DNA of 64,000 bases. Origin: a virus. The notes beneath the pieces were generated by a model that searched no databases, was not told where the DNA came from, and worked only from the letters and a program-made list of their open reading frames with translations. Where the stretch lies: IMG/VR virus record IMGVR_UViG_3300030085_002462; one strand, written 5' to 3'. Made by a program: the position numbers and the translations under genes. How positions within the stretch are numbered: the first letter of the stretch is position 1; the number at the start of each line of letters is the position of its first letter. Positions 1 to 64,000 of the stretch are shown here, one piece after another.

Positions 1-360
1 AAAGCACTACAAGGTATTCTAAATAGATATCAGTTACGCTTTCCTTTCTGTGAAACTGCTCCGTATAAAGTAACAGAGCCATACAGTTTCCAATGGTATC
101 CCAAGGGTGGTGGATTTAAGATCTGGCACACTGAAAGAAATAATGCACACCTATCTAATGTGTATAGGCATCTAGTCTTTATGACATACCTTACTGACGC
201 ACCTGGCGGTGGCACAGAGTGGTTTCATCAAGACAAATATGTAGATGCTCAGAAAGGAATGACTGTTATATGGCCATCAGACTGGACCCATCTTCATAGA
301 GGTCGAGTCACCAACGATCATGAAAAAATTATTATTACTGGTTGGTTTAGTTTTAATTAG
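1..360 (+). CDS. 2OG-Fe(II) oxygenase family protein, 5'-truncated by the window edge
   Basis: Frame 1 is open from base 1 (KALQGILNRYQLRFPF...GGGFKIWHTERNN...RHLVFMTYL...GGGTEW...IWPSDWTHLHRG). HxE...H facial triad typical of cyanophage prolyl-hydroxylase-like oxygenases. Confidence 0.85.
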   Translation, partial: KALQGILNRYQLRFPFCETAPYKVTEPYSFQWYPKGGGFKIWHTERNNAHLSNVYRHLVFMTYLTDAPGGGTEWFHQDKYVDAQKGMTVIWPSDWTHLHRGRVTNDHEKIIITGWFSFN

Positions 361-368
361 GAGTTTAC

Positions 369-536
369 ATGCAAACACAGGACGAGAGATGGAATAGGGC
401 ACTCGATCTTTTCATCGAGTCTGTGCACAAACCTGATTCTAAGTTGAGGGGATGCGCACATAACCAAGAATGTTACCATGAGTTGATGTATATCCGTAGT
501 TATGTGCTAGACTATATTCAGTCACTCAGACGCTAA
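369..536 (+). CDS. Hypothetical protein, 55 aa (MQTQDERWNRALDLFIESVHKPDSKLRGCAHNQECY...)
   Basis: Translated by hand; below the ORF-track cutoff. Its TAA overlaps the next ATG (TAATG). Confidence 0.7.
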   Translation: MQTQDERWNRALDLFIESVHKPDSKLRGCAHNQECYHELMYIRSYVLDYIQSLRR

Positions 537-787
537 TGAAAAAAGCAACCGTCATCCTTGAGCGATACCCATACCGCTATGTGCAGTGTGGGACCATTGA
601 ATTGAATGGGATGCCTGATTACCGCATTCAAAAAGCGGACCCATATTCTAACCGATACAATGACATGTATCTCTTGGATAATGCCATCCAGTTAGACTAT
701 GCTATTGAAGATTTTGAATACACCAAGTGGTTAGACCCTGCAGGTGTGCCTTGTTATACGAAAGATAGTGTCAAGGCGTATTCTTAG
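536..787 (+). CDS. Conserved cyanophage hypothetical protein
   Basis: ORF track; translationally coupled to the upstream ORF. Confidence 0.7.
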   Translation: MKKATVILERYPYRYVQCGTIELNGMPDYRIQKADPYSNRYNDMYLLDNAIQLDYAIEDFEYTKWLDPAGVPCYTKDSVKAYS

Positions 788-1148
788 AATCTGGAAGTAT
801 TCCCTAGGGTCATTCTCTGATGACAAGACAGGACCCTATGATAACTACATCGCAGGTGTACGCACCTGCATTTTTATATCTTATCTTGTCACTAATTGTT
901 TTATCGTCAGCGGAGTAATCCGTCATTGGAATTATGAAAGCAGAATTGAAAGCAGCAACAGAAGCACTGAAGGCAGCACTGCACAGTGCGATCGACGATC
1001 CGAAATTCAATCGCAACAACCTCTCGGAGTTGTGGAGACATTACAACGGAGTCCAGACGATCTACGAATCGACAGAGGACGACATTCCACAGATCCAATT
1101 CCAACAGGACATTCTGGATTCTATGGGGAGCATTTCTCTAGACAGTGA
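768..1148 (+). CDS. Small membrane hypothetical protein (RIWKYSLG...IRHWN type) with a long C-terminal run-on over the next gene
   Basis: GTG at 768. Hydrophobic segment CIFISYLVTNCFIVSGVIRHWN resembles a small cyanophage family I recall. The run-on to 1148 overlaps ORF 934-1230 and may be non-functional. Confidence 0.5.
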   Translation: MSRRILRIWKYSLGSFSDDKTGPYDNYIAGVRTCIFISYLVTNCFIVSGVIRHWNYESRIESSNRSTEGSTAQCDRRSEIQSQQPLGVVETLQRSPDDLRIDRGRHSTDPIPTGHSGFYGEHFSRQ

Positions 1149-1230
1149 TCCTCTGGTAGATCCTGTGTTTGCAGCAGGTCCAGTCAACCTTCCTGGTGGA
1201 GAAGGTCAGGATGTCATCACATTTTCTTAA
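934..1230 (+). CDS. Hypothetical protein
   Basis: ORF track; phage-like codon usage; acidic C-terminus. Confidence 0.7.
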   Translation: MKAELKAATEALKAALHSAIDDPKFNRNNLSELWRHYNGVQTIYESTEDDIPQIQFQQDILDSMGSISLDSDPLVDPVFAAGPVNLPGGEGQDVITFS

Positions 1231-1249
1231 GATTTCAAACCTTGGGGGG

Positions 1250-1278
1250 TTGACAACGTAACAAATGTCATATATAGT
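1250..1278 (+). promoter_or_regulatory. Sigma70-type promoter of the hli operon
   Basis: TTGACA(1250-1255)-17 nt-TATAGT(1273-1278). Confidence 0.85.
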
Positions 1279-1294
1279 TACATATAGTTACAAC
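1277..1294 (+). promoter_or_regulatory. HLR1 (RpaB-binding) direct repeat
   Basis: GTTACATA-TA-GTTACAAC matches (G/T)TTACA(T/A)(T/A)-NN-(G/T)TTACA(T/A)(T/A) with one mismatch and overlaps the -10/+1 region. Confidence 0.7.
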
Positions 1295-1305
1295 TCTTAA
1301 CACAG

Positions 1306-1524
1306 ATGACAGTAACAACGAATGAGTTCGGTCAGGTCAACATGTTTGCCAACGAACCAGCAATGTACATCGATCCCGAGGTAAAAAAGCAAATGCAATC
1401 TGAAATTTACGAAACCCACAACGAAAAAGCTGAGAAGCTTAACGGCAGACTCGCCATGCTTGGTTTGGTCTCCGCATTCCTGTCCTATGCCTTCACTGGC
1501 AAACTTTTCTTTGGAGTATTCTAA
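1306..1524 (+). CDS. hli: High-light-inducible protein (long form)
   Basis: N-terminal TTNEFGQVNMFANEP extension plus AEKLNGRLAMLG chlorophyll-binding helix. Confidence 0.95.
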   Translation: MTVTTNEFGQVNMFANEPAMYIDPEVKKQMQSEIYETHNEKAEKLNGRLAMLGLVSAFLSYAFTGKLFFGVF

Positions 1525-1631
1525 TGACACCTGAAGCAGAAAGATTTAATGGATGGGCAGCAATGGTAGGAATCATTGCAGCATTCGGTGCTTACGCACT
1601 AACAGGACAGATCATTCCTGGTCTGTGGTAG
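1524..1631 (+). CDS. hli: High-light-inducible protein (35-aa short form)
   Basis: Hand translation MTPEAERFNGWAAMVGIIAAFGAYALTGQIIPGLW: ExxNGxxAM motif and TGQIIPG tail. Missing from the ORF track. Confidence 0.95.
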   Translation: MTPEAERFNGWAAMVGIIAAFGAYALTGQIIPGLW

Positions 1632-1802
1632 ATGACTGATTTCGTAGTAGATTCATACCCTGCATGGAAAGCAATCCTCTGGTGTTTATATCCAATGGGT
1701 GCTCTCGTTGCTATTGAATTGTTTCTACGGGCAGTTACCAATAAGGATGACGACGACGATGGTGGTGGGGGCATGATGATTCCTGCTTACGCACCACGCT
1801 AG
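1632..1802 (+). CDS. Small single-TM protein with DDDDDGGGG tail, 56 aa
   Basis: Hand translation MTDFVVDSYPAWKAILWCLYPMGALVAIELFLRAVTNKDDDDDGGGGMMIPAYAPR; ATG directly follows the hli stop. Confidence 0.75.
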   Translation: MTDFVVDSYPAWKAILWCLYPMGALVAIELFLRAVTNKDDDDDGGGGMMIPAYAPR

Positions 1803-1828
1803 ACGCACGAGGATATCCATGCTATAAT
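1800..1828 (+). promoter_or_regulatory. Sigma70-type promoter
   Basis: TAGACG-17 nt-TATAAT. Confidence 0.65.
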
Positions 1829-1832
1829 ATTG

Positions 1833-1856
1833 AGAGGTGCAAGTCACCTCTTTTTT
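1833..1856 (+). terminator. Rho-independent terminator after the hli operon
   Basis: AGAGGTG-caagt-CACCTCT stem followed by a T run. Confidence 0.85.
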
Positions 1857-1882
1857 ATTCTATATAATTTGGATAGAATCTC

Positions 1883-2491
1883 ATGCTCATGAAGACCACA
1901 GCACTCTTGACTGCTGCCCTCCTTCCCGCTTCCATTGCTGTTGCATCTGGATTGCGTGAGGTGGACGTGCCCCAAGAGATCCCTGCTCCTACTGAATATG
2001 TTTGGGACTGTCCTACTTGCTCAGAGACTGAGCGTTACGTCCTACAGGAGTTACAAAAAGAGACTAAAATTTACGACCGCAATGCACTTGCTACAATTCT
2101 TGGCAATATTAGACAGGAGTCTAATTTCACTCCCAATATATGTGAGGGAGGTGCTAGAGTTCGCTATGACGATTGTCATAGGGGTGGGTATGGCATCATT
2201 CAGTGGACAAGCTTAGGTCGTTATAATAATCTCGGTAAATTCTGCACAAACTATGGATGTGATCCCTCTAGTCTTACTGGTCAGGTAAGATATATGATTA
2301 ACGAATCTGTCTTCCAACGCTATCTTCCTATGTTTGAAGGTGGTGGTCAGACTGTCTCCTACTATATGAAACCAGCATATTACTGGTTGGGTTGGGGCAT
2401 CAAAGGCAATCGTGAATTGTATGCATACGATTACGTTAAGAAGTTGGAAAAAGTAGAGAAGGATGACGTATCAGTTACAGTTGAAGCATAA
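1883..2491 (+). CDS. Lysozyme-fold cell-wall hydrolase (phage tail lysozyme-like) with signal peptide
   Basis: ALATILGNIRQESNF...GYGIIQWT..GRY motif; N-terminal hydrophobic signal (TTALLTAALLPASIAVA). Confidence 0.7.
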   Translation: MLMKTTALLTAALLPASIAVASGLREVDVPQEIPAPTEYVWDCPTCSETERYVLQELQKETKIYDRNALATILGNIRQESNFTPNICEGGARVRYDDCHRGGYGIIQWTSLGRYNNLGKFCTNYGCDPSSLTGQVRYMINESVFQRYLPMFEGGGQTVSYYMKPAYYWLGWGIKGNRELYAYDYVKKLEKVEKDDVSVTVEA

Positions 2492-2651
2492 AGAAGATTG
2501 GGTTACACTAAAAAATTATACAGGTCTTTCTCGTATCAAAGCAGAGTTTCTTTACTTCTGCTGCAGTTTGATGGGAGAGAAGGCGAGTCAACTGAGGATA
2601 ACACGAGAGTATGGAACCACCATTGATGAAAGTAATCAAGTTTGCGAGTGA
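2463..2651 (+). CDS. Hypothetical protein
   Basis: ORF track; fills the gap between neighbours with short overlaps. Confidence 0.45.
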   Translation: MTYQLQLKHKEDWVTLKNYTGLSRIKAEFLYFCCSLMGEKASQLRITREYGTTIDESNQVCE

Positions 2652-3270
2652 GGAGTTTACTCCTTTCGCTCCTTACTGGGATTATGTAATGGCAGAGACG
2701 GAGGTCCAGTGGGACCTCCAACCACTCATCGATGAGATCCTTTCTAAAGAGAAAGGTATCATTGAATCAACTGAGTTTACTGATGACTGGGGCACACGTC
2801 TTGGCAAGAATAGTTTAACTTCAAGATCTAATACTTATAATCTCCTTGAGTTTGACAACGCAGCAGACCTTAGAGATTCTATTAGATCTGTCCACGATAG
2901 ATTCCTACAGAATCTTGACATGGAATATCCTAGTGGTATCTTTGTCCAGTGTTGGGCAAACGTGATGAGGAAGAAGGAGAAGATTGCTCCTCACTGTCAT
3001 GCGTTTGGACCCTACACATATCTTAGTGGACACCTTTGTATGCAGGTGGAGGACACTTCCACCTACTACATTAATCCTTATGGTGGTGACCCATGGAAGT
3101 CTGAGAATACAAACGGTAAGATCACCCTGTTTCCAGGATGGTTGCGTCACTACACAGATCCCGTGCCACCAGACCAGACTAGGATCACAATCGCATTTGA
3201 CATTCTGTCAGAGAACGGTTACTATGAGGACGTTAAAGACGAGATGAAACACCATTGGATCAGACTGTAG
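2611..3270 (+). CDS. 2OG-Fe(II) oxygenase-like protein (TIGR02466-like)
   Basis: CWANVMR...APHCH...LSGHL...GKITLFPGWLRHYT...RITIAFDI. Confidence 0.8.
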   Translation: MEPPLMKVIKFASEEFTPFAPYWDYVMAETEVQWDLQPLIDEILSKEKGIIESTEFTDDWGTRLGKNSLTSRSNTYNLLEFDNAADLRDSIRSVHDRFLQNLDMEYPSGIFVQCWANVMRKKEKIAPHCHAFGPYTYLSGHLCMQVEDTSTYYINPYGGDPWKSENTNGKITLFPGWLRHYTDPVPPDQTRITIAFDILSENGYYEDVKDEMKHHWIRL

Positions 3271-3557
3271 AGCAGAGACTTCCTCGCCTTGAGGATTCCC
3301 TTGGACCCAATCCGACTATTGAGAAAGAGATCCCTGAAGATGTTGAATGGATCGATGACGCTTTCTATATCAAGAAGACCCGCTTTGGTCTTTACACCAG
3401 TGTATTGAAGTCCCCTCTGGGTGCTCACTTCCTTACTGGTCTTGATAAAGAAGGTGTCATTTCTATGTCTAGGTGGCACCTCAAGTGTCTCCAAGAAGGC
3501 ACTCTTCAAAACTATACTAAAGTCGTTAACAGTGGAGTCGTCGGCGGCAAACTATGA
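3255..3557 (+). CDS. Conserved cyanophage hypothetical protein
   Basis: ORF track; coupled to its neighbours. Confidence 0.7.
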   Translation: MDQTVEQRLPRLEDSLGPNPTIEKEIPEDVEWIDDAFYIKKTRFGLYTSVLKSPLGAHFLTGLDKEGVISMSRWHLKCLQEGTLQNYTKVVNSGVVGGKL

Positions 3558-4384
3558 AGGATTCAATTCTGTATGGTGACTGCAGGGAGACACTACAACA
3601 GATCGCAGACTCTGGCACTCGTGCTCGCATGTGTGTGACATCTCCTCCCTACTATGGTCTGCGTGACTATGGTAATGAGGATGCACAGATTGGTCTGGAG
3701 CAATCTCCTGAAGAGTTTATCGAAGAATTGGTTACAGTATTCCGTGGTGTGCGTGATTGTCTGACTGATGATGGCACACTGTGGGTTAATATTGGCGATA
3801 GTTATTACAACTATCGTGGTGGTAAAGGTCAAGCACTACCTAAACAGTCAGTTGCTAAGACTGATCAAGATCTACCACAAAAGAATCCTAGACGTGGTAA
3901 TAAACTGAAAGGATATAAAGAGAAAGATCTTATTGGCATCCCTTGGATGCTTGCATTCGCTCTACGCAAAGATGGTTGGTATCTCCGTCAAGATATTATC
4001 TGGAGCAAACCTAACCCTATGCCAGAGAGTATGCGTGACAGGTGCACAAAGTCACATGAGTATATCTTCTTACTGAGTAAGAGTCAAAACTATTTCTTTG
4101 ATGTAGATGCTATCAAGCAACCTACCGTAGACGGTAAGTCTATGAAGAGAAGGAAGAGTGTCTGGGAAGTGAGGACTAAACCTTATAAAGGTGCACACTT
4201 CGCAGTCTATCCTACTGAGTTGATCGAGCCTGCCATCCTTGCAGGTAGTGAGGAGGGTGACATTGTGCTTGATCCTTTCATGGGATCAGGGACCACTGCT
4301 GTGGTTGCTAAATCATTAGGGAGACACTATACTGGGTGTGAATTACATGAATCCTACTCGCAACTCATCGGAGAAAGACTATGA
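3554..4384 (+). CDS. DNA amino-methyltransferase (N4-C/N6-A, beta class), apparently orphan
   Basis: Catalytic TSPPY near the N-terminus, WSKPNPMPES, and SAM motif VLDPFMGSGTT near the C-terminus. Confidence 0.92.
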   Translation: MKDSILYGDCRETLQQIADSGTRARMCVTSPPYYGLRDYGNEDAQIGLEQSPEEFIEELVTVFRGVRDCLTDDGTLWVNIGDSYYNYRGGKGQALPKQSVAKTDQDLPQKNPRRGNKLKGYKEKDLIGIPWMLAFALRKDGWYLRQDIIWSKPNPMPESMRDRCTKSHEYIFLLSKSQNYFFDVDAIKQPTVDGKSMKRRKSVWEVRTKPYKGAHFAVYPTELIEPAILAGSEEGDIVLDPFMGSGTTAVVAKSLGRHYTGCELHESYSQLIGERL

Positions 4385-4641
4385 TTGAAGACTGGCGCTA
4401 TGATGACGGTAAAATGAATGAAAGGTCACTTGCTATGAGTGCCTTCGTCCGAAAGGGTATCGATCTGAATCGTGGTGTGTATGAATTCTGTGCTGACTTC
4501 GTATCTCAAGGTGGTATGCTATCATTGTTGAAAGAGCATTGTGATGGCACAGGTGAGAGTCCCTTCACCATGGAAGTGCTAGATAGCATTGCTGATAAAG
4601 TTGTTAAGTCTTATTACGAATGGGTGGAGGAAACGTCTTGA
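4381..4641 (+). CDS. Hypothetical protein
   Basis: ORF track; ATGA overlap with the methylase stop. Confidence 0.7.
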   Translation: MIEDWRYDDGKMNERSLAMSAFVRKGIDLNRGVYEFCADFVSQGGMLSLLKEHCDGTGESPFTMEVLDSIADKVVKSYYEWVEETS

Positions 4642-6116
4642 AGATTATTATTGTTGGTGGTGGCACATCAGGTTGGATGTCTGCTGCCACTCTGAAGAAG
4701 AGATATCCTAATTATCATATCGAAGTTATTGAGTCAGACTCTGTGCCACCGATAGGAGTGGGAGAGTCAACGACTCAATTTTTTAGTATCTGGTTGCATT
4801 ACTTAGGACTTGAACCTAAGGACTGGATGCCACATTGTGATGCCACTTATAAAGTATCTGTCCGTTTCCATAACTTCCATGATGTTGGAGATGTCCCATG
4901 GCAATATCCTTTTGGTAATCCTAAGACCGATGCACAACGTTTAGATGTGTGGTTTAGGGATGCCATGATTAATAAGTGGGACAACAGTCGTCTTGCTAGA
5001 GATCACTGGATCTCTGCAGAGTTGGCAACTCAAAATGTGATAGGTGACTTCCCTAATTTCAAACTAGGTAGAGATAACGGTTACCATTTTGATGCATCTA
5101 AGTTTGCTATCTGGTTGCGTGATAATTATTGTCTCCCCCGTGGTGTAATTCATACTAGAGGACACGTTGAAGATATTACCTACGATGATGATGGTGTTAA
5201 AGAATTATGGTTGGAAGGTGTAGAGGATCCAGTTACTGCTGACCTCTTCATTGACTGCACTGGTTTCAAATCAATGTTGAATCAGACAGGGTGGAAGGAA
5301 TATGATTTCCTCCCTAATGATCGTGCATGGGTGACTCGTGTTGACTATAGAGATAAGACAAAGGAGATGGTCAACTGCACAGACTGCACTGCACTGTCCT
5401 CTGGGTGGGTCTGGAATGTCCCTACATGGGATCGTATCGGCACAGGGTATGTCTTCTCCAGTAAATATCAAGATGAGAAAGATGCACTTGTTGAATTTCA
5501 AGATCATCTAGACGATAGAGTATCTGAGAATCAAGCATATCGTTTGATTAAATTCTCAGGTGGTAGAAGGACTGAAGGATGGTGGAAGAATGTTGTATCC
5601 ATTGGTTTGTCTGGTGGATTCCTAGAGCCACTAGAATCAAATGGTTTGCTCTCTGTCCATGAGTTTCTTTTCTATCTCATCAGAGCATTTGGTGATCGTC
5701 AGGTAATTACACAACAGATCAGAGATATCTACAACAGGATTTGTGCTGAGAAGTTTGATGACTTCGCTGCATTCATTGGTATTCACTACTCATATACACA
5801 GAGAAACGATAGTCCTTATTGGAAAGCAGTCACCCAGAGATCAATCCATGGTGCTACTCATGACTATGCACAGGGTGCCTGCATGATTACACCATTCAAG
5901 ATCAATGACGCTATTAATTTTCATGCAAGTGATTCCATCCCTGCTATCTGGGGTGGTCATGGATTCAATCCTTGGAATGAAATTGTAGAGAATGAGATTA
6001 GGATGTATGGGTATGAAGTATTTGAAAGCACTAGGCATACATACAAAGACTGGGATCTTTCCGAGTGTATGAATACTTACGAGTATTATACGAAAACTTT
6101 ATATGGTATGACATGA
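4638..6116 (+). CDS. Flavin-dependent (tryptophan-halogenase/PrnA-like) halogenase 1
   Basis: GGGTSG FAD motif, IGVGEST, catalytic Lys in CDATYK, FIDCTGF, WVWNVP, FLEPLESNG. Likely TTG start at 4638 (TTGA overlap). Confidence 0.9.
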   Translation: MKIIIVGGGTSGWMSAATLKKRYPNYHIEVIESDSVPPIGVGESTTQFFSIWLHYLGLEPKDWMPHCDATYKVSVRFHNFHDVGDVPWQYPFGNPKTDAQRLDVWFRDAMINKWDNSRLARDHWISAELATQNVIGDFPNFKLGRDNGYHFDASKFAIWLRDNYCLPRGVIHTRGHVEDITYDDDGVKELWLEGVEDPVTADLFIDCTGFKSMLNQTGWKEYDFLPNDRAWVTRVDYRDKTKEMVNCTDCTALSSGWVWNVPTWDRIGTGYVFSSKYQDEKDALVEFQDHLDDRVSENQAYRLIKFSGGRRTEGWWKNVVSIGLSGGFLEPLESNGLLSVHEFLFYLIRAFGDRQVITQQIRDIYNRICAEKFDDFAAFIGIHYSYTQRNDSPYWKAVTQRSIHGATHDYAQGACMITPFKINDAINFHASDSIPAIWGGHGFNPWNEIVENEIRMYGYEVFESTRHTYKDWDLSECMNTYEYYTKTLYGMT

Positions 6117-6301
6117 TGTATGAATCACTTAACTGCTTCGAGGAAGCACTCAAGCACTTCGGCACCCGAGTCGAAATGATCTGTGCTATGCAGATGGCAA
6201 GGAAGATCGATCCCGAGCAGGCATACCAGATGATCAAGGATGAGCGAGAGGAGTTGAAGCGGTGCCGAAAGAAGTGGAATAAATCTGGCGAAAACTGTTG
6301 A
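6113..6301 (+). CDS. Conserved cyanophage hypothetical protein
   Basis: MMYESLNCFEEALKHFGTRVEMIC...; ATGA overlap with the halogenase stop. Confidence 0.75.
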   Translation: MMYESLNCFEEALKHFGTRVEMICAMQMARKIDPEQAYQMIKDEREELKRCRKKWNKSGENC

Positions 6302-6326
6302 CAAGATTCGGGAAACCCTATATAGT
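6298..6326 (+). promoter_or_regulatory. Sigma70-type psbA promoter
   Basis: TTGACA-17 nt-TATAGT. Confidence 0.85.
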
Positions 6327-6360
6327 AAGTCTGTCGTTAACAAAGCGACACATTTGACCC

Positions 6361-6473
6361 CTTCAACCGAGACCTATAGGGTCATTAAACTACGTCTCTA
6401 ATACCTCTACCTGAGGGTGGTAGAGGAATACTAACTTCACTGTCCCCTGCAGTATTACTAACCCTTTTTTCAA
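6361..6473 (+). ncRNA. Structured psbA 5' leader, probably the PhotoRC-II RNA motif
   Basis: GAGAC(6369-73)/GTCTC(6394-98) stem enclosing a GACC/GGTC hairpin, then CCTCTACC(6404-11)/GGTAGAGG(6419-26) hairpin. Position upstream of a cyanophage psbA matches PhotoRC-II; family assignment not tested. Confidence 0.6.
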
Positions 6474-7556
6474 ATGTCGAGTACAATTCTTACCCAAGGT
6501 AGGCAGTCTTCCAACTGGGAGCAGTTCTGCAACTGGGTTACTAGCACAAATAACCGTCTTTATGTTGGTTGGTTTGGAGTCCTTATGATTCCTTGCCTTC
6601 TCGCCGCTACAATTTGCTTCATTACTGCCTTCATCGCTGCTCCTCCTGTGGACATCGATGGCATCAGAGAACCTGTTGCAGGATCTCTTATGTATGGTAA
6701 CAACATCATCTCTGGTGCTGTTGTCCCTTCGTCTAATGCTATTGGTCTGCACTTCTATCCTATCTGGGAAGCAGGGACCATGGATGAATGGTTGTATAAC
6801 GGTGGTCCTTACCAGTTGGTTGTCTTCCACTTCCTTATCGGTGTAGCTTGCTACATGGGTCGTGAGTGGGAACTGTCTTACCGTCTTGGTATGCGTCCTT
6901 GGATCTGCGTTGCTTATTCAGCACCTGTTGCTGCTGCCGCTGCAGTCTTCCTCGTTTATCCTTTCGGTCAGGGATCTTTCTCTGATGGTATGCCTCTTGG
7001 TATCTCTGGTACATTCAACTACATGTTTGTCTTCCAAGCGGAGCACAACATTCTGATGCACCCCTTCCACATGCTTGGAGTTGCTGGTGTTTTTGGTGGA
7101 TCTCTTTTCTCTGCTATGCACGGTAGTCTCGTGACCTCTTCTTTGGTCCGTGAAACTACTGAAACCGAGTCACAAAACTACGGTTACAAGTTTGGTCAAG
7201 AAGAAGAAACCTATAACATCGTTGCCGCTCATGGTTACTTTGGTCGTCTGATCTTCCAGTATGCTTCTTTCAACAATTCTCGCTCGCTGCACTTCTTCTT
7301 GGCAGCATGGCCTGTTGTGGGCATCTGGTTTACCGCCCTCGGCGTCAGCACCATGGCATTTAACCTCAACGGATTCAACTTCAACCAGTCCGTCGTTGAT
7401 GCAGGTGGACGAGTCATCCCAACTTGGGCAGACATTCTCAACCGAGCAGGTCTTGGAATGGAAGTCATGCACGAGCGCAACGCTCACAACTTCCCCCTCG
7501 ATCTTGCGACTGCTGAGTCCACACCTGTGGCCTTGACTGCACCCGCAATCGGTTGA
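6474..7556 (+). CDS. psbA: Photosystem II D1 protein, 360 aa, no intron
   Basis: Unmistakable D1 sequence ([18 protein letters not shown]...[14 protein letters not shown]); Glu at position 130 (YMGREWE); 16-aa C-terminal extension. Confidence 0.99.
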
Positions 7557-7584
7557 TGACATTACATTAAATAAGTGATATAAT
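7556..7584 (+). promoter_or_regulatory. Sigma70-type promoter downstream of psbA
   Basis: ATGACA-17 nt-TATAAT. Confidence 0.55.
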
Positions 7585-7585
7585 T

Positions 7586-7610
7586 AGAGGCGTAACCCGC
7601 CTCTTTTTTT
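7586..7610 (+). terminator. psbA rho-independent terminator
   Basis: AGAGGCG-taacc-CGCCTCT followed by T6. Confidence 0.9.
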
Positions 7611-8288
7611 ATGTGGAATTATATTATTGCTGGTCTTCTGTTGGGGGCGGCACATAGTATGCCCGTCCAAGCAGGGGAAGATAAAATTACAAAAGGATAT
7701 AACAGCATGGATGCCATGGGTTGTATGCTACTTCAAGAATGTAATGATAATGTAGATGAGGTATATTCTCTACTTGATATCTCTAGTCAATATGAAAACC
7801 CTGAAAGATTTACATTTGCAGCACACGAGTTTAATACTATGCTGCTGACACTCCATCAGATTGGTGTGAAAGTATATCTTGCTGATCAAAAATATTTCCC
7901 AGTCAATCACCGTGGTGTTTATCACACCGTGTCCAACAACTTCTATCTCAATCGTAGATATATGGATGACCCTGCTGTCCTGATGCAACTCATGCGTCAT
8001 GAAGGATGGCACGCTGCACAAGATTGTATGGCAGGCACCATCGAGAATAGTATGATCGCCATCATCAAACCTGAGGAGGACGTGCCTATGATCTGGCGTG
8101 TCTTGGCAGAGCGCACCTATCCTCAGAGTGCTGTCCCTTGGGAGGCAGAAGCAGGATGGGCAGGACGCACCGAAGGTATGACTCAGGCAGCACTAGAAGC
8201 ATGTGCTCGTGGTAAAATGTGGGAAGAATATGATCCCACTCCTATGACACGAGAGTGGTTGAAAATTAATGGTTATATCAAGGACTAA
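7611..8288 (+). CDS. Exported HExxH zinc-metallopeptidase-like protein
   Basis: Signal peptide (MWNYIIAGLLLGAAHSMPVQA), LMRHEGWHAAQDC and a downstream WEAEA glutamate. Confidence 0.65.
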   Translation: MWNYIIAGLLLGAAHSMPVQAGEDKITKGYNSMDAMGCMLLQECNDNVDEVYSLLDISSQYENPERFTFAAHEFNTMLLTLHQIGVKVYLADQKYFPVNHRGVYHTVSNNFYLNRRYMDDPAVLMQLMRHEGWHAAQDCMAGTIENSMIAIIKPEEDVPMIWRVLAERTYPQSAVPWEAEAGWAGRTEGMTQAALEACARGKMWEEYDPTPMTREWLKINGYIKD

Positions 8289-8291
8289 ATA
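8286..8291 (+). promoter_or_regulatory. T4-type late promoter (gp55 sigma)
   Basis: cTAAATA about 20 nt upstream of the 1475-aa ORF. Confidence 0.7.
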
Positions 8292-8310
8292 CAAGAAAGA
8301 CTCCTAGAGA

Positions 8311-11300
8311 ATGGCAGAGAGGTGTTATGGATCGGAAGGATTTGAGGACGAAGAGCTAAGGAATATACCTAACCCTCTTGACTCCGAGAATCCTTCCATC
8401 CCCCTACAACAACAAGCAGCAGCAGGTGAACCTGAGGTGGTTTATCCTGTCTATGCAGGGCGCTGCTACGGTCCTGATGGAGAGCCGTTGGCACCCAACC
8501 CTCTCGACCAGTTATTCCCTACGCCAGAGACGCCAGAGACCCCTGATGAGCCAGCACCTACCCCTCGTGAGGTAGTGCAGGAGTTGGTCAACAGATGTTA
8601 TCCAAGTCTTGCTCCCCCACTTCTAACACCTCCAGATACAGGTCTCCCTCCATTAAATACGATTGATCTGGATCTGGATGATCAGGTTAACTGGTTGTGT
8701 GATTTCTTTCCTGACCTGCCTTTCTGTGATGGTGGTCCTACAGGTCCACTCCCAACTAAATTTCCAATCCCTGATCTAGGTAAGCCTGGTTGGCCATACC
8801 TTACATCAGGTGATGACTGTGACATCATTGCTAAGATGGCACCCATGGGTCTGTTGGTTGACCTAGGTAATGGATACTGGGAAGATCCCAAGACGAAACG
8901 AGTATATTATTGTGAGGGTGTGCCTCACGAGCAGAATTTGCCATGGGAAGCATGTGTGTTGAATACACTTGAGTGTCTATTCAAACCATACATGGGTGGT
9001 AACTGGAAACCACCTAAGGCAGACTGTGACACCATGTATCCTCGTGGATGGAGTGGCACAAAGGATGAATTCTGTATTGCTAATTGCTTCCCTGATCGTG
9101 TGCCTATCATGGAGGCACGGAGTGGTAATGATGCTGTCACCCTACAGATCTCACCATTCAGTAATGGATTCCATAACAAACGTGTTGCCACTGCTAGGTC
9201 TGATGGTAGTTGGAATGGTAAAAAGAAAAGATTAGAAGGTGGTAATCAGATCTTTACGTCTGGTGGCACCATCAGTTGGACTCAATCATTCGGTGGTGCT
9301 AGTGTAAGTATTAATGCCACTGGTATTAATGATGGTGGTGAGTGGGATTCTGAATGGTGGTTTAGTTACAGTGGCAGTCTTCCTGCACTAGGCACCAAAC
9401 AAAACTTCACACTAAACGGACAGAAGAATAGTGTCACTGTCCAATTCAAAGTAATCGCTGCTGGATCAGCAGGTCAAGATCATACCTACTGGAATACTGA
9501 CGACGGTAACGTTGCACCAGTGGGATACACTTCATCTGAAAATAACCCACAGTTTTATGTGCTGCGTCAACCTATTGAAGGATCGCAGGGTGGTTACGCT
9601 GACAACATACAGATCAAACGTGTGTTAGATAACACTGGTGATGCTGATGTGCAGCATACAGATCGAGATGGACAACAAGTTAACCCATCCATCTGGTATT
9701 TTAACGAGGGTGGTCACAAGTATTGGCCAGACAATGTAGATCTCCCTAATGGAGATGCTGTCTACGGTGATACTATGACAGAGACTGCAAAGTTTAAGGA
9801 CTTCACAGTCGTATTTAAGGTGCGTCCTATCTACCGTAGAAAGGGTGGAGACACCAAGGATATTGATAGTGAATGGCAGGTTGTGTCGTGGTCATATCCT
9901 GCCGATAAAGATATGCCTAAGACAGGCACTAGGTTTAAGTATTCTTTCATGCCTAAGACAAATGGTAAGAAAGGAAAGAAGAAAGCACAAGTAACATTTG
10001 AATTCACTGGTCCTCCTTCCACTAGGACTACGGTGCCTCTATTCAAATTCTATTCTGAGTCACGTCAGGATACTATGCTCACCACTAATCCTGGTAAACC
10101 TGACTCACCTGGTCAGGGTGAGAGAGCACTGCTCAATGCTGGTGGATATGTTTCACAAGGCATTGTTGGTTATGTGTTTAAGGATCCTCAGAAGATGATC
10201 TCTTATCTTGCTGATGGTGAGTATGCCACTGCTCTACACAGATATAACTATCCATTCGGCACCTCTGATAACTACCAAGATCATAGATACTCCATTGATC
10301 CTGAAGGTGCAGAGCAGCAACCTGAATACAATAGGAAGAAACAGTTTTATCACATCCCTAAGAAAGTCCGTAGTAGTTTACAAGTCATTGCTGATATCCA
10401 TAAAGGATCTGCAGGATATAAAAACACCTTAGGATTCTATCTTGCTAATCAAAGTGGTCCTCAAAAAGGATTCATCCTAGAGCCTAATGCTAAAGACTCA
10501 GGTGCACTTAGAAGGATTGAGATTGATCCTGGTGAATTTAATGGGTTTGAAAAACACACCATGGGATTCTTCTTGATTCCTGATGGTGCTGACTACACTA
10601 CATTTAGTGTGGGTCAAGAGATTACTTTCTCCTCACAGAGTGATGGGTTTAGAGGTGATGGTATTAGTAGTGCTGAGAATAACTATGTGCTCTTCTCTGA
10701 CTCTGATTGGAATCCAGACAATAAAGACTTTACTAAGTGGGATGGTGATCAGTATCAATACTGGGAAGATCTAATCAATGGTGATGATGACTATGATGAT
10801 TGTAAATTCTGGCACAAGGTTAACTGGACTGATGATGGATATGTGTATGAAGGTATCGAGTGCTATGTCTATCGTGATGCAGCACCAGAAAAGATCATGC
10901 AACCTATTGAAAACAAGTCTCCTTGTGACAGTAGGATGTCCAACAGGACATTTTCAGATGTAATCTTACAACGTGCTGACTGTGGTGCATCTTCTCTACC
11001 TATAGATGAAGAATGGGAGATGAAAGTCCAGTGTGGTAAGTGCACTGGAGACTATGTTGTTGAGCAGAATCGTGTCCAGACAATCACCATCGTTACAGGT
11101 GGCACCTATGAATTAAAATCCATGGGTGGTATCACTGGTGGTATCTATGGTGACTGCATTCGCTGGAGACAGAGACTGAAAAAGAATGGCAGTATCATTC
11201 ATGATGAAAAGTATAAGGCAAGAAAATGGCCTGAGATTGGCACAACACTCTTCGGTCCTTTCAGTGTTGCTGAGGGAGATACCCTAGAGTTTGAGGTTGT

Positions 11301-12738
11301 CAGTCTTATCTCTGGTCCTCCTACAGGTCTAGTGACCATGGAGATGTCCTTCTTTGACACCAACACCAAGATGTTTGAGGACACATTCTCTCTCAGACTG
11401 GGCACTCACAGCGTCCCTAACGAGCAGTCCGTAGAAGTTTGGGGTGATCAAGGCGGCGGTGCTATCGACACCCTCTACATGCAGATGTATAGTCGTGGTA
11501 AAGGTGAGTGGTATGCTGGATCACCTGATGGTGAGTCTTATAACAACAGCACTGGCACGCTGGTATGGGATCATGGTAATGGTGGCAGGACTCCTACAGG
11601 TGACTGGAATACAAACCTGATGGGTAGACCAGGTGGATCCTCCTCAAGTATCAGTGTCAATGAGTGGAGTAATCTGCAGCGTGACCCTGATAATTCCAGA
11701 GGATATTCACATGACTATGCTGCAAGACAATCATTCATTGATTCATTCAATGTCCCTGATGCATGGGCACCAAGAGAATTCACTACAGGTAATGTAAAAC
11801 AAGAAGACGCTGAAGATTTCTCGCTGTGGGATAAAGTACGGCCAGACTTTACTGAGTTGTTAAGTAGGTATCTCTATACCGATGATGATCCTGAGGTTAG
11901 AAACGATCCTGAGGGTAATCAGGAGTCATCGAGGACGACCGAAGGTGATTGTGTTGAGGATACTGTCAACCCTCATGAAGGTTTCTTCATCGAGAGTAGA
12001 ATGTCTCTCAATGATTTCTGGTATAAGAATAGAGACTATTCTAATCCACGCAAAGGATTTAGAAACGAGGTAAACACTGAGTGTCTTAACTGTGATATCT
12101 TTGACAACCAAGGAAACCTAGACTGGGAGAGAGTGCACTATCATCTGTCGCCAGGATCTACTAAACCTTTGTGGTCACAGAATAATGATCCCGAGAATTA
12201 TTCAGAGGAGGATGGATTTGAGGTGGTCACATTCATCCATGACTATGAATTAGAGGGCACTAAGAATCTTCCTAATGCTACTCCAAGAGGGGGCAAGATC
12301 AGATGTGCTATCACATTCTGGAAAGCATATGCTGATAACGATCCATCAGAGTCTAGAATGCACAAGGCAACAACATGGAATGCTATGGTTGAAGTGCTAG
12401 AAGTATTGTCTTATGGCACAAACTATAGACCTAATGAAGAGTTTGTGTTATACTGGCCACCTGAGCGTGTGAAAGAGAAAGAAAATTCCTCGATCTCACC
12501 TCACTACCCAGATCAAAACGACCATGATGAGAAGACGGTAAGGGTAAACAGAGTCAACCTTGGCACTCAAAGGTGGGAATCTTATAGTGGTAGAGGTCAA
12601 AGTAATTACCAAGCTATCGCTGTGCATGAGTCTTATTATCAAGAGTCACATCGCACTGGGTCTAGAAGATGGCATCTTCTAACTGACAAACTAAAACATA
12701 GAGTTAAATTCAAAGTTATTATTGGTGACATACAATGA
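8311..12738 (+). CDS. Giant probable virion structural protein, 1475 aa
   Basis: Late promoter; Pro/Cys-rich N-terminus; beta-rich body with a YWEDLINGDDDYDD (DUF4114-like) motif. Confidence 0.75.
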   Translation: MAERCYGSEGFEDEELRNIPNPLDSENPSIPLQQQAAAGEPEVVYPVYAGRCYGPDGEPLAPNPLDQLFPTPETPETPDEPAPTPREVVQELVNRCYPSLAPPLLTPPDTGLPPLNTIDLDLDDQVNWLCDFFPDLPFCDGGPTGPLPTKFPIPDLGKPGWPYLTSGDDCDIIAKMAPMGLLVDLGNGYWEDPKTKRVYYCEGVPHEQNLPWEACVLNTLECLFKPYMGGNWKPPKADCDTMYPRGWSGTKDEFCIANCFPDRVPIMEARSGNDAVTLQISPFSNGFHNKRVATARSDGSWNGKKKRLEGGNQIFTSGGTISWTQSFGGASVSINATGINDGGEWDSEWWFSYSGSLPALGTKQNFTLNGQKNSVTVQFKVIAAGSAGQDHTYWNTDDGNVAPVGYTSSENNPQFYVLRQPIEGSQGGYADNIQIKRVLDNTGDADVQHTDRDGQQVNPSIWYFNEGGHKYWPDNVDLPNGDAVYGDTMTETAKFKDFTVVFKVRPIYRRKGGDTKDIDSEWQVVSWSYPADKDMPKTGTRFKYSFMPKTNGKKGKKKAQVTFEFTGPPSTRTTVPLFKFYSESRQDTMLTTNPGKPDSPGQGERALLNAGGYVSQGIVGYVFKDPQKMISYLADGEYATALHRYNYPFGTSDNYQDHRYSIDPEGAEQQPEYNRKKQFYHIPKKVRSSLQVIADIHKGSAGYKNTLGFYLANQSGPQKGFILEPNAKDSGALRRIEIDPGEFNGFEKHTMGFFLIPDGADYTTFSVGQEITFSSQSDGFRGDGISSAENNYVLFSDSDWNPDNKDFTKWDGDQYQYWEDLINGDDDYDDCKFWHKVNWTDDGYVYEGIECYVYRDAAPEKIMQPIENKSPCDSRMSNRTFSDVILQRADCGASSLPIDEEWEMKVQCGKCTGDYVVEQNRVQTITIVTGGTYELKSMGGITGGIYGDCIRWRQRLKKNGSIIHDEKYKARKWPEIGTTLFGPFSVAEGDTLEFEVVSLISGPPTGLVTMEMSFFDTNTKMFEDTFSLRLGTHSVPNEQSVEVWGDQGGGAIDTLYMQMYSRGKGEWYAGSPDGESYNNSTGTLVWDHGNGGRTPTGDWNTNLMGRPGGSSSSISVNEWSNLQRDPDNSRGYSHDYAARQSFIDSFNVPDAWAPREFTTGNVKQEDAEDFSLWDKVRPDFTELLSRYLYTDDDPEVRNDPEGNQESSRTTEGDCVEDTVNPHEGFFIESRMSLNDFWYKNRDYSNPRKGFRNEVNTECLNCDIFDNQGNLDWERVHYHLSPGSTKPLWSQNNDPENYSEEDGFEVVTFIHDYELEGTKNLPNATPRGGKIRCAITFWKAYADNDPSESRMHKATTWNAMVEVLEVLSYGTNYRPNEEFVLYWPPERVKEKENSSISPHYPDQNDHDEKTVRVNRVNLGTQRWESYSGRGQSNYQAIAVHESYYQESHRTGSRRWHLLTDKLKHRVKFKVIIGDIQ

Positions 12739-13166
12739 GTAATGGTTTTGGGGATTTTGTCCCTGATGTTAAAGGCAAGAAGCGCCACGAAAACTGGGCA
12801 GAAAGATCCTTGGAGAAGTCTGCTCGTGAATTGAAGATGCTTCGCAAAGTCATTGAGCAATACAAAGATGATCCCAATGGCAAGCGTAAGATGCTGAAGA
12901 AGATGCGTCGTCTGTGGAGATCTAACCTGCAAGAGGTTAAAAACATGGACTACAAACCTAAAGGTGAAGCATGGGTGCCACCTACTCTTGTCGATCAAGA
13001 TGAGACTATCGAAGATCCCCGTGAGACCGAGGGAGAATCTGTAGAAAATATGAAGGAAGAGGATATGTCACGAATCCGTGATATACTAAATAAGAATTCC
13101 ACAGAAGACCAAGACGCTCATGATCAATCTGCACCAGAAATACAACCACTACCTCCACACGGATAA
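12735..13166 (+). CDS. Conserved cyanophage hypothetical protein
   Basis: ORF track; basic N-terminal half and acidic C-terminal half. Confidence 0.75.
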   Translation: MSNGFGDFVPDVKGKKRHENWAERSLEKSARELKMLRKVIEQYKDDPNGKRKMLKKMRRLWRSNLQEVKNMDYKPKGEAWVPPTLVDQDETIEDPRETEGESVENMKEEDMSRIRDILNKNSTEDQDAHDQSAPEIQPLPPHG

Positions 13167-13377
13167 GATCTTGGATGACCATGACATTCATGAACGTATC
13201 ATCAGTTATGGTTGGCGAGATGATGGCGAGACAGTAATTGGATACTATGTCTTGACAGAAAACCACATCTTGCATTATGATCTTAAAGAGCGACTTCTGG
13301 AGACGAAGAAGCGAGAGCTTCCTCAACCCAAAGGAGGTCCAACTCACTGGCGCACAGTCAATCCACTTCATGATTGA
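13120..13377 (+). CDS. Conserved cyanophage hypothetical protein
   Basis: MINLHQKYNHYLH...; late promoter CTAAATA at 13086-13092. Confidence 0.7.
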   Translation: MINLHQKYNHYLHTDKILDDHDIHERIISYGWRDDGETVIGYYVLTENHILHYDLKERLLETKKRELPQPKGGPTHWRTVNPLHD

Positions 13378-13406
13378 CTGGGGAAACCTCCCCAACTGTC
13401 ACACGG

Positions 13407-13439
13407 TTGACAAAAATGGAATTCCTGCTAGTATAAATA
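13407..13439 (+). promoter_or_regulatory. Composite sigma70 and late promoter
   Basis: TTGACA(13407-12), TAGTAT(13429-34, 16-nt spacer) and TATAAATA(13432-39). Confidence 0.65.
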
Positions 13440-13542
13440 ACCATTCGTGACTTACGTTACGGATTGTTACAAACGGAGTCATGTCGAGACTCCTATCATC
13501 TGCGGGTAAAACTCCGCAAGTAAACTAAGGAAACAAATACAA

Positions 13543-13917
13543 ATGATCAAAACTGCAATCGCTACTCTTGCCGCTACTGCTGCTGTGGTAGCCCCATCTG
13601 CTGCCCTTGCAGGTCCCTACGTCAACATCGAGGCAAACTCTTCTTTCACGGGATCTAATTACACTGGTACAACTACAGACGCTCACGTTGGCTACGCTGG
13701 CACTGCTGGTGAAGCTGTGTCTTGGGGTGTGCAAGCAGGTCCTAGCTTCGTCGTTACTGACGGTGGTGAGTCTGATACTGTCCTCTCTGGTAAGGTCTAC
13801 GGCAGCGTTGCTGCTACTGAGAAACTCTCCGTTTATGGTGAGTTGTCATTCGCTGGTGGCATCGATGATGCTGACAACGGTTACGGTACTAAGGCAGGCG
13901 TGACTTACAGCTTCTGA
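13543..13917 (+). CDS. Small outer-membrane beta-barrel or porin-like protein
   Basis: Signal peptide ending A-L-A, alternating amphipathic beta strands, C-terminal aromatic YSF (BAM-type signal). Confidence 0.7.
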   Translation: MIKTAIATLAATAAVVAPSAALAGPYVNIEANSSFTGSNYTGTTTDAHVGYAGTAGEAVSWGVQAGPSFVVTDGGESDTVLSGKVYGSVAATEKLSVYGELSFAGGIDDADNGYGTKAGVTYSF

Positions 13918-13935
13918 TAAGTTAATATAGATATA

Positions 13936-13962
13936 GGGGGAGGCAAGTCCTCCCCTTTTTTA
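13936..13962 (+). terminator. Rho-independent terminator
   Basis: GGGGAGG-caagt-CCTCCCC followed by a T run. Confidence 0.9.
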
Positions 13963-13976
13963 TTCCCTGAAATATT

Positions 13977-14228
13977 ATGGCATCGAATCCAGGACCAACT
14001 GCAATTTATACGAGACCAGGATGTCCGTATTGCACAAAGATAAAAGAACTATACAATGGTAAAGGTTGGACATACTCTGAGTTTGTCCTCGGTAGAAACT
14101 TCACTAAACCACAGTTTTACAACCAGTTTGGACAGGGAGCAACCTTCCCACAAGTCCTAATCAATGGTCGTGTTACTGGTGGGTGCACCGAAACCGTTAA
14201 GTATCTCATGGAGAAAAAACATCTGTAA
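13977..14228 (+). CDS. nrdC: Glutaredoxin (NrdC-like)
   Basis: CPYC active site; TFPQV and GG motifs. Confidence 0.9.
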   Translation: MASNPGPTAIYTRPGCPYCTKIKELYNGKGWTYSEFVLGRNFTKPQFYNQFGQGATFPQVLINGRVTGGCTETVKYLMEKKHL

Positions 14229-14587
14229 TGACGAAGCAGTCTATTGACAAAGAAGAGCTTTACGCGATTGTTGATCGTGCCATTGATGAGGCAATGGTCA
14301 ACAGTCGTTTTCTTTTCAACATGTATAATTATTTGAGCGCTGGTAAGTGGACACGACGTGCGACAAATGATTTCATTGAATCATCTGTTGCAGCAGAGTT
14401 AAGCAATACAGTGCAAGAGCTTGATGATTTTATCAAGGGTGGTGACAAGCAACTAAAGGAAGCGTATGGTCACCTTGGTAAACCTCAAGCAAGAAAGATA
14501 CGAAAGTATCTCTACGGCATTCTTGAAGACGCTTGGAAATACCATCACGAAAGGCGGCCAGGTCGTCGCAAGAAAGTCGCTAAATAA
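14228..14587 (+). CDS. Conserved cyanophage hypothetical protein
   Basis: ORF track; coupled to glutaredoxin. Confidence 0.75.
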   Translation: MTKQSIDKEELYAIVDRAIDEAMVNSRFLFNMYNYLSAGKWTRRATNDFIESSVAAELSNTVQELDDFIKGGDKQLKEAYGHLGKPQARKIRKYLYGILEDAWKYHHERRPGRRKKVAK

Positions 14588-14615
14588 AAATATCAGGTAG
14601 CATAGGAGGTATGCC

Positions 14616-14855
14616 ATGGCAGACGCATCTTTTCTTTATATTGCATTCTTCCTTACTATCGGATCCTTCATCTTAGGGTTGATCGTATCATGGAATCTGC
14701 GTAAAGTATGGGATGATTGGAAAGCAAGAGCAGAGTATGCTGCTGTCGTAATGCATCCAGAAATGGAAACAGAAGACGGTATTGTTGACCCATCAGAGTT
14801 ATTGTACTTGCGATTTACAGACGAGGATGATATACTAGAAGATGAAGATGAATGA
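14616..14855 (+). CDS. Single-TM hypothetical protein
   Basis: GGAGG RBS; late promoter TAAATA at 14581; HPEM...G..D..ELLYLRF tail. Confidence 0.75.
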   Translation: MADASFLYIAFFLTIGSFILGLIVSWNLRKVWDDWKARAEYAAVVMHPEMETEDGIVDPSELLYLRFTDEDDILEDEDE

Positions 14856-14877
14856 TGTATTTTAGGAGACCATTCTA

Positions 14878-15315
14878 GTGAGACTTATGATTTCTGAAGT
14901 GCTACAAAAAGCACATAACGCCAAGACAAAGGCGCAGAAAGTGAAGATCCTGCAAGACAATAACACACAGACTCTTCGCTCTCTGTTTATTATTAACTTT
15001 GACGAGACTATTGTACCTCGTGTCCCTCTGGGTGAGGATGTCCCTTATCGTCCCAACGAGGCACCTAAAGGGACAGAGCACACTCTGCTAGAGCAAGAGG
15101 GTAAGAAACTCTATCGCTTCTTCAAAGGTGGTGATGATACACTGCCCAACATGAAGGTGGAGAATATGTTTATCCAAATGCTTGAAGGACTTCATCAGTC
15201 TGAAGCAGAGGCATTGATCAAAGCAGTGAATAAGTCACTGCATAAAAAATATAAGATCACTCGTGCTTGTGTGGAGGAAGCATTTCCGTCCATTGAGTGG
15301 GGCAATCGCAGTTGA
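14878..15315 (+). CDS. Conserved T4-like phage hypothetical protein
   Basis: AGGAG RBS and GTG start; ISEVLQK...LFIQMLEGLH.SEAE pattern. Confidence 0.8.
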   Translation: MRLMISEVLQKAHNAKTKAQKVKILQDNNTQTLRSLFIINFDETIVPRVPLGEDVPYRPNEAPKGTEHTLLEQEGKKLYRFFKGGDDTLPNMKVENMFIQMLEGLHQSEAEALIKAVNKSLHKKYKITRACVEEAFPSIEWGNRS

Positions 15316-15572
15316 AGATCAAAATTTTACATCAAAATTGTGATCCTACGATGGCACAGGATAAAACCTTGCCCTATACTGCATACCTAGTTGAGTATCA
15401 TGACGGAGATAAAGTCTGTTATGATATTGCTAGTGCACCCAAGACTGTAGATCTCTTTGACTACTATTGGGATAATTATAAACACGGATTCAAAAAATGG
15501 ACACAGACAGAGGGCAGGGTGAATCCAAAGATGTGGAATCCACCAGGCACCAAAAAAGAAAAAGGAAAATAA
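15312..15572 (+). CDS. Hypothetical protein
   Basis: TTGA overlap start; LPYTAYLVEY...GRVNPKMW. Confidence 0.7.
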   Translation: MKIKILHQNCDPTMAQDKTLPYTAYLVEYHDGDKVCYDIASAPKTVDLFDYYWDNYKHGFKKWTQTEGRVNPKMWNPPGTKKEKGK

Positions 15573-15850
15573 TGAAGCAGGAGATCTATACTAAAGTAGA
15601 TCCAAGGACCGTTGGTGAAACTCTCATGCCAGATGATGAAATGACTGAAGAGGAAATGGAGAGACAAAAGAATATTGAATTGGGGGCAAAGGTCTCAGCA
15701 GCGCTGGGCACCCTATTCATTTCACCCCTTGTGCTTATGTTTGTTTGGAATGCATTCATTCCTTCACTGTTTGCACTCGCTGCCCTGAATTACTGGCAGA
15801 GTATGGGCATCATAATTATTTCACGATTGATCTTCCCTAAGAATGACTAA
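15572..15850 (+). CDS. Membrane hypothetical protein
   Basis: TAATG coupling; two hydrophobic helices. Confidence 0.7.
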   Translation: MKQEIYTKVDPRTVGETLMPDDEMTEEEMERQKNIELGAKVSAALGTLFISPLVLMFVWNAFIPSLFALAALNYWQSMGIIIISRLIFPKND

Positions 15851-16580
15851 ATTTTATTCTGATCCTATCGAGCATTCCTCTAAGGTTTGCTTGGTATCTG
15901 TGACGCCTGATGCTGAGAAGCATATGGGATACGTTGCTCGCGTAAGCAACCCAAAGAATCAGAGCAACCCTGAGGTTGCTGGACTACTTAAGTATTGCAT
16001 CAAGCATGGGCACTGGTCTGTGTTTGAGCAAGCACACATGACTCTTGAGATCAACACTACTAGGGGACTGGCGGCTCAAATACTGAGGCACCGTAGTTTT
16101 ACCTATCAAGAGTTCTCACAACGCTATGCAGATACTAAACTGCTGGCAGATACTATTGAGGTGCCTGACTTGCGTCTACAGGACACAAAGAATCGTCAGA
16201 ATAGTATTGACGGTGTGCCTGCAGACCAGAAAGCATTTCTCCAAGGTCGTATCCATCAATACTTTATTGAGGGAATGGATCTCTACAATGAATTGCTTCG
16301 AGAAGGAATCGCAAAGGAGTGTGCTCGTTTTGTGCTTCCCCTCGCCGCGCCCACAAGAATTTTCATGACAGGATCTGTGCGTTCATGGATCCATTATATT
16401 GAATTGAGGTGTGCTAATGGCACACAGAAGGAGCACATGGATATTGCTCAGTTGTGTAAGCAACACTTCGCATGTCAGTTTCCTACTGTTGCTAAAGCAC
16501 TTGACTGGTGTGAAGACAAAGAAGAATGTGGTTGTCCTGATGGATGGGATGACCTTCAACCCTGTTTGAGGATCGATTAA
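15843..16580 (+). CDS. thyX: FAD-dependent thymidylate synthase
   Basis: GHWSVFEQ, RHRSFTYQEFSQRY signature, ECARFVLP, GTQKEH. Confidence 0.97.
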   Translation: MTKFYSDPIEHSSKVCLVSVTPDAEKHMGYVARVSNPKNQSNPEVAGLLKYCIKHGHWSVFEQAHMTLEINTTRGLAAQILRHRSFTYQEFSQRYADTKLLADTIEVPDLRLQDTKNRQNSIDGVPADQKAFLQGRIHQYFIEGMDLYNELLREGIAKECARFVLPLAAPTRIFMTGSVRSWIHYIELRCANGTQKEHMDIAQLCKQHFACQFPTVAKALDWCEDKEECGCPDGWDDLQPCLRID

Positions 16581-16810
16581 TGCCTACTTACCCTGTAATA
16601 AATAAAAAAACTGGAGAGAAAAAGACTCTCTCCATGACCATGAAAGAATACTGTGATTGGAAGGATGAAAATCCTGATTGGGATAAAGACTGGATGGAGG
16701 GTGTCGCTGGCACTACCTATGGTCAACCCAAACAATCTGATGGATTCAAAGAGGTGATGCAGAAAATCCAAGCAAAACACCCTGGTGGTAACCTTAGTCG
16801 CTATACCTGA
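16580..16810 (+). CDS. Conserved T4-like hypothetical protein (MPTYP... family)
   Basis: ORF track; usual position between thyX and phoH. Confidence 0.75.
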   Translation: MPTYPVINKKTGEKKTLSMTMKEYCDWKDENPDWDKDWMEGVAGTTYGQPKQSDGFKEVMQKIQAKHPGGNLSRYT

Positions 16811-16816
16811 TAACCT

Positions 16817-17563
16817 ATGCCTCGTAAGAAGTCTCCCGTCCCGTTTGGTATGAGTAATAAGCAAATGAAGAGACGTAAACCGATTAATTTAGATCACCTG
16901 AAAACTATTCAGCCTCTAACTGATCATCAACAAGAAGTTTTTGATTGTTATGCTGAGGGCAAGCACCTTATTCTTCATGGTGCTGCTGGCACAGGTAAAA
17001 CATTCATCAGTCTTTACCTAGCACTACAACAGGTGCTAGATCCACAGTCACCATACGACAAAGTTTATATGGTGAGGTCTCTTGTGCCAACACGAGAGAT
17101 TGGTTTCCTGCCTGGTGATCACGAGGATAAGAGTAACCTTTACCAGATTCCTTATAAGAATATGGTCAGGTTTATGTTTGAGATGCCAGATGATAATTCT
17201 TTTGAGAATCTGTATGCAAATCTCAGGACTCAAGAGACTATCTCTTTCTGGTCTACATCATTCCTTCGTGGCACCACACTTGACAACTGTGTTATTATTG
17301 TGGATGAGTTTAGTAACCTTAACTTCCACGAGTTGGATTCAATCATCACTCGTGTCGGACAGGATTCTAGAATCATTTTCTCAGGTGACTACGCACAGTC
17401 AGACCTAGTTAAAAAGCATGAAAAGAGTGGAGTCCTTGACTTCCTCAAGATCGCCCAAGCAATGGAGTCATTCTGTTGCATTGAGTTTGGCATCGATGAC
17501 ATTGTGAGGTCTGGTCTGGTCAAAGAATACCTAATTGCAAAACACAATCTTGGATATGTTTAA
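16817..17563 (+). CDS. phoH: PhoH-family ATPase
   Basis: GAAGTGKT Walker A, IGFLPG, RGTTLDN, IIVDE, IIFSGDYAQSDL, RSGLVK. Confidence 0.97.
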   Translation: MPRKKSPVPFGMSNKQMKRRKPINLDHLKTIQPLTDHQQEVFDCYAEGKHLILHGAAGTGKTFISLYLALQQVLDPQSPYDKVYMVRSLVPTREIGFLPGDHEDKSNLYQIPYKNMVRFMFEMPDDNSFENLYANLRTQETISFWSTSFLRGTTLDNCVIIVDEFSNLNFHELDSIITRVGQDSRIIFSGDYAQSDLVKKHEKSGVLDFLKIAQAMESFCCIEFGIDDIVRSGLVKEYLIAKHNLGYV

Positions 17564-18237
17564 TGATGTTTACACATGTTGGTCCTGCTAAACCACTCGG
17601 TGAGTTGGAGAGCAGGACTCTACCCTATGGACGTTTCTATAAGATAGACGACGGTTGGTTGCCTAGTGTGACTACCGTCGTTTCTCATAATACAAAGGCA
17701 GGTATCCTTGCATGGGAGAAGAGAGTAGGTTATACTGAAGCGGAGCGTGTGCGTCGTGCAGCATCTTGGCGTGGCACAAAGTATCATGGTATCGTGGAGG
17801 ACTACCTTAACAATGAATTGGAAAAAGTTGAAGAAAGCGAGGGTCTTCCCGCTTACCTTTTCAGGTCTGCTCGTGAGACTCTTAATCGTATTTCTAACAT
17901 ACATGCTCTTGAAGCCCCTCTTTATAGTGCTAAGTTGGGGATTGCTGGTCGGGTTGATTGCATTGCTGAGTTTGATAACTCTCTAGCAATCATTGACTTT
18001 AAGACTACAAAGAATCTCAAGAAGGAAGAGCACCTAGAGAAATTCTTTGTGCAGGAGGCAGCATATGCCTACATGTATTACGAGATGACTGGTGTTGAAG
18101 TTGACAAACTCGTCACACTATCTGTGGCAGAGGATGGACAGGTGCAGGTCGTTGAGAAGCATGACAAGGTGCCCTATATCAATACTCTTATCGATTGGAT
18201 CGAAGAGTATCGTTACTATGTGAATAATACAAAATGA
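17563..18237 (+). CDS. PD-(D/E)xK exonuclease (cyanophage exonuclease A, Cas4-like fold)
   Basis: PSVTTV, RGTKYH, AGRVDCI, IIDFKTT, QEAAY. Confidence 0.88.
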   Translation: MMFTHVGPAKPLGELESRTLPYGRFYKIDDGWLPSVTTVVSHNTKAGILAWEKRVGYTEAERVRRAASWRGTKYHGIVEDYLNNELEKVEESEGLPAYLFRSARETLNRISNIHALEAPLYSAKLGIAGRVDCIAEFDNSLAIIDFKTTKNLKKEEHLEKFFVQEAAYAYMYYEMTGVEVDKLVTLSVAEDGQVQVVEKHDKVPYINTLIDWIEEYRYYVNNTK

Positions 18238-18863
18238 AAGATACATTCTTAGGCATTCCATTTTATAGATTCTATTTTCCTGGTGACATCAAGGGAGTAG
18301 AAGAAGCATGTAAGACTCTTAACTATCGTCCTAATGGATCTAATATGATCTGGGATGGAGTGATCGAGAATGGTTACGGTGGTAGCGATTTACATAGACA
18401 TCCACATCCTGAGTTGATTAATCTGTTTGTATGGATTGATCAATGCTTGGATGAAGTTGCCAAAGATATGGGCATGGATAACAGACTCAAGATTAACTCT
18501 GCATGGTCTCATCTAAATAGACCAGGGCAATTCTTTTACGATCATACACATGCTAACTGTTTTGTTAGCAGTAACTACTATGTGAGTGGTCTTGAGCAAG
18601 ATAAAACCAAATGGTTTTGGCCTAATCCTTACTTCGATAAGACAAACATCTGGCCTTGGGGTGAGTGGGATGAGGATAAGTTTTTCCTCACTCATGAAGA
18701 GTCCACTGAACCAGGCAAGTATATTGTCTTTCCTCCAATGATTAGGCATCGAGCAGCGCCAAACAGTGCTGCTTATGATAGAATTACTATTGCAGCAAAT
18801 GCATTTCCAGATGGATACATCAATTCTTCTGGCGTATCCCATCTAGACATCAAGGTTCTGTAA
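18234..18863 (+). CDS. 2OG-Fe(II) oxygenase-like protein (TIGR02466-like)
   Basis: SAWSHLN...DHTHAN.FVSSNYY...GKYIVFPPMIRH...RITIAAN. Confidence 0.8.
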   Translation: MKDTFLGIPFYRFYFPGDIKGVEEACKTLNYRPNGSNMIWDGVIENGYGGSDLHRHPHPELINLFVWIDQCLDEVAKDMGMDNRLKINSAWSHLNRPGQFFYDHTHANCFVSSNYYVSGLEQDKTKWFWPNPYFDKTNIWPWGEWDEDKFFLTHEESTEPGKYIVFPPMIRHRAAPNSAAYDRITIAANAFPDGYINSSGVSHLDIKVL

Positions 18864-19109
18864 ATGAAAGAAATTGAAGAGAAGTTTATGACACAAGGCA
18901 AATTCACCTCACTGGTTGAGCACCTAGTGAAAGAAAGTGATGGTCTTATCAATTATATTGAAGCAGTTACATCTATCTGTGAAGAGTATGAGATTGAGGT
19001 TGAAACTGTTAACAAACTAATCTCTCGACCCCTGAAAGATAAGATCAAGTGGGATGCCCAACAACTTAATTACATTAAACGCACGAGTAGAGGAGTCCTT
19101 AACCTATGA
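18864..19109 (+). CDS. gp33: Late transcription co-activator gp33
   Basis: NYIEAVTSICEEYEIEVETVNKLISRPLKDKIKWDAQQLN; position upstream of gp32. Confidence 0.9.
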   Translation: MKEIEEKFMTQGKFTSLVEHLVKESDGLINYIEAVTSICEEYEIEVETVNKLISRPLKDKIKWDAQQLNYIKRTSRGVLNL

Positions 19110-19477
19110 GTGAGGAATCATTTTTCAAATCAGATGTCGTAGTCGAAGAGTTACAAGACATTCAAAAAACTTATACAGATCTGTTGAAAATGTCAGCAGG
19201 TCTTGCTGAATTCTCTCCCAAGGAGAGACTGGATCACATCGAGAAGACCCTAGAGTTGATTGCGAAACAGAAAGTATTCTATGCTCGCCTCGCACTAGCG
19301 TCACATGGTATCGAACCTGGCGATGAGAGTGAGGAAGTTGGTTTCCTTAAGTCTCGCATCGACCACATGTCAGAGGTCTATAGCGGCGGTCACAGTTTGC
19401 TCACAATTCTGGATCAGATGGAGCAGAAACTACAGACATGGCGTTATAACATCAAGAAAGACCTTGACAACGACTAA
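19106..19477 (+). CDS. DUF1825-like protein
   Basis: FFKSDVV..E...KQKVFYARLAL pattern recalled from the DUF1825 family. Confidence 0.65.
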   Translation: MSEESFFKSDVVVEELQDIQKTYTDLLKMSAGLAEFSPKERLDHIEKTLELIAKQKVFYARLALASHGIEPGDESEEVGFLKSRIDHMSEVYSGGHSLLTILDQMEQKLQTWRYNIKKDLDND

Positions 19478-19540
19478 ATAATATGCCATCATAATACGGT
19501 GGCACACACGCCAAATACAAACTACAACGGAGAAATACAA

Positions 19541-20464
19541 ATGTCCTTTTCAAGTCTTAAATCTAAGTCTGGATCGTTTTCTAAACTGACCCAGCAGATT
19601 GAGAAGATGTCTAAACCTCAAGGTGCTGGTCCCGACGAGCGTCTTTGGAAACCAGAGGTTGACAAGTCTGGCAACGGTTATGCTGTTGTCCGTTTCCTCC
19701 CCGAGCCTGAGGGTGAAGACCTTCCTTGGGCACAAGTGTGGAGTCACGCATTCCAAGGTCCTGGTGGATGGTATATTGAAAACTCTCTCACTACTCTGGG
19801 TCAAAAAGATCCTGTTGGTGAGTTGAATCGCACGCTGTGGAATAGCGGTATTGATGCAGACAAAGAGATTGCTCGCAAACAGAAGCGTAAACTCTCTTAC
19901 TACAGCAACATCTATGTTGTGAAAGATCCTCTGCATCCTGAGAATGAGGGTAAGGTTTTCCTCTATAAGTATGGTAAGAAGATCCATGACAAGATCGTCT
20001 CTGCTATGCAACCTCAGTTTGAAGATGAAGAACCTATCAATCCTTTCGATCTGTGGAAAGGTGCAGACTTCAAGATCAAGATCCAGACCATTGGTGGTTA
20101 CTGGAATTATGACAAGTCTGAGTTTGCTTCTGCAAGCATCCTTGGATCTTATGATGATGAAAAACTTGAGGAGATCTGGAAGCAACAGTATTCTCTGAAA
20201 GAGTTTACTGATTCAAGTAACTTCAAATCTTATGAGAAACTTGAAGAGCGTCTTAACATGGTGCTCAACAAGCGCTCTCAACCAGTGCGTCAACGTGATG
20301 AGTCAGAAGAAGATCTCTTCAACTCTGATGACATTATGACACCTAACGCAGTGGTACAACCTGACCCCACACCTAGTGGATTTGGTGCTAAGATTGAAGA
20401 GTTGAATAAAGCAGACGACGGACCTGATCTAGATTACTTCGCTGCTCTAGCACAAGAAGACTAA
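19541..20464 (+). CDS. gp32: Single-stranded DNA-binding protein gp32
   Basis: DERLWKP.VDKSGNGYAVVRFLP, HAFQGPGGWYIENS, YGKKI, acidic tail (LDYFAALAQED). GGAG RBS and A-rich leader; TTGACA at 19464 and late TAAATA at 19475. Confidence 0.97.
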   Translation: MSFSSLKSKSGSFSKLTQQIEKMSKPQGAGPDERLWKPEVDKSGNGYAVVRFLPEPEGEDLPWAQVWSHAFQGPGGWYIENSLTTLGQKDPVGELNRTLWNSGIDADKEIARKQKRKLSYYSNIYVVKDPLHPENEGKVFLYKYGKKIHDKIVSAMQPQFEDEEPINPFDLWKGADFKIKIQTIGGYWNYDKSEFASASILGSYDDEKLEEIWKQQYSLKEFTDSSNFKSYEKLEERLNMVLNKRSQPVRQRDESEEDLFNSDDIMTPNAVVQPDPTPSGFGAKIEELNKADDGPDLDYFAALAQED

Positions 20465-20823
20465 TGAAACTCCCCAACTGGCAACATAATTCTGGCAAAG
20501 ACCAGAAACGCACTTTGAAACCTCAAGCATTGAGGCAAGCAAAGAAGCGACGCAGTGCTCTCAAAAAGAAACTGCTGTTTGGTGCTGCTGTGTTGGGGAT
20601 TCTTTCTGTCCAACCTGCCAACGCACTCACTTGGAAGGAGTTTTGGGAACCATTCCAAGACGATCACCACCACCACTATCATTATGACTATGGTCACCAC
20701 CACTATCATCGTCCTAGACGACGTTGTGAAGTGGTAGTCCACCGTGAGATGTGGGTGCCTGGCAATTACTATAGATCAGGTTACATGAGACGATGGTCCG
20801 AACTAGAATGGAGGCGCTGTTGA
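20464..20823 (+). CDS. Hypothetical protein: basic N-terminal peptide joined to a signal-peptide, His-rich domain (possible gene fusion)
   Basis: ORF track; internal KKLLFGAAVLGILSVQPANA looks like a signal peptide. Confidence 0.65.
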   Translation: MKLPNWQHNSGKDQKRTLKPQALRQAKKRRSALKKKLLFGAAVLGILSVQPANALTWKEFWEPFQDDHHHHYHYDYGHHHYHRPRRRCEVVVHREMWVPGNYYRSGYMRRWSELEWRRC

Positions 20824-21059
20824 CCGAAGCTATTGTCTACACAAATGGTAACCAAGAATGTGAGAGACTGCTCTCACTTCTAGAGAATACTAACGTCAAG
20901 CGAAGAGTATACATGCTTGACAAAGATTTCACCAAGCAACAATTTCAAATGGAGTTTGGTGGTGATGCACACTATCCTCAAGTCGCTTTCGGTGTTAGAC
21001 ACATCGGTGGCATGAAAGATGCACTGCATTACCTCAAAGAGAAAGGACTCATTCACTGA
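20820..21059 (+). CDS. Glutaredoxin-like protein lacking CxxC
   Basis: GGAGG then TTG at 20820; DFTKQQF..EFG....YPQV....RHIGG thioredoxin-fold pattern; only one Cys (QEC). Confidence 0.7.
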   Translation: MTEAIVYTNGNQECERLLSLLENTNVKRRVYMLDKDFTKQQFQMEFGGDAHYPQVAFGVRHIGGMKDALHYLKEKGLIH

Positions 21060-21148
21060 CCCCATATATTATTTCACTTTCCGTTCACAGGAAGGTCGAA
21101 AAAAAATTCGGGGTATTTTTTGGTCCTCAGGGTTTTTGCAAATTTACT

Positions 21149-21346
21149 ATGACACACTACAAACCTTATTCGCCCGAATGGCATAGATTTAGGTATCTTA
21201 AAGAATCAATCTACAAATATCTTGATGACGGCATAGATAATGATGTTATCATGCAAGATATTCTAAATATTGTGTGTGAGCGCCAAGACGCTGCACATGC
21301 CGAGTATCATAAACTCGAAGACCTAGAATCCAAACTGCGCGTTTAA
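21149..21346 (+). CDS. Conserved cyanophage hypothetical protein
   Basis: MTHYKPYSPEWHR... Confidence 0.75.
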   Translation: MTHYKPYSPEWHRFRYLKESIYKYLDDGIDNDVIMQDILNIVCERQDAAHAEYHKLEDLESKLRV

Positions 21347-21347
21347 T

Positions 21348-21665
21348 ATGCTGTCAACCGCCTACCGCCTTCGTCTTGAAGGCATTTGCCGCTGCATTGC
21401 TAGTAATGAAGAAGTCCCATTAGAAGATATGATCTGGGCAGAGAAATTGGCAAAACGCCATACTACTGCTCGTAACTGGTTAACCAATGCCAGACGCCTT
21501 GCTGCAAATCCAGATGTAGAGGAAGGGGGGACAGACGATTTTTTGAATAAGATGGGTTTGGGAGATCCAGATCCAACACGTCATCGCACTACATTTGAGT
21601 CCGCTGACGATATTGAAGATTGGTTTCGACGCGATAAACCTGATGACTGGAGACAACGAGATTAG
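21348..21665 (+). CDS. Conserved cyanophage hypothetical protein
   Basis: MLSTAYRLRLEGIC...DDWRQRD. Confidence 0.8.
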   Translation: MLSTAYRLRLEGICRCIASNEEVPLEDMIWAEKLAKRHTTARNWLTNARRLAANPDVEEGGTDDFLNKMGLGDPDPTRHRTTFESADDIEDWFRRDKPDDWRQRD

Positions 21666-21813
21666 ACCAGTTGACTATTTGCTCCTTATTAGTGAAATGG
21701 AAGGAGCGTGCACATACACAAAAAAATACGGTTGGACCGAGGATCATGAAATCCTACGAAAAATGTGCAACCGTTATTATAAGGAATATTTTAAGTTAAA
21801 GAAGAAAAGTTAA
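21643..21813 (+). CDS. Hypothetical protein
   Basis: In-frame ATG at 21643; its stop overlaps the convergent gp53 stop. Confidence 0.5.
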   Translation: MTGDNEIRPVDYLLLISEMEGACTYTKKYGWTEDHEILRKMCNRYYKEYFKLKKKS

Positions 21814-22772
21814 TATCCTCCTCCATAACCCTGACTCAGATTAGTGCCACTGGACTGACCACTACTTGACCCGTATTGGTTAGTTTCAGTGGTTGTTTGT
21901 GTTCCTGCCTGAGATGTAGTGCCTGATGAAGTGTTTGATGTAGTGCCTGATGAAGTGCCAGCAGCACCTGTAGTCACGGTTGTGGTGCCATCAGCAAGTG
22001 TCTGACCTTCACCAATACCGAGAGATTCGCGTGTAAACGTCCTAGACGTATATTCGCCAGTTGCAGCAAACTCGACAGATGGGATATTTCCAATATCTGT
22101 AGAATACTCGTCTTTGACTGTTTTGAAGACTTCTCTAACAGCACCTTGAGTGACTTTATCGCCATTTTCATCAACTTCGCTATTTGGAAGATATTCGCAA
22201 AGATTGAGGAATTCCTCTACAAATTCGGTTAGATATTGAGGTCTTAAAAGGTAAATATTGCGTTTATAGTCATTATCTCTAACTTCATATTCCCAGTTAG
22301 TTACTGGAAACAGTAAATCTTCTTTTAGGACAGGTGTGCCGTCAGGACGATTATATGTGAAAGTCTCAGAAACAGTCATTCCTGATTTCAGCATAATATC
22401 ACCCCTAGGTGACTTAATTTCTTGAGTTTCCCAATGATGGATATCGTCGATATTTGAGTAATGAGTAGAAGCAAACTTATATAACTCATCCTCTGTCATG
22501 GGCCATTCATCGTAAACATTGATGATGTTATTACAGATCAACACCACCCAGTCATACGCCATATTGCCATAAAACTTCCAAGCAGTCTGATCAGGTCTTT
22601 CATTGTTAGGGACCGTATACTGCTCAAAACCCAATACTACATCATCTAGATTATCTCTAATCTTAATTCTACGAAAGATATTCTTCGCCAAGACATAGGG
22701 ATCTACGTTATCACGTCTATAAGACGAGTTTCTAACATAGACATTAGGTAAGAATGTAAAGTAATTAGACAT
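21810..22772 (-). CDS. gp53: Baseplate wedge subunit gp53 with Ser/Thr/Gly-rich C-terminal tail
   Basis: YFTFLPNV.V...KNIFRRIK...ERPDQTA..FYG....DWVVLICNNIINVYDEWP...IHHWET. Confidence 0.88.
   Translation of the reverse strand: MSNYFTFLPNVYVRNSSYRRDNVDPYVLAKNIFRRIKIRDNLDDVVLGFEQYTVPNNERPDQTAWKFYGNMAYDWVVLICNNIINVYDEWPMTEDELYKFASTHYSNIDDIHHWETQEIKSPRGDIMLKSGMTVSETFTYNRPDGTPVLKEDLLFPVTNWEYEVRDNDYKRNIYLLRPQYLTEFVEEFLNLCEYLPNSEVDENGDKVTQGAVREVFKTVKDEYSTDIGNIPSVEFAATGEYTSRTFTRESLGIGEGQTLADGTTTVTTGAAGTSSGTTSNTSSGTTSQAGTQTTTETNQYGSSSGQSSGTNLSQGYGGGY
21913..21957. repeat. 21-bp perfect direct repeat with 24-bp period in the gp53 tail
   Basis: GATGTAGTGCCTGATGAAGTG at 21913 and 21937 (encodes TSSGTTS twice). 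Confidence 0.85.
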
Positions 22773-23760
22773 TAGAATCCTCGAAGAAGTCTCTGACAAG
22801 GAGACCAGTTTCTTTGAAAGTCAGTTGCATTTGATAAGCAACAGGACCAAAATCATATGTTTCGTCACCACCTGCTCTAGATTGTAGAGAAGCATAATTA
22901 CCACCCTGTGCAAGATTGAGTTGCATACCACCCAACACACACTTAACAGGGAATCTCATGAGGTTTTGAAGGACTCCTCCTTTATCACCACTGTTAGGTG
23001 ATACGATTTCTTCCTGCTCTCCACTTGACTTATGTCTGACAATGCTCAAACGGAAGTAATCAGGTATAGTTAGCCACCTATTTTCACTGCCAGCTCCTGT
23101 ACCATAGGCAGGTAACATTGCTTTTCTGAGTGACTGAATAATTTCATTGATAGTGACAACATCAGATGCAGTTTTAGGTGCAAGCGTAAAATTAAATGAA
23201 TGTTGTCTAGGATCAACACCCTCAAACACCATTTCTTCGTATGGGTTGAAGATTTTCTTCTGAGTTAGTGCTGATAGACTATTAGGTGTCAGACTTGCTG
23301 ATCCACCTGTAGCACTTGCAATAGTGCTGATTGCTTGAGCACCCAGAGCAAAACCTAGTTGTGGTTTCGCTGCTTTTGCCATGGATTCAACCTTTGAGCC
23401 GAAGTCATCAGAGATACCACCAGCAGCAATCATGTCTCCTGCCAAACCAACAGCACCTGATCCCACTTCTCCAAGTGCTTGCAAGTTATATCTTGCACTA
23501 TAAGATTCAGCGAGTTGGTTAGGAAGATATAGATAAATCTCTTGTTTGATAGATCCGCCAAATCCCTTATTTCTAGATCTACCGTTTCCACCTACATAAT
23601 TATATGGATTATTGTCCTCACTCTGAGAATCGTATATATCGATCTTCAGATAATCGATCACCTCAGTCGGAAACTGCGCATCAGGTTTGATCGCCTGACG
23701 ACTGTTTGTAGACGTAGGTCCATACGGTTTGGACTTTGGAAATACCAATATTTGGCTCAT
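22765..23760 (-). CDS. gp48: Baseplate tail-tube cap gp48
   Basis: IYLYLP, NPYEEMVFEG...R.HSFNFTLAPK, P.YFRL, CVL..MQL; adjacent to gp53. Confidence 0.85.
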   Translation of the reverse strand: MSQILVFPKSKPYGPTSTNSRQAIKPDAQFPTEVIDYLKIDIYDSQSEDNNPYNYVGGNGRSRNKGFGGSIKQEIYLYLPNQLAESYSARYNLQALGEVGSGAVGLAGDMIAAGGISDDFGSKVESMAKAAKPQLGFALGAQAISTIASATGGSASLTPNSLSALTQKKIFNPYEEMVFEGVDPRQHSFNFTLAPKTASDVVTINEIIQSLRKAMLPAYGTGAGSENRWLTIPDYFRLSIVRHKSSGEQEEIVSPNSGDKGGVLQNLMRFPVKCVLGGMQLNLAQGGNYASLQSRAGGDETYDFGPVAYQMQLTFKETGLLVRDFFEDSNV

Positions 23761-24193
23761 GAGTTACTCGGGAAAGTTTAGACCTTCAAATATCTCAAAA
23801 TATAAGGGTGACCCTACCAATATTATTTATAGGTCTTTGTGGGAAAGAAAATTCATGGTTTGGTGTGATAAAAATGAAAACATCCTTGAATGGGGCAGTG
23901 AAGAGATTATTATCCCCTATGTCAGCCCTGTTGATAATCGGATTCATCGCTATTATCCCGATTTCTACGTCAGAGCAAGAACCAGGCACGGAAGGATTAA
24001 GAAGTTCATTATCGAAGTTAAACCGCTCTCGCAGACTAAAATACCCAAAAAACAAAAAAGGGTAACTAAGAAATACCTCACTGAGGTTAAAACTTATGCA
24101 GTAAATGATGCAAAATGGAAAGCAGCACGAGAATATTGTGCTGATCGCCGTATGGAATTTATGATACTCACCGAAAAAGAATTAAAGGTATGA
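23759..24193 (+). CDS. gp4: Head completion nuclease gp4
   Basis: YSGKFRP.N..KYKGDPTNIIYRSLWERKFM.WCD...WGSEE...HRYYPDF...IEVKP...NDAKWKAA. Confidence 0.93.
   Translation: MSYSGKFRPSNISKYKGDPTNIIYRSLWERKFMVWCDKNENILEWGSEEIIIPYVSPVDNRIHRYYPDFYVRARTRHGRIKKFIIEVKPLSQTKIPKKQKRVTKKYLTEVKTYAVNDAKWKAAREYCADRRMEFMILTEKELKV
23824..23831 (-). promoter_or_regulatory. Late promoter for gp48-gp53, lying inside the gp4 coding sequence
   Basis: TATAAATA on the minus strand. Confidence 0.7.
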
Positions 24194-24666
24194 GCATCTT
24201 CAAAGACGTAAAAGATCTTGCTGAAGGTAAGACCCAATCAAAAGACTGGTATCGTAGTCAACTCTATTACGGTCTGGAGGACTATACTGGCGGGTTTACG
24301 CCAGGTGATATTATCACTTTCAATTACAATGCCGCCAACCCTAGAGGGAATCTGCCATGGTATGATAGGTTTCCATTGGTGCAAATAAGTGATTTAGACA
24401 CTCCAATGGGTCAATTCAGTGGTGGCAACGTGCACTATTTAGCACCGAGTGCCCGAAAAGGCATCTGTGAGTCATGGGCAGACGGTGGTCAAGCATATCC
24501 TGCCAGATGCCATCATAAATACTTTATATCCAACTGTAGTAATGTAAAAGTCGTCCCGAGGATCGAGTTACGCGATATGACTCCCCTCCCCATTGAGCAA
24601 TTCGTGTTTAATGTGTTAGGACGATGGGTTGATGTCCCTTCAAATCACATATGGAGTCGCCTATAA
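24190..24666 (+). CDS. gp2: DNA end-protector protein gp2
   Basis: KDWY...YDRFPLV...GGNVHYL..R; follows gp4. Confidence 0.75.
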   Translation: MSIFKDVKDLAEGKTQSKDWYRSQLYYGLEDYTGGFTPGDIITFNYNAANPRGNLPWYDRFPLVQISDLDTPMGQFSGGNVHYLAPSARKGICESWADGGQAYPARCHHKYFISNCSNVKVVPRIELRDMTPLPIEQFVFNVLGRWVDVPSNHIWSRL

Positions 24667-25392
24667 ATGGCATATTCAGAGCCTAATGGTTTTAGGAGGT
24701 TTTATGATCTTGTAGCATCTGGTGCCAAGGAGCCATCGAGGTCTAACCTATTTTCCGTGTTTATCGGGATACCTCCTGTGCTGCGTGCTAACGAAAACTT
24801 TGATTTCAAAGAATACCAAGAAACTATCAACTATTTCGCGGATTCTGTAACTGTTCCTGGCAGGAGAATTACTACAGGTCAAGTTAGAGACGTTGGTGCA
24901 ATGCGTCGTTTTGCCACTGACACCGCTTTTGGTGATGCAGCATTCTCATTCATCCTTACAAAGGACATGTATGCACGCACATTCTTTGAAAGATGGATGA
25001 ATTACACTGCATCAGACGCAGAAAATCGTGTTACACTGTATGATCAATATACAACTAACATTATTATAAGTAAGTGGGAGTCTGGGTCAGGTGTTAAATA
25101 TAAGGACGCTTTGACTGATGCAGAGCTTCGCTTAAATAGAGTCACTGGTGTGTGGCAGATGTATGGGGCATTTCCTTATGACATGTCTGCTATGAGTTTG
25201 ACTAACGGACCCACAGATCTCATCAAGGTAGATGTTAAATTCTACTATGAGAGATATAGATTTGACACTGTATCGGAGAATATCTCCTTTGATGCAAACA
25301 AAGCTGATCGTGTTGTTAACCAATTCTCCGATGTCGCTAGGACATTGGGTATTCCTATGGCACAGTCAGATGTCGCCAGATATGGCATCTAA
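24667..25392 (+). CDS. Tail-tube-fold protein (gp54 / gp19-like tube initiator)
   Basis: RSNLFSV.I, SVTVPGR, R.FFERWMN, AFP, VKFYY; typical tube-fold pattern. Confidence 0.75.
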   Translation: MAYSEPNGFRRFYDLVASGAKEPSRSNLFSVFIGIPPVLRANENFDFKEYQETINYFADSVTVPGRRITTGQVRDVGAMRRFATDTAFGDAAFSFILTKDMYARTFFERWMNYTASDAENRVTLYDQYTTNIIISKWESGSGVKYKDALTDAELRLNRVTGVWQMYGAFPYDMSAMSLTNGPTDLIKVDVKFYYERYRFDTVSENISFDANKADRVVNQFSDVARTLGIPMAQSDVARYGI

Positions 25393-25416
25393 ATAGATTT
25401 AATAGTATGGAGTATT

Positions 25417-26121
25417 ATGCCTTTACCTAAGCTTGCAATTCCTGAATATGAATTGACACTTCCGATTACTGGTCAAAAGGTTAATTATAGACCTTTCCTT
25501 GTAAAAGAAGAGAAACTACTATATCTTGCAATGGAATCGCAAGATGAGAAACAGATGGTTAAAGCAGTTAAGACTATCATCAAAAACTGCACAAACCTGA
25601 AACAAAAAATTGAGTCACTTGCCACTTTTGAGATTGAGTATATCTTCCTTCGCATTCGCTCTAAAGCGGTTGCTGAAGTGAGTGAATTCAAAGTCACTTG
25701 CCCTGACGATGACACAACAATGGTCGAAGTACAAGTCCCTCTAGAGGAAGTTGAGCTCAACATCCCTGAAGGACACAAGCAGAAGATCATGCTCAATGAT
25801 GATATTGGTATCAAGATGAAGTATCCTTCACTGGATCTCTTTATCAACCAAAACATGAAAGATGAAGCAGATCTAGATGATATCTTTGATCTTGCTGCGC
25901 AGTGTATTGAGGCAGTATACGACACCGAAGAAATTCACACTGATTTCACGAAAGCAGAAGCAATCGAGTTTCTTGAGAATCTGAATTCTGATCAATTTGC
26001 TAAGATTCAGACATTCTTTGAAACTATGCCCAAACTGTCTTATACCTTGAATGTCAAGAATCCTAAGACAGGTGTAGATAATGAAATTAAACTTGAGGGA
26101 CTAGCGGCTTTTTTCGCCTAA
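25417..26121 (+). CDS. gp26: Baseplate hub assembly protein gp26
   Basis: MPLPKL..PEYELTLP.TG.KV.YRPFLVKEEKLL...FEIEYIFLRIRSKAV...LEGL..FF; late promoter TAAATA at 25390. Confidence 0.92.
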   Translation: MPLPKLAIPEYELTLPITGQKVNYRPFLVKEEKLLYLAMESQDEKQMVKAVKTIIKNCTNLKQKIESLATFEIEYIFLRIRSKAVAEVSEFKVTCPDDDTTMVEVQVPLEEVELNIPEGHKQKIMLNDDIGIKMKYPSLDLFINQNMKDEADLDDIFDLAAQCIEAVYDTEEIHTDFTKAEAIEFLENLNSDQFAKIQTFFETMPKLSYTLNVKNPKTGVDNEIKLEGLAAFFA

Positions 26122-26169
26122 GCCTAATGCATAATAGTCTTGAAAACTACTACAAGACTAACTTTGCAT
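26095..26169 (+). promoter_or_regulatory. Candidate -1 programmed ribosomal frameshift signal (gp26 to gp51)
   Basis: SD-like GAGGGA(26095-100), slippery T_TTT_TTC(26109-115) in the gp26 frame, and a hairpin at 26127-26169; gp51 lies in the -1 frame. Confidence 0.6.
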
Positions 26170-26312
26170 TAGTGCAGCATCACAAATACAGTCTCACAGA
26201 GATTGAAAATCTGATGCCTTGGGAAAGAGATGTATATGTGAATCTTTTATTGGCTCACCTCGCTGAAGAGGAAAGACGCCAGAAACAAGATCAATCACGA
26301 ATGTCACTTTAA
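26127..26312 (+). CDS. gp51: Baseplate hub assembly catalyst gp51 (short cyanophage form)
   Basis: LENYYKTNFALVQHHKYSLTEIENLMPWERDVYVNLL. Confidence 0.9.
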   Translation: MHNSLENYYKTNFALVQHHKYSLTEIENLMPWERDVYVNLLLAHLAEEERRQKQDQSRMSL

Positions 26313-29278
26313 TGGCAGAAGCAACTATTAGAAAGTTTGTAAAGATCAAACCAATGACGGGTAAAACCAACTTTGGTCAGTCTTTTAATGCCTTGCGCTT
26401 ATCTTTCAATAGAATTGGTAGTGGTGTAGAAGGAGTCGGACAAAACTTAAAAGAGACTACAACTCTATTAGAATTTCAGACAAAATTCTTTTCTGATAAA
26501 GGTAGAGCAGATGTAAAAGAGATTGAGGATGATGTAAAGAAAGAAGTCTCTTTGTGGTCTAGGGTTAAAAACTTTCTCAAGAAGAAGAGAGCAACAAAGA
26601 AGAGAAAGGTAGCAGAGCAAGCCTCCGAGGAAATGGCGAAGGAGGTGCCGAAAGAGGTAGAAAAAGGTAAGAAGAAAATGAAGAAACCGATGGGTTTCTT
26701 CAGTAAGTTGATGGGATTCTTAGGGACCATCTTCAAATATTTTATTGTATTTGGTGCCTTAGACTGGTTAAGTAAGAATGGCGATAAGATCGTAAAGGTC
26801 GCCAAACTATTTTGGACGATAGGCAAATTCGTCTTCAAATTGACGAGCCTTGCAATAGGCTCAATCATGGATGGACTGACCAATATCTTTGGTCGTGGAT
26901 TCAATGAGTCAGGTATTAAGAGGGGATTCCGCTTCGTAGGTGGAATACTTCAACTTGCTGGAGGCTTGATGGGTCTCCGCTATTTGATGAGACCATGGAA
27001 ACTTGTGACTGACGCAAGAATGGTCATGGGCATGTTCCAGAATTTGGGCAAACAGAATGCCGCTACAGAGCAGCGTCAGCAGGCATTCAAAAACGGGTAT
27101 ATTGATAAAGAAACGGGCAGACCTTATACTAAGCAAGAGTATGAGGCGATGCGTAAAGCCGCCAAGCGTAAAGGTAAACTTGCTGACTTTGAAGGTAGAT
27201 TTAAGAGCACACGCGGTCCACTAGGTAGAGCTAAGGACAATATAGGTCGTAGAGCTGGCAATATCTACAAAGGTGCCAAGGGTAGAATGGGTGGTGCCTT
27301 TAATAAATTCAAAGGCTCCAAGATGGGTATGCGCTCTAGTGGAGCGCTGAAAAGAATTGGTGGTGGTAGTGTTAAAGGTGGACTAGCAACTGGTGCATTC
27401 GCTGCTGTGGGTGGTATCACTCGTACAATGGCAGGTCTTGCATCTGGTGAAGCAGAAGGTAGAGCAGTTGGTGCTGGTGTAGGTCAGGCAGCTGGATCTA
27501 TTGCTGGTGCAGCAGCAGTCACTGCTATCGCACCTTTCCTAGGTCCTTTGGCACCTATGATTGGTAGTGCCATTGGTGGTTTCTTAGGTGAGAAACTTGG
27601 TGCATTTATTGGTGACACTATGCAAGGCATAGTTGAGCCACTTAAGCAGCTCTTCAGTATTAGTATGGAGGTGATAGGTGCTGCATTCAAACCTCTCTTG
27701 GATGAAGCGATGGGCTTCCTCAGTGTATTCTTTGAGGTTATTGGTGGTTTAGTTGGATTCTTGCTTGGTGGTGCATTCAAAGTTATTGCTGCGTTTACCA
27801 AGTTTGTATTTGGCACGGGATTTAAGATTATTGGTGAGACAGTTTCTCTTGTTATAAGGAATGTCAAGAGATTGATGAATCCTGGCAGTGTTGCTGCTGG
27901 TATCTTTGACTTCTTTACCTTTAACGCATTTGATGTAGATAAAGGTGGTAAAGCTGCAGGTGGTAAGGTTGATGCACCTAAGATGGCTGAGGGTGGGTAT
28001 GTAAACCTACCTCAAATCACACTCGCAAAGGTTATTGGCACAGGTATTCTAAAGACCATTAAAACGGTCATGCAGTTGCTTGGACCTTTGGGTGAAGTAA
28101 TTAGAGCAAATATTTCTGGAGAGCTTGCTAAGTTAGACGGCATCTTTAATCAATTCTCAGAGGGTGGACCATTTGATGGATCCATAGAGATGCGTGCAAG
28201 AGGTGGTTCTGTTAGGAAGAAGCGTCCTAAACAAGGTACTACCTCCGAAGACAGAATGGCAGGGGGTGAAAAATTTAAGAAACCCAAACCATATGCTAAG
28301 GGTGGAAAGATCTTCCTTCACTGGACAGGTGGCGGATATAACTTCAAATCTAAAGGTCACTACCACAGCATCATTCAGGGTGATGGTAGTGTTTATAAGG
28401 CACACCCATATGATCAGAGAACTGGTGTTGCACATACCTACCTAAGAAACAGTAGTGGTATTGGTATGAGTATCGCTGCTATGGGTGGTAATCCAGATTA
28501 CTGGAGTGTCCCTGTAAAGGATGTGCAGGTCGATGCATTGGCAAAAGAAATTGCCAACGTTGGTAAAGCATGGGGATGGAGTCCTAATGATATCAACATT
28601 AAGAATGTGATGACTCATGCTGAGGCAGCATCTGGTAAAGATGGTCTGTTGCCTAGGAATGATAACTATGGTCCTACAATGTGGGGTGGTGATGGCACAC
28701 GTTGGGACCTCTTACGTCTGAAGAAAGGTGGTAAAGACGGTGAGGGTGGTAATATCATCCGTGCTAAGGCACGCGGTTATATGGGTGGTGATTCCACTGT
28801 TAGAGAAATTGATGGTACAACCACTTCCCCTAAAACTGCAGCGACACCTGGTGCAGCAGCTCCGAGTGATAGTTCTGGGACAGATTTACCTGAGACGGAG
28901 CAGAAAGAAGAGAAGAAAGACAGCATTGCTACTAGAGTTGAGTCAATCAAAGAAGCAATTAACAAGCTCAAGGAAGCATTTGGTGGTGGATTCTCTGAGT
29001 CATTGAATCCTGCTCCACCAGCTCCTGCTCCTACTAGCACTGCATCTTCTGGTGCTGATGTCAGTATGAGTGCAACAGACACTGCAGTGAATCAACAGAT
29101 CACAGCTATGAATGTATTGAAAGAGAAAGCTCACCAGGTTGAGAAGGAAGAGCTGGAAGAATCTCTTCCAATACCTGTAATGGTCAAAGTACCTGTGGAA
29201 ATCCCGATAAATAATGGGGGCGGCGTGTCAAATAGAATCGTCGAAGTTAACACTACAAATGGAATGCTAACTAGGTAA
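26312..29278 (+). CDS. Tape-measure / gp29-like protein A with C-terminal amidase_2-like domain
   Basis: Long helical, amphipathic Gly/Ala-rich body; IFLHWTGG...HTY.RNS.GIG...VMTHAE zinc-amidase pattern at about 28300-28780. Confidence 0.7.
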   Translation: MAEATIRKFVKIKPMTGKTNFGQSFNALRLSFNRIGSGVEGVGQNLKETTTLLEFQTKFFSDKGRADVKEIEDDVKKEVSLWSRVKNFLKKKRATKKRKVAEQASEEMAKEVPKEVEKGKKKMKKPMGFFSKLMGFLGTIFKYFIVFGALDWLSKNGDKIVKVAKLFWTIGKFVFKLTSLAIGSIMDGLTNIFGRGFNESGIKRGFRFVGGILQLAGGLMGLRYLMRPWKLVTDARMVMGMFQNLGKQNAATEQRQQAFKNGYIDKETGRPYTKQEYEAMRKAAKRKGKLADFEGRFKSTRGPLGRAKDNIGRRAGNIYKGAKGRMGGAFNKFKGSKMGMRSSGALKRIGGGSVKGGLATGAFAAVGGITRTMAGLASGEAEGRAVGAGVGQAAGSIAGAAAVTAIAPFLGPLAPMIGSAIGGFLGEKLGAFIGDTMQGIVEPLKQLFSISMEVIGAAFKPLLDEAMGFLSVFFEVIGGLVGFLLGGAFKVIAAFTKFVFGTGFKIIGETVSLVIRNVKRLMNPGSVAAGIFDFFTFNAFDVDKGGKAAGGKVDAPKMAEGGYVNLPQITLAKVIGTGILKTIKTVMQLLGPLGEVIRANISGELAKLDGIFNQFSEGGPFDGSIEMRARGGSVRKKRPKQGTTSEDRMAGGEKFKKPKPYAKGGKIFLHWTGGGYNFKSKGHYHSIIQGDGSVYKAHPYDQRTGVAHTYLRNSSGIGMSIAAMGGNPDYWSVPVKDVQVDALAKEIANVGKAWGWSPNDINIKNVMTHAEAASGKDGLLPRNDNYGPTMWGGDGTRWDLLRLKKGGKDGEGGNIIRAKARGYMGGDSTVREIDGTTTSPKTAATPGAAAPSDSSGTDLPETEQKEEKKDSIATRVESIKEAINKLKEAFGGGFSESLNPAPPAPAPTSTASSGADVSMSATDTAVNQQITAMNVLKEKAHQVEKEELEESLPIPVMVKVPVEIPINNGGGVSNRIVEVNTTNGMLTR

Positions 29279-32199
29279 TGGCAGATATCCAGCAACCACA
29301 AGTAAAAGTACAGAGAGCTCGGCTCTATAAGTATGTTTCCTTCAAAGGGAAGATGACTGGTGCTGCCAAGAAATACACTCCACTTACTGCAGCAAAGAGA
29401 CTGACAGATGTAGAGAGTGATATGAGTTTGGGGATGAAGAATCTCCTAGGTGGTGTTAATAGTATTGGTGCAACACTGAATAGTGTAGCTATGACATGCG
29501 AGAATATGAATCTCGCTATCAAAGAAAGTGTTGCAGCTCAAGTATCAGCAGCTAACAATGTAACAAGAAGCAAAAAGAAAGCTGAAACTGATAAGCAAAG
29601 ATTACAGCGTAGGAAAGCTGCTGCAGATAAGAAGAAAGAGCAGGAGGCAGGCAGAGACAGCGCTGAAGATGAAGTTGAAATGACCTCTAAGGCTCATTTC
29701 CTGAATGCCATGGAGAATTTCAAGGCTGCAGGAAAGAGTGCTCTGAGTGGCATCCTAGGGACTCTAGGTAAGTTGTTTATGTGGTTAATGGGTGGATTTG
29801 TCAAATTCGCCATATTTAATTGGATCATTGAAAATCCAGGTAAAGTCCAGAAGTTAGCTAAAGGACTGTTTGCGATAGGTAAAACTATCTACAAAGTCAC
29901 CAGCTTTCTGGTTGGTATGTCATTTGATGGCATTACAAAATTCCTTGAGAATCCAATCAGTCTCAAAGGTCTCTTAGGATTTGGGCAATTCCTTATAGGG
30001 TTTGTACCTCTGTTAGGTGCATACGCATTCCTTAAGAATCCCAAGGCAATGATCTCTGGGCTCGCCAATGTGCTCAAGGGATTGATTACAGGTCTGGGTA
30101 ACTTGATGAAGGGTGGTAAACTCTTCAGCAAGATGAAGACCTTTGGTCAGAAGTTTAGACCAGGTACGAGAGCTGGAGCCATCTTGGGCTCTGTTGCAGC
30201 TGGCACAGCTGCTGCTTCACTGGTTGCAGCAGGTGGTGGTAGCACCTCTGAGGTAGTCGGTGCAGGTGTTGGTGCAGGTGCTGGTCAAGCAATCGGTGCT
30301 GCTCTGGGTGCAAAGACAGGCATACCTGGCATGGGTATGGTTGCTGGTGCTGCGGGTGGTTTCCTAGGTGGAAAGATAGGACAGTCTATCGGTGGCATGA
30401 TGGAGCCACTGGTCACTCCTATTAAAGAATTCTTCACAATGATGAAGGAGGTGTTTGATGCTGCTATCGCACCTATTAAGGATGGTTTGACTGAATTCTT
30501 TGATGCTCTGGGAGCAGTGATGGGAGGATTCATTGAATTCCTCAAGCCTCATATGCCTATGATCAAGAAGATCGTTGGCACAAGCGTTAAAGTTATATTT
30601 GCACCACTGCTATTACTGCTGAAAGGATTGACAGCAGTCCTTAAATTCTTTGCACCTAGTGGTAAAGCTGAGAAAGATAAAGAAGTCAAAGGTAAGGCTG
30701 CTGGTGGTAAGATAGTCACACCTTCAATTAGTCCACCGCCTGGTTTACCTGAGGCGGAAGAAGGTGGCACAATGACCATACCTGGTCAGATTACAGGGTG
30801 GTTTAGCCACCAAATGGAAGAAGTCAAGAAGTTACTGAGTGGATTCGGTGAGCTTCTTATGCTTCCATTCAAAGCAATCGCCAATGGTTTAGCTGGTGCA
30901 GTTGGTGATATGGTCGGCAATATTCCTATTGTTGGTGGTCTAATCAAAGGCGCTGGTAATTTACTAGGCAACGTATTCGGTTGGAATAAAGGAAGGGCAG
31001 CAGGTGGATGGATCCAAGGTCCGAAGTCAGGTTATCCTGTGTCCCTTGATGGTGGTAGATCTGTATCTTTCATTGGTCATGGCACAGAATGGGTGGGGTA
31101 TAAAAAGGCGGCTGCTGGTGGTGCCTTTGTTGTCCCATTTGATACTCCTGCAACTGACAGAAATCATGGACTCACCTCCCTAAGATGGAGAGAGGCCGCG
31201 GCGGGTGGTTATCAACTACCACAATTCTCTGGTGGTGGTGAGTTTGATGCAGTCTTAGATCTCATCGCTAAGTATGAGTCGGGCTCAGGTGGATATGAGG
31301 CAATGTATCCAAGCACTGTGCTCAAGGGTGCCACTAAGATGACTATCTCAGAGGTTGCTCGTAAGGCAACTGGTGCAGTGGGTATGTATCAAAACATGCC
31401 TGAATTCTTGGTAAGTAGAGCTCGCGCAGTTGGGCTGAATCCTGCTAGAGCTAAGTATAATAAGTCAAACCAGAGAAAGATCGCTAAGTATCTCATCGGT
31501 AAGGGTCAAGCAGGTGTGACTCCTCAGATGATGAAGGATGATCCTGATGAGGCAATGATCAGACTGTCTAAAGTCTGGGCTGCAATCCCTGTGCCTAAGG
31601 ATATGCAGGGACATAAAAAGATGCTTAAGAAAGGTGAGTCATATTATGCAGGTGTAGGTAGCAATAAAGCACACATCACCCCTGAGATGATGTATAAGGC
31701 GATGGCATCAACAGGTAGTGCCACTGCAACAGATACATCCACTGGTGATACGACACCAGCCTATGAGAAGAATCGTAAAAAGAATAATGAGAGTAAGAGC
31801 TCAGGATCAGACAGCTCAGGAGAAGACAAGAAAACAGAAGGTAAGTCACCTATTGATAGACTGAAAGAGTCCTTCAATCTACTGAAGGAAGCATTCAGCC
31901 CAGACATGGTGAGCTCACTTAAACCTAGCGCTACTGCTGGATCTACTATTGATAGTAAAGAGCAGGACCGTAAAGAAAATAAGGCAAACGCTATTAAACA
32001 GAGAGCTGAAGAAATTCAGGCATACCAACAGGCAAGCAGTCAAGCAATCGGTGCAGTGCAGAAACAAGGTGCAGCTGCAGGTGACACAGAGGTCCTTAGT
32101 TTCCTACCTGGTAAGGATAAATATGACGTAGATGATTTCTTCCAGCCTAAGTTTGGGTTGGTTGCTGATTCCAATACGGAAGCGTTTAACTTGATGTAA
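29278..32199 (+). CDS. Tape-measure / gp29-like protein B with lambda-lysozyme-like domain
   Basis: Paralogous architecture to protein A; VLDLIAKYESG.GGYEAMY...TKMTISEV...AVGMYQ...LSKVWAAIP at about 31240-31710. Confidence 0.7.
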   Translation: MADIQQPQVKVQRARLYKYVSFKGKMTGAAKKYTPLTAAKRLTDVESDMSLGMKNLLGGVNSIGATLNSVAMTCENMNLAIKESVAAQVSAANNVTRSKKKAETDKQRLQRRKAAADKKKEQEAGRDSAEDEVEMTSKAHFLNAMENFKAAGKSALSGILGTLGKLFMWLMGGFVKFAIFNWIIENPGKVQKLAKGLFAIGKTIYKVTSFLVGMSFDGITKFLENPISLKGLLGFGQFLIGFVPLLGAYAFLKNPKAMISGLANVLKGLITGLGNLMKGGKLFSKMKTFGQKFRPGTRAGAILGSVAAGTAAASLVAAGGGSTSEVVGAGVGAGAGQAIGAALGAKTGIPGMGMVAGAAGGFLGGKIGQSIGGMMEPLVTPIKEFFTMMKEVFDAAIAPIKDGLTEFFDALGAVMGGFIEFLKPHMPMIKKIVGTSVKVIFAPLLLLLKGLTAVLKFFAPSGKAEKDKEVKGKAAGGKIVTPSISPPPGLPEAEEGGTMTIPGQITGWFSHQMEEVKKLLSGFGELLMLPFKAIANGLAGAVGDMVGNIPIVGGLIKGAGNLLGNVFGWNKGRAAGGWIQGPKSGYPVSLDGGRSVSFIGHGTEWVGYKKAAAGGAFVVPFDTPATDRNHGLTSLRWREAAAGGYQLPQFSGGGEFDAVLDLIAKYESGSGGYEAMYPSTVLKGATKMTISEVARKATGAVGMYQNMPEFLVSRARAVGLNPARAKYNKSNQRKIAKYLIGKGQAGVTPQMMKDDPDEAMIRLSKVWAAIPVPKDMQGHKKMLKKGESYYAGVGSNKAHITPEMMYKAMASTGSATATDTSTGDTTPAYEKNRKKNNESKSSGSDSSGEDKKTEGKSPIDRLKESFNLLKEAFSPDMVSSLKPSATAGSTIDSKEQDRKENKANAIKQRAEEIQAYQQASSQAIGAVQKQGAAAGDTEVLSFLPGKDKYDVDDFFQPKFGLVADSNTEAFNLM

Positions 32200-32200
32200 T

Positions 32201-33604
32201 ATGGCAGAGAGAAAGTCAAAACAGTATAAACTCAACGAGCTAAGCATCGAGATTCAGCCCGAGATCGATCCTAAGGAAAAGATTGATGCCAAGGCACGCC
32301 AAAAGGGTGAGAGAGTCTTTGATATGGCAGCTATTGTAGCGTCATTTAAGTATGTTGAATCTATTGAATCACCTTTCCTAAGATGTGATATCACTGTTGT
32401 GGATGCTACTGACTTCAACAAAATGTTGAGAGGTGGTGAGACTGTTAGTATTAACTTGGTAACAGATTCATCCAAGGATTCTCCACTAAACATTAAGCTC
32501 AGAGTGTATAAGATTGGCTCAGTGATCAAGCGTGAGAGAGCTCAGATGTTTGTTTTGCACTGTGTGTCACCTGAGGCATATAACAACGAGTTAAACAAGG
32601 TATTCAATGCATTTGGTCCTGGTGAAGGATCTAAGAATGTAGACAATATCCCTAGACATATTGTCAAGAAGTATCTCAAAGCAGATAACAAGAAGGCTCG
32701 GGAGAAAAACTTCGAGGCACATAGTAAGCTGAGCTTTATCAGCCCAAACTGGAGACCTACTGACTGTATCGCATACATCGGTGACAAAGTAACCAGACAG
32801 AATGGTAAAGGTAATGTATCCACAGCTCAGTCTGGATATATGTTTTTTGAAAATAAAGATGGATTCCAATTTAGATCCATCGATGGTATGTGTGAAGGTG
32901 CTCTGATGGAAGACAGAGATAAGTTTAAGTATACTTACACACAGCAAGGTGTAGAGGGGACAAGCGGTTTCTATAACATTGAGACAGTGCAATTCCCTGA
33001 TAAGGCAAACCATATCGAGAAGATGAGGTATGGTGCATACAAATCTCTAGCGATTGGTATCTCCATTCCTAAGCCCACAGACAGCTCAATGACACAGACA
33101 GGTGCTACTTCTGATAAGAAGAGCTCACCTGCTGGGACAATCTCTGGACCTAGAGAAATGAAATTTGGTGATCTATTCAAGAGAGCTAGCACCCTTGAAA
33201 AAGAGCCACCATATAAAGTTGGTAAGATGATGGAAGCATCACCAACCAGAAATAAGATCAGAATTGTGCCTGCATTTAAGAATCAAGCAGGGTTAGGAGA
33301 TGCTAACAACGGCACCACCACCCATATAGATACATTAAATGTTGCAGAATATGCAGCGGCTCGCTACAATCTACTTAAAGCAATCAAATTGGAGGTTGAA
33401 GTACCTGGCAATACTGGACTAGGGGCGGGGCATATTATACAGGTCGCAATCCCTGCCGCTAAGCAAGAAGGTAAGACCGTTAAAGAGGACCTGATCTACA
33501 GTGGTCATTATCTAATTGCATCATTACAACATATCTACCGAAAGGAAGGTATTACAACTAAGATGACCTTACTAAGGGATTCTATCAAAAAACAAAACTA
33601 CTAA
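32201..33604 (+). CDS. Baseplate hub protein (gp27-like)
   Basis: YVESIESPF...D.......GGE, and C-terminal VPGN.GL.AG..I...SGHYLIASLQH; located between the tape measure and gp5. Confidence 0.65.
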   Translation: MAERKSKQYKLNELSIEIQPEIDPKEKIDAKARQKGERVFDMAAIVASFKYVESIESPFLRCDITVVDATDFNKMLRGGETVSINLVTDSSKDSPLNIKLRVYKIGSVIKRERAQMFVLHCVSPEAYNNELNKVFNAFGPGEGSKNVDNIPRHIVKKYLKADNKKAREKNFEAHSKLSFISPNWRPTDCIAYIGDKVTRQNGKGNVSTAQSGYMFFENKDGFQFRSIDGMCEGALMEDRDKFKYTYTQQGVEGTSGFYNIETVQFPDKANHIEKMRYGAYKSLAIGISIPKPTDSSMTQTGATSDKKSSPAGTISGPREMKFGDLFKRASTLEKEPPYKVGKMMEASPTRNKIRIVPAFKNQAGLGDANNGTTTHIDTLNVAEYAAARYNLLKAIKLEVEVPGNTGLGAGHIIQVAIPAAKQEGKTVKEDLIYSGHYLIASLQHIYRKEGITTKMTLLRDSIKKQNY

Positions 33605-33625
33605 TCCTATACGCTTCTAACAACA

Positions 33626-33853
33626 ATGGAAAATATCGAAGCACATATCCAGAAGGATAAAGAAATTCTGGACAATCCTAACACAAATCCTCAAATGCGT
33701 CGTCACATCGAAAGCGAATTGCATGATCTAGAGGATTATGTTGAGCACCACAAGAAAGAAATCGAAGCAGGAGATCATCACGATCCCACATATCTCGAGC
33801 TTTATTGCGATCAATTCCCATCAGAGCCTGAGTGCCTAGTATATGAAGACTAA
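33626..33853 (+). CDS. cp12: CP12 Calvin-cycle inhibitor (phage type, C-terminal Cys pair only)
   Basis: C-terminal LELYCDQFPSEPECLVYED. Confidence 0.9.
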   Translation: MENIEAHIQKDKEILDNPNTNPQMRRHIESELHDLEDYVEHHKKEIEAGDHHDPTYLELYCDQFPSEPECLVYED

Positions 33854-33865
33854 AAAGTGATACAT

Positions 33866-33904
33866 AAAGGGGGGTTGACAAACCTCCTTTTTTATTATTA
33901 TAAT
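33866..33904 (+). terminator. Terminator overlapping a sigma70 promoter for cpeT
   Basis: AAAGGGGG...CCTCCTTT stem plus T run, with TTGACA(33875-80) in the loop region and TATAAT at 33899-904. Confidence 0.7.
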
Positions 33905-33920
33905 TAACCATGAAAGGGTT

Positions 33921-34388
33921 ATGAGGAACTTTGAAGAGCTTATATTGGGGCATTGGTTAAATAAACATCAAGCATTCAGTAACCCGAGGACTTGGCCAAT
34001 GATTCACCTTAGATACACTAAGGTAGAAGATGGCGTCCTAGAATTCAAATCATGGTATAATTATTTGAATGATTCACAACCATATCGTCATAACTATTTC
34101 TTCTGGAGATATGAGACTGATGGTTTGGTAAGAGTAGAATCAGTAAACCTATTAGATCCTGAAAAGAAATATGGTTGTCCCTATTGTATTGTATGGGATG
34201 GCGAATACTGGACAGGTAAACCTGACGGTCCTTGTGTCTCTAGAGGACTTGAAGTAGAAAGCACAATGAAATTCAATGATTACGAGTACTTTGCCCGTGA
34301 TGCTGGTAGAAAAGTTGATACTGGTGAATTAGTTTGGGGTAAGGAAGGAGATAAAGGAGAATTTCATTTCAAGAGAGTGACTAAATAA
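33921..34388 (+). CDS. cpeT: CpeT/CpcT-like phycobiliprotein lyase
   Basis: GHWLNKHQAFSNP..WPMIHLRY, PYRH, GC, RDAG.....GELVWG. Confidence 0.8.
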   Translation: MRNFEELILGHWLNKHQAFSNPRTWPMIHLRYTKVEDGVLEFKSWYNYLNDSQPYRHNYFFWRYETDGLVRVESVNLLDPEKKYGCPYCIVWDGEYWTGKPDGPCVSRGLEVESTMKFNDYEYFARDAGRKVDTGELVWGKEGDKGEFHFKRVTK

Positions 34389-34405
34389 AAGAAACCCTTT
34401 ATAAG

Positions 34406-37084
34406 ATGCAACAACGCTCAGATTTTGCTGGCAAGGATGGTTACACTTGGTGGGTAGGAGAGGTCGAGAATGTCGATGATCCTGCTGGGTTGGGTCGTGT
34501 CAAGGTAAGAATCCTTGGATGGTATACTGGTCACCAAACTAAGGAAGACTATACTAAGACTGTCCCTACATCTACATTGCCATGGGCAACTGTATTGCTC
34601 CCTACAGACAAAGCACAAGTAAAAAACGCAGGTACTGGCACTGAATTGCAGTCTGGTGCGTGGGTCCTTGGTTTCTTCCTTGATGGTGAAGAAGCACAAC
34701 TCCCTTGTGTCATGGGTGCACTTCGTGGTTTCCAAACCAAGGCAGACGATAAGCGGACAACTGTTGCAGATGGCACACAGGCAGAGAAGCGTGCTGTCAA
34801 CCCTAACCAGGCAGCAATGGATGGCACAGAGGTTAACTCTGGATCTCCACTGGTTAAGATTCAGTCTGAGCAACCTTCTGATGTAAATGGTGGACAGGAA
34901 GAATCCCGTGGCACGGGTATCTCCACTGCTGAGCAAACTACTGAGGGTAACGCAGTTAGTAACCCAATCAAACCTCCTACACAAGCACAGAGTATTGCTG
35001 ATGGTGCGGTTGGTCCTGCTGGTGATGGTTTTGAAAAAGATATGACTCGTATGCTCACTGAGTTGGGCACGATGGCATCATCTTTGGCAACTAATCCTTC
35101 TGGCACATTCGTGTCAATGATCACAGGTAAATCTGTGTCTGGTGATAAGATGCTGGAGCACCTAGGTAAGATCTTTAACTTTATCTCAGGTGGTCTGTCT
35201 GGTATCCTTGCACCACTAAAAGAATTCTTGGCAGAAGTTATTGCTAAGGTTGTCAATCAGATCGTGAAGATCGTCTCCAAGTTTATCCCACTGGCAGTGC
35301 TGATGGGTATCATGGATCTGCTACAGACAATCCTAGATCTCTTCTGTATCACTCCACCTGGTTGGTTAGGACTGGTGCAAAGTGCGCTAGGGGATGTGAG
35401 TGGGTTTGCCAATAGTATGGCAAATATGATTGTTGACAAGGTTGTGCAGTCCAGCATCGGTCAACTCATTCAAAACAAAGTCCAAGGTATTACTGATCGT
35501 ATCCTTGGTGGTATTAAATCAGCAACTGAAAAGGTAGGACAGATTGCATCCACTGTCGTAAAAGGTATTAATACTGCAAAAGCACTAGCATCTAAAGCAA
35601 GGCAGATTGGTGATACTTTGCAGCAGATCTTCTCCATTGATTTTACTTCACTTGACTGGGGTGATCTTATTGGTTTCATTAAGATGCTGCTGGGTCTATT
35701 TGTTAAGAAAGACTGCGGGAGGAAAATTAAACGACCGAAGTCGAAACAGTGGTTCCCATTGTTGGGGTCCACTGATTGTGATAATCTAAGCACATTCATC
35801 CAGTCCACACCTTATGCTAGTGTGGCAGATTACTCTGGTGATACCAGTGGTAAATCATATATTAATAGTCTATTTGAAGGAATTGATCCTACACTAATGG
35901 CAGTGCAGGGTTGGTTGAATGGCACCAAGCACATCGAAGATGCAACGCCTGGTAAATTCAAATCAATCGTGCAAGGTCCTGGTGGTGTTACTAAATTCCA
36001 AGACTCATATGGTAATGAGCACACCAATGTCCCTAACAATGAAACAAAGATCATTGCAAGAGACCAGTGCACAGATGTTAAAGGTAATAAGTGTGTCACC
36101 ATTGAAGGTGACTATAACTTGAAAGTCATGGGTAACTTCAACCTTGAGGTTATCGGTGCATTCAATGAAAACATGAGTAATGGTCCTCAAGCAGAGGCAT
36201 CTGGATCATCTAAGAAACCACCTAACGATAAAGAGAAAACCAGTGGTGGTGGCGTTAGCACTGGACAACCTGATAAGGATGCTCAAGCACAAGAGGATGC
36301 AATCCTTAAGGGTGTTAAGAAAGAAGAGCGTAAACTTGACAAACTAGAGAAAGACCAAGACAACAAAGCAGACTTCTCTTATGCAAGGCAAGTGCCTTGG
36401 GATGGTTATGACTATCCTCGTGTGCCTGGTGCTGACAAATATGGTCGTCACCCCAATGGTGCTCAACTGAAAGGTCAGGTGCAGGACAAGAAAGAGCAGA
36501 AATCTGCAGAGGTTATCGCTGGTGATCACAACGTTGCATACACTGGTGATGTTTCCATCCAAGGTAACAAGGTCAAACTGACTGCTATTTCCAACTTCAA
36601 CATCAACGGATCTACAATCAGACTGGAAGGTAATACCATTCAGAATGTTGCTGATGGTGAGATTACTAACGAAGCAAACTGGATTTCATCCTTCTTGAAT
36701 GCTGGTAGGTTTGAATTTGTTGGTCTGTTTAATGTATTTCCTGGTCTTATTGGTCAATTCAGTGTTGTTAAAGGATCCATTGTAGATATCACATGTGACG
36801 TGCCATTTCCTGGCACTACACCTCCTGTGCATATGAGAATTGGTGTGGGTAACACACTTCCCACTGCTATGGCAGATATTATTCTCGGCACATCTGGTGC
36901 ACACTTTACATTCGTTACCTCAGCAACTGGTGCTATTGGTGAGATTGTATCCTCACCTGGTGGTGCTATTGTTAACCAAGTGACAACTGGTCTTGCATCT
37001 TATGGTGTGGGCACTGGTTTCATGGCAACTGGTTGTGCTGTTGGTCCCCACCAAGTCTATGGCTTGCCATTGCTGCTGAATTGA
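34406..37084 (+). CDS. gp5: Baseplate central spike protein gp5 (no lysozyme domain recognised)
   Basis: WWVGEVENVDDP..LGRVKVRI.GWY...LPWA...GAWVLGFFLDG..AQLP.VMG OB-fold; beta-helix repeats (IEGDYNLKVMGNFNLEV); late promoter TAAATA at 34382. Confidence 0.88.
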   Translation: MQQRSDFAGKDGYTWWVGEVENVDDPAGLGRVKVRILGWYTGHQTKEDYTKTVPTSTLPWATVLLPTDKAQVKNAGTGTELQSGAWVLGFFLDGEEAQLPCVMGALRGFQTKADDKRTTVADGTQAEKRAVNPNQAAMDGTEVNSGSPLVKIQSEQPSDVNGGQEESRGTGISTAEQTTEGNAVSNPIKPPTQAQSIADGAVGPAGDGFEKDMTRMLTELGTMASSLATNPSGTFVSMITGKSVSGDKMLEHLGKIFNFISGGLSGILAPLKEFLAEVIAKVVNQIVKIVSKFIPLAVLMGIMDLLQTILDLFCITPPGWLGLVQSALGDVSGFANSMANMIVDKVVQSSIGQLIQNKVQGITDRILGGIKSATEKVGQIASTVVKGINTAKALASKARQIGDTLQQIFSIDFTSLDWGDLIGFIKMLLGLFVKKDCGRKIKRPKSKQWFPLLGSTDCDNLSTFIQSTPYASVADYSGDTSGKSYINSLFEGIDPTLMAVQGWLNGTKHIEDATPGKFKSIVQGPGGVTKFQDSYGNEHTNVPNNETKIIARDQCTDVKGNKCVTIEGDYNLKVMGNFNLEVIGAFNENMSNGPQAEASGSSKKPPNDKEKTSGGGVSTGQPDKDAQAQEDAILKGVKKEERKLDKLEKDQDNKADFSYARQVPWDGYDYPRVPGADKYGRHPNGAQLKGQVQDKKEQKSAEVIAGDHNVAYTGDVSIQGNKVKLTAISNFNINGSTIRLEGNTIQNVADGEITNEANWISSFLNAGRFEFVGLFNVFPGLIGQFSVVKGSIVDITCDVPFPGTTPPVHMRIGVGNTLPTAMADIILGTSGAHFTFVTSATGAIGEIVSSPGGAIVNQVTTGLASYGVGTGFMATGCAVGPHQVYGLPLLLN

Positions 37085-37092
37085 TGTAGTAT
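37064..37092 (+). promoter_or_regulatory. Sigma70-type promoter at the end of gp5
   Basis: TTGCCA-17 nt-TAGTAT, followed by a GAAGGG/CCCTTT hairpin. Confidence 0.55.
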
Positions 37093-37115
37093 GGAAGGGT
37101 CTAAGATCCCTTTCA

Positions 37116-37310
37116 ATGGAAAACGAAACCTACCTGGAACATATTTTTGTCAATTTTACTCAGAGAAAGATCACTATCGTAGACGATGAGGGTTACGATG
37201 AAGTGATTCAGTATCGATTTGATGACGAAGGTGCTGAAGGATTCCATGAAACTATCACATCTTTCAAGAAAAACGTCCCTGACGAACTTATTACTTATTC
37301 CGCTCCATGA
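37116..37310 (+). CDS. Conserved cyanophage hypothetical protein
   Basis: ORF track; acidic. Confidence 0.75.
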   Translation: MENETYLEHIFVNFTQRKITIVDDEGYDEVIQYRFDDEGAEGFHETITSFKKNVPDELITYSAP

Positions 37311-37561
37311 ATATTATTCAATTAACCCAAGAAGAATTTGAGGAGAATGTTGACTTTGCTCTCAAACTGGTAGAGAAAGGACATACTGTAAAGATGAAGA
37401 CTAAACGTGATCGCTCTGTGATGATTGCACCTATTGCAGGATTCGTTGAGCACGATCCTCGTCTTAACATCCCCACTCCAGAAGAAGCAGAAGTAGATTC
37501 CCCAGAAGATATTGCTGCCTATGTGCAGGAATCTCTCGCTGATATGACGAGGGACTTCTAA
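37307..37561 (+). CDS. Hypothetical protein with Phd/YefM-like N-terminal pattern
   Basis: beta-alpha-alpha-beta-beta pattern IQLTQEEFEENVDFALKLVEKGHTVKM...VMIAP; fold assignment is speculative. Confidence 0.6.
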   Translation: MNIIQLTQEEFEENVDFALKLVEKGHTVKMKTKRDRSVMIAPIAGFVEHDPRLNIPTPEEAEVDSPEDIAAYVQESLADMTRDF

Positions 37562-38112
37562 TGAAACTCCCAGTATTTGAGATACCAATCTATAAGTATG
37601 AAATTGAAAACTGGGAAGAGAATAAAAAGAGTCTGATAAAAATTCTCCCAGATTTTTTACAGAAGGGAGATTTCACAGATTACTATGATAATCAAATGGC
37701 ATCATTCATGCCTCTGTATGCAAACACGGTGTTTAACCTAATACAGAAGTCAATGGAGGATTTTGCACAGTATTATCCATGTCCTGCCCAGATTGTAAAT
37801 ATGTGGTGTGAGAGATCACGAGCGGGTGACAGACACGAACCACATAATCATGGTGCTACTGGATTCTCTGCTGTATTATATGTGCAGTTTGAAGAGGGTA
37901 AACATAAACCAACTAGATTCTTCTCACCATTCGGAGATCCCGCTAATGGTGATCTCATGCAATACGAACCTGATGTGAAAGAGGGTGATCTCATCATTTT
38001 TCCATCATTCCTAATTCATGAAAGTCAAATGTGTGACACGGATTATGAAAGAATCATAATCTCATTCAATATCATGGGACAGGACCAATATAATATCCTA
38101 CATAGTGTATAA
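37561..38112 (+). CDS. 2OG-Fe(II) oxygenase-like protein (TIGR02466-like)
   Basis: NMWCE...HEPHNHG...FSAVLY...EGDLIIFPSFLIHE...RIIISFNI. Confidence 0.85.
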   Translation: MKLPVFEIPIYKYEIENWEENKKSLIKILPDFLQKGDFTDYYDNQMASFMPLYANTVFNLIQKSMEDFAQYYPCPAQIVNMWCERSRAGDRHEPHNHGATGFSAVLYVQFEEGKHKPTRFFSPFGDPANGDLMQYEPDVKEGDLIIFPSFLIHESQMCDTDYERIIISFNIMGQDQYNILHSV

Positions 38113-38126
38113 CCTGTCAGTTTCGG

Positions 38127-38411
38127 ATGAAGAAAATCAAGATTCTCTCTCATTACGCACATCTTGATGGTTTGGATGGACCAATCGGTATTGTCCAGAT
38201 TTGGACTTTTTCAGGAGTGCCTTTCACATTTGATGAATTGCCACTTCCTGTCCAACAAATGGAAGACGTAGCACTTGACGCAGATACAAGAGAACGCTAT
38301 CATATCGAAGATCTCTACCGATGGTCCGAATATCTGATTGCTGAAGAAGCACATCCACTCCTATTCGATCTGGAGTATATGATCGAGAATTTTGAAGAAT
38401 TGCCAAACTAG
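38127..38411 (+). CDS. Conserved cyanophage hypothetical protein
   Basis: ORF track; YLIAEEAHPLLF motif. Confidence 0.75.
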   Translation: MKKIKILSHYAHLDGLDGPIGIVQIWTFSGVPFTFDELPLPVQQMEDVALDADTRERYHIEDLYRWSEYLIAEEAHPLLFDLEYMIENFEELPN

Positions 38412-38475
38412 CTCAGCTGGATAGAGCAACTGTTTTGTAAACAGTAGGTCAACGGTTCAAGTCCGTTGTTTGGCT
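38402..38475 (+). tRNA. trnT: tRNA-Thr(UGU), no encoded CCA
   Basis: Acceptor stem GCCAAAC/GTTTGGC, D arm GCTC...GAGC, anticodon stem ACTGT/ACAGT with loop TTTGTAA, T loop GGTTCAAGTCC. Confidence 0.93.
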
Positions 38476-38491
38476 TCCGTGTGAAGGAAGT

Positions 38492-38977
38492 ATGATCACT
38501 GTAATCGACAACTACTTACCACCTGAAGTATATGAGCATCTATATGACCATATGGTCAATGATGATCATTTTATGTGGGTATGGTCTAATGGAGTTAATG
38601 CTTATAAAGATGGGCACAAGCAATTTGTGCACACCATTTATAATGAATACAAACCACAGTCGTGGTTTTTTGATCACTTGACTCCAATCTTTGAAAAGTT
38701 GCAAGCAACATCTATTATTAGAGTTAAACTCAATCTACAACCACAAGATGTAGAGAATACTGAGCAGGGTCTACATATTGATAATGAATCTCCTACCGCA
38801 AAAACTGCTATAATCTATTTCGGCACTAATAATGGTTACACCAAATTCGCTGATGGTCAAACTATCGAGACTGTCGCTAATCGTGCAGTTATCTTTCCTA
38901 GCAGTTATCAACATTCTGGTGCTACATGCACAGATGCGTCGGAAAGGATCGTGCTAAATATCAATTATCATGAGTGA
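38492..38977 (+). CDS. 2OG-Fe(II) oxygenase-like protein
   Basis: GLHIDN...TAIIYF..NNGYTKF...NRAVIFP....HSG...RIVLNINY. Confidence 0.8.
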   Translation: MITVIDNYLPPEVYEHLYDHMVNDDHFMWVWSNGVNAYKDGHKQFVHTIYNEYKPQSWFFDHLTPIFEKLQATSIIRVKLNLQPQDVENTEQGLHIDNESPTAKTAIIYFGTNNGYTKFADGQTIETVANRAVIFPSSYQHSGATCTDASERIVLNINYHE

Positions 38978-39566
38978 TATTATTATTGTTGATGATTTTC
39001 TTTGTCCTGCCTATCAACATCTGATCGAGAATTATTTCTTTGGTCCTGCTGTTGAGTGGACAGAGATTGATGACATTGCTATGGGTGACAGTGGTGGACT
39101 TGAGCACCTAGGTAATAAACGTAGAGGGTGGCACCACATTATGTGTGGTCCTAATAAACCATTCCCCGATGGATCCACTCCTGCATTTAACTTAATTGTG
39201 CCCATGGTGCTAGAAGCATTTGATATGTGTGGGTATAGAGTTGATGATATACATGTATCAAGAGCATTCAAAACAGATCCTCACGAGGATCGTCTTGAAT
39301 TTATTCATGTAGATTTACATTCACCACATCATGTTTGTCTATATTATCCACATGATATTGATGGGGACACTATATTTTATGAGGAGAAGTGGCCTGATGT
39401 AACTATGGAAACTCAACCAACAACAGAGTTTCATGAGTTTAGAAGGGTATCTCCAAAGAAAGGCAGAGCAGTGATCTTCGATGGCACACGATTTCACTCG
39501 GCATTTAGGTCCGCTGTCAAAGATCGCGTTGTGATAAATACCAACGCTTTTGTGTCTTATAAATAA
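38970..39566 (+). CDS. 2OG-Fe(II) oxygenase-like protein
   Basis: IHVDL...VCLYY..D.DGDT.F...KGRAVIFDG.RFHS...RVVIN. Confidence 0.8.
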   Translation: MSDIIIVDDFLCPAYQHLIENYFFGPAVEWTEIDDIAMGDSGGLEHLGNKRRGWHHIMCGPNKPFPDGSTPAFNLIVPMVLEAFDMCGYRVDDIHVSRAFKTDPHEDRLEFIHVDLHSPHHVCLYYPHDIDGDTIFYEEKWPDVTMETQPTTEFHEFRRVSPKKGRAVIFDGTRFHSAFRSAVKDRVVINTNAFVSYK

Positions 39567-39590
39567 AACTGTATGAAACGCTAGGATAAC

Positions 39591-40940
39591 GTGGCAACTA
39601 AAAGGATCTCCCAATTAGATACTATTGCTGACGCATTGGTCACGGGCGAAGCTGTTCTTCCTATCGTTATCTCTGATCCTTTGATCCCTAACCGTAAGGC
39701 AAAGATCAATCAACTGTTTAGAAGTCTGTCTGCAGGTTCTGCGACAGCTCCTGGTATGGCTTTTGATTTGGACCGAGATACGGGAATCTACCAATCTGCG
39801 GTCAACGAGATTGGTTTGACATTCGGATCTGCTTCTCTGTATAACAGTCGCACAGCAAATACTGACGGATCATCGACGCTTGTTATCAGAGCGATTGATT
39901 CCGCATCTGCAAATACCAACGTGCAGATATCTCCACAAGGTAGTGGATTTTTTACAGTGCAAGGACAAACTGTCCTCACTGACGTGCAATTCTATCTTCA
40001 AGGTGATCAAAACACTGCGAAGAGAGCACACTTTAACGTTGATACTATTTCGTCTCAGTCTGGCACACGTCGCTTTGATTTGCCCGATGTAGGCAGCAGC
40101 ACGAGCACAACTCTGGTTGCTAATGACACCTTCCAGACGCTGACTAATAAGACTGTTCTTATTACTGACGCAAACCTTTCGATCATTGGATCTACTACCA
40201 CATCGAAAGTTGCTAAGTTTGAGGTTGATAACTGGGAGTCACCTGGCACTCATACATATAAACTTCCCGACTTTGGTGCTGCTAATACACAATCTACTAT
40301 TCTGGATGATATCACAGAGCAGAATGTGTTTAACAAGAATATGGTTAACCCCACATTCTCTAACACACCATCAACCGACGAAGAAAATAATCCCACGAAA
40401 TATGTCATCTTTGATTCTTCAGAGTTGACACTTGATCGCACAGTTACATTCCCTGACCTTAACGTCAAGGTAGTTGGTGAGGCATCGTCTCAAACACTGA
40501 CTGCAAAGGTTTATAAGGGTGCAGTATTCGCGGATACTGATACTGAATTGGGTGATGGAAGAAAGATTCAGTTTGATCTATCCAACATTGAGGATAATCA
40601 AACATACAACTTTGCTTTCCCAAACAACGCTATTACAGCGCCGCTAAATAATCCTCAGGGCGAACCTAATATCCTCGTTTCTGAGAGAAAGACTCAAACA
40701 CTTTACAACAAGACGGTAGAGAATTTTAGTCTTAACAACCCCAACGAGGTCAATGGTATTATTAACATTGACACCTCAAACATCACCGAGGGTGTTACAA
40801 TTCAATTCCCTAACGCTGATGCTACGTTGTTGTCCACCAACAACATTTCTAACCTTGCAATTAGTTTCGGTGGTCCTATCTCAGCACCTACACTTGGTGG
40901 TCAACTGAGACTCCAATCACATTTCCAGTCAGGATGGTAA
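39591..40940 (+). CDS. Virion structural protein
   Basis: Late promoter TATAAATA(39558-65); MATKRISQL start; repeated QTLTNKT / FPD motifs typical of fibre-like proteins. Confidence 0.75.
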   Translation: MATKRISQLDTIADALVTGEAVLPIVISDPLIPNRKAKINQLFRSLSAGSATAPGMAFDLDRDTGIYQSAVNEIGLTFGSASLYNSRTANTDGSSTLVIRAIDSASANTNVQISPQGSGFFTVQGQTVLTDVQFYLQGDQNTAKRAHFNVDTISSQSGTRRFDLPDVGSSTSTTLVANDTFQTLTNKTVLITDANLSIIGSTTTSKVAKFEVDNWESPGTHTYKLPDFGAANTQSTILDDITEQNVFNKNMVNPTFSNTPSTDEENNPTKYVIFDSSELTLDRTVTFPDLNVKVVGEASSQTLTAKVYKGAVFADTDTELGDGRKIQFDLSNIEDNQTYNFAFPNNAITAPLNNPQGEPNILVSERKTQTLYNKTVENFSLNNPNEVNGIINIDTSNITEGVTIQFPNADATLLSTNNISNLAISFGGPISAPTLGGQLRLQSHFQSGW

Positions 40941-40947
40941 TTAAAAA

Positions 40948-43221
40948 ATGACAGCAGGAAGACTCGCAGCTAGTAACCCAAGCGCAACAACAAATACGGT
41001 GCTGTATCAAGCACCCATCACTGCTACTGCCAGCACAGTTGTCAACGTGACAAACTGGGACAGTGGAGCAGGCACCTATAGAATGGCACTGAGAGATTAC
41101 GATCAGGTGTTGCACCTTGATGGACAAGAATCTCAAAATGGTGGCACAAAAACCACCTATCAGTATCAAAAAGGTAACCCTATTAGTGCATATCAACTGG
41201 AAATTTCTCCAGGATATAACTATGCTGATGCCTTGCCAGGATCTAATATTGACTCTACAAACGGTGCAAAAGCAAAACTTTTAGACATCTTCAAAGAGAT
41301 TACTGATGTCACCTATTACACACAGGTGCAGTCTCTCAACGAACTTTCCTACGGGGGTGTTGTTTCAGGTACATTCCAAGCAGGTGAAACTCTGACTGGT
41401 GCAACCTCTGGACTTACCGCTACATTCCGTGGTCAAGGTGTCGCTAACAGTGTTTGGAATATTATTCCCAACGTATCTAACAGTGCAACCTCTCTGCAAA
41501 TCTCCAGAAATACTGGTCTTGCAGATGGTATGTATCTTACATTGACAAATGCTGGTGATACTTCTCTGACTGAGATTGTTTCTATCGATGCATCTGGTAT
41601 TAACACAACCACCAACACTCTGACTATTACTCGTAGTGCACTTGGCACAACTGCTGGCGAGATTCCTCCTGGTCGTCTTGCAACTGCATGGTCTGCATCT
41701 GGCACCGTGACTGCAATCGACGAGGGTGGCACATTCGCTGCTGCTGATACAACTTTGACTGTTGTTAACTCTACTGGTTTTGTGACTGGTAGTTTTATTC
41801 TGATTGATAACGAGATCCTTGAAGTTACTGGTGTTGCTGGTAACGACTTGACTGTTACTCGTGGTATGGTCGGCACAACTGATGCTAACCACAATAACGC
41901 AGTTAACGTTACTCTTCTCACCAACAACGGTGACTATCTTGTTAACTACTTCAGTGAAGGCGAAGACGTTACAGGTAATACATCTTCTGCATCTATTACT
42001 CTTAACTTCACTTCAACCGCATCTATTGTAAACCAAAACCGTTTCGTATTGTCTACGACTGGTTTGAATGCAACTGATCACACCTTTGCTGATACTTACA
42101 CTCTTGATGTTGATAGGACATATATCTTTGATCAAGAGCACGCAAGTAACACAAACTATCCTATGAAATTCTCCTCTGATAACGCAGAGGGCACCAACGG
42201 CACACCTACACCAGGTACTGAGTATACTCAGAATATTACTAAGGCAGGTACTGCTGGATCTTCGGGTGCATTTACACGAATTGATGTTGCTGATAGTTTG
42301 ACACCATCACTCTTTGCATATGCTGATGGTTTGACTGGATCCCCTCCAGCGGCAGGCGGCACAACTGGTGTTGGATTTACAGCAAACCTTGACTTTAACC
42401 CAACATACACTAGAATCTATGTGTATGATGTTTCAGGCGAACCTTTTGCCGCTGCTGATACGTTTACTATCGGTGGTACAACTCAAACTATTCAGGCAAA
42501 TGGAGTTTACGCTGGTCCCTATGGATATGTGCATGACTTTGATGATGTAACTAATCATCTGAAAGTGTCACTGTCTCCTGGTTCTCCAGCATTCACAGCG
42601 GGGACTGTTTTCTATGACACACCTACACTCACAAACGCCGACCGTCGCAGGACGGAGGTTGTTGACGGCAAAATCCTTACGATCAACAACATCGGCGCTG
42701 CAGACGGTTCTCGTGCTGCAGGCACTTATGCTAACCTTACACCATCCTCAACTACTGGTAGCGGTGATCTCACTACTACAAGAGTAACAGTTGTAGTTGA
42801 TGGATCTGGCGCTGCTACGATCACACTTGTTAATGGTGGTAAAGGACATGCTGGATCAGATACTATCACTATTAATGATGGACTTCTCGGATCTGGTGGT
42901 GGTGCTGCATTGACATTTGATGTGGCAACTATTTCAACGGGAGTCCACACGGGCACAACTGGTGTCTACTCCGCAGAGGATTACATTTTCTATGACAAGG
43001 CGATTGCATCCAAGGTAACTGATAAGAATACAAGTATTGTTGTTGGTCCTGGTCAAAACCTTTTGATCTATGGATCAAGTGCAAGTCAATCATTCGTTGT
43101 GAATGGTTTTGAAACTGAGTCTTCTGATTATGTCGAGATCCCACTCAACAAGGACGCCAATGCTGGTGGTGCTGCTGGTGGCGCACCTGGCGGTGGTGGA
43201 GCACCAGGTGGTGGCAACTAA
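40948..43221 (+). CDS. Virion structural protein, 757 aa
   Basis: Thr/Gly-rich beta repeats (IDNEILEVT....N.LTVTRG..GT); Gly-rich tail. Confidence 0.75.
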   Translation: MTAGRLAASNPSATTNTVLYQAPITATASTVVNVTNWDSGAGTYRMALRDYDQVLHLDGQESQNGGTKTTYQYQKGNPISAYQLEISPGYNYADALPGSNIDSTNGAKAKLLDIFKEITDVTYYTQVQSLNELSYGGVVSGTFQAGETLTGATSGLTATFRGQGVANSVWNIIPNVSNSATSLQISRNTGLADGMYLTLTNAGDTSLTEIVSIDASGINTTTNTLTITRSALGTTAGEIPPGRLATAWSASGTVTAIDEGGTFAAADTTLTVVNSTGFVTGSFILIDNEILEVTGVAGNDLTVTRGMVGTTDANHNNAVNVTLLTNNGDYLVNYFSEGEDVTGNTSSASITLNFTSTASIVNQNRFVLSTTGLNATDHTFADTYTLDVDRTYIFDQEHASNTNYPMKFSSDNAEGTNGTPTPGTEYTQNITKAGTAGSSGAFTRIDVADSLTPSLFAYADGLTGSPPAAGGTTGVGFTANLDFNPTYTRIYVYDVSGEPFAAADTFTIGGTTQTIQANGVYAGPYGYVHDFDDVTNHLKVSLSPGSPAFTAGTVFYDTPTLTNADRRRTEVVDGKILTINNIGAADGSRAAGTYANLTPSSTTGSGDLTTTRVTVVVDGSGAATITLVNGGKGHAGSDTITINDGLLGSGGGAALTFDVATISTGVHTGTTGVYSAEDYIFYDKAIASKVTDKNTSIVVGPGQNLLIYGSSASQSFVVNGFETESSDYVEIPLNKDANAGGAAGGAPGGGGAPGGGN

Positions 43222-43251
43222 TAAATAACCATATCAGGACGCAAAAAGTAA

Positions 43252-46200
43252 ATGGCACTAACCCGTCTTAAAAATATCATCACGTCTAGGACAGGACGTA
43301 TTATCTACGTCAACCCTGACGACTTCGATGCGTCTGACGCATACGACAATAGAGGTAACTCCGCGCTGCGTCCTTTTAAGACATTGCAACGTGCATTCCT
43401 TGAGGTAGCACGTTTCTCATATAGAGTGGGTCTATCTAACGACGAATTTGACGCATTCTCAATCTATCTGTATCCATCTGAATATGTTATTGACAACCGT
43501 CCTGGTACGGCAGACTTCAATAGCATTCAACCATTCAACGAAAACACAAACTTCGATCTAACGTCACCCTCTAACGAGTTGTATAAATTCAACTCTGCTC
43601 AGGGTGGCATTGTCGTACCTAGAGGTTGTAGTGTTATTGGATCAGACCTTCGTCGTACTAAAATTGTGCCGAAGTATGTACCCTATCCTACAGTTAGTGG
43701 TGCGCTCGGTATTACAGCATCTAACGAACCACTACCAACTGCTATCTTCAAACTAACTGGTGGTTGTTATTTCTGGCAGATGTCATTCTTTGATGGTGAC
43801 ACCACTGGTGTTTACTATCGTGATGATCTTGCTACTATTGCCCCTAACTTCTCTCACCACAAACTCACTTGTTTTGAGTTTGCTAATGTAGCAGATCTGG
43901 AGCTTTACTATCAGAAGATCTCGAAAGCATACGCTACAATTCCTGATACCTCTGGTATTGTATCTCAGGACCAGATTCAGGCAAGAATCGAAGAAAACAG
44001 AATCGTTGGTCCTATTTCGGACGAATTTGCAGTATCGCAGATTATTAGAAATGGACAAACAGCAACAGCATTCACCGTGGATGAATTGGGTAACCCCAAA
44101 AACCACGGATTCTCTGTGGGTGTGGCAGTTAATATTTCTGGTGTCACTGGTCCTACTGATCAGGATGCTCTACTTTATAACGGGTCATTCCTAGTTACGT
44201 CTGCACAAGGTAACCAGTTTACCTATCAGATGTCAGCAGAGCCCACGGGTAACGCACTTGGCAGTAATGTTCTTGTTAAGGTTGAGATCGATACTGTTGA
44301 CTCTGCATCACCATATGTCTTTAACTGCTCGCTAAGATCAGTTTGGGGTATTGGTGGTATGCACGCAGATGGATCTCGTGCAACTGGTTTCAAATCAATG
44401 GTTGTTGCCCAGTTTACTGGTATTTCTCTACAGAAAGACGATCGTGCATTTGTGGTGTATAATCCAACAAACGGAGCGTATGAAGCGCAAGCGAGTGGAT
44501 CTGGTGCACACATTAATGGATTGGCAAAATACCGTAAAGGATGGCGTCACTGCCATATTAAGGCATCCAATGACGCATTCATTCAGGTTGTGTCTGTGTT
44601 CGCTGTGGGATTTGGTGATCATTTCTTCTCTGACAGTGGTGGTGACCTTTCTATTACCAACAGTAATAGTAACTTCGGAAATACGTCTCTTAGATCCAAG
44701 GGATTTAAGGCAGCAGCATTTACAAAGGATAAGGCAGGACAGATTACGCATGTAATCCCACCAAAAGCAATTACTGATATTGAAGAATTATCTGTTAACT
44801 GGGTGTCTTTCGATATTACTAAGACAAAATCGGTTGCTGACCCAACAAAACTTTACTTGTATGGATATACCACAGAGGCGGGAAGACCTCCCTCAAAAAT
44901 ACAAGGTTATACTGTTGGTGCGCGACGTGATGATGTTAACACACCTGATCGTATCTATGTACTCCTAAGAGCATCAGGATCTACAGACCCAACAACACAC
45001 TACGCTGATATCAACCCTGCTGGTAAATCTGTTACTGGCACAAGAGCAGGTGATGATGATTCTCCTATTAAATGGGATGAATCTAACTCTGGATGGTATC
45101 TGCAAGTTGATGGATCAGTTAACACCATTTACACGACACTACAGGCAAACCCACTGTATCAAAACTTAGGTTATACACCTAACTCTTTTGTTAGAAGAAT
45201 TCCTGATTCAAGAAACCTTGTCGATAGAATCTATCGTTATCGTTATGTCCTTGATAAGGATGCATTCCCTGTGCCCAGAGTGCCCATCACTGGTTTCGTG
45301 CTACAACCTAGATCCAGTGAAACTAACTCTCCTGCATATACAAAGACATATTACATCTACTCAGTAGAAACACATCAAGTATTTGAAAGAGGTGTTACGG
45401 ATGGTATTTACTATCTGACACTGTTGAATGCTTCGGTGTCACCATCTACATCTAACTTCAACGATTTCTTCTTCTCACAGCAGACAGTTGATCTGTATCC
45501 TGCATTTGACAGAGATAACCCTGTCGGTGATCCACAGGCAGCAGTATCTGTTGCAGATAATGAAACGTTGGGTCTGGTGTATACAACTGATGGTGCATCA
45601 CCTGTTGCTAACATTGATACTGAGAGATCTATCACGAAAGAAACTTCACAGTATTACTTGCTTGAATCTGAAAATAACATCGGATACAACACTACATCTA
45701 ACCTGTTGAATGGTATTAGTGTTACAGCAAGACTTGGTGATGAAGAAGAGCGTAAGATTCCATTGAAACTTAACGCTGACAATAGTGTGCAACCTATTCT
45801 CGTAGAATTGAGAAGATATTCTATTCTTAGAGCATCTGGTCACACGTTTGAGTATCTTGGATTTGGTCCAGGTAACTATTCAACTGCATTCCCATCCACA
45901 CAGGTTGAGGTGCTAACACCCGAGCAAGTTAGACTGTCACAGTCTCTCAAAGAAGCATCAGGTGTTGCATACTACTCTGGTGTTAACAGTGATGGTGAGT
46001 TGTTTGTTGGTAACCAGGTTATCAACCCAGTTACAGGTCAGATCACAAACGAAGATATTGCACAACTGAATGTGTTGGGTGAAGAAGACACAACTATCGA
46101 GACATTCTCCGAGTTGGTGTTGACTGATAAACTAACCGTTATCGGTGGTGCATCTAACCAGTTGGAATCTGTATTCTCTGGTCCTGTTACCTTCCAGAGG

Positions 46201-46824
46201 AAAGTAACATCACAGGAGAATGTGCAGTCACTGGTATTTACATTCTCCAATGATGATGGCACCACATTGAAGCAACAATTCCTCGCTGAGGAATTAGGCA
46301 CTGGTTTGCCCGATGTTGACGCTGGTGGTGCATATGCAGACGGTGATATCTGTTACAACGTGGATTGGGAACCAGGACAAGCACTTGGTTGGATCTATGA
46401 CGCTGGTGACTGGTATAAGTTTGGATTGAGTGATACTACACCAATTACATCCCAGAGATATAATGGCGTCACTCATTATGGTATCGGTGAAGCACCTGAC
46501 GCTAACAATAGATTCAGGATTACTGGTAACGTAGCAGTTACTGGTGACATTGATGTGACTGGTAAATATGGTTGTGCTGATAAGTATGCACTTGCAACTG
46601 GCATAACTAATAGTAATAATGGTGTTGTTTACAATGGAGATGCAACAACAACAAGTTTCGCTGTGTCCGCAGGACACACAGCATACTCTCTGCTGGTATT
46701 CTTGAATGGTGTTTGTCAGGTGCCTGGTGTTGACTACACCGTGACATCTAACAGTGTTGACTTTAGTATTTCTTCACCACCTGGTAATGGTGATGTGATT
46801 CAAATTCGTGAATTGGTTATCTAA
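43252..46824 (+). CDS. Tail-fibre-like virion protein, 1190 aa
   Basis: Late promoter TAAATA at 43222; MALTRL.N....TGRIIYV...RPFKTLQRA start; C-terminal VFLNGVCQ.P..DYTV domain. Confidence 0.8.
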   Translation: MALTRLKNIITSRTGRIIYVNPDDFDASDAYDNRGNSALRPFKTLQRAFLEVARFSYRVGLSNDEFDAFSIYLYPSEYVIDNRPGTADFNSIQPFNENTNFDLTSPSNELYKFNSAQGGIVVPRGCSVIGSDLRRTKIVPKYVPYPTVSGALGITASNEPLPTAIFKLTGGCYFWQMSFFDGDTTGVYYRDDLATIAPNFSHHKLTCFEFANVADLELYYQKISKAYATIPDTSGIVSQDQIQARIEENRIVGPISDEFAVSQIIRNGQTATAFTVDELGNPKNHGFSVGVAVNISGVTGPTDQDALLYNGSFLVTSAQGNQFTYQMSAEPTGNALGSNVLVKVEIDTVDSASPYVFNCSLRSVWGIGGMHADGSRATGFKSMVVAQFTGISLQKDDRAFVVYNPTNGAYEAQASGSGAHINGLAKYRKGWRHCHIKASNDAFIQVVSVFAVGFGDHFFSDSGGDLSITNSNSNFGNTSLRSKGFKAAAFTKDKAGQITHVIPPKAITDIEELSVNWVSFDITKTKSVADPTKLYLYGYTTEAGRPPSKIQGYTVGARRDDVNTPDRIYVLLRASGSTDPTTHYADINPAGKSVTGTRAGDDDSPIKWDESNSGWYLQVDGSVNTIYTTLQANPLYQNLGYTPNSFVRRIPDSRNLVDRIYRYRYVLDKDAFPVPRVPITGFVLQPRSSETNSPAYTKTYYIYSVETHQVFERGVTDGIYYLTLLNASVSPSTSNFNDFFFSQQTVDLYPAFDRDNPVGDPQAAVSVADNETLGLVYTTDGASPVANIDTERSITKETSQYYLLESENNIGYNTTSNLLNGISVTARLGDEEERKIPLKLNADNSVQPILVELRRYSILRASGHTFEYLGFGPGNYSTAFPSTQVEVLTPEQVRLSQSLKEASGVAYYSGVNSDGELFVGNQVINPVTGQITNEDIAQLNVLGEEDTTIETFSELVLTDKLTVIGGASNQLESVFSGPVTFQRKVTSQENVQSLVFTFSNDDGTTLKQQFLAEELGTGLPDVDAGGAYADGDICYNVDWEPGQALGWIYDAGDWYKFGLSDTTPITSQRYNGVTHYGIGEAPDANNRFRITGNVAVTGDIDVTGKYGCADKYALATGITNSNNGVVYNGDATTTSFAVSAGHTAYSLLVFLNGVCQVPGVDYTVTSNSVDFSISSPPGNGDVIQIRELVI

Positions 46825-46853
46825 AAAATAAATAACAGTAAACGAGGGTTCAC

Positions 46854-47777
46854 ATGGCAACTCAGATTATTGGCAATCAGATTAATCAGGTTACTCGTGC
46901 CATCATGGAGGCACTTCAGGTAACTGAGCAGATCAACCTGCCTAATCTTAACCAAACACAGATCAATGCCCTAGGCACACCTGCATACGGCACACTGGTG
47001 TATAACAGCACCGAAGATATGGCACAGATATATCTTCAGGATGCTGCACAAGGTGTACCTGGTTGGGATGATGTTGGTGGCGGTGGTCCCTCTGTTGGTG
47101 AAGAGTCAATCATTAGGACTAATGGTCCTAGAATTCAACAAAACATTACTGTTGGTCCTGTTGCTAACGGTGGTGACGAATTTACTAACGGATTCTCTGC
47201 AGGTCCGATTCAGATTGATAACGGATATACTGTAACAGTTGAAAATGGAGCACGATGGACTATCATCGGTGGTGAGGAAAACGACCTCTCTGAAGGTACT
47301 CCAGTCCAAGTGAAGTATGCTCAGACAGAACCACTGAGATATACTATTAGATCCCAAAATGTTAGTGATGGCGCAATTCCTGGTTTAGAAATTAATATCC
47401 AACCTACACACACTGACTCTAAGATTTTGTTGATTGCTAATATTATGTCAACTGGTCAACACGTCTCCAGTTTTGGATTCATGAGACAAATTGCTGGTGG
47501 TGGTCAAACAACTCTCGAACCATCGGGACATCCTGGTAACAACAGTAATACTGGCAATGGTCGTATTGCTACTTGGTATCGTGGTGATGACACGCCAGGT
47601 CACATCTATGCACATACTGTGATGTTTATGGATATGCCATCAACTCAAAATATGTGCACATATGTTGTGGGTGGCACAGCATCTTGGGGTGGAAGTATCA
47701 GAGATCTCTATATTAATGATAGAGATAGTAATGATATGAGAGGTATTTCTTCGTTTATGGCAATGGAGGTAAGATGA
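46854..47777 (+). CDS. Short fibre or virion structural protein
   Basis: Late promoter TAAATA at 46829; IRTN...I..N.T...NG.SAGPI.I..G.TVTV..GA.W motif followed by a tip domain. Confidence 0.75.
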   Translation: MATQIIGNQINQVTRAIMEALQVTEQINLPNLNQTQINALGTPAYGTLVYNSTEDMAQIYLQDAAQGVPGWDDVGGGGPSVGEESIIRTNGPRIQQNITVGPVANGGDEFTNGFSAGPIQIDNGYTVTVENGARWTIIGGEENDLSEGTPVQVKYAQTEPLRYTIRSQNVSDGAIPGLEINIQPTHTDSKILLIANIMSTGQHVSSFGFMRQIAGGGQTTLEPSGHPGNNSNTGNGRIATWYRGDDTPGHIYAHTVMFMDMPSTQNMCTYVVGGTASWGGSIRDLYINDRDSNDMRGISSFMAMEVR

Positions 47778-48085
47778 GATTGGATTTTAGTGATGAGATT
47801 AAAACACAGGCGATTGTACGTGTGTGTGGAGATCACTCTTTTACAATGACAGAAGGTGATTTGACTACGATTAAATTCGCAGATCCACATATCCGCGTCC
47901 CATCTGCATCACGTCTTGAAGCAATGTGTGAGGTCATTGCTAATGAAAAACGACTTGAGAAAAAACTACCACCTCCTCCTGTAACAATGGATCTCCTAGA
48001 AATGATCTGGGAAGATATTCATGCAGGGAAACTAAATAAGGAAGGTAGTTTTTACAATGTCCTTAAACCTTACATTGATAAATAA
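47774..48085 (+). CDS. Putative fibre assembly chaperone
   Basis: LLEMIWEDIHAGKL...GSFY motif; directly follows a fibre gene. Confidence 0.5.
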   Translation: MRLDFSDEIKTQAIVRVCGDHSFTMTEGDLTTIKFADPHIRVPSASRLEAMCEVIANEKRLEKKLPPPPVTMDLLEMIWEDIHAGKLNKEGSFYNVLKPYIDK

Positions 48086-48105
48086 TCGGGAGAGAAAACT
48101 AAAAA

Positions 48106-48921
48106 ATGGCACAACTAAAACTTGGAGCGATTAAAGATCTAAGCGGCGTGAGTGGTTTTACATTCACTGCTGGAGGTGTGTCTGCTAACGGTGCTTTGGT
48201 CGTAACAGACCTTGTTATTGATGGAAGTGTTTCTGGTTCTGCCGTGGGCACATATGTGGTGCCAAGTGTAAGCGGACAGGCAAATAGATTTCTGACTAAC
48301 GACGGCAGTAGCATGAGTTGGGCAGAAGTTGCAACCTCTGCTGGTGTTAGATCCATGTCGGTCTATACTGGCAACAATACATGGAACAAACCTTCAGGTA
48401 CTAGATCTATTCTAGTAACTGTAACTGGTGCTGGAGGTGGTGGATCAGGATTCCATGAAGGTGGTGGTGCTGGTGGCACATCACAAAGACATATTGATGT
48501 GACTAACATTAACTCAGTTAGTGTTACAGTCGGATCACCTGGTGGCGGTGCTTACTACAACGGATGTGGTGGTAATGGTAACGCTTCTTCTTTTGGTAGT
48601 TACTTGTCTGCTAACGGTGGTGTTGGTGGTAACTGCTCACAGCAACACGCTGGAGGATTGGGTGGTCATGGATCAGGTGGCACACTAAATATCCATGGTG
48701 GTGGTAACGGAGGTCACGGATCTCACCACTCTTATGGTTGTGGTGTTTCTGCATCTAGTTACTGGGGTGGTGGACAACCTTCCTGTCATCATAGAAATCA
48801 TCACTACGCTCATTCCCATGAATCATATGCTGCATGGGGTGCAGGTGGTGGCGGCGCTGAATTCGGTTATCGTGGAGCACGCGGTAGAGAAGGAGTCGTT
48901 GTTGTCCTTGAGTATTATTGA
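48106..48921 (+). CDS. Glycine-rich, His-rich fibre or adhesin paralog 1
   Basis: Late promoter TAAATA at 48079; NRFLTNDGSSMSW shaft motif; VTVTGAGGGG...GREGVVVV..Y glycine-rich domain. Confidence 0.8.
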   Translation: MAQLKLGAIKDLSGVSGFTFTAGGVSANGALVVTDLVIDGSVSGSAVGTYVVPSVSGQANRFLTNDGSSMSWAEVATSAGVRSMSVYTGNNTWNKPSGTRSILVTVTGAGGGGSGFHEGGGAGGTSQRHIDVTNINSVSVTVGSPGGGAYYNGCGGNGNASSFGSYLSANGGVGGNCSQQHAGGLGGHGSGGTLNIHGGGNGGHGSHHSYGCGVSASSYWGGGQPSCHHRNHHYAHSHESYAAWGAGGGGAEFGYRGARGREGVVVVLEYY

Positions 48922-48944
48922 TAAATAACTAAAAAGTAAGTCTC

Positions 48945-49760
48945 ATGAGTATTCTTAAAACCAGTAATATCTATGATCTTACGGGCGTCTCGGGTTTCTC
49001 CTTCTCTGGAGGCGGCGTCACGGTGGAGGGTACTCTTACGGTCTCTACTTTGACGGTTAATGGTGCTATTGTTGGACAATCTTCTTACGTTTTGCCCTCA
49101 CAGTCAGGTAGCAGCGGTAAGTTTCTATCCAATGATGGTACTAAGTTACAATGGAAGGACTTAAGTGTTGAGTCTGGCATTAGATCAATGTCAGTCTATA
49201 CTGGTGGTAACACATGGAATAAACCCAACGGTGTTGGCACTATTCACGTTTTGGTTACTGGTGCTGGCGGCGGTGGATCTGGATTCGGTGAATCTGGTGG
49301 TGCTGGTGGTCACTCAGAGAAAGTAATTAACGTAGCAAATATTAACTCTGTAGGTATTACAGTTGGATCACCTGGCGGTGGTGCATACTATAATGGTTGC
49401 GGTGGTAATGGTAACGCATCAAGTTTTGGATCGTATCTATCAGCAAACGGCGGTGTTGGTGGCAACTGCTCACAACAGCACGCTGGTGGACTCGGTGGAC
49501 ATGGATCTGGCGGTGAATTAAACATCCACGGTGGTGGAGGATCTGGACACGGATCTTATCACTCCTATGGTCGTCACTATCCTGGTCCCTCATTCTGGGG
49601 TGGCGGACAACCTGGTTGTCATCACAGAAATCATCACTATGCACACTCTCATGAATCATATGCTGCATGGGGCGCTGGCGGTGGTGGTGCTGAGTTTGGT
49701 TATAGAGGTGCCCGAGGTCGTGAGGGTATTGTTGTTGTATACGAGTATTACGGCGATTAA
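48945..49760 (+). CDS. Glycine-rich, His-rich fibre or adhesin paralog 2
   Basis: Late promoter TAAATA at 48922; same architecture as paralog 1. Confidence 0.8.
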   Translation: MSILKTSNIYDLTGVSGFSFSGGGVTVEGTLTVSTLTVNGAIVGQSSYVLPSQSGSSGKFLSNDGTKLQWKDLSVESGIRSMSVYTGGNTWNKPNGVGTIHVLVTGAGGGGSGFGESGGAGGHSEKVINVANINSVGITVGSPGGGAYYNGCGGNGNASSFGSYLSANGGVGGNCSQQHAGGLGGHGSGGELNIHGGGGSGHGSYHSYGRHYPGPSFWGGGQPGCHHRNHHYAHSHESYAAWGAGGGGAEFGYRGARGREGIVVVYEYYGD

Positions 49761-49763
49761 TCA

Positions 49764-50570
49764 ATGAGTATCCTTAAAATTAACCACGTTAAAGACCTTA
49801 GCGGTATTGGTGGTTTCCAACTAGAAGCGGCAAACATTACCACAAATGGTACACTGAGAGTTACTGATCTCGCTATCAACGGTCAGGTCAATGGCACGGC
49901 GTCTAGTATTATTCCAGCGCTGCCTGGTAGTAATTACTATCTAACTACAAATGGTAGTAGTTTGAGTTGGCAGGAAGTTTCTTCATCTGGTGGATTCAAA
50001 TCCATGCAGGTATGGACAGGTAATGGCACATGGAGCAAACCTCAAGGAATTAGATCTATCCTTGTTAAAGTTGTTGGTGCTGGTGGCGGGGGATCAGGAT
50101 ATACTGAAGCAGGTGGTGCTGGTGGACATGGTGAAGTTATCGTTGATGTTAATAATGTAAATAGTGTTGGCGTTACTGTTGGATCACCAGGTGGTGGCGC
50201 ATATTATAATGGTTGTGGTGGTAATGGTAATGCATCATCATTTGGTGGATATGTATCTGCTAATGGTGGTACAGGTGCTAATTGTCATAACCAATACGCT
50301 GGTGGATTTGGTGGGCATGGATCTGGTGGTAACCTCAACTCACATGGTGGAGGTGGCACAGGTCACGGATCTCACTATTCTTATGGTAATATGATGGGCG
50401 GTGCATCCTATATGGGTGGATCTCAACCTGGTTGTCATCATAGAAATCATCATTATGCACACTCTCACGAGAGTTATGCTGCATGGGGTGCTGGTGGTAA
50501 CGGAGCAGAGTTCGGTTATCGCGGTGCACGCGGTAGAGAGGGTGTGGTAGTTGTCTATGAATATGCTTGA
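49764..50570 (+). CDS. Glycine-rich, His-rich fibre or adhesin paralog 3
   Basis: Same architecture; shares the identical CHHRNHHYAHSHESYAAWGA block. Confidence 0.8.
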   Translation: MSILKINHVKDLSGIGGFQLEAANITTNGTLRVTDLAINGQVNGTASSIIPALPGSNYYLTTNGSSLSWQEVSSSGGFKSMQVWTGNGTWSKPQGIRSILVKVVGAGGGGSGYTEAGGAGGHGEVIVDVNNVNSVGVTVGSPGGGAYYNGCGGNGNASSFGGYVSANGGTGANCHNQYAGGFGGHGSGGNLNSHGGGGTGHGSHYSYGNMMGGASYMGGSQPGCHHRNHHYAHSHESYAAWGAGGNGAEFGYRGARGREGVVVVYEYA

Positions 50571-50598
50571 TAAATAACTAAAGGAAACTTTTACGACA

Positions 50599-51096
50599 AT
50601 GACTAAAAGAGCAATCGTTAACGGCGAAACTGGGGCACTGAGTGATATCTGTGATCCTGGGGACGAGTTTGAGATCTATTCAGGACCTGATGCCACTCAG
50701 AAGTGGTGTGATGTGCCTGATGATACCACTTATGAGCACACCATGATCAATGGTAAGATCTGGCATCGTAGAGATCTAGAGGATAAGCAATTCACTGCTA
50801 CAACTGAGCGTGTACTTGCCTATGGTCCTATGGGTGAGCAGATGGACATGATGTATAAAGATCAAGTAGACGGTGGTACCCGTTGGAAAGATCATATTGC
50901 TAAGGTTAAAGCAAACCTTGCTGCACCATCATCCCTTGATGCATATGATAATGACCCCAAAAAGGTCCAACAGTATGGTAGGATGGCATGGGAAGCATAC
51001 GATGAGGCATATGAAATGCCTGGTGATCGTATGAGAGAAGCACAGGTAAGAATGATCCGTAACTTCGCAGCACAACCAGAAGCAAACAAAGAGTAA
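50599..51096 (+). CDS. Putative tail-fibre assembly chaperone
   Basis: Late promoter TAAATA at 50571; R..AY..MGEQMDMMYKD...G..RWKDHI.KVK motif common after fibre genes. Confidence 0.6.
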   Translation: MTKRAIVNGETGALSDICDPGDEFEIYSGPDATQKWCDVPDDTTYEHTMINGKIWHRRDLEDKQFTATTERVLAYGPMGEQMDMMYKDQVDGGTRWKDHIAKVKANLAAPSSLDAYDNDPKKVQQYGRMAWEAYDEAYEMPGDRMREAQVRMIRNFAAQPEANKE

Positions 51097-51112
51097 TTAG
51101 TATTATTTCGTT

Positions 51113-52714
51113 ATGAAGGTAGAGTCAATTTGTATCGTTGGCGGTGGATCTGCTGGTTGGATGTCAGCAGCACTACTCGCAAAGCAGTTTCCTGATATTG
51201 AAATTGCTCTAGTTGAATCTGATAAAAAACCCACTATTGGTGTGGGTGAAAGTACGTTGGGGCACTTCAATCGTTACCTCCTCCACATGGAGTTGGAGGA
51301 TGAAGATTGGATGCCCCATTGTAATGCAACGTACAAAACATCCATTGCATTTAGAAACTTTAAGCACGGTAAGGGTGAGAGATTCCAGTATCCATTTGGT
51401 GGACTAGCATATCAAGAACCATATAGGACTGACATTCAGAGATTCTATGAGTTGCAGATCCTGCATCCCGAGTTATATCCTGATGATGAGTTTGCTCGCT
51501 TTTGGAATCCATCAACATTGCTGACTGAGCAACAGAAGATTGCTAGTACAGGCATCGATGGTATGATGTGGGACCATAATAACGACAGCGCATATCATTT
51601 TGATGCTGAGTTGTTTGGTATCTATTTGAAAGAGCATCATTGTCAACGTGTCCAGCATGTGGTTGGTCATGTGGATCATGTTGTTAAGACTGAAGATGGA
51701 TATATTAAAGCGATTGTAACTGCTGAGGGTAGTTACATTGAAGCGGACATGTATATTGACTGCACAGGATTTAAGTCACTACTCCTTGAAGGATTCATGG
51801 GTAGTGAGTGGGAATCATTCAAAGATGTGCTATTCAATGATAGAGCAGTAGCAACACAGATTCCATACAAGAATCGTGAAACTGAAATGGATACCTATAC
51901 TGATTGTGATGCACAGTCAGCAGGGTGGGTATGGAATATCCCGTTGTGGAATCGTGTTGGCACGGGATATGTTTACTCATCTGATTACATCAATGAGTGT
52001 GAAGCAGAGCAAGAATTTAGAGAGTATTTGAGTGAGCGATATTCGCCCGAGATTGCCCAAAATGCTGAAATGCGTCACATTAAGATCAAGCATGGTAAGC
52101 ATAAAGAGGCATGGGTTAAGAATGTTGTGGGTATTGGATTGTCCTATGGTTTCCTAGAACCATTGGAATCTACTGGTCTCATGACTACACATGAGAATAT
52201 TCTATTCTTTGCTAATGCACTGGCACGCCGTAATGGTCTACTGACTGATGTTGATCGTAAGTCTTTCAACTTCACAGTGGATAAGGTGCTGGAGAATATG
52301 AAACTATTCGTTGCTCAGCATTATTATCTGACACAACGTCAAGATAATAAGTATTGGCGTGATGTTACCAACATTGAGTTGGGACATGGTGAGTGGAGAT
52401 TGGGGACAGAATATTCTACGCTTCAGTCTAAGCAGGAATACTATAACCTACTTGACAGAGCAACAAATAAATTCTATGATGGTGACACCTTTGGTGGTTT
52501 GCTGTATATCTCAGCAGGTCAAGGTTACCGACCTATATCTTCGTGGGACTTCAAAGTAAGATGTAAGAATGTCCCAATGCATTATGGTCAAGTAACTAGC
52601 ACTCATGAGTGGTATCAGAAGGAAAAGCAAAGACTGTTGGATATCATTGATGATATGCCTACACATTATGAATATCTAAGGGATCGTATTTATGGCAAAG
52701 AAACCGTGGATTAG
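51113..52714 (+). CDS. Flavin-dependent (tryptophan-halogenase/PrnA-like) halogenase 2
   Basis: GGGSAG, IGVGEST, CNATYK, YHFDA, YIDCTGF, GWVWNIP, FLEPLESTG. Confidence 0.92.
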   Translation: MKVESICIVGGGSAGWMSAALLAKQFPDIEIALVESDKKPTIGVGESTLGHFNRYLLHMELEDEDWMPHCNATYKTSIAFRNFKHGKGERFQYPFGGLAYQEPYRTDIQRFYELQILHPELYPDDEFARFWNPSTLLTEQQKIASTGIDGMMWDHNNDSAYHFDAELFGIYLKEHHCQRVQHVVGHVDHVVKTEDGYIKAIVTAEGSYIEADMYIDCTGFKSLLLEGFMGSEWESFKDVLFNDRAVATQIPYKNRETEMDTYTDCDAQSAGWVWNIPLWNRVGTGYVYSSDYINECEAEQEFREYLSERYSPEIAQNAEMRHIKIKHGKHKEAWVKNVVGIGLSYGFLEPLESTGLMTTHENILFFANALARRNGLLTDVDRKSFNFTVDKVLENMKLFVAQHYYLTQRQDNKYWRDVTNIELGHGEWRLGTEYSTLQSKQEYYNLLDRATNKFYDGDTFGGLLYISAGQGYRPISSWDFKVRCKNVPMHYGQVTSTHEWYQKEKQRLLDIIDDMPTHYEYLRDRIYGKETVD

Positions 52715-53513
52715 ATTCTACTCAATCGAGAAGGGTTTATCACAAAGATTCCCGTGGATGCCATCGCGTAAGTTGTCGCGACCATGGAGAGTTAAAGCAC
52801 AGAAAGAGTTATCTAAGGATCCAGTTACCCGTTGTCCAGCATTAAAACTGCAACGCATGGTGCAGATGTCTAAGGTAACTAATCAACCCACTATCTTTCC
52901 AATGCACGCGGCAACTTGCCCAGCATTGACAGGTGTAATGGATAGTGGTTTTATAATGACTGCTGCATATGATTTCGTTATCTCCATGGAAAATGGAGAA
53001 ATGTTTTTCATGTCTAAAGGTGAAAGAATTCATTTACATTCACCTGAGCAGACTGATGGTATGCGTGAGTATATTAGTGACAAACCTATTCACCCTGTTG
53101 TAATTAAGTTACAACAACCATGGAGAGTCCATGCACATAAAGATGTATGCTTCTTGCAGTTGCCAGTAACATATCATAAAGAGGAGCGATTCTCTGTTGC
53201 TACTGGTATTGCAGATCCTACATATTCATATGAGATCAATTTACAACTCTTTTGGCATATGCTAGAGGATGGACAATATCTCATTGAAGCGGGCACACCA
53301 CTCGCACAGTGGATACCTATCCACAGAGATTATCTCAATCCGAGTAACTTCAACGTTGAGATAGAAGATGCAAATGATGACGATTATGTTGCTGAGGATT
53401 ATTGGCAATATCATATGAGAAACACGTTTGCAGAATTACAACCACTACAAGTGAGAAAGAAAATACACCAATTCATTGTCTCACTAAATAAAAACAGCAA
53501 GAGGTTTGAGTAA
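52692..53513 (+). CDS. Conserved cyanophage hypothetical protein (beta-rich)
   Basis: TCPA...MDSGFI..AAYDF, IKL..PW, GTPLAQWIPI. Confidence 0.75.
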   Translation: MAKKPWIRFYSIEKGLSQRFPWMPSRKLSRPWRVKAQKELSKDPVTRCPALKLQRMVQMSKVTNQPTIFPMHAATCPALTGVMDSGFIMTAAYDFVISMENGEMFFMSKGERIHLHSPEQTDGMREYISDKPIHPVVIKLQQPWRVHAHKDVCFLQLPVTYHKEERFSVATGIADPTYSYEINLQLFWHMLEDGQYLIEAGTPLAQWIPIHRDYLNPSNFNVEIEDANDDDYVAEDYWQYHMRNTFAELQPLQVRKKIHQFIVSLNKNSKRFE

Positions 53514-53515
53514 TC

Positions 53516-53965
53516 ATGTCTGACAACACTTTGGGTAACCTTGAATCGACATCGCGTAATGTCAAGGAAATCACAGAATATGACATCGACAAGGTGGCAG
53601 GAGTTGAGACCACCGAAGAAGTCAGGGAAAAACTTGAAGCAACTAAAATTGAAGCAGGAGTGCTAATCTCCTATGATCAACTGGTTGTTAATTTCCTACA
53701 ACAATATGAAGATGCTAAAGAGGATCTTCTCAAGATGCAAACTGCACTTGATAACCTGCACTACACATCTACAGTGACTAAGATTTCACTGAAAGAGATG
53801 CAGGATAAGAAAGATTTTATGCATCAACTCCACGGTGCTATTGAAGCGCTGTATCTTTATCAGAAGCATGTTGATCCCAACGTGACTGATAAACCATGGA
53901 CATTTGAAGACCCTGAATATGATGAAACCACAATCACTGCCGACCCCACCACACAGGAAGGTTGA
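53516..53965 (+). CDS. Acidic coiled-coil hypothetical protein
   Basis: Late promoter TAAATA at 53485; heptad-like helices. Confidence 0.7.
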   Translation: MSDNTLGNLESTSRNVKEITEYDIDKVAGVETTEEVREKLEATKIEAGVLISYDQLVVNFLQQYEDAKEDLLKMQTALDNLHYTSTVTKISLKEMQDKKDFMHQLHGAIEALYLYQKHVDPNVTDKPWTFEDPEYDETTITADPTTQEG

Positions 53966-54575
53966 TCTACTATTTCCCACACCATTATGGACATTTGATG
54001 GGTGTGGGTTAGATACAAAAGAAATTACAGATTTCTGTTATGTAATTAAGGACGAAGGTCCTGGTAGAAAGGTAAGTAATATCGGTGACAATGCATATCA
54101 GTCACTAGATTTTATGCCCTCCATCCTACCCCGTACGCCCCTGTATGCCCTCTATAATAAGATTATGGAGTGTGCATACTCTGCTGCCGATGAATGGGGT
54201 TTCCAAGGGTATAAACTAGACATGGGTAATCTCTGGATTAATATCAATGGGAGAGCAGCATCTAACATGGTGCACACTCATCCTGGTTGTATATTGTCTG
54301 GAGTTTATTATGCTAAACTACCATCATGTTGTGAGGGTAGTCTTGTGTTGTGTGATACCTATGAGAGACAACATATGAAACAGTATTGGGCGGATCAAGG
54401 TAATATCAATAAGTATGATGATCTGAATAAGGATGAGCACACTGTTTATCCTAAGGAAGATAGTATGCATATATTTCCTGCATGGGTGCCACATTATGTG
54501 GATCCAAATATGAATCCTGATGGTGATGATCGTATTAGTATCAGTTTTAACCTCAGAGTGAGACAGTTTCGATGA
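53919..54575 (+). CDS. 2OG-Fe(II) oxygenase-like protein (TIGR02466-like)
   Basis: LFPTP, LWININ...NMVHTHPGCILSGVYY, IFPAWVPHYV, RISISFNL. Confidence 0.88.
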   Translation: MMKPQSLPTPPHRKVDLLFPTPLWTFDGCGLDTKEITDFCYVIKDEGPGRKVSNIGDNAYQSLDFMPSILPRTPLYALYNKIMECAYSAADEWGFQGYKLDMGNLWININGRAASNMVHTHPGCILSGVYYAKLPSCCEGSLVLCDTYERQHMKQYWADQGNINKYDDLNKDEHTVYPKEDSMHIFPAWVPHYVDPNMNPDGDDRISISFNLRVRQFR

Positions 54576-55243
54576 ATTATATCCAGTTAGATGATGTTGT
54601 AGCACCGACATCTTACTCACGACTCCATGCACTTGTTACAGGTGTAGAATTTCCATGGTTTTTTCATGCTAAGGATGTAACTTATCAAACTAATGGTGAA
54701 TTTACATTTGGTGGACAAGATCTATTCGAACCTCCCAAAGAGTATAGATTGCCTGGTTTTTTTCATGCTGTTATTAAGACTGATCAAGGTCCAGTTTCGC
54801 CCTACTTTGCCCTAATTGAAACAGCAGTGCTCAATTCTATTCAAGATAGATTGGGTGTTGAATGTCAATTCTTCCGTGCAATTTGGAGATTGACATTAAA
54901 TGCTGGTGACAGAGATGGACACACCACAGCACATGTTGATCATGATGATGATCACTACACTGCAATATATTATTTGAATGATTGCTCAGGTGATACTGTA
55001 TTGTTTGATCAATACGATGATCCTAAAGACTTCGATGGTAATGTAAGTGAGCGATGGTTAAAAGGTAGGAAACAACCTTATACTATTAACAGGAGACAGA
55101 CACCTAAAGCAAATAGTGCTATTATATTTGATGGTCATCAATATCATGCTGGCACACCTCCACAGGGTGACGATGCATGGAGAATAGTGTTAAACATAAA
55201 CTTTAAGACACATGAGCATATCTTTCCTGCCACATCAACTTAG
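54572..55243 (+). CDS. 2OG-Fe(II) oxygenase-like protein
   Basis: AHVDHD...TAIYYLND.SGDTVLF...IIFDG.QYHAG...RIVLNIN. Confidence 0.82.
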   Translation: MNYIQLDDVVAPTSYSRLHALVTGVEFPWFFHAKDVTYQTNGEFTFGGQDLFEPPKEYRLPGFFHAVIKTDQGPVSPYFALIETAVLNSIQDRLGVECQFFRAIWRLTLNAGDRDGHTTAHVDHDDDHYTAIYYLNDCSGDTVLFDQYDDPKDFDGNVSERWLKGRKQPYTINRRQTPKANSAIIFDGHQYHAGTPPQGDDAWRIVLNINFKTHEHIFPATST

Positions 55244-55910
55244 AGACACTAAAGAGTGGGATGTCGATGACAAACCACACATGTGGGAGGGCATCGCTAA
55301 AGATATTAGCGATGTTTTATCATGGGATAAAGTAGAGTATTGTCTCAACAATCCTCAATTCTTCCGTGTCAATCTACCTCATAATAATATCCCTCATTAT
55401 TATAGAAACTGGGGAGACAAAGAAGTACCTGATCCCAAAGATATATTTGAAGCAGTTAACAATGGTAGGACATTTATCATTGAAAACTATTCATGGTGTG
55501 ATGAGACTAGCAGACAATTAATGGATGCATTTGAAGCAGTGTTTCCATCATGTCAGGGTGAAATGCATGTGTATGGTGGCACATCAACTCATCAAAGTTT
55601 CCCTATTCATCAAGACTTAGCGAATAACTTTATTATTCAGTGTGAAGGTGAAACTCACTGGACTGTATATAATGATAGGGCAAGCAATCTACTCTCACAT
55701 CGTGAGACTATGGATGCAAAACTCAGTGAAAACTTGCTCACAGTTGCCATCGATTGCACTCTTAAAAAAGGTGATGTGCTCTACATCCCTGCTAGATGTT
55801 ATCATCGAGCACAACCAGACTCGCGTCGTCTCTCACTCAGTGTCCCGATGATGCACTTATGTCAATCAAAACCATACGATAGAAAGTATTATGAATTACG
55901 AAAGACTTAA
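55212..55910 (+). CDS. JmjC / cupin-4 (ROXA/YcfD-like) oxygenase
   Basis: SFPIHQD..NNFIIQCEGETHWTVY...LKKGDVLYIPARCYHRA...RLSLS. Confidence 0.82.
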   Translation: MSISFLPHQLRDTKEWDVDDKPHMWEGIAKDISDVLSWDKVEYCLNNPQFFRVNLPHNNIPHYYRNWGDKEVPDPKDIFEAVNNGRTFIIENYSWCDETSRQLMDAFEAVFPSCQGEMHVYGGTSTHQSFPIHQDLANNFIIQCEGETHWTVYNDRASNLLSHRETMDAKLSENLLTVAIDCTLKKGDVLYIPARCYHRAQPDSRRLSLSVPMMHLCQSKPYDRKYYELRKT

Positions 55911-56535
55911 TCCCTATGCATATGTGTTTAAGTCTAAAAGTATGATCGACTTTGAGACTGTTAAACCTAGAGTATTAGCATACCTAGATTATGCAAACAC
56001 ACAGCATCAAACATCACTAGAGAAAGATGGCGGTCGATCTTCAGTGCACTTGAGTGTGACTGACCCTCCACATGCTTGGGATGAATTCACACCTTTTAGA
56101 GAAAAGATGTTTGAAGTATGTGATGAAGTATGGAAGGAATGGAAGTTACAACCGTGTATCAAACAAGTAAAGGGATCATGGATTAATGAGCATCCACAGG
56201 GTGCATGGACTGATTCACATCATCACCACGGATGTCATTTAGTGGTGTCATGGTATATGAAACAACCTAAAAATAGTGGTCGGTTAATGATACAAAACCC
56301 ACTCACACCATACAAGATGAGCGAACCTACTGATGTTTTGTATGATGCTATGGGTATGGATTGGATCCCCATTGATACTGAAGAAGGTGACTTCTTAGTA
56401 TTTCCAGGTTGGTTAAAGCATAAAACAGAAACCAACAATTCCTCAGAAATGCGTTATATTATGAGTGTCAACATAAGTGCATATCGCTTTTATGGTGAAA
56501 ATGAAATGCCATTTCAACACAATAGAGTGACATAA
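55891..56535 (+). CDS. 2OG-Fe(II) oxygenase-like protein (TIGR02466-like)
   Basis: SWINEH...TDSHHH...WYM, EGDFLVFPGWLKH, RYIMSVNI. Confidence 0.85.
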   Translation: MNYERLNPYAYVFKSKSMIDFETVKPRVLAYLDYANTQHQTSLEKDGGRSSVHLSVTDPPHAWDEFTPFREKMFEVCDEVWKEWKLQPCIKQVKGSWINEHPQGAWTDSHHHHGCHLVVSWYMKQPKNSGRLMIQNPLTPYKMSEPTDVLYDAMGMDWIPIDTEEGDFLVFPGWLKHKTETNNSSEMRYIMSVNISAYRFYGENEMPFQHNRVT

Positions 56536-56594
56536 CGTTGACGATACCACCAAAACCCGCTTAAATAGTAATGCCACGTTGCAAAGAGGGAGGC

Positions 56595-56759
56595 ATGTCC
56601 ATTTGGAAAACTCAGATCCTCGCTAATAGCGAGAAATCTCTCGTTAAACATGCATTGTTTTTATATCAAAAGCAAATGTATGACAAAATCGGAGAGTTAT
56701 CACCTGCTCAGAGGGTAACACTCCAATCTATCGTCGAAAAGTTATCCTTAACCACATGA
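56595..56759 (+). CDS. Hypothetical protein
   Basis: GGAGG RBS before the ATG at 56595. Confidence 0.65.
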   Translation: MSIWKTQILANSEKSLVKHALFLYQKQMYDKIGELSPAQRVTLQSIVEKLSLTT

Positions 56760-57085
56760 CCACACCATTACTGATAGGGGAATCAGTCCCCAAAGAAGTA
56801 AAAAACATCCTCAAATCTCTTGAGGTAGGACAAAGAGCACGGATTGGATCTGTTGAAGGTTTTATTGAATTTGTCAGTGATGAATACATCACTGTTTGTG
56901 TTTCAACTAAACCCAATCCCGAAGGATCTAGACAACCAATGAATAAATGTTGTGTTTGTGTTTATCCATATCAATGGGACGATCTAGAGATAGAAGACGA
57001 GCACTTCTATGACCACAAAGCATTCAGGGGCAAAACTAATGACCATCCTGGAAATGAAATGCTACCTGATATAGACGATAGGTAA
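56756..57085 (+). CDS. Hypothetical protein
   Basis: ORF track; ATGA overlap. Confidence 0.7.
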   Translation: MTTPLLIGESVPKEVKNILKSLEVGQRARIGSVEGFIEFVSDEYITVCVSTKPNPEGSRQPMNKCCVCVYPYQWDDLEIEDEHFYDHKAFRGKTNDHPGNEMLPDIDDR

Positions 57086-57093
57086 ACTGTCAC

Positions 57094-57128
57094 AGGGGGT
57101 TGAGACACCCCCTTTTTTTGTGTATAAT
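57094..57128 (+). promoter_or_regulatory. Terminator hairpin fused with a sigma70 promoter for the helicase
   Basis: AGGGGG-TTGAGAC-ACCCCCT plus T run; TTGAGA(57100-05)-17 nt-TATAAT(57123-28). Confidence 0.7.
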
Positions 57129-57150
57129 AGGTGCAACGACACGAAAAGCA

Positions 57151-58389
57151 TTGATCACTCTCCGTCCCCACCAGTCACGAGCACTCGACGCTATGTGTGC
57201 CACTGGTCACGGTCAGGTGATCGTCCCGACTGGTGGTGGTAAAACCATCATCATGATCGAGCACGCTAAGCACCTGCTCAACCAAGGTCCTAAGACTATT
57301 GTTGTGGTTGCACCTCGCATTCTTCTCGCTAATCAACTTAGCGAAGAATTCATGCAGTTTATCCCTACAACATGGACACACGTTGCACACTGCCACAGTG
57401 GTGAAACTCATCACTTCTCTACAACTAAGAGCGACAAACTTGCTCTCTTCAATAATACTGCACGAGCAGCAAGTGAGTCTTGCATTATCTTCACGACGTA
57501 TCATTCTTTGCGTCGTGTTGTAGATAGTGGCATCGATGTAGATGCTATTTACTTCGATGAAGCACACAATGCTTGCACTAAGCACTTCTTCGTAAGTGTT
57601 GCTGCTATGTCATTCAGTGCAGATAAGAAGTATTTCTTCACTGCTACACCTCGTGTCAGCAATAAGCATGACCGTGGTATGAATAACCGTGAGATCTTCG
57701 GTCCAGTGATTGAGAATGTCCCTGCACCCGAGTTGATCAAAGGCGGTCACATTCTTCGTCCTACTATTGTCCCTTTCGAGACTGATTACACAGTAGACAA
57801 GAAACAACCCCATCTGGTCCACTCTACTACAGTGCAGGATATCATCGACAACCTCGATGAATCACATGCTGCTAAAGTGTTGGTTGCCGTGCCATCTTCT
57901 CGTGTGCTTGGCAACATCCTCGGACATACTGATCTACTCTTTCAACTGAAAGATCGTGGATATGATGTCCTCCACGTTACCTCTAAATTTGGAGCATATG
58001 TCAACGACCAAAAAGTCAACCGTGAAAAGTTTTTTGAAACCCTCAATGCGTGGGGTAAAGAAGATGACAGAAAATTCGTCATCTTTCATTACAGCATCCT
58101 TTCGGAAGGTATCAACGTTGCTGGTCTCACTCACACGATTCTCTTGCGAAATCTTAACGTCGTCGAGATGGCACAAACTATCGGAAGGGTTATCCGACTT
58201 GATAAGCGCGATGCCGCTGGTATTGCGAGCGGTGATCTTTCTCCTTGCTCTTGGAGTTGCTATCACAAACCCACTGGTTACGTTAGTGTGCCTGTCCATA
58301 GCAATCATGGTGCCGCAGTTATCAAAAGACTGCAAAGAGTAACTGATGAGATCTTTGTGAAGGGCGTCCCTGCTACTGCCCTCGTGTGA
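57151..58389 (+). CDS. Superfamily 2 DEAH helicase (ResIII-like)
   Basis: LRPHQ Q motif, VPTGGGKT, VVAPRILLANQ, YFDEAH, FTATP, ILSEGINV, QTIGRVIR. TTG start at 57151. Confidence 0.92.
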   Translation: MITLRPHQSRALDAMCATGHGQVIVPTGGGKTIIMIEHAKHLLNQGPKTIVVVAPRILLANQLSEEFMQFIPTTWTHVAHCHSGETHHFSTTKSDKLALFNNTARAASESCIIFTTYHSLRRVVDSGIDVDAIYFDEAHNACTKHFFVSVAAMSFSADKKYFFTATPRVSNKHDRGMNNREIFGPVIENVPAPELIKGGHILRPTIVPFETDYTVDKKQPHLVHSTTVQDIIDNLDESHAAKVLVAVPSSRVLGNILGHTDLLFQLKDRGYDVLHVTSKFGAYVNDQKVNREKFFETLNAWGKEDDRKFVIFHYSILSEGINVAGLTHTILLRNLNVVEMAQTIGRVIRLDKRDAAGIASGDLSPCSWSCYHKPTGYVSVPVHSNHGAAVIKRLQRVTDEIFVKGVPATALV

Positions 58390-58465
58390 CAATCTACAAG
58401 GTGCACACTAATTGTTGTGCACCTATTTTTCTTGGGTTATATTATATACATAACACACAAGGCAC

Positions 58466-59068
58466 ATGACAAACACACAACTCTCCGACGCTCTCTTCAG
58501 AATCATCCCTAAAGCAGTCAACCTCACCACACAGCGCGTTTCTAAAATGCTTGCTATTGGTAGTGGTGGCACAAAACCTGACCTTGATTCATTCTTCGGT
58601 GAAGATAACACAGTTGACAAGACTAAGTTTCTTGCTAACATCTTCAATCCTGCACTTGAGAATGCAGCACAAGAGTTAGGTGTTGATTACATTACTGAGG
58701 AAACTGTTGGATATGATGCTATACTATTAGGAGAGGAGATTGAGAATAAGATGTCTCTAGGATCTAGCACATCTTCATTCGCTACTGGTAACAACCACAG
58801 CAAGACTAAAGTTGATAAGATCTTTTGTGTGAAACTCACACAGGATGGTAACAACTTCCCTCAGATCTTCGCTTGCATTGTTGACCTATCTCTCGCACAA
58901 AATCCTAAGACAGGATGGACAGATTCAGTTACTAAGACTGGTAAGAATAACAATGGATTCTCAACTCTCAGAGTCCACAATGAGGATCTAATCTGCATCA
59001 CTCCGATCTATGGTAAAGTAAGAAGGACTCAGAAATTCATTCACACTGTATATGAAACTATCTCTTGA
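58466..59068 (+). CDS. Putative type II restriction endonuclease (PD-(D/E)xK fold)
   Basis: GYDAILLGEEIENKMS resembles a D...ExK catalytic motif; the ORF overlaps the start of a methyltransferase. Confidence 0.5.
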   Translation: MTNTQLSDALFRIIPKAVNLTTQRVSKMLAIGSGGTKPDLDSFFGEDNTVDKTKFLANIFNPALENAAQELGVDYITEETVGYDAILLGEEIENKMSLGSSTSSFATGNNHSKTKVDKIFCVKLTQDGNNFPQIFACIVDLSLAQNPKTGWTDSVTKTGKNNNGFSTLRVHNEDLICITPIYGKVRRTQKFIHTVYETIS

Positions 59069-59891
59069 TGATACATATCTCATGAGTTGTATCGATGGGA
59101 TGCAACTTATGGATGAGGAGAGTGTTGACTTAGTTGTCACCTCTCCTCCTTATGATGACTTGAGGACATACAATGATTCCAGTAAGTGGGATCATAATGT
59201 GTTTATGCAGGTTGCTGATAACCTCACCCGCGTATTGAAGCAGGGTGGGGTTATTATGTGGAATGTGAATGACGCTACGATTAAAGGTAGTGAGTCTGGA
59301 TCCTCTTTCCGTCAGTGTCTATATTTCATGGATAAGTGTGGTCTACGACTACACGATACTATGATATATGAGAAGACTGGCACAGCATTCGCGTCAGGTC
59401 CTAAGAGTGTGAGATATACTCAAATCTTTGAGTATTGTTTCATACTATCCAAGGGTAAACCTAAGACTATTAATCTTATTCAAGATAAGAAGAATGCATG
59501 GGCAGGTTACACCAGTTTTGGCAATGCTAAGACTCGAAAGAAGGATGGCACAATGCATGATCCTAATCGAAAGAGTAATGTCATCCGTGAATATGGTGTA
59601 AGGACTAACATTTGGAAGATCAAAAACTCAGGTGGTTTTGGTCAATCATCCAAAGCAAGTTACAAACATCCTGCCACAATGCCTGAGGAATTGGCAAGGG
59701 GTCACATTCAAACATGGTCAAATCCAAACGATTTAGTTTTAGATCCTTTTATGGGTGCTGGCACCACTGCACAGGTTGCACTTGAGGAGAAGAGACATTT
59801 TATTGGATTTGAGATTGATGAAATGTATCATGGCATGTGTGTTGAGCGTGTGCTACCATTTAAGGACAATCTAATCACTCGTTTACAATGA
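59052..59891 (+). CDS. DNA amino-methyltransferase (N4-C/N6-A, beta class)
   Basis: VVTSPPY, LHDTMIYEK, HPATMPEEL, VLDPFMGAGTT, FIGFEID. Confidence 0.93.
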   Translation: MKLSLDDTYLMSCIDGMQLMDEESVDLVVTSPPYDDLRTYNDSSKWDHNVFMQVADNLTRVLKQGGVIMWNVNDATIKGSESGSSFRQCLYFMDKCGLRLHDTMIYEKTGTAFASGPKSVRYTQIFEYCFILSKGKPKTINLIQDKKNAWAGYTSFGNAKTRKKDGTMHDPNRKSNVIREYGVRTNIWKIKNSGGFGQSSKASYKHPATMPEELARGHIQTWSNPNDLVLDPFMGAGTTAQVALEEKRHFIGFEIDEMYHGMCVERVLPFKDNLITRLQ

Positions 59892-60169
59892 TTCACGAAG
59901 TGCCTGAGGGTTACTCACATTATAGTTGTGAGCAATTTAACAAAACATATGATCGTGTGTGGTTACATCACTCACGAGAATACATATATTCAGAGGGTGC
60001 AGAAGTCAAAACAGTATGGGGATTTATCAAGCGTAAAACTGGTGCAATTCATTCACCAGTAAATGCTAAAAAGGTCGGTAAGATCATCGATCCCGATCAA
60101 ACTACGCCCTACACTGCTATGCCACGCCCTAAAGTTAGTCCACTCATGCTATTGTGTGATTATGATTAA
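59888..60169 (+). CDS. Conserved cyanophage hypothetical protein
   Basis: VWGFIKRKTG.IHSP.NAKKVG. Confidence 0.75.
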   Translation: MIHEVPEGYSHYSCEQFNKTYDRVWLHHSREYIYSEGAEVKTVWGFIKRKTGAIHSPVNAKKVGKIIDPDQTTPYTAMPRPKVSPLMLLCDYD

Positions 60170-60419
60170 AGATCGTGCGATCGTGACCCCCAAGACCCCT
60201 AAGGCAAGGGAAATTCTAACAAATCACTTAAATAATAAGAGTGAGGTTAGACTTGAGGCATATAAGATGCGATCAGGCATTAAAAGGTGCTTCGTCAGTG
60301 CTATCGACAACCCAGACTTTTGGTTTTGGGTAGATAAGGACTGGGATGAAGACTGGGACATTTACATTATTAATGATGACAATACCAAGTTTCACACAGA
60401 CATCGGACGCCCCATATGA
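60162..60419 (+). CDS. Hypothetical protein
   Basis: In-frame ATG at 60162 (MIKDRAIVTPKTPKA...). Confidence 0.65.
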   Translation: MIKDRAIVTPKTPKAREILTNHLNNKSEVRLEAYKMRSGIKRCFVSAIDNPDFWFWVDKDWDEDWDIYIINDDNTKFHTDIGRPI

Positions 60420-60579
60420 CCGTCACTGGTATAAAGTATGGTGCACTGATAACTCAGTTAAAATACTACACTCCTATCAAGAAGTGCAAGAAGTGTGGTG
60501 GAATTTTAAGCACTTCTTATCACATGTAGAGGTCATCGATGCCAAACGAAACAAACAATCAGGATCAGGATTCGGGTGA
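60376..60579 (+). CDS. Conserved cyanophage hypothetical protein
   Basis: FTQTSDAPYDRHWYK motif. Confidence 0.7.
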   Translation: MTIPSFTQTSDAPYDRHWYKVWCTDNSVKILHSYQEVQEVWWNFKHFLSHVEVIDAKRNKQSGSGFG

Positions 60580-60751
60580 TGGGTTGTCCATCACTGTTGA
60601 CGATAATGGCAATGTTAGTATAGAATGGGATCACAATGACCCTAGATGGTCAATGTTTAATGGATGGAAGTCAGAAGACTTTCTTCAATTAATTAGTGAC
60701 GGAATTACCAAATACGATTTAAGACACGAATTGAATCATGATGACATCTAA
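60539..60751 (+). CDS. Hypothetical protein
   Basis: I.IEWDHNDPRWSMFN motif. Confidence 0.65.
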   Translation: MPNETNNQDQDSGDGLSITVDDNGNVSIEWDHNDPRWSMFNGWKSEDFLQLISDGITKYDLRHELNHDDI

Positions 60752-61010
60752 CGCTATTAGCGATTTTAATATCAATAATGACCAAACTGGCACTATTGAG
60801 AAACACCACGAAAATTTGAAAACATGCAAATCTGCATTTTGTGATATTCTTTATGAATTCCTTGATGAAGGTGTGCTAACTCCTGGAGAAACTGTTTCAT
60901 GCTTCCGTGATGCATTGCAAATGATTGTGGATAATCATCAACAGTCATTGAATAACAGTAAAGCAGCACTGGAATTGATCTCTCAAATTAGTAAGAATGA
61001 AGATCAATGA
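60738..61010 (+). CDS. Hypothetical protein
   Basis: ORF track; coupled to its neighbours. Confidence 0.65.
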   Translation: MMTSNAISDFNINNDQTGTIEKHHENLKTCKSAFCDILYEFLDEGVLTPGETVSCFRDALQMIVDNHQQSLNNSKAALELISQISKNEDQ

Positions 61011-61233
61011 TGGTGAAGAAGGGAAGAAAGCATCTAAAGAATTGAATGATGCAATGTGGTCAATAAGGAAATTATATGACCCAGAGAATATCAATTCACT
61101 CGAAGATTCACTAGATGACACACTCTCAAAATTCAACAAACTATCAGAAACCCTGCGAAGATCCGCTGAAGTGTCAGGACTGGCAAAACGCAAACTTAAA
61201 AATCCTAGACAGAGTGATGGCAAATTATTCTAA
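60997..61233 (+). CDS. Hypothetical protein
   Basis: ORF track; coupled to its neighbours. Confidence 0.6.
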   Translation: MKINDGEEGKKASKELNDAMWSIRKLYDPENINSLEDSLDDTLSKFNKLSETLRRSAEVSGLAKRKLKNPRQSDGKLF

Positions 61234-61340
61234 TGATATGCCAGTGGCAGAAGTGCACACTGAAGAGAGCGGATCTGCCCCTTAGTGCCTATTATAGGTG
61301 CATAGCAAACAACCCAGTGACTTTTCCAATTCTCTCTCGA

Positions 61341-61508
61341 ATGATTCACTCAAAGAAAACTATCATTGACATCATGAAAACATGTGACAATACTGATATG
61401 TTGTCACGAGAAGAGAAGTTTGAAGTATTCTGCAAAGTATGTGATAACATGCTAAACGAAGGTAGAATCACTAAAGTAAATCACACTCGCTGGACTACTA
61501 TTTTTTGA
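61341..61508 (+). CDS. Hypothetical protein
   Basis: In-frame ATG downstream of the promoter at 61290. Confidence 0.7.
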   Translation: MIHSKKTIIDIMKTCDNTDMLSREEKFEVFCKVCDNMLNEGRITKVNHTRWTTIF

Positions 61509-61510
61509 TT

Positions 61511-61639
61511 ATGAGCACACTACACCACGAATCTATTCTTGAAACCATCTATGATGAAATTTGTGAAGAATTTCCCGAATTGAATGATGATGCCAAATTT
61601 GAATTAACACGTCAACGTTTTGAGGATCAGTGTCAATGA
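61511..61639 (+). CDS. Small acidic protein, 42 aa (MSTLHHESILETIYDEICEEFPEL...)
   Basis: Hand translation; below the ORF-track cutoff; ATGA coupling downstream. Confidence 0.7.
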   Translation: MSTLHHESILETIYDEICEEFPELNDDAKFELTRQRFEDQCQ

Positions 61640-61776
61640 GAATCGCACTTGCTTTTATTGTTGTAATTCTTGGCGCTAACATCGGTTTATCTGTTGTTAA
61701 CAAATTTCAAGAGATCCAAGACGCTAAAATGGAGCGTCTTTGCAACATTGATGAATCTTACTGCACACCACAATGA
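61636..61776 (+). CDS. Small membrane protein, 46 aa (MRIALAFIVVILGANIG...LCNIDESYC)
   Basis: Hand translation; ATGA overlaps at both ends. Confidence 0.7.
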   Translation: MRIALAFIVVILGANIGLSVVNKFQEIQDAKMERLCNIDESYCTPQ

Positions 61777-62012
61777 CATACGAAGAAAATCGTAAACAAT
61801 CACTCGATGAAGTAATTCAAGAGTATATTGAAGACGAAAAATGTGGTCCAGATCTTTTAGTTAAAGATATTTTGGACACACTAACAACAATCCGTGAGTA
61901 TCATGAAACACAGGCACGAAAGTGTGATGTAGTTTACATGAAACTTAATGGTATCCTGAGGGGTTTCGGGACAGTCGCGGAAGTGCCCACTAACGCCCCC
62001 AAAGCACCCTGA
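61773..62012 (+). CDS. Hypothetical protein
   Basis: ORF track. Confidence 0.7.
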   Translation: MTYEENRKQSLDEVIQEYIEDEKCGPDLLVKDILDTLTTIREYHETQARKCDVVYMKLNGILRGFGTVAEVPTNAPKAP

Positions 62013-62053
62013 TCGATGCCATACTATAAAAGTCAAAACAAACGAGGCATTTC

Positions 62054-62305
62054 ATGCAACTCACTTCCAAAGGTGCAAACATGGTTGTTGATTTCTATCC
62101 TGTTAAGTTCGCAGATGGTGAAATCAGCACTCGTTACATTTTGAAGACTGTTACATTCATGGGCAAATCTCAATCCAAGCGTTATATCTTAACGAAAGAT
62201 TTCCGTCGTGAAGTATACTCCCGTGTGGAGGGTTATGGTTACGAAGTGACCGATTTTCACACTTATCCTCAACTCTTCAACTCTGCAATGTCTCTTGCCT
62301 GCTGA
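62054..62305 (+). CDS. Conserved cyanophage early hypothetical protein
   Basis: GAGG RBS; MQLTSK...VVDFYPVK...LFNSAM. Confidence 0.75.
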   Translation: MQLTSKGANMVVDFYPVKFADGEISTRYILKTVTFMGKSQSKRYILTKDFRREVYSRVEGYGYEVTDFHTYPQLFNSAMSLAC

Positions 62306-62388
62306 TGTCAACTGAATTCAGTCTCGCTATCACTGGCATTTTATTTGTTGGTGGTATTATTTTATTCTTCAAAGCAGTTTATCGATGA
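62305..62388 (+). CDS. 27-aa membrane peptide (MSTEFSLAITGILFVGGIILFFKAVYR)
   Basis: Hand translation; TGATG and ATGA coupling. Confidence 0.6.
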   Translation: MSTEFSLAITGILFVGGIILFFKAVYR

Positions 62389-62513
62389 CACCTGACACTT
62401 TCAACTTCACTGGTGATGCAATCACGGTTATTGGATTTATTGGTGTTGCATCAACTGGAATTATTCTATTCACAGCATTCACACGTTATTTCAATTCACC
62501 ATTGAGGAAGTAA
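62385..62513 (+). CDS. 42-aa membrane peptide (MTPDTFNFTGDAITVIGFIGVASTGIILFTAFTRYFNSPLRK)
   Basis: Hand translation; single TM helix. Confidence 0.7.
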   Translation: MTPDTFNFTGDAITVIGFIGVASTGIILFTAFTRYFNSPLRK

Positions 62514-62515
62514 AA

Positions 62516-62809
62516 ATGTCATTTTCTCAGGAAGATTCAAAGAAAATCGCAAATGCATATTGCGATTATCAAATAGAGCACATGGATTACGACCAATTAT
62601 CCCATCTTGCTAAAGACCTATTAATGCAAACTTATTCACATTTAGACTACGAAGAAATTACAGCAGAGATACAAGATCTCTACGATGATGAAGTGTTAGA
62701 AACTGTAGTCGAGAATGCGAGGATCTCACGGTCTCCAGTGAAAGATTTTTATGAAGAAGTGCTAGACTTTTATCGTAATCCACTTAATCACACTTTCGCC
62801 CAAAACTAA
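62516..62809 (+). CDS. Hypothetical protein
   Basis: ORF track. Confidence 0.7.
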   Translation: MSFSQEDSKKIANAYCDYQIEHMDYDQLSHLAKDLLMQTYSHLDYEEITAEIQDLYDDEVLETVVENARISRSPVKDFYEEVLDFYRNPLNHTFAQN

Positions 62810-63006
62810 TGCCTAACTACGAAACATCCGATCAACAACACTCGATTGACAACATGAGTGACACTTTGATGATCGCATTGCAACGGAATGCTGATAACAG
62901 TAATTTCCAGGAAATGAAAGCAATTTATGAAGAGTGGGTTGTTGATGGTCGTGATCCCGAAGATGGCAGTTACCAGTTTATTTTTGTCCCTAATCTGACC
63001 TTATAA
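62809..63006 (+). CDS. Hypothetical protein
   Basis: IYEEWVVDG.DPEDG motif; TAATG coupling. Confidence 0.7.
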   Translation: MPNYETSDQQHSIDNMSDTLMIALQRNADNSNFQEMKAIYEEWVVDGRDPEDGSYQFIFVPNLTL

Positions 63007-63007
63007 A

Positions 63008-63202
63008 ATGAAAGGCATGTCCAAACAAGAGAGAATTCTACTTGCTATTAAACAAGTTGAAAATGTGACCGAATTGTGTGAAAGTTTGGACTATACCTAT
63101 TACTTAACTCAAAGTTGCACATTGAGACAACTCCCTTATGAATTGCAGAGACAATTAAGTCTTCTACAATCACATGAAGATGACACCATATTTGATCGCT
63201 AA
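63008..63202 (+). CDS. Hypothetical protein
   Basis: ORF track. Confidence 0.55.
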   Translation: MKGMSKQERILLAIKQVENVTELCESLDYTYYLTQSCTLRQLPYELQRQLSLLQSHEDDTIFDR

Positions 63203-63280
63203 AGTAAAGAGAATTTATGACAGTATACAAACCGCCACACGACAGGTCGCCAAGGACCCGCTGTGCTCTACAATGGAGGC

Positions 63281-63484
63281 ATGACAAACGAAACCAACAT
63301 GATTCACAAAAACGAAGCATTCCTGAGTGCACTCCAAGGACTTCAATCATTCGTCCTTGATACAAACGCCGATATTGATATGGCATACGATTGGGTTGCT
63401 GATCAGTCAGGAATTGCTTCTTTCGTGCATCAAAACCAAGCATGGGATATGTTTTACGATGCATGGGAGAATGCAAATGTTTGA
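63281..63484 (+). CDS. Hypothetical protein
   Basis: GGAGG RBS then ATG at 63281. Confidence 0.7.
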   Translation: MTNETNMIHKNEAFLSALQGLQSFVLDTNADIDMAYDWVADQSGIASFVHQNQAWDMFYDAWENANV

Positions 63485-63713
63485 TATTTTTGAAGATCTC
63501 AACAATCAACTAAACTCCCTGACTATCTACAAACCAAAAATGACAAATCCATACGTTGAAAATCTTGTTGAAATGGGTTACGATCGTGCAGATTGTGAAA
63601 CCGTAGCAACAGCGGGAATCGAAAAGAAATTTCCCCTAAACATTCACGGTCGTGTTTATAATACTCAAGAAGAGTATAACGAAGCACTTCACGATTTCAT
63701 CAACGGACTTTAA
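63477..63713 (+). CDS. Hypothetical protein (MTNPYVENLVEMGYDRADC core)
   Basis: In-frame ATGs at 63477 and 63540. Confidence 0.65.
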   Translation: MFDIFEDLNNQLNSLTIYKPKMTNPYVENLVEMGYDRADCETVATAGIEKKFPLNIHGRVYNTQEEYNEALHDFINGL

Positions 63714-63719
63714 TCAATC

Positions 63720-64000
63720 ATGACTATTTTCATCGAGCGCGGTATCCGCCACAACGACAAATCTATCTACGTTGAAGACATTTTTGTGGAGCAAGATTCT
63801 GTTTGGAAGAATGAGCGCAGACTCGCCGCATTTACTATTACTGAAGATGTGAGTGGTCCGCACGTTGGTGACTTTAATGCGCGTCGGTATCGTGTTAATC
63901 AGCGCACACAATTAGACAACGGCGTCTACATCTATCCTAAGATCTACGGCGCGGAAACTGTTAGCGAGTGCAAGGAATTTATCGAGGGTTATATTAACGA
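63720..64000 (+). CDS. Hypothetical protein, 3'-truncated by the window edge
   Basis: Hand translation MTIFIERGIRHNDKSIYVEDIF...; open to the end of the window. Confidence 0.65.
   Translation, partial: MTIFIERGIRHNDKSIYVEDIFVEQDSVWKNERRLAAFTITEDVSGPHVGDFNARRYRVNQRTQLDNGVYIYPKIYGAETVSECKEFIEGYIN

Follow-up and report, generated by a model that had tools for sequence, protein, structure and literature searches.

A conserved signal for predicted −1 ribosomal frameshifting at the gp26–gp51 junction of a T4-like virus

In the 64,000-nucleotide stretch of virus DNA analysed here (the window, from IMG/VR record IMGVR_UViG_3300030085_002462), the gene for gp26 is followed at once by a short gp51-like open reading frame in the −1 frame, and the locus raises the question of whether these are two genes or a single gene read in two ways. 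The window is part of a complete 186-kb virus record, and its nearest isolate is cyanophage P-TIM40, with a gp26 identity of 68.6%. A sequence-only reading of the DNA had proposed a −1 frameshift that joins gp26 to gp51. That proposal is supported by a junction that is invariant in 67 distinct relatives, by 33 of 62 aligned junctions in which the gp51-like frame is start-less, and by a fusion product that is collinear with T4 gp51. Judged from this comparative evidence, it is highly probable that the locus gives rise to two tail assembly chaperones, one short and one long, through conserved programmed −1 frameshifting by the ribosome.

Signal elements in the gp26–gp51 overlap

The gp26 gene (25417–26121, + strand; 0 frame) encodes 234 amino acids and would be the short chaperone form, TAC-N. 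In profile searches the protein matches PF12322 (T4_baseplate) with an E of 7.7e-69 over profile positions 2–219 of 219, and hence is a full-length family member; it also matches phrog_150 (E 2.2e-74). The 3′ end of the gene reads GAG GGA CTA GCG GCT TTT TTC GCC TAA. The T_TTT_TTC in this sequence (26109–26115, + strand) is a slippery heptamer of the type X_XXY_YYZ in the phase of gp26, and the 0-frame stop TAA (26119–26121, + strand) follows one codon later. Translation of the −1 frame shows a TGA at 26094–26096 (+ strand); from 26097 on, the frame is free of stops, past the ATG at 26127, until it ends at 26310–26312. A productive frame change is thus confined to the eight codons of usable overlap (26097–26121), because the TGA closes the −1 frame upstream. 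The −1 extension that begins at the heptamer (26115–26312, + strand; 65 amino acids plus stop) would supply the long form, TAC-NC, with its gp51-like C-terminal domain, and the predicted fusion has 233 + 65 = 298 residues. On re-translation the coordinates, the −1 phase and the open frame given in the sequence-only reading all hold, and our recomputed length agrees with its figure of about 298 residues. The motif TTTTTTY occurs 16 times on the two strands of the 64-kb window, as compared with 27 ± 7.6 times in shuffled sequences (at least 16 in 96 of 100 shuffles), and we estimate that an in-phase TTTTTTY would fall inside the eight-codon overlap by chance about 1 time in 1000.

We gathered 74 corresponding loci from viral contigs, together with those of 10 named cyanophages and seven T4-like phages of other hosts. 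In all 67 distinct junctions with the heptamer, which extend down to a gp26 identity of 25%, T_TTT_TTY keeps its phase and is separated from the stop of gp26 by 0 to 2 codons; the gp51-like frame is without exception −1 and open. These junctions come from cyanophages and from Sinorhizobium phage phiM7, Cronobacter phage S13, Stenotrophomonas phage BUCT608, Aeromonas phage Aeh1, Agrobacterium phage Atu_ph04 and a KVP40-like vibriophage. The slippery heptamer in the correct phase and the open −1 frame into gp51, both claimed from the window's letters, are therefore invariant features of the 67 junctions, among which we found neither random frame offsets nor stops in the −1 frame. The −1 frame of several relatives begins only at the heptamer itself (TGA TTT TTT); with nowhere else left for a productive shift, the site is fixed there.

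The conservation of the heptamer extends to bases that the encoded protein leaves free. The codon preceding it is AGT, TCT, GAT, AAT, GCT or ACT among the 67 junctions, six codons for four amino acids with T as their common last base, and for the first Phe all of them (67/67) use TTT. Elsewhere in the gp26 genes, T occupies 56% of such third positions and TTT accounts for 65% of Phe codons. Against this background codon usage, the invariant T and TTT have a P of about 1e-10 when 15 clusters at 50% identity are taken as independent. The pattern indicates that the constraint at the slip site is on nucleotides, at synonymous sites, and not only on the Phe-Phe motif.

Three of the gathered loci lie outside the 67. 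Vibrio phage K452 (L086 2100–2303) is the sole sampled relative without the heptamer; its gp26 frame ends ...ACG CTT TTT GCG TAA, and its downstream ORF has its own ATG ATG overlapping the stop of the upstream ORF. The K452 lineage may use ordinary coupled initiation instead of frameshifting. In the metagenomic contig L074 (1501–2365) the gp26 frame ends early, at 1956, and the gp51-like part is +1 relative to the gp26 start, probably the result of an assembly indel inside gp26. The third, L068, ends before any gp26 stop.

Downstream of the heptamer, the window can form a two-tier stem-loop (26122–26175, + strand), with an outer stem of 26122–26131 paired to 26165–26175, an inner stem of 26135–26142 paired to 26153–26160, and the ATG at 26127 inside. 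Its minimum free energy is −21.6 kcal/mol (z −3.67), and none of 200 shuffles is equally stable. The locus thus has both elements of a canonical −1 frameshift cassette, an in-phase X_XXY_YYZ and a stable structure within 5 to 9 nt downstream. The sequence-only reading had described a hairpin that starts 11 nt after the heptamer. The hairpin is real, stable and kept within the clade, but it is larger than described, and the spacer is 6 nt rather than 11 because the outer stem begins at 26122. It is retained in the seven closest lineages; the window's clade takes in two metagenomic relatives (L008 and L009), P-TIM40, S-WAM1, S-SZBM1 and P-RSM6. Within this clade, the stem stands 5 to 8 nt past the run and carries compensatory changes such as TTG/CAA to TTA/TAA.

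Across the family, the signal from structure is weaker. When the window's hairpin is imposed on the 62 aligned junctions, 55.1% of cells are paired as compared with 51.3% in shuffles and 28–41% in slid controls. The covariation score is 0.194, a value reached by 1 of 500 shuffles, versus 0.160 in shuffles. This support is modest, and one member of the tested alignment had supplied the structure. The covariation that the earlier reading suggested looking for is therefore found as compensatory changes in the clade and only modestly family-wide. Folding of the 75 nt past the heptamer in each sequence gave a median z of −1.8, with about half of the sequences near 0 (mononucleotide shuffles). We also tried an alternative stem that pairs alignment columns 11–23 with 62–74; it looks convincing in one distant clade (for instance in L052, L056 and L062) and has no excess of pairing or covariation over shuffles in the 62. 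The downstream structure looks lineage-specific, because about half of the relatives fold no better than shuffled sequences and the second register is not significant family-wide. Hence, the alignments support the hairpin for the window's clade, and not as a universal feature of the family.

A further, rather doubtful suggestion is that stem-loops that differ by lineage reuse the same 5′ arm, formed by the L-x-H codons, with different 3′ partners, that the window's stem-loop also buries a vestigial ATG, and that published work on T4-like chaperones neither treats the Kyanoviridae in detail nor describes this arrangement. Should it be correct, the cyanophages would offer a natural series on the turnover of a stimulator with a fixed heptamer, and 'gp51' would have to be re-annotated systematically across several hundred genomes.

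The SD-like GAGGGA (26095–26100, + strand) lies 8 nt before the heptamer and forms the Glu-Gly codons of a conserved LEGL. Its GG is present in 66 of the 67 junctions, and Glu is spelled GAG in 36 and GAA in 27. The element is thus present as the sequence-only reading stated, but we see no sign of selection for an SD, because the free third base varies between G and A and the conservation equals that of the Glu-Gly residues. The stimulatory role ascribed to it is unsupported by the alignment.

The gp51-like domain and its T4 counterparts

The ATG that gene callers take as the start of gp51 (26127–26129, + strand) would give a 61-residue product (26127–26312, + strand) in the −1 frame relative to gp26. 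An ATG is found at this place in 11 of the 62 aligned junctions. In 33 of the 62 there is no ATG, GTG or TTG between the heptamer and a conserved His codon, and in many junctions the earliest possible start falls about 20 codons into the conserved domain. The conserved block that these 33 junctions reach without a start codon has the pattern L.H..L..YY..NF. Furthermore, the residues encoded between the heptamer and the ATG position (FF-R/L/Y-hydrophobic-x-L) are conserved and align with T4 gp51. Inspection of the sequence found no SD upstream of the ATG at 26127, and the ATG is buried in the hairpin; both points agree with what had been noted earlier for this codon. These comparisons support the view that the gp51-like ORF is not a stand-alone gene, and the ATG at 26127 is probably an internal Met codon.

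In profile searches, the −1 extension matches phrog_634 (E 2.4e-29) and also positions 240–276 of 282 of phrog_150, while the gp51-like ORF matches the PHROG 'baseplate hub assembly catalyst' in its C-terminal half only (positions 61–120 of 121). A search of NCBIfam found no family for gp26, for the gp51 stub or for either of the large downstream proteins. The stub is unannotated in S-WAM1, S-CAM8, ACG-2014d, Cronobacter phage S13 and Aeh1. We also noticed that the gp26 homologue of Vibrio phage TCU-VP03-AIR1 (L085 1474–2322) is mislabelled 'deoxynucleotide monophosphate kinase'.

T4 gp26 and gp51 are listed among the chaperones of hub assembly, and the particle itself lacks gp51 (PMC3004832). 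PF12322 matches residues 1–201 of T4 gp51 (249 amino acids) with an E of 3.9e-52, and T4 gp26 matches the same profile. From the slip-site Phe on, the window's −1 product aligns with residues 200–244 of T4 gp51 (E 2e-5), and phrog_150 spans T4 gp51 end to end. Because PF12322 covers residues 1–201, residues 200–244 align past the slip site and phrog_150 covers the whole, we assign the predicted 298-residue fusion as the orthologue of full-length T4 gp51 and gp26 as the short form. In a BLASTP comparison of T4 gp51 with the window's gp26 the match was not significant (E 0.3); the kinship is visible only via the shared Pfam and PHROG profiles.

In T4, genes 26 and 51 are separate and divergent, on opposite strands, and gp51 is a naturally fused form. 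T4 therefore serves as a natural control. Its gp26 (L079 2803–3429, minus strand) ends ...GLKEFFELL, so that the Phe-Phe motif is retained, but the codons GAG TTC TTT do not make a slippery site. Two Phe residues can hence be encoded here with no need for slippery bases. An internal in-frame product, 26′, is annotated in T4 gene 26.

Fold and gene neighbourhood of gp26

We modelled gp26 with AlphaFold (AF2) from a 40-sequence alignment (mean pLDDT 85.9) and searched the model against 48,161 representative PDB chains. The best match, with 84 residues aligned at an rmsd of 3.9 and a Z of 7.4, is the tail assembly chaperone of HK97 (2ob9). Next come 3fgx (Z 7.3) and YqbN of B. subtilis (3klu, Z 7.0), a prophage XkdN-type chaperone; the scores then drop to Z 4.9. 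All three matches cover gp26 residues 1–95, at Z values below 8 that call for caution according to the aligner's notes. In Foldseek, too, 2ob9 has the top rank, though with weak significance (E 0.4), and no PDB sequence fell below an E of 0.09 in a profile search with gp26. Each Z is modest and the ranking is specific, and the model supports a chaperone-like fold of the gp26 N-terminal domain. The earlier reading of the locus as a G/GT-like chaperone pair is well supported, with the HK97 chaperone as top structural match. At 234 residues, gp26 is larger than the classical tail assembly chaperones and has extra domains past residue 95.

Immediately upstream of gp26 lies a gp54-like gene with a tube fold (24667–25392, + strand; 241 aa), as the sequence-only reading had it; the protein matches phrog_45 'tail tube' (E 8e-42) and PF23849 Phage_TTP_2 (E 7.7e-7). 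Its homologue is annotated as gp54 in Aeh1 and S13. The C-terminal domain of the long form has at least four plausible partners: gp19, the gp54-like protein, gp48 and gp27. Further upstream, a gp4-like head closure protein (23729–24193; phrog_218, E 3.5e-63) also matches PF08722, the TnsA-like endonuclease N-terminal domain (E 3.9e-22).

Downstream, two adjacent paralogues of about 980 residues (988 and 973) fill positions 26312–32199; one has an Amidase_2 domain, and their PHROG names are of lysin type. The 988-residue protein (26312–29278, + strand), a candidate tape measure, matches PF01510 Amidase_2 (E 3.4e-6) and the PHROG families 'endolysin' and 'tail associated lysin'. Searches of PHROG, Pfam and NCBIfam found no match of either protein to tape measure families, including phrog_1283, the T4 gp29 family. 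Cyanophage S-CREM2, whose tail measures 418 nm, has two very large 'endolysins' among its virion proteins, detected by 73 and 71 peptides (PMC10665884). The two paralogues in the window may be tape measures with lysin domains.

Proposed mechanism, alternatives and known systems

We propose that most ribosomes that translate gp26 terminate at the TAA at 26119 and release the 234-residue short form. A minority would slip back by one base with two tRNA-Phe on UUU_UUC within U_UUU_UUC, both of which would re-pair on UUU UUU. The shifted ribosomes would read CGC CUA AGC CUA AUG and continue to 26312, giving a 298-residue long form made of gp26 residues 1–233 and the 65-residue gp51-like domain. Both the slippage and its efficiency are inferred here. 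Ribosomes on the heptamer are probably paused by the stem-loop 6 nt further on, which would in this way stimulate the shift. The long form is expected to yield the junction peptides ...GLAAFFR and LSLMHNSLENYYK. The short and long products would correspond to TAC-N and TAC-NC, as counterparts of T4 gp26 and gp51 and as functional equivalents of lambda G/GT and P2 E/E+E′.

Three other accounts of the locus have to be weighed. RNA polymerase could insert an extra U in the T6 run, so that in-frame fusion transcripts, rather than slipping ribosomes, supply the long form. The site is indeed a homopolymer, of six T in the window and of seven to eight in relatives; efficient polymerase slippage, however, is known at runs of about 9 or more, a length that the T6 does not attain, and many relatives have exactly T6 followed by C. 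The locking of the heptamer to the X_XXY_YYZ phase in 67 of 67 junctions and the stem 5 to 8 nt further on in the clade count against polymerase slippage, because these are features relevant to ribosomes and not to the polymerase. Among contigs from RNA libraries, one metatranscriptome contig, X15, spans 25700–26500 without indels, and those of the other RNA runs leave the heptamer uncovered; X15 speaks neither for nor against transcriptional slippage, because contigs drop rare variants and may derive from DNA. We regard this account as very unlikely. It is marginally less credible still that gp51 is a separate small gene expressed from the ATG at 26127, by independent initiation or by reinitiation after the TAA at 26119, with no fusion made. 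A free 61-residue product of termination-reinitiation is conceivable because the ATG lies 5 nt past the gp26 stop, and several GenBank records annotate a stand-alone ORF here as 'baseplate hub assembly catalyst'. Against this stand the rarity of the ATG (11/62) and the 33 junctions of 62 without ATG, GTG or TTG before the conserved block, the conserved residues upstream of the ATG that align with T4 gp51, the lack of an SD, and the position of the ATG inside a stem of −21.6 kcal/mol. A separate gene would also leave the invariant synonymous T and TTT unexplained.

The least probable account, to which we give hardly any weight, holds that the heptamer merely follows from a conserved Phe-Phe in the protein and that the −1 ORF is what is left of gene 51, without function. 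The motif is conserved even in T4 gp26, where no frameshift is needed. T4, however, spells it TTC TTT after GAG, the wobble T of the window's relatives is invariant over six different preceding codons, and the −1 ORF is conserved as a protein down to T4 gp51. Programmed ribosomal frameshifting at the heptamer thus remains our preferred explanation of the junction.

The principle of this arrangement is already in print for T4-like phages. Our literature search on the gp26/gp51 frameshift, the cyanophage hub and the gp51 chaperone found no paper on the window's own locus. As cited in PMC10885494 and PMC12846349, Vladimirov, Gautam and Davidson (Virology 2022;566:9–15; doi 10.1016/j.virol.2021.11.003) identified gp26 and gp51 as the short and long chaperones of T4-like phages. 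Poly-T slip sites in the short-form genes of these phages are credited to the same work in PMC12846349. According to the PRFect paper (PMC10885494), some T4-like phages do without frameshifting and encode the short chaperone and the fused long one in separate genes. The remark in the sequence-only reading that this was not known to be described for T4-like cyanophages is, in the light of these papers, very likely wrong. With the same layout described in T4-like phages as early as 2022, the present analysis is of value mainly for correcting genome annotation. The 'gp51, baseplate hub assembly catalyst' of most cyanophage genomes on deposit is a start-less stub that is called separately, or it is unannotated. 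The correct product would be the 298-residue frameshift fusion, the counterpart of full-length T4 gp51, and its entry would fix the annotation. The fusion would also explain the apparent gene 51 fragment in T4-like phages other than the T-even phages. With it, the T4-like phages would conform to what holds for long-tailed phages in general, in which a single locus provides both the short and the long tail chaperone.

Among known systems, the closest is that of T4 itself, whose gp26 and gp51 belong to the same protein family as the window's products. The window's predicted long form is collinear with T4 gp51, with a gp26-like domain followed by a C-terminal domain of roughly 50 residues. The genomes differ in that T4 has two separate genes and has lost the slippery bases, whereas both forms are predicted to come from one locus in the window phage.

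In lambda, gpG and gpGT reportedly arise by a −1 shift in the last few codons of the short ORF, which gives a minor long form with a common N-terminus (Levin et al. 1993; Xu, Hendrix and Duda 2004). The window's locus resembles the lambda pair in its place after a tube-fold gene and before large, putative tail proteins, and in the HK97-chaperone-like fold predicted for gp26. It differs from it in the heptamer (G_GGA_AAG in lambda, T_TTT_TTC in the window), and the two have no detectable sequence similarity. Compared with the lambda proteins, the 234-residue gp26 has extra domains and belongs to a contractile-tailed T4-like virus, in which the chaperones would act at hub assembly. For the myovirus P2, the chaperone pair gpE and gpE+E′ is reported to depend on a −1 shift at T_TTT_TTG, and its locus directly precedes that of the tape measure (Christie et al. 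2002). Here the likeness lies in the myovirus setting and the T-run heptamer, but the P2 proteins are far smaller and unrelated at the sequence level.

The E. coli dnaX gene, which encodes tau and gamma, offers a parallel in the layout of the signal. It too combines an SD-like element, a heptamer and, after a spacer of 6 nt, a stem-loop. In dnaX, the upstream SD is a proven stimulator and the shifted frame terminates at once. In the window, by contrast, the GAGGGA shows no constraint beyond Glu-Gly, and the shift is predicted to add a whole 65-residue domain.

Follow-up and report, generated by a model that had tools for sequence, protein, structure and literature searches.

In a marine T4-like cyanomyovirus (Kyanoviridae) with a complete genome of 186 kb, the late block of tail-fibre genes ends, on its distal side, in a cassette that brings together three glycine-rich fibre-tip paralogs, a small protein (C165), a flavin-dependent halogenase, and four oxygenases. 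As judged by comparison of sequences, the tips, C165, and halogenase are inherited together in all tip-bearing relatives sampled. It is very probable that the parts of the cassette and their linkage have been correctly identified. The cassette lies within the window (the whole 64,000-nt stretch of DNA analysed), and the nearest isolate to the genome that bears it is P-TIM40. Its features, and those upstream of it, are these:

43252-46824, plus strand: FIB, large tail-fibre protein, 1190 aa (phrog_529 tail fibre, E 0)
46854-47777, plus strand: A307, conserved fibre-associated protein (phrog_7459 and weak tail-fibre matches)
47774-48085, plus strand: B103, small protein (ORF only)
48106-48921, plus strand: Gly-rich fibre-tip paralog 1, 271 aa (Gly_rich_2 3e-10, phrog_863 7e-58)
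48945-49760, plus strand: Gly-rich fibre-tip paralog 2, 271 aa (Gly_rich_2, phrog_863)
49764-50570, plus strand: Gly-rich fibre-tip paralog 3, 268 aa (Gly_rich_2, phrog_863)
50599-51096, plus strand: C165, small protein in chaperone position (phrog_1787)
51113-52714, plus strand: flavin-dependent halogenase, VirX1 ortholog (PF04820 1.4e-103, 6QGM 3.2e-138)
52692-53513, plus strand: X273, predicted dUTPase-fold protein (predicted structure; 23-nt overlap with the halogenase gene)
53516-53965, plus strand: K149, small acidic protein (ORF)
53904-54575, plus strand: O1, TIGR02466 / 2OG-FeII_Oxy_5 oxygenase (TIGR02466 82 bits, PF13759 1e-16)
54572-55243, plus strand: O2, divergent 2OG oxygenase-like protein (phrog_274; weakly phrog_61, phrog_81)
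55212-55910, plus strand: JmjC-core oxygenase, MINA53/NO66 clade, Syn9 gp49 ortholog (JmjC_2 7e-19)
55891-56535, plus strand: O3, second 2OG-FeII_Oxy_5 oxygenase (PF13759 1.3e-14)
56571-57085, plus strand: pair of small conserved ORFs, 62 aa and 109 aa, closing the unit (phrog_712, phrog_8681)
57094-57120, plus strand: intrinsic terminator (7-bp stem, 5 of its pairs G-C, followed by T7)

Every gene listed in the initial annotation is present where it had been placed. The order of the enzymes, given there as two TIGR02466-like oxygenases, a third oxygenase, and the JmjC protein, is corrected to TIGR02466-like, third oxygenase, JmjC, TIGR02466-like. All 11 ORFs from 48106 to 56535 are on the plus strand, and from 50599 onward successive ORFs are spaced by 16, -23, 2, -62, -4, -32, and -20 nt (negative values being overlaps). 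Tip paralog 3 begins 3 nt past the end of paralog 2. The two small ORFs that close the unit are syntenic in relatives.

Late-type boxes and one strong terminator, all on one strand, bracket the cassette. TAAATA is found at all four of the places claimed for it (48079, 48922, 50571, and 53485). Three of these are ATAAATAA, at 48078 (upstream of tip paralog 1), 48921 (tip paralog 2), and 50570 (C165), and the fourth is CTAAATA, 31 nt upstream of K149. The same ATAAATAA lies upstream of FIB (43221) and of A307 (46828). Tip paralog 3 has no box of its own, and none precedes the halogenase and oxygenase genes, either here or in distant relatives. TATAAATA, the exact T4 box, shows no enrichment (3 seen vs 2.55 expected); ATAAATA occurs 12 times on the plus strand vs 2 on the minus strand, and of its copies the six closest to the cassette stand 18-26 nt before long ORFs. 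Relatives keep late-type boxes ahead of the genes for the tips, C165, and K149, at distances of 25-32 nt: TAAATA precedes C165 in six of nine relatives and lies 28-29 nt upstream of the K149 orthologs of P-TIM40 and loci L007 and L009. No terminator had been seen among the cassette ORFs, and the first strong one is indeed at 57094. There the terminator (57094-57113) leads straight into a sigma70-like promoter, TTGAGA-17-TATAAT (57100-57128), for a helicase gene. An internal sigma70-like match at 52452, within the halogenase gene (11 of 12 positions), is missing at the homologous place in the closest relatives.

The co-occurrence and synteny of fibre, halogenase, and oxygenase genes across cyanophages, proposed as a check in the initial annotation, proved strongly positive. 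A halogenase lies within about 5 kb in 14 of 14 phage records with a tip paralog, and, with the tip gene as anchor, 67 of 67 IMG/VR loci have the small protein and a halogenase downstream, though these are not counts of independent events, because T4-like gene order is generally conserved and many of the loci are close relatives. Gene order is identical in P-TIM40, Syn9, P-RSM6, S-WAM1, S-RIM44, and S-SZBM1. The upstream fibre has been swapped in more than 20 loci with the link between tips and enzymes kept, and on the downstream side a helicase gene adjoins the cassette in this genome, as against the gp13 neck gene in S-RIM44 and Sf-CH11. L102 has its tips and small protein in inverted orientation relative to the halogenases, and in L016, L091, L093, L099, L068, and L069 triplets of C1q-like tip paralogs take the place of the Gly-rich tips beside the same enzymes. 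Protein identities among the linked relatives go down to 30-40%. The enzyme content varies between lineages: halogenases number one or two, X273 and K149 are not always present, and oxygenases range from three to more than eight. Eight or so IMG/VR halogenase loci have no tip genes within 10 kb, and S-B64 and P-SSM2 have Gly_rich_2 fibres with no halogenase nearby.

Upstream of the tips, FIB and A307 have orthologs detected in purified virions of S-SZBM1 (S-SZBM1_52, 1192 aa, and S-SZBM1_51, 287 aa, respectively), and A307 is syntenic in most relatives. The same virion proteome (30 proteins) contains no Gly-rich tip paralog, halogenase, or oxygenase. B103 has no match in protein family searches and is conserved only within the P-TIM40-like group. 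The three tip paralogs, 68-72% identical to each other, all score above the cut-off of Gly_rich_2 (Pfam) and match phrog_863. The AlphaFold model of paralog 1 (pLDDT 81) matches the Pam3 fibre 7YPX by Foldseek (E 1.3e-7, TM about 0.5, 24% identity) and also resembles the Bxb1 tail tip and the glycine-rich domain of ALK/LTK. The tip paralogs are thus predicted to share a TNF-like plus polyglycine fold with the Pam3 tail fibre, the relationship to the Pam3 and Bxb1 fibres being one of fold alone. Pam3 gp24 is a proven fibre, and the gene for its chaperone, gp25, lies directly downstream (PMC9608196), just as C165 is encoded directly 3' of a tip gene. The cassette differs in that its fibre, of 1190 aa, is a separate protein followed by three short paralogs, and the abstract and outline of the Pam3 paper mention no halogenase or oxygenase (PMC9608196).

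C165 had been called chaperone-like, a label that now stands on its position and on a weak atlas lead to tail-assembly chaperones; its sequence has no detectable similarity to any solved chain, Pam3 gp25 included. The protein consists of a conserved core and a tail, and the tail, otherwise variable, carries a Trp in 96 of 97 distinct homologs taken from the fetched loci. A halogenase is present at every locus with a C165 homolog where the flank reaches. Core-only homologs that lack the tail lie 3' of fibre genes in two podoviruses without halogenase, a contrast whose tail-less side amounts to two homologs only. Flavin halogenases that act on peptides are familiar from RiPP pathways, MibH and SrpI among them. 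The cassette resembles these in that a Trp halogenase gene adjoins the gene for a protein whose N-terminal part is conserved and whose C-terminal stretch, though variable, carries a conserved Trp. It differs in lacking other RiPP maturation genes, a protease, and an exporter, and in that the candidate substrate is a folded protein of 135-220 aa from a virion assembly module.

The halogenase is intact, as had been claimed. Besides its match to PF04820, it aligns over its full length (residues 1-529) with VirX1 of cyanophage Syn10 (6QGM), to whose gene it is about 44% identical by tblastn. It has all of the VirX1 motifs (flavin-binding, Lys, WxWxIP, and Glu), and relatives show no variation in GGGSAGW, K75, WVWNIP, and EPLES. 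VirX1, an iodinating enzyme to which the cassette halogenase has been compared by sequence, is trimeric, its active site is large and open, and no natural substrate has been assigned to it. A second halogenase in the same genome (window positions 4620-6116) adjoins psbA and falls in one cluster with the "first" halogenase that P-TIM40-type phages carry in their cassette. Members of the family also lie away from fibres in S-B64 (beside gp46) and S-MbCM6 (beside psbA).

X273, first noted as a conserved beta-rich protein, has no match to Pfam above cut-off; its predicted model (pLDDT 90) specifies the fold as dUTPase-like, by Foldseek (E 2.5e-4) and by VIA (Z 10.1, the top 11 matches all dUTPases). 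An atlas lead points to DUF6065. K149 has no match in protein family searches. Against the TIGR02466 cut-off of 62.5 bits, O1 scores 82 and O3 falls just under (60.2), despite which O3 exceeds the cut-off of PF13759. The nearest solved structure to O1 is 3BVC, itself uncharacterised. All four oxygenases have conserved metal ligands. The residues kept in at least 90% of homologs are those of O1 (H124, H126, H197, and R210; 102 homologs) and of O2 (H121, D123, H192, and R204; 125 homologs), the matches of O2 to 2OG families being weak. Relatives of O2 carry the wrong annotation "DNA endonuclease V". O3 conserves H110, H112, H177, and R188. PF13759 oxygenases have 13 matches scattered over the genome, beside unrelated genes. 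The JmjC protein is 41% identical to Syn9 gp49, which has been assigned to the MINA clade (PMC2938197). Its core, with the H-x-D...H iron site conserved (H133, D135, H198) and a JmjC_2 score above cut-off, matches MINA53/NO66 at 1e-6 to 1e-4. MINA/NO66-clade JmjC enzymes are protein His hydroxylases, going by the molecule names of solved structures. At 232 aa it is much shorter than the MINA53, NO66, and YcfD ribosomal oxygenases (370-470 aa), and because the alignments span the core only (residues 102-204), it would lack their dimerisation and winged-helix parts.

In 2010 Iyer, Abhiman, de Souza, and Aravind described the enzyme array itself in Syn9 and interpreted it as secondary metabolism (PMC2938197). 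In families and order, the Syn9/Syn10 neighbourhood (Syn9 gp38-gp54) matches the cassette: gp38 and gp39 are Gly-rich, gp40 corresponds to C165, gp41 and gp42 are halogenases, gp43 corresponds to X273, and a row of 2OG oxygenases follows, with the MINA-clade JmjC protein gp49. The cassette differs in having one halogenase where Syn9 has two, in its three tip paralogs, and in having four oxygenases vs about ten. The 2010 account of the array does not tie the enzymes to fibre genes or late promoters (PMC2938197).

I propose, tentatively, that the enzymes of the cassette tailor virion proteins encoded alongside them, a mechanism suggested by gene context. They would be made late, together with virion parts. 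Since no scaffold-building enzyme is encoded in the cassette, they would act on a gene-encoded protein from the same transcripts, most likely on the Trp in the variable C165 tail or on aromatic or His residues in the Gly-rich tips. Flavin reduced by the host and bromide or iodide from seawater would serve the halogenase, the oxygenases would add hydroxyl groups, and the outcome might be altered fibre assembly or receptor binding. The idea of fibre tailoring was already in the initial annotation. The linkage and the late boxes speak for it; the second halogenase at psbA, the scattered oxygenases, the virion proteome, and the 2010 reading speak against it.

That reading, a metabolite-tailoring pathway in Syn9 (Iyer et al. 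2010, PMC2938197), would have the cassette act on a short peptide or other small molecule to give either a secondary metabolite bearing halogen and hydroxyl groups or an altered host metabolite, the position beside fibre genes merely supplying late expression. The same dioxygenase families and tryptophan halogenases were found in bacterial neighbourhoods described as holding TonB-type receptors, SapC, NRPS, and sulfotransferases and no phage fibres (PMC2938197). VirX1 halogenates many small aromatic compounds in vitro, enzyme-only clusters without detectable tips exist in IMG/VR, related halogenases sit among metabolic genes such as psbA, and the predicted fold of X273 is of a nucleotide-binding type. 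I nonetheless consider this reading rather unlikely. Family searches of the cassette turn up neither a scaffold-forming enzyme nor a precursor-peptide signature nor an exporter, expression from late boxes leaves a metabolite little time to benefit infection, and the 67/67 linkage, its recurrence with a second tip family, and the inverted orientation go unexplained. The linkage and the halogenase are equally unexplained if the enzymes act late on other macromolecules (host ribosomal proteins, which are hydroxylated by JmjC enzymes of the MINA/NO66/YcfD type, host envelope proteins, or phage DNA) or serve to consume 2-oxoglutarate. Repair of phage DNA (Weigele 2007) and a steering of host nitrogen signalling through 2-oxoglutarate (Sullivan 2010) have both been proposed in print, among solved structures the JmjC protein is closest to ribosomal histidyl hydroxylases, PF13759 oxygenases lie beside unrelated genes in many parts of the genome, and a 2OG oxygenase was found in a virion preparation of S-SCSM2R and judged non-structural. 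The JmjC core, however, is without the extra domains of ribosomal oxygenases, none of the four oxygenases matches AlkB-type families, and late timing is ill suited to steering host metabolism, so that I hold this, too, to be unlikely.

It may be, finally, that there is no functional link, accessory genes having piled up at a hyperplastic spot where the late-fibre block meets an early block, their synteny a matter of shared descent. The end of the cassette coincides exactly with the boundary of terminator and early promoter, the number and order of enzymes differ between lineages, in this genome a halogenase of one type has relocated to the psbA region, and the sampling is rich in close relatives. 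I consider this reading improbable: the tips and small protein stay linked to the enzymes while both outer neighbours change, through an inversion, with a different tip family, and at protein identities of 30-40%, and the conserved tail Trp of C165 is left unexplained.

The enzyme set was already known from Syn9. What its constant link to fibre genes adds is a testable candidate idea of what these enzymes may target.

The window covers positions 64029-128028 of a complete 186-kb virus record, and protein matches place the virus with the T4-like cyanomyoviruses. Its nearest isolate is P-TIM40, whose cassette proteins are 36-84% identical to those found here. Relatives were sought through protein comparison, since a megablast search with the DNA gave a single match, 81 nt long, to P-TIM40. 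All ORFs recognized in the initial annotation are present on the plus strand, at the coordinates listed here, and those across 50599-56535 abut or overlap as it described. What it observed holds, apart from small corrections. The gene block begins upstream of the finding it reported, with the tail fibre FIB and two further genes ahead of the paralogs.

Genes of the fibre block and the enzyme cassette, all coordinates on the plus strand
43252-46824: tail fibre FIB, 1190 aa (phrog_529)
between FIB and the tip paralogs: fibre-associated protein A307, 307 aa
after A307, before the tip paralogs: 103-aa protein
48106-48921, 48945-49760 and 49764-50570: three Gly-rich paralogs, predicted fibre tips 1 to 3
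50599-51096: C165, in the position of a chaperone
51113-52714: predicted halogenase
52692-53513: X273, 273 aa, overlapping the halogenase gene by 23 nt
53516-53965: K149, small acidic protein
53904-54575: O1, TIGR02466 / 2OG-FeII_Oxy_5 (TIGR02466 score 82, cut-off 62.5)
54572-55243: O2, divergent H-x-D...H...R protein, with relatives mis-annotated as endonuclease V
55212-55910: JmjC protein, 232-aa core, MINA53/NO66 clade (JmjC_2 68 bits, cut-off 22)
55891-56535: O3, 2OG-FeII_Oxy_5 (PF13759 54.9, cut-off 27; TIGR02466 60.2, cut-off 62.5)

There are good grounds for calling the three Gly-rich genes predicted fibre-tip paralogs. Their scores against the Gly_rich_2 profile (PF21722) are 40.9, 34.1 and 27.0 bits, where the cut-off is 24.3. 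The AlphaFold model of paralog 1 (pLDDT 81) matches the Pam3 tail fibre 7YPX_A (E 1.3e-7, TM 0.49/0.53), the mycobacteriophage Bxb1 tail-tip protein 9D93 (E 1e-6) and, additionally, glycine-rich domains of ALK/LTK. The model has a TNF-like plus polyglycine fold in common with the solved Pam3 fibre. According to the Pam3 paper (PMC9608196), gp24 is a proven fibre that combines a TNF-like with a glycine-rich domain, and a chaperone gene comes directly after it, just as C165 comes directly behind the tips here. The name rests on the profile, the model matches and this precedent together.

The paralogs at 48106-50570 are evolutionary mosaics. In residues 1-100 a paralog resembles its positional counterpart in other phages (55-62% identity) more than its neighbors in the genome (40-51%). 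In residues 140-271 the relation is reversed, and the three copies of one genome are 81-89% identical where comparison between genomes gives 65-73%. At four-fold sites identity reaches only 0.46-0.58, codon bias predicting 0.39. The pattern suggests either that gene conversion took place long ago or that selection has kept the tips matched to a partner they share.

The association of tips with halogenase had been offered as something to look for across cyanophages, and it holds well. All 14 deposited phage records with a tip paralog have a halogenase within about 5 kb. In IMG/VR, C165 and a halogenase accompany the tips in 67 of the 67 tip-anchored loci that have at least 3 kb downstream. These counts are not of independent events, since many of the loci are close relatives. 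The order tips, C165, halogenase(s), X273, oxygenases recurs in P-TIM40, Syn9, P-RSM6, S-WAM1, S-RIM44 and S-SZBM1, which represent five named genera, with P-RSM6 unclassified. Nor does the link depend on the surroundings: in more than 20 loci the FIB/A307 fibre is missing upstream and the link is kept, in S-RIM44 and Sf-CH11 the neck gene gp13 takes the place of the helicase behind the cluster, and one related locus (L102) has tips and C165 in inverted orientation, facing the halogenases. Six other loci (L016, L091, L093, L099, L068, L069) at first seemed to be exceptions. Each of them has three tandem C1q/TNF-like tip paralogs adjoining the enzyme cluster, and contigs of this kind carry up to four halogenases, three copies of X273 and many oxygenases.

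The C1q/TNF-like paralogs (in L016, 15745-18647, minus strand) are about 320 or 200 aa long, come from uncultured large phage contigs and are 38-46% identical to one another (43% in L016). The pelagiphage HTVC008M (L026/L028) has a Gly_rich_2 protein after a baseplate wedge gene, adjoining four oxygenases in the structural region (record positions 54918-59681), and a halogenase with an oxygenase between the small and large terminase genes (63198-65157). Oxygenases and halogenase thus lie inside late structural modules beyond the cyanophages too.

C165 was called chaperone-like. Its position fits, directly after the tip genes in 67 of 67 tip-anchored loci; membership in a recognizable chaperone family must be rejected, as searches of Pfam and the PDB with C165 and its relatives gave no match. 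Atlas leads to tail-assembly chaperones were weak (0.86-0.88). A homolog that consists of the core only sits after a tail-fibre gene in the podovirus MEP301.

It is the tail of C165 that may bear on the enzymes. In an alignment of 11 sequences the conserved core stops near residue 105, and the tail beyond it varies in length and sequence, yet it keeps one invariant Trp, W131, usually in the context P-A-W. Among the fetched loci, 96 of 97 distinct homologs have a tail Trp, the tails being 23-118 residues long with a Trp content of 3.7%. Wherever the flank reaches, a locus with a C165 homolog also has a halogenase. Two homologs from halogenase-less podoviruses, 92 and 102 aa long and located after fibre genes, stop where the tail would start; as controls, these two are few. 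A protein search that gave 1970 matches had long forms only among the matches listed. The conserved Trp is a candidate substrate of the halogenase.

That halogenase was described as intact and flavin-dependent, and so it appears. It aligns over its full length with VirX1 (6QGM, E 3e-138), of which it is an ortholog. The flavin-binding GxGxxG is present as IVGGGSAGW (residues 8-16), with G10, G11, G12 and G15 invariant in 10 relatives. Also invariant among the relatives, and aligned with their counterparts in VirX1, are K75 (NATYK), W272, W274 and P277 (WVWNIP) and the active-site glutamates E349/E352 (EPLES). By these signs the protein is a predicted PF04820 halogenase of the VirX1 clade. VirX1 itself, characterized in 2019, is a trimer with an open active site, prefers halides in the order I > Br > Cl, and has no known natural substrate.

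A second halogenase gene lies at 4620-6116 of the window (plus strand, 498 aa, phrog_2928 at 8e-138), directly upstream of psbA (6474-7556). A FastTree phylogeny, to be read with caution, places it (support 99) with the first cassette halogenase of P-TIM40-type phages, which have two. From this grouping it seems that one cassette-type halogenase has been relocated in this phage to the photosynthesis gene region.

The neighboring X273 gene is where the initial annotation put it; the conserved beta-rich protein it described is better seen as having a dUTPase-like fold. The model (pLDDT 90) combines a dUTPase-like barrel with helical additions. By VIA the top 11 chains are all dUTPases (Z 10.1-8.0), and Foldseek likewise matches dUTPases at E 2.5e-4. 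The predicted fold is that of the trimeric-dUTPase beta-barrel type. The Pfam dUTPase model matches 2 of 51 relatives, at best with 3e-4. Close relatives keep the G-x-x-D-x-x-Y found at residues 172-178, which resembles dUTPase motif 3. A role for X273 as a flavin reductase partner is unsupported, given the fold. The S-WAM1/P-RSM6 type of cassette is without X273.

Profiles and conserved ligands agree with the four oxygenases claimed: two TIGR02466-like, a third and a JmjC protein. For each, 90-125 homologs were compared, and at least 90% of these keep the metal ligands. O1 and O3 conserve the pattern H-x-H...H...R, and the nearest structures to their family are uncharacterized proteins. The JmjC protein has H133, D135 and H198 (H-x-D...H iron site) in at least 90% of 90 homologs. 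It has the JmjC core and iron site in common with the ribosomal oxygenases MINA53/NO66/YcfD but lacks their dimerization and winged-helix domains; residues 102-204 alone align to chains of 442-489 aa. Three more oxygenase-like genes (phrog_81, phrog_274) lie at 37561-39566 (plus strand), between the baseplate hub/lysozyme gene (34406-37084) and structural genes. Oxygenases therefore flank the fibre block on either side.

When would these genes be expressed? In its exact T4 form, TATAAATA, the late box shows no enrichment across the window, with 3 copies where 2.55 are expected. The motif with support is the shorter ATAAATA(A), which favors one strand and keeps a fixed distance to the gene: ATAAATA has 12 copies on the plus strand and two on the minus strand, and the six copies nearest the cassette (at 39559 and before FIB, A307, tip 1, tip 2 and C165) lie 18-26 nt upstream of long ORFs. 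A weaker CTAAATA lies 31 nt upstream of K149. The comparison extends to nine related loci, whose protein identities go as low as about 30%. In these TAAATA recurs 25-32 nt upstream of tip genes and precedes C165 in six of the nine; four of the relatives possess K149, and in three of them TAAATA precedes it. It was found upstream of no halogenase or oxygenase gene.

As had been claimed, no strong terminator interrupts the ORFs of 50599-56535; the plus strand has just two strong ones, one at 57094, immediately behind the final small ORF, and one at 58399. At 57094-57128 (plus strand) the terminator hairpin overlaps the -35 element of a near-consensus promoter, TTGAGA-17-TATAAT, for an SF2 helicase gene, marking an abrupt switch from late to early genes. 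Within the halogenase gene is a sigma70-like match, TTGACA-17-TATGAT (52452-52480, plus strand, 11 of 12 positions). It was rejected as a conserved internal promoter, being absent from the homologous place in P-TIM40 and two other loci (L007, L009). The S-WAM1 group has sigma70-like matches at another codon position, which seem to be echoes of coding sequence. From the late boxes, the place of the terminator and the lack of a conserved internal promoter, I infer that late transcripts of the fibre genes also carry the enzyme genes.

It is possible, if short of probable, that the cassette enzymes act on a protein the cassette itself encodes. As in RiPP-like tailoring, the enzymes adjoin genes of potential substrates, in 67 of 67 loci, and they do so even when the tips are C1q-like or the orientation is inverted. 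I tentatively propose something more specific, while judging it rather doubtful: that late fibre transcripts yield a flavin halogenase and JmjC/2OG oxygenases, which would halogenate and hydroxylate the virus's own fibre-assembly proteins, the targets being the conserved Trp of the C165 tail or residues of the Gly/His-rich tips. The tailoring interpretation first offered is thus supported in part, by motifs for late co-expression and by the constancy of linkage; that fibres are modified is unproven.

Then there is the evidence against dedicated fibre tailoring. Related halogenases are found away from fibres, by gp46 in S-B64, by psbA in S-MbCM6 and amid unrelated genes in P-SSM2; this phage has its own copy adjoining psbA; and for about eight IMG/VR halogenase loci the 10 kb around them show no tip gene. 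PF13759 has 13 matches in the whole genome, scattered over many places. Purified S-SZBM1 virions contain orthologs of FIB and A307, and among the 30 proteins of their proteome are the adjoining fibre proteins S-SZBM1_51 to _54; the tip orthologs S-SZBM1_48 and _49 are not listed there, nor is any cassette enzyme. The enzymes might instead serve a small-molecule pathway, as was proposed in 2010 for the Syn9 array; with tips so constantly beside them I consider this unlikely. It is still harder to favor other macromolecular targets, a reading to which the scattered copies lend themselves. That enzymes and fibre genes have no functional link seems improbable.

The gene neighborhood is not new. 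In Iyer, Abhiman, de Souza and Aravind (PMC2938197), some ten dioxygenases form an array with tryptophan halogenases in Syn9, gp49 is assigned to the MINA/NO66 clade, the array is proposed to make halogenated secondary metabolites, and collagen-like/tail-collar substrates are proposed for some bacterial operons, not for phage clusters. Other published readings are DNA repair, 2-oxoglutarate modulation and antibiotic protection. A literature search found no paper tying the halogenase to fibre genes. The cassette is therefore a further member of a described neighborhood, and what is new is the reading: the fibre link and the idea of a protein substrate.

For about twenty years the "tryptophan halogenase" and multi-copy 2OG oxygenases of cyanophages have counted as auxiliary metabolic genes with no known substrate, and VirX1 serves as a biocatalyst though its natural role is unknown. 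The constant linkage to tips of predicted late expression and the near-invariant Trp of the C165 tail provide a short list of protein substrates that can be tested in cultured phages (P-TIM40, Syn9, S-WAM1). If the proposal is refuted, the cluster is an ordinary case of the neighborhood already described. If it is true, a viral structural or assembly protein would for the first time be seen to undergo enzymatic halogenation, VirX1-type enzymes would have their natural role, and abundant ocean viruses would have post-translational halogenation and hydroxylation as an added way of tuning host recognition.

Follow-up and report, generated by a model that had tools for sequence, protein, structure and literature searches.

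Three tandem tail-fibre paralogs of a marine T4-like cyanophage with position-specific N-terminal domains and a shared His-rich knob

Three tandem genes (designated A, B and C; Table 1) of a T4-like cyanomyovirus related to P-TIM40 and S-WAM1 are ancient, syntenic paralogs, whose C-terminal knobs adopt an already known fibre-tip fold and owe their identity to old homogenisation followed by strong purifying selection, not to recent copying. Each gene would encode a short tail-fibre protein that consists of a shaft/attachment unit of ~80 residues and a TNF-like/glycine-rich knob, the latter predicted to fold like the distal, receptor-binding region of Pam3 gp24. The products would most likely be three fibre or tip species that carry the same knob on different attachment ends. 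We put the probability of this joint reading, including a His scaffold in the knob, at roughly 0.6. For marine T4-like cyanophages, most receptor-binding proteins have yet to be assigned, and such phages are described in several papers as lacking recognisable long-fibre genes (PMC9146016; PMC2984593).

The genes lie in a 64-kb window, the whole stretch of DNA analysed here, from a complete virus record of 186,016 bp whose closest isolates, P-TIM40 and S-WAM1, belong to the family Kyanoviridae. Protein identity to A is 72% for B and 68% for C. Related loci mostly hold three tandem copies; some hold two (S-WAM1, Syn9, S-SZBM1 and L016) and one (L026) holds a single copy. The knob genes of these loci are always located between orf307/orf103 and orf165 plus a halogenase, and in the present phage the setting among tail genes is confirmed by the neighbouring 1190-aa fibre gene and orf307.

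Table 1 Coordinates of the three paralogs, their His-rich segments and neighbouring features in the 64-kb window
Feature	Position	Strand	Description
1190-aa tail fibre protein	43252-46824	+	phrog_529 at E 0; 84% identical to P-TIM40 gp039; conserved upstream neighbour
orf307	46854-47777	+	phrog_7459 at E 2e-104; conserved neighbour
orf103	47774-48085	+	small conserved ORF preceding the triplet
GATAAATAA late-promoter-like element	48077-48085	+	21 nt before the start of A; consensus match only
Paralog A (position 1)	48106-48921	+	271 aa; predicted fibre-shaft unit (residues 1-~80) and TNF-like/glycine-rich knob (~80-271)
His-rich 20-mer of A	48784-48843	+	residues 227-246; between WGGGQP and AWGAGGGG
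GATAAATAA element	48920-48928	+	17 nt before the start of B
Paralog B (position 2)	48945-49760	+	271 aa; architecture as in A
His-rich 20-mer of B	49617-49676	+	starts at residue 225 of B
Paralog C (position 3)	49764-50570	+	268 aa; architecture as in A
His-rich 20-mer of C	50433-50492	+	starts at residue 224 of C
GATAAATAA element	50569-50577	+	22 nt before the start of orf165
orf165	50599-51096	+	small ORF straight after the knob genes, kept in nearly all loci
Flavin-dependent halogenase	51113-52714	+	Pfam Trp_halogenase E 1e-103; conserved neighbour

All three proteins score above the cut-off of PF21722 (Gly_rich_2; 40.9, 34.1 and 27.0 bits against 24.3, residues ~85-267) and give full-length matches to phrog_863. 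As in the family at large, the domain ends at the C-terminus, a location shared by all of 3,093 relatives (proteins of 200-1258 aa). By contrast, the conserved triplet, the mosaic evolution described below and the halogenase neighbour characterise the marine cyanophage subfamily. The AF2 model of the knob protein used here rests on a diverse alignment of 83 sequences and reaches a pLDDT of 85.9, compared with 47 when 55 close homologues were supplied; its N-domain is of moderate confidence (pLDDT 54-81). The modelled knob is a TNF-like β-sandwich carrying a lattice of glycine-rich loops, and its fold matches are Pam3 gp24, the Bxb1 tail tip and the glycine-rich domain of ALK.

In the freshwater myocyanophage Pam3, gp24 forms a trimeric fibre (PDB 7YPX, 7YFW) in which the tips of the glycine-rich loops are the proposed receptor site (PMC9608196). 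The relation to Pam3 is visible by fold alone and not by sequence; when two family profiles were run against the PDB, every match was a composition artefact, such as an scFv glycine linker. Pam3 employs one gene, whose homotrimeric product docks to the baseplate through an N-terminal α-helical bundle, whereas the three paralogs of the present phage have an N-domain of non-helical shaft repeats: helix is limited to three residues in the model of residues 1-80, which displays instead a β-hairpin shaft unit that recurs as nine repeats in the long relative P0206. The knob shares ~21% identity with the extracellular TG (glycine-rich) domain of the ALK/LTK receptor kinases, which bind their ligands in monomeric or dimeric form in animals and have no functional link to the knob.

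The earlier note had likened the three proteins to the T-even adhesin gp38. That protein is a three-layer sandwich with a β-helix middle domain and caps gp37 as a monomer. The analogy extends no further than the architecture, a lattice of glycine-rich motifs, and the fold matches fall on the three proteins named above: the GP38 family gives no Pfam match to A, B or C at E up to 0.1, and S16 gp38 (PDB 6F45) yields no PDB profile match and is absent from the fold matches. The database label 'gp38 / tail fiber assembly' probably traces to the serial gene number 38 in Syn9. A very abundant metagenomic family that now goes under "hypothetical" or the misleading name "tail fiber assembly" is here identified as a fibre knob of the Pam3 gp24 type.

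Several features read earlier from the letters of this locus are reproduced by our comparison. The His-rich 20-mer CHHRNHHYAHSHESYAAWGA is the same in A, B and C, the identical run extending into GG to a total of 22 aa; TVGSPGGGAYYNGCGGNGNASSFG and GAEFGYRGARGREG are likewise unchanged across the paralogs, and three Cys (C154, C177 and C227) are common to them. The 20-mer is also recoded silently, with 7 differing codons between A and B, 9 between A and C and 6 between B and C, all of them synonymous (including Ser TCA versus AGT). These 6-9 differences in 19 degenerate codons do not depart significantly from the ~10 expected at full saturation. Over the C-terminal 141 codons, pS (Nei-Gojobori) is 0.62-0.66 and pN 0.11-0.17, compared with 0.72-0.79 and 0.36-0.44 over the N-terminal 85 codons, in agreement with the claims that the N-terminal halves are divergent and that the knobs are under purifying selection rather than recently copied, their synonymous sites being at or near saturation. 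Accordingly, dS of the shared block is not near zero, the value that the earlier note would have taken to indicate gene conversion.

The tandem order, the identical peptide blocks and a small synonymous deficit in residues 201-243 might be taken as signs of recent duplication or recent gene conversion. Such an origin of the identity is already contradicted by the synonymous-site counts and is almost certainly wrong: besides the knob pS and the near-saturated codons, the longest identical DNA runs among A, B and C are just 17-23 nt, and the orthology of the N-domains to genes elsewhere in the phage group follows gene position. The deficit in residues 201-243 (9-11 synonymous differences versus ~17 expected, p 0.0025-0.04 per pair) is a slight remnant of an old homogenisation. 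It is the only region with fewer differences than expected, the codon difference at identical residues being 0.45-0.50 in this phage against 0.556 at saturation. We also considered a selected excess of recoding that would avoid recombination between tandem copies, and rejected it because codon differences never exceed the neutral saturation level.

Trees of the two domains reveal a mosaic history. For the N-domains, position labels need 3 changes on the IQ-TREE tree compared with 11.8 when shuffled; the N-domain of A (W_1) falls inside the position-1 clade (support 98/94) and that of C inside the position-3 clade (78/96, IQ-TREE), while that of B groups with position-2 genes in FastTree and is left without a resolved placement by IQ-TREE. 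For the knobs, the three copies of this phage (W_1/2/3) form one clade in the IQ-TREE tree (100/99), and the AU test rejects position clades (p 2e-6 and 0.002). Furthermore, 17 residues and a loop length common to A, B and C occur in 0 of 21 close-clade genes. Two relatives, L008 and L015, carry young gene-conversion tracts, as shown by codon differences at identical residues of 0.22-0.27 and 0.31-0.34, respectively, versus 0.52 between genomes, and by identical DNA runs of up to 73 nt. The grouping of N-parts by position and of knobs by genome, together with the younger tracts in relatives, therefore indicates old homogenisation and subsequent purifying selection. The earlier reading was right that selection holds the identity, and it missed the concerted evolution of the knobs.

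The N-units have thus diverged by gene position and stayed orthologous across phages, with the knobs changing in concert within each genome; the last homogenisation in this phage is old, so that synonymous sites are back near saturation, and strong purifying selection has frozen the protein. Parallel selection instead of conversion could in principle produce concerted change. In favour of conversion, an event that we infer for this phage, are the loop length common to its three copies and the young tracts of its relatives. The six-fold codon classes of Ser, Arg and Leu, used as markers of DNA ancestry, gave no decision between position and genome because the classes switch too often. The locus is a clear natural case of domain-restricted concerted evolution in phage, and the family comprises conserved sets of paralogs, three at most, in which the attachment ends differ and the knob is homogenised.

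The 20-mer is predicted to form the tip of the last glycine-rich loop, a placement based on the GRM/loop order of Pam3 gp24, the position in the sequence and the secondary structure of the model. Across the wider Gly_rich_2 family this loop is hypervariable in length and sequence and has no His scaffold, whereas in marine cyanophages it carries a near-invariant one, H…[YFW][AS]HxHxxH, formed by H228, H236, H238 and H241 and, in one clade, also by H233. In all three copies, the loop of the present phage is a derived version richer in His (C227, H229, H232 and H233 are additional, and Tyr replaces H241), and the HxH motif H236-S-H238 is present in A, B and C and near-invariant across the subfamily. 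HxH motifs of T4 gp37 and gp12 bind Fe or Zn. The present motif resembles these in its presence at a phage fibre tip; it differs in that the T4 motifs are located in a trimeric needle/β-helix on the three-fold axis, whereas the knob has another fold and its metal site is putative. The Pam3 paper mentions neither metal nor histidine (PMC9608196).

The scaffold is retained across clades that share just 45-55% identity and have different hosts, and its conservation is confined to phages of Synechococcus and Prochlorococcus. It appears to serve a structural role at the knob tip, most probably as a metal-binding or His-stacked site that would hold the distal loops. Positions 229, 231, 207-220 and 251-254, within or next to the scaffold, vary freely, and host specificity may reside in them; once the fixed scaffold is told apart, these few positions are the best candidates for it. 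Alternatively, the His-rich loop might be mainly a receptor-contact epitope, invariant because its target, a conserved component on the surface of marine picocyanobacteria, is invariant, a role that we regard as possible but less probable than a structural one. It would suit the proposed receptor-binding surface at the loop tips of Pam3 gp24, the hypervariability of the loop in the wider family, as expected of a specificity loop, and the restriction of the scaffold to Synechococcus and Prochlorococcus phages. However, the retention across divergent clades with different hosts speaks against an epitope, the free variation at the positions listed above looks like a fixed frame with variable contact residues, and the H-x-H-x-x-H spacing after an aromatic residue is typical of metal ligands.

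The earlier note proposed an obligate heterotrimer. In such an A:B:C assembly, the three His loops would meet on the axis and share a metal ion, forcing the knobs to be identical. Such an assembly would fit the fixed order of three copies with position-specific N-domains in many divergent phages, the co-variation of knobs within genomes even at positions 229, 231 and 251-254, which vary between genomes, the start of C 3 nt past the stop of B, which suggests co-expression, the trimers formed by TNF-like knobs of this type in Pam3, and the established Fe or Zn binding of the T4 motifs. It is nonetheless unlikely, because relatives carry one, two or three copies and the Pam3 fibre is homotrimeric. 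In addition, P-TIM40-type phages have an extra C-terminal domain of 260 residues (no match in a Pfam search) in the middle copy only, which is easier to reconcile with a homotrimer than with a single deviating chain in three, and gene conversion, seen directly in relatives, accounts for the co-variation without an interface constraint. Knob-to-knob contacts in Pam3 gp24 are, moreover, described as loose (PMC9608196). We thus favour three separate fibre or tip species.

The virion proteome of S-SZBM1 (30 proteins) contains the orthologues of the fibre protein (SSZBM1_52) and of orf307 (SSZBM1_51) and does not list the two knob proteins. Their non-detection is weak evidence because tryptic peptides are very long, 84-125 residues for the knob copies of the present phage. 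Papers that deal with the adaptation of Syn9/S-TIM4 or with the genomics of T4-like cyanophages do not mention the knob family; our literature search found no direct data on it and no tie between it and the "RBP" of S-SCSM2R.

orf165 is a candidate fibre-assembly chaperone that would probably help to fold the three proteins. Its place and size are those of the Pam3 chaperone gp25 (162 aa), and ESM-Atlas gives weak leads to tail-assembly-chaperone families (0.86-0.88); at the sequence level it has no match in the PDB and no detectable similarity to Pam3 gp25. The order of knob genes, small ORF and VirX1-type halogenase recurs in almost every cassette; in one phage, S-B64, the halogenase is located elsewhere. 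The halogenase of this phage is a full-length VirX1 orthologue (PDB 6qgm, E 3e-138, residues 1-529), and 2OG/Fe(II) oxygenases are encoded further downstream.

Trimeric VirX1, still lacking an assigned natural substrate, has an active site that is unusually open. A speculative and rather improbable role for the halogenase and the oxygenases would be post-translational modification of Trp, Tyr or His in the knob loops, which, if true, would give the fibre tip a chemically tailored receptor-binding surface. The synteny of knob genes and halogenase holds across clades only 45-55% identical, an argument weakened because gene order in these phages is generally conserved. The idea connects fibre tips with the so far unexplained cyanophage halogenase in a way that can be tested.

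Of the four copies of GATAAATAA in the 64-kb window, three flank the cassette, compared with 0.74 expected by chance, and these late-promoter-like elements suggest that A, B and C are probably made late.

The window covers bases 64029-128028 of a complete virus record of 186,016 bp, and the isolates nearest to this virus are cyanophage P-TIM40 and Synechococcus phage S-WAM1, both T4-like cyanomyoviruses of the family Kyanoviridae. Three tandem knob paralogs, designated A, B and C by gene position, are the only knob-gene copies in the genome. As the earlier note had pointed out, they have in common the 20-mer CHHRNHHYAHSHESYAAWGA, two further identical blocks and three cysteines (C154, C177 and C227); the run of identity around CHHRNHHYAHSHESYAAWGA is 22 residues long.

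Features of the knob cassette in the window and of two related loci (L030, Syn9; L001, P-TIM40)
Feature	Position	Strand	Remarks
GATAAATAA	48077-48085	+	overlaps stop codon of orf103 (conserved ORF upstream of A), before A
Paralog A	48106-48921	+	271 aa
20-mer in A	48784-48843
GATAAATAA	48920-48928	+	overlaps A stop codon, before B
Paralog B	48945-49760	+	271 aa, 72% identical to A
20-mer in B	49617-49676
Paralog C	49764-50570	+	268 aa, 68% identical to A
20-mer in C	50433-50492
GATAAATAA	50569-50577	+	overlaps C stop codon, before orf165
orf165	50599-51096		small ORF downstream of C
Halogenase	51113-52714	+	full-length VirX1 orthologue, PDB 6QGM, E 3e-138
Stretch adjoining the halogenase	52692-54575
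Syn9 'gp38'	L030:5001-5801		knob-family gene, number 38 in Syn9's serial numbering
P-TIM40 gp043	L001:7814-9403		middle paralog, 529 aa; same type also in L011, L012

A, B and C all match Pfam PF21722 (Gly_rich_2) above the cut-off and phrog_863 along their full length. When 1.8 billion representative proteins were searched with a profile, 3,093 relatives of the knob family, 200-1258 aa long, were found, and in all of them the domain lies at the C-terminal end; one long relative has nine repeats of the N-terminal unit (residues 6-77), as would be expected for a fibre-shaft repeat. A confident AlphaFold2 model was obtained with a diverse alignment (mean pLDDT 85.9, >90 over most of residues 81-200), and its residues 80-271 can be superposed on several solved structures. 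Their counterpart in gp24, the homotrimeric fibre of freshwater myocyanophage Pam3, is the distal “flame”, a TNF-like β-sandwich with six loops along the fibre axis and two glycine-rich motifs per loop; the distal loop tips are less conserved and were proposed as the receptor-binding site, and a 162-aa chaperone, gp25, is encoded beside gp24 (PMC9608196). Fold and gene context show that A, B and C are fibre-tip proteins, and both their fold and their family are already known. No sequence match of the three to T-even gp38 was found. The labels “gp38” and “tail fiber assembly” in RefSeq (L001, L002 and L032, the first two being P-TIM40 and S-WAM1) probably trace to Syn9's serial gene number 38 read as T4 gp38.

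For the C-terminal 141 codons, comparison among A, B and C gives a Nei-Gojobori pS of 0.62-0.66 and a pN of 0.11-0.17; for the N-terminal 85 codons the values are 0.72-0.79 and 0.36-0.44. The longest stretch of identical DNA shared by two of the genes measures 17-23 nt. By a measure that makes fewer assumptions than pS, the fraction of differing codons at same-residue positions, the three genes differ by 0.45-0.50 and genes of different phages by 0.52 ± 0.055, and 0.556 is expected at full saturation given the genes' own codon usage. Because the values among A, B and C lie close to the between-phage and saturation levels, the earlier note was right to invoke purifying selection without recent copying; recent duplication as the cause of the identity is excluded by these codon-difference and pS figures, and dS in the shared block is not near zero. 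Within the 20-mer, 6-9 of 19 degenerate codons differ compared with ~10 expected at saturation, a difference that is not significant. Residues 201-243 have a modest deficit (9-11 codon differences against ~17 expected; p 0.0025-0.04 per pair), which looks like a faint trace of old homogenisation. There is no sign of active recoding of the copies, since the codons differ no more than expected under neutrality.

Almost all related loci, whether from isolates or from viral contigs, carry three tandem knob copies; S-WAM1, Syn9, S-SZBM1 and the locus L016 have two and the locus L026 has one, always placed between orf307/orf103, the conserved upstream ORFs, and a small ORF followed by the halogenase. 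The second copy in Syn9 has 392 aa, and its C-terminal part holds the glycine-rich domain. Trees were built for the two halves of the proteins (IQ-TREE, 26 genes; FastTree on 58 genes agrees). The N-terminal 85 residues group by gene position: position labels need 3 changes compared with 11.8 when shuffled, A falls inside the position-1 clade (98/94) and a position-3 clade is recovered (78/96). The knobs (residues 131-271) group by genome, with A, B and C forming a clade (100/99) and gene-position clades rejected (AU p 2e-6 and 0.002); 17 residues and the loop length common to the three occur in 0 of 21 close-clade genes. Homogenisation of the knob is shown, as is the gene-position specificity of the N-termini. 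Gene conversion is seen directly in two related loci, L008 and L015, whose knobs have a codon difference of 0.22-0.34, compared with 0.52 between genomes, and identical DNA runs of up to 73 nt. These data are best explained by episodes of gene conversion that were limited to the knob and gave way to purifying selection, the last event in the present phage being old. This conserved paralog set with domain-restricted concerted evolution is new.

The fixed triplet and the knob co-variation would also fit if A, B and C had to combine into one heterotrimer sharing an axial metal site, but such an obligate assembly appears improbable: some relatives have the cassette with one or two knob copies, the Pam3 fibre gp24 is homotrimeric, in P-TIM40-type phages the middle paralog alone has a 260-residue extension, and the conversion visible in relatives explains the co-variation without an interface constraint. 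More probably, the distinct N-domains would place a shared knob at three separate sites or fibres. The P-TIM40-type middle paralog consists of a shaft unit, the knob and the C-terminal extension, which has no Pfam match and by eye is Trp-, Gly- and Asn-rich, like a lectin-type domain. One virion proteome of a cassette-bearing phage lists a neighbouring fibre and the orf307 orthologue and does not list the knob proteins; because the knob tryptic peptides are 84-125 residues long, this absence is weak evidence against a virion location.

The 20-mer is flanked in A by the glycine-rich motifs WGGGQP (220-225) and AWGAGGGG (243-250) and in the model lies just ahead of the final β-strand (residues 264-270), so that, by the Pam3 loop scheme, it probably forms the turn of the last glycine-rich loop. 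In the Gly_rich_2 family at large the turn is hypervariable, in length as in sequence, and lacks a His motif; in marine cyanophages it holds a near-invariant scaffold, S-H-x-Q-x-N-Y-[AS]-H-x-H-Q-S-H-[AC]-A-W-G in the close clade and G-H-P-Q-G-G-H-F-A-H-N-H-Q-G-H in a clade only 45-55% identical. Numbered as in A, the scaffold's conserved histidines are H228, H236, H238 and H241, joined by H233 in the distant clade. A, B and C alike add C227, H229, H232 and H233 and replace H241 with Tyr, and each knob protein contains 13-14 His, compared with a mean of 8.9 in 118 relatives. Within the close clade positions 207-220, 229, 231 and 251-254 vary, of which only 207-220 differs between A, B and C. 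New here are the His scaffold, which is specific to the subfamily, and the version richer in His that the present phage carries. The scaffold probably gives the knob tip its structural frame, a metal-binding or His-stacked site being the likeliest form. An H-x-H-x-x-H spacing preceded by an aromatic residue suits a metal site; specificity would be set by the neighbouring variable residues. That the loop is instead a conserved receptor epitope is possible, if doubtful. Elsewhere in the knob, C154 (48565-48567) and C177 (48634-48636) of A co-vary: the close clade has Cys at both, S-WAM1 and L016 have Arg at both, which suggests that two loop tips are linked by a disulfide or form a paired site.

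Three of the four copies of GATAAATAA in the 64-kb window lie 17-22 nt ahead of the starts of A, B and orf165 (0.74 expected); the element appears late-promoter-like and resembles the T4-type late promoter TATAAATA. orf165 is a candidate assembly chaperone: like Pam3 gp25 in location and size, it has weak feature-based leads to such a role and no sequence match to gp25. Knobs, orf165, halogenase (present once or twice) and orf273 follow one another in nearly all related loci, clades only 45-55% identical and S-RIM44 included; in S-B64 the order is not kept and the halogenase lies elsewhere. This conserved link of knob genes to the halogenase is new. VirX1, a cyanophage enzyme, forms a trimer and has an open active site; from synteny the fibre tip could be the natural substrate of the halogenase.

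Long ORFs also occur on the minus strand and in the other plus frames of 48106-50570 (e.g. 49357-49764, minus strand, 135 aa, His/Arg-rich); none within this interval has a family match, and they are by-products of the Gly-codon-rich sequence. The last 45 residues of a 270-aa metagenome database protein, P0122, are exactly those of B, and its upstream part matches the +2 frame of B (cf. ORF 49531-49767); P0122 is the product of a frameshifted gene call, made in another assembly on a close relative of the present phage.
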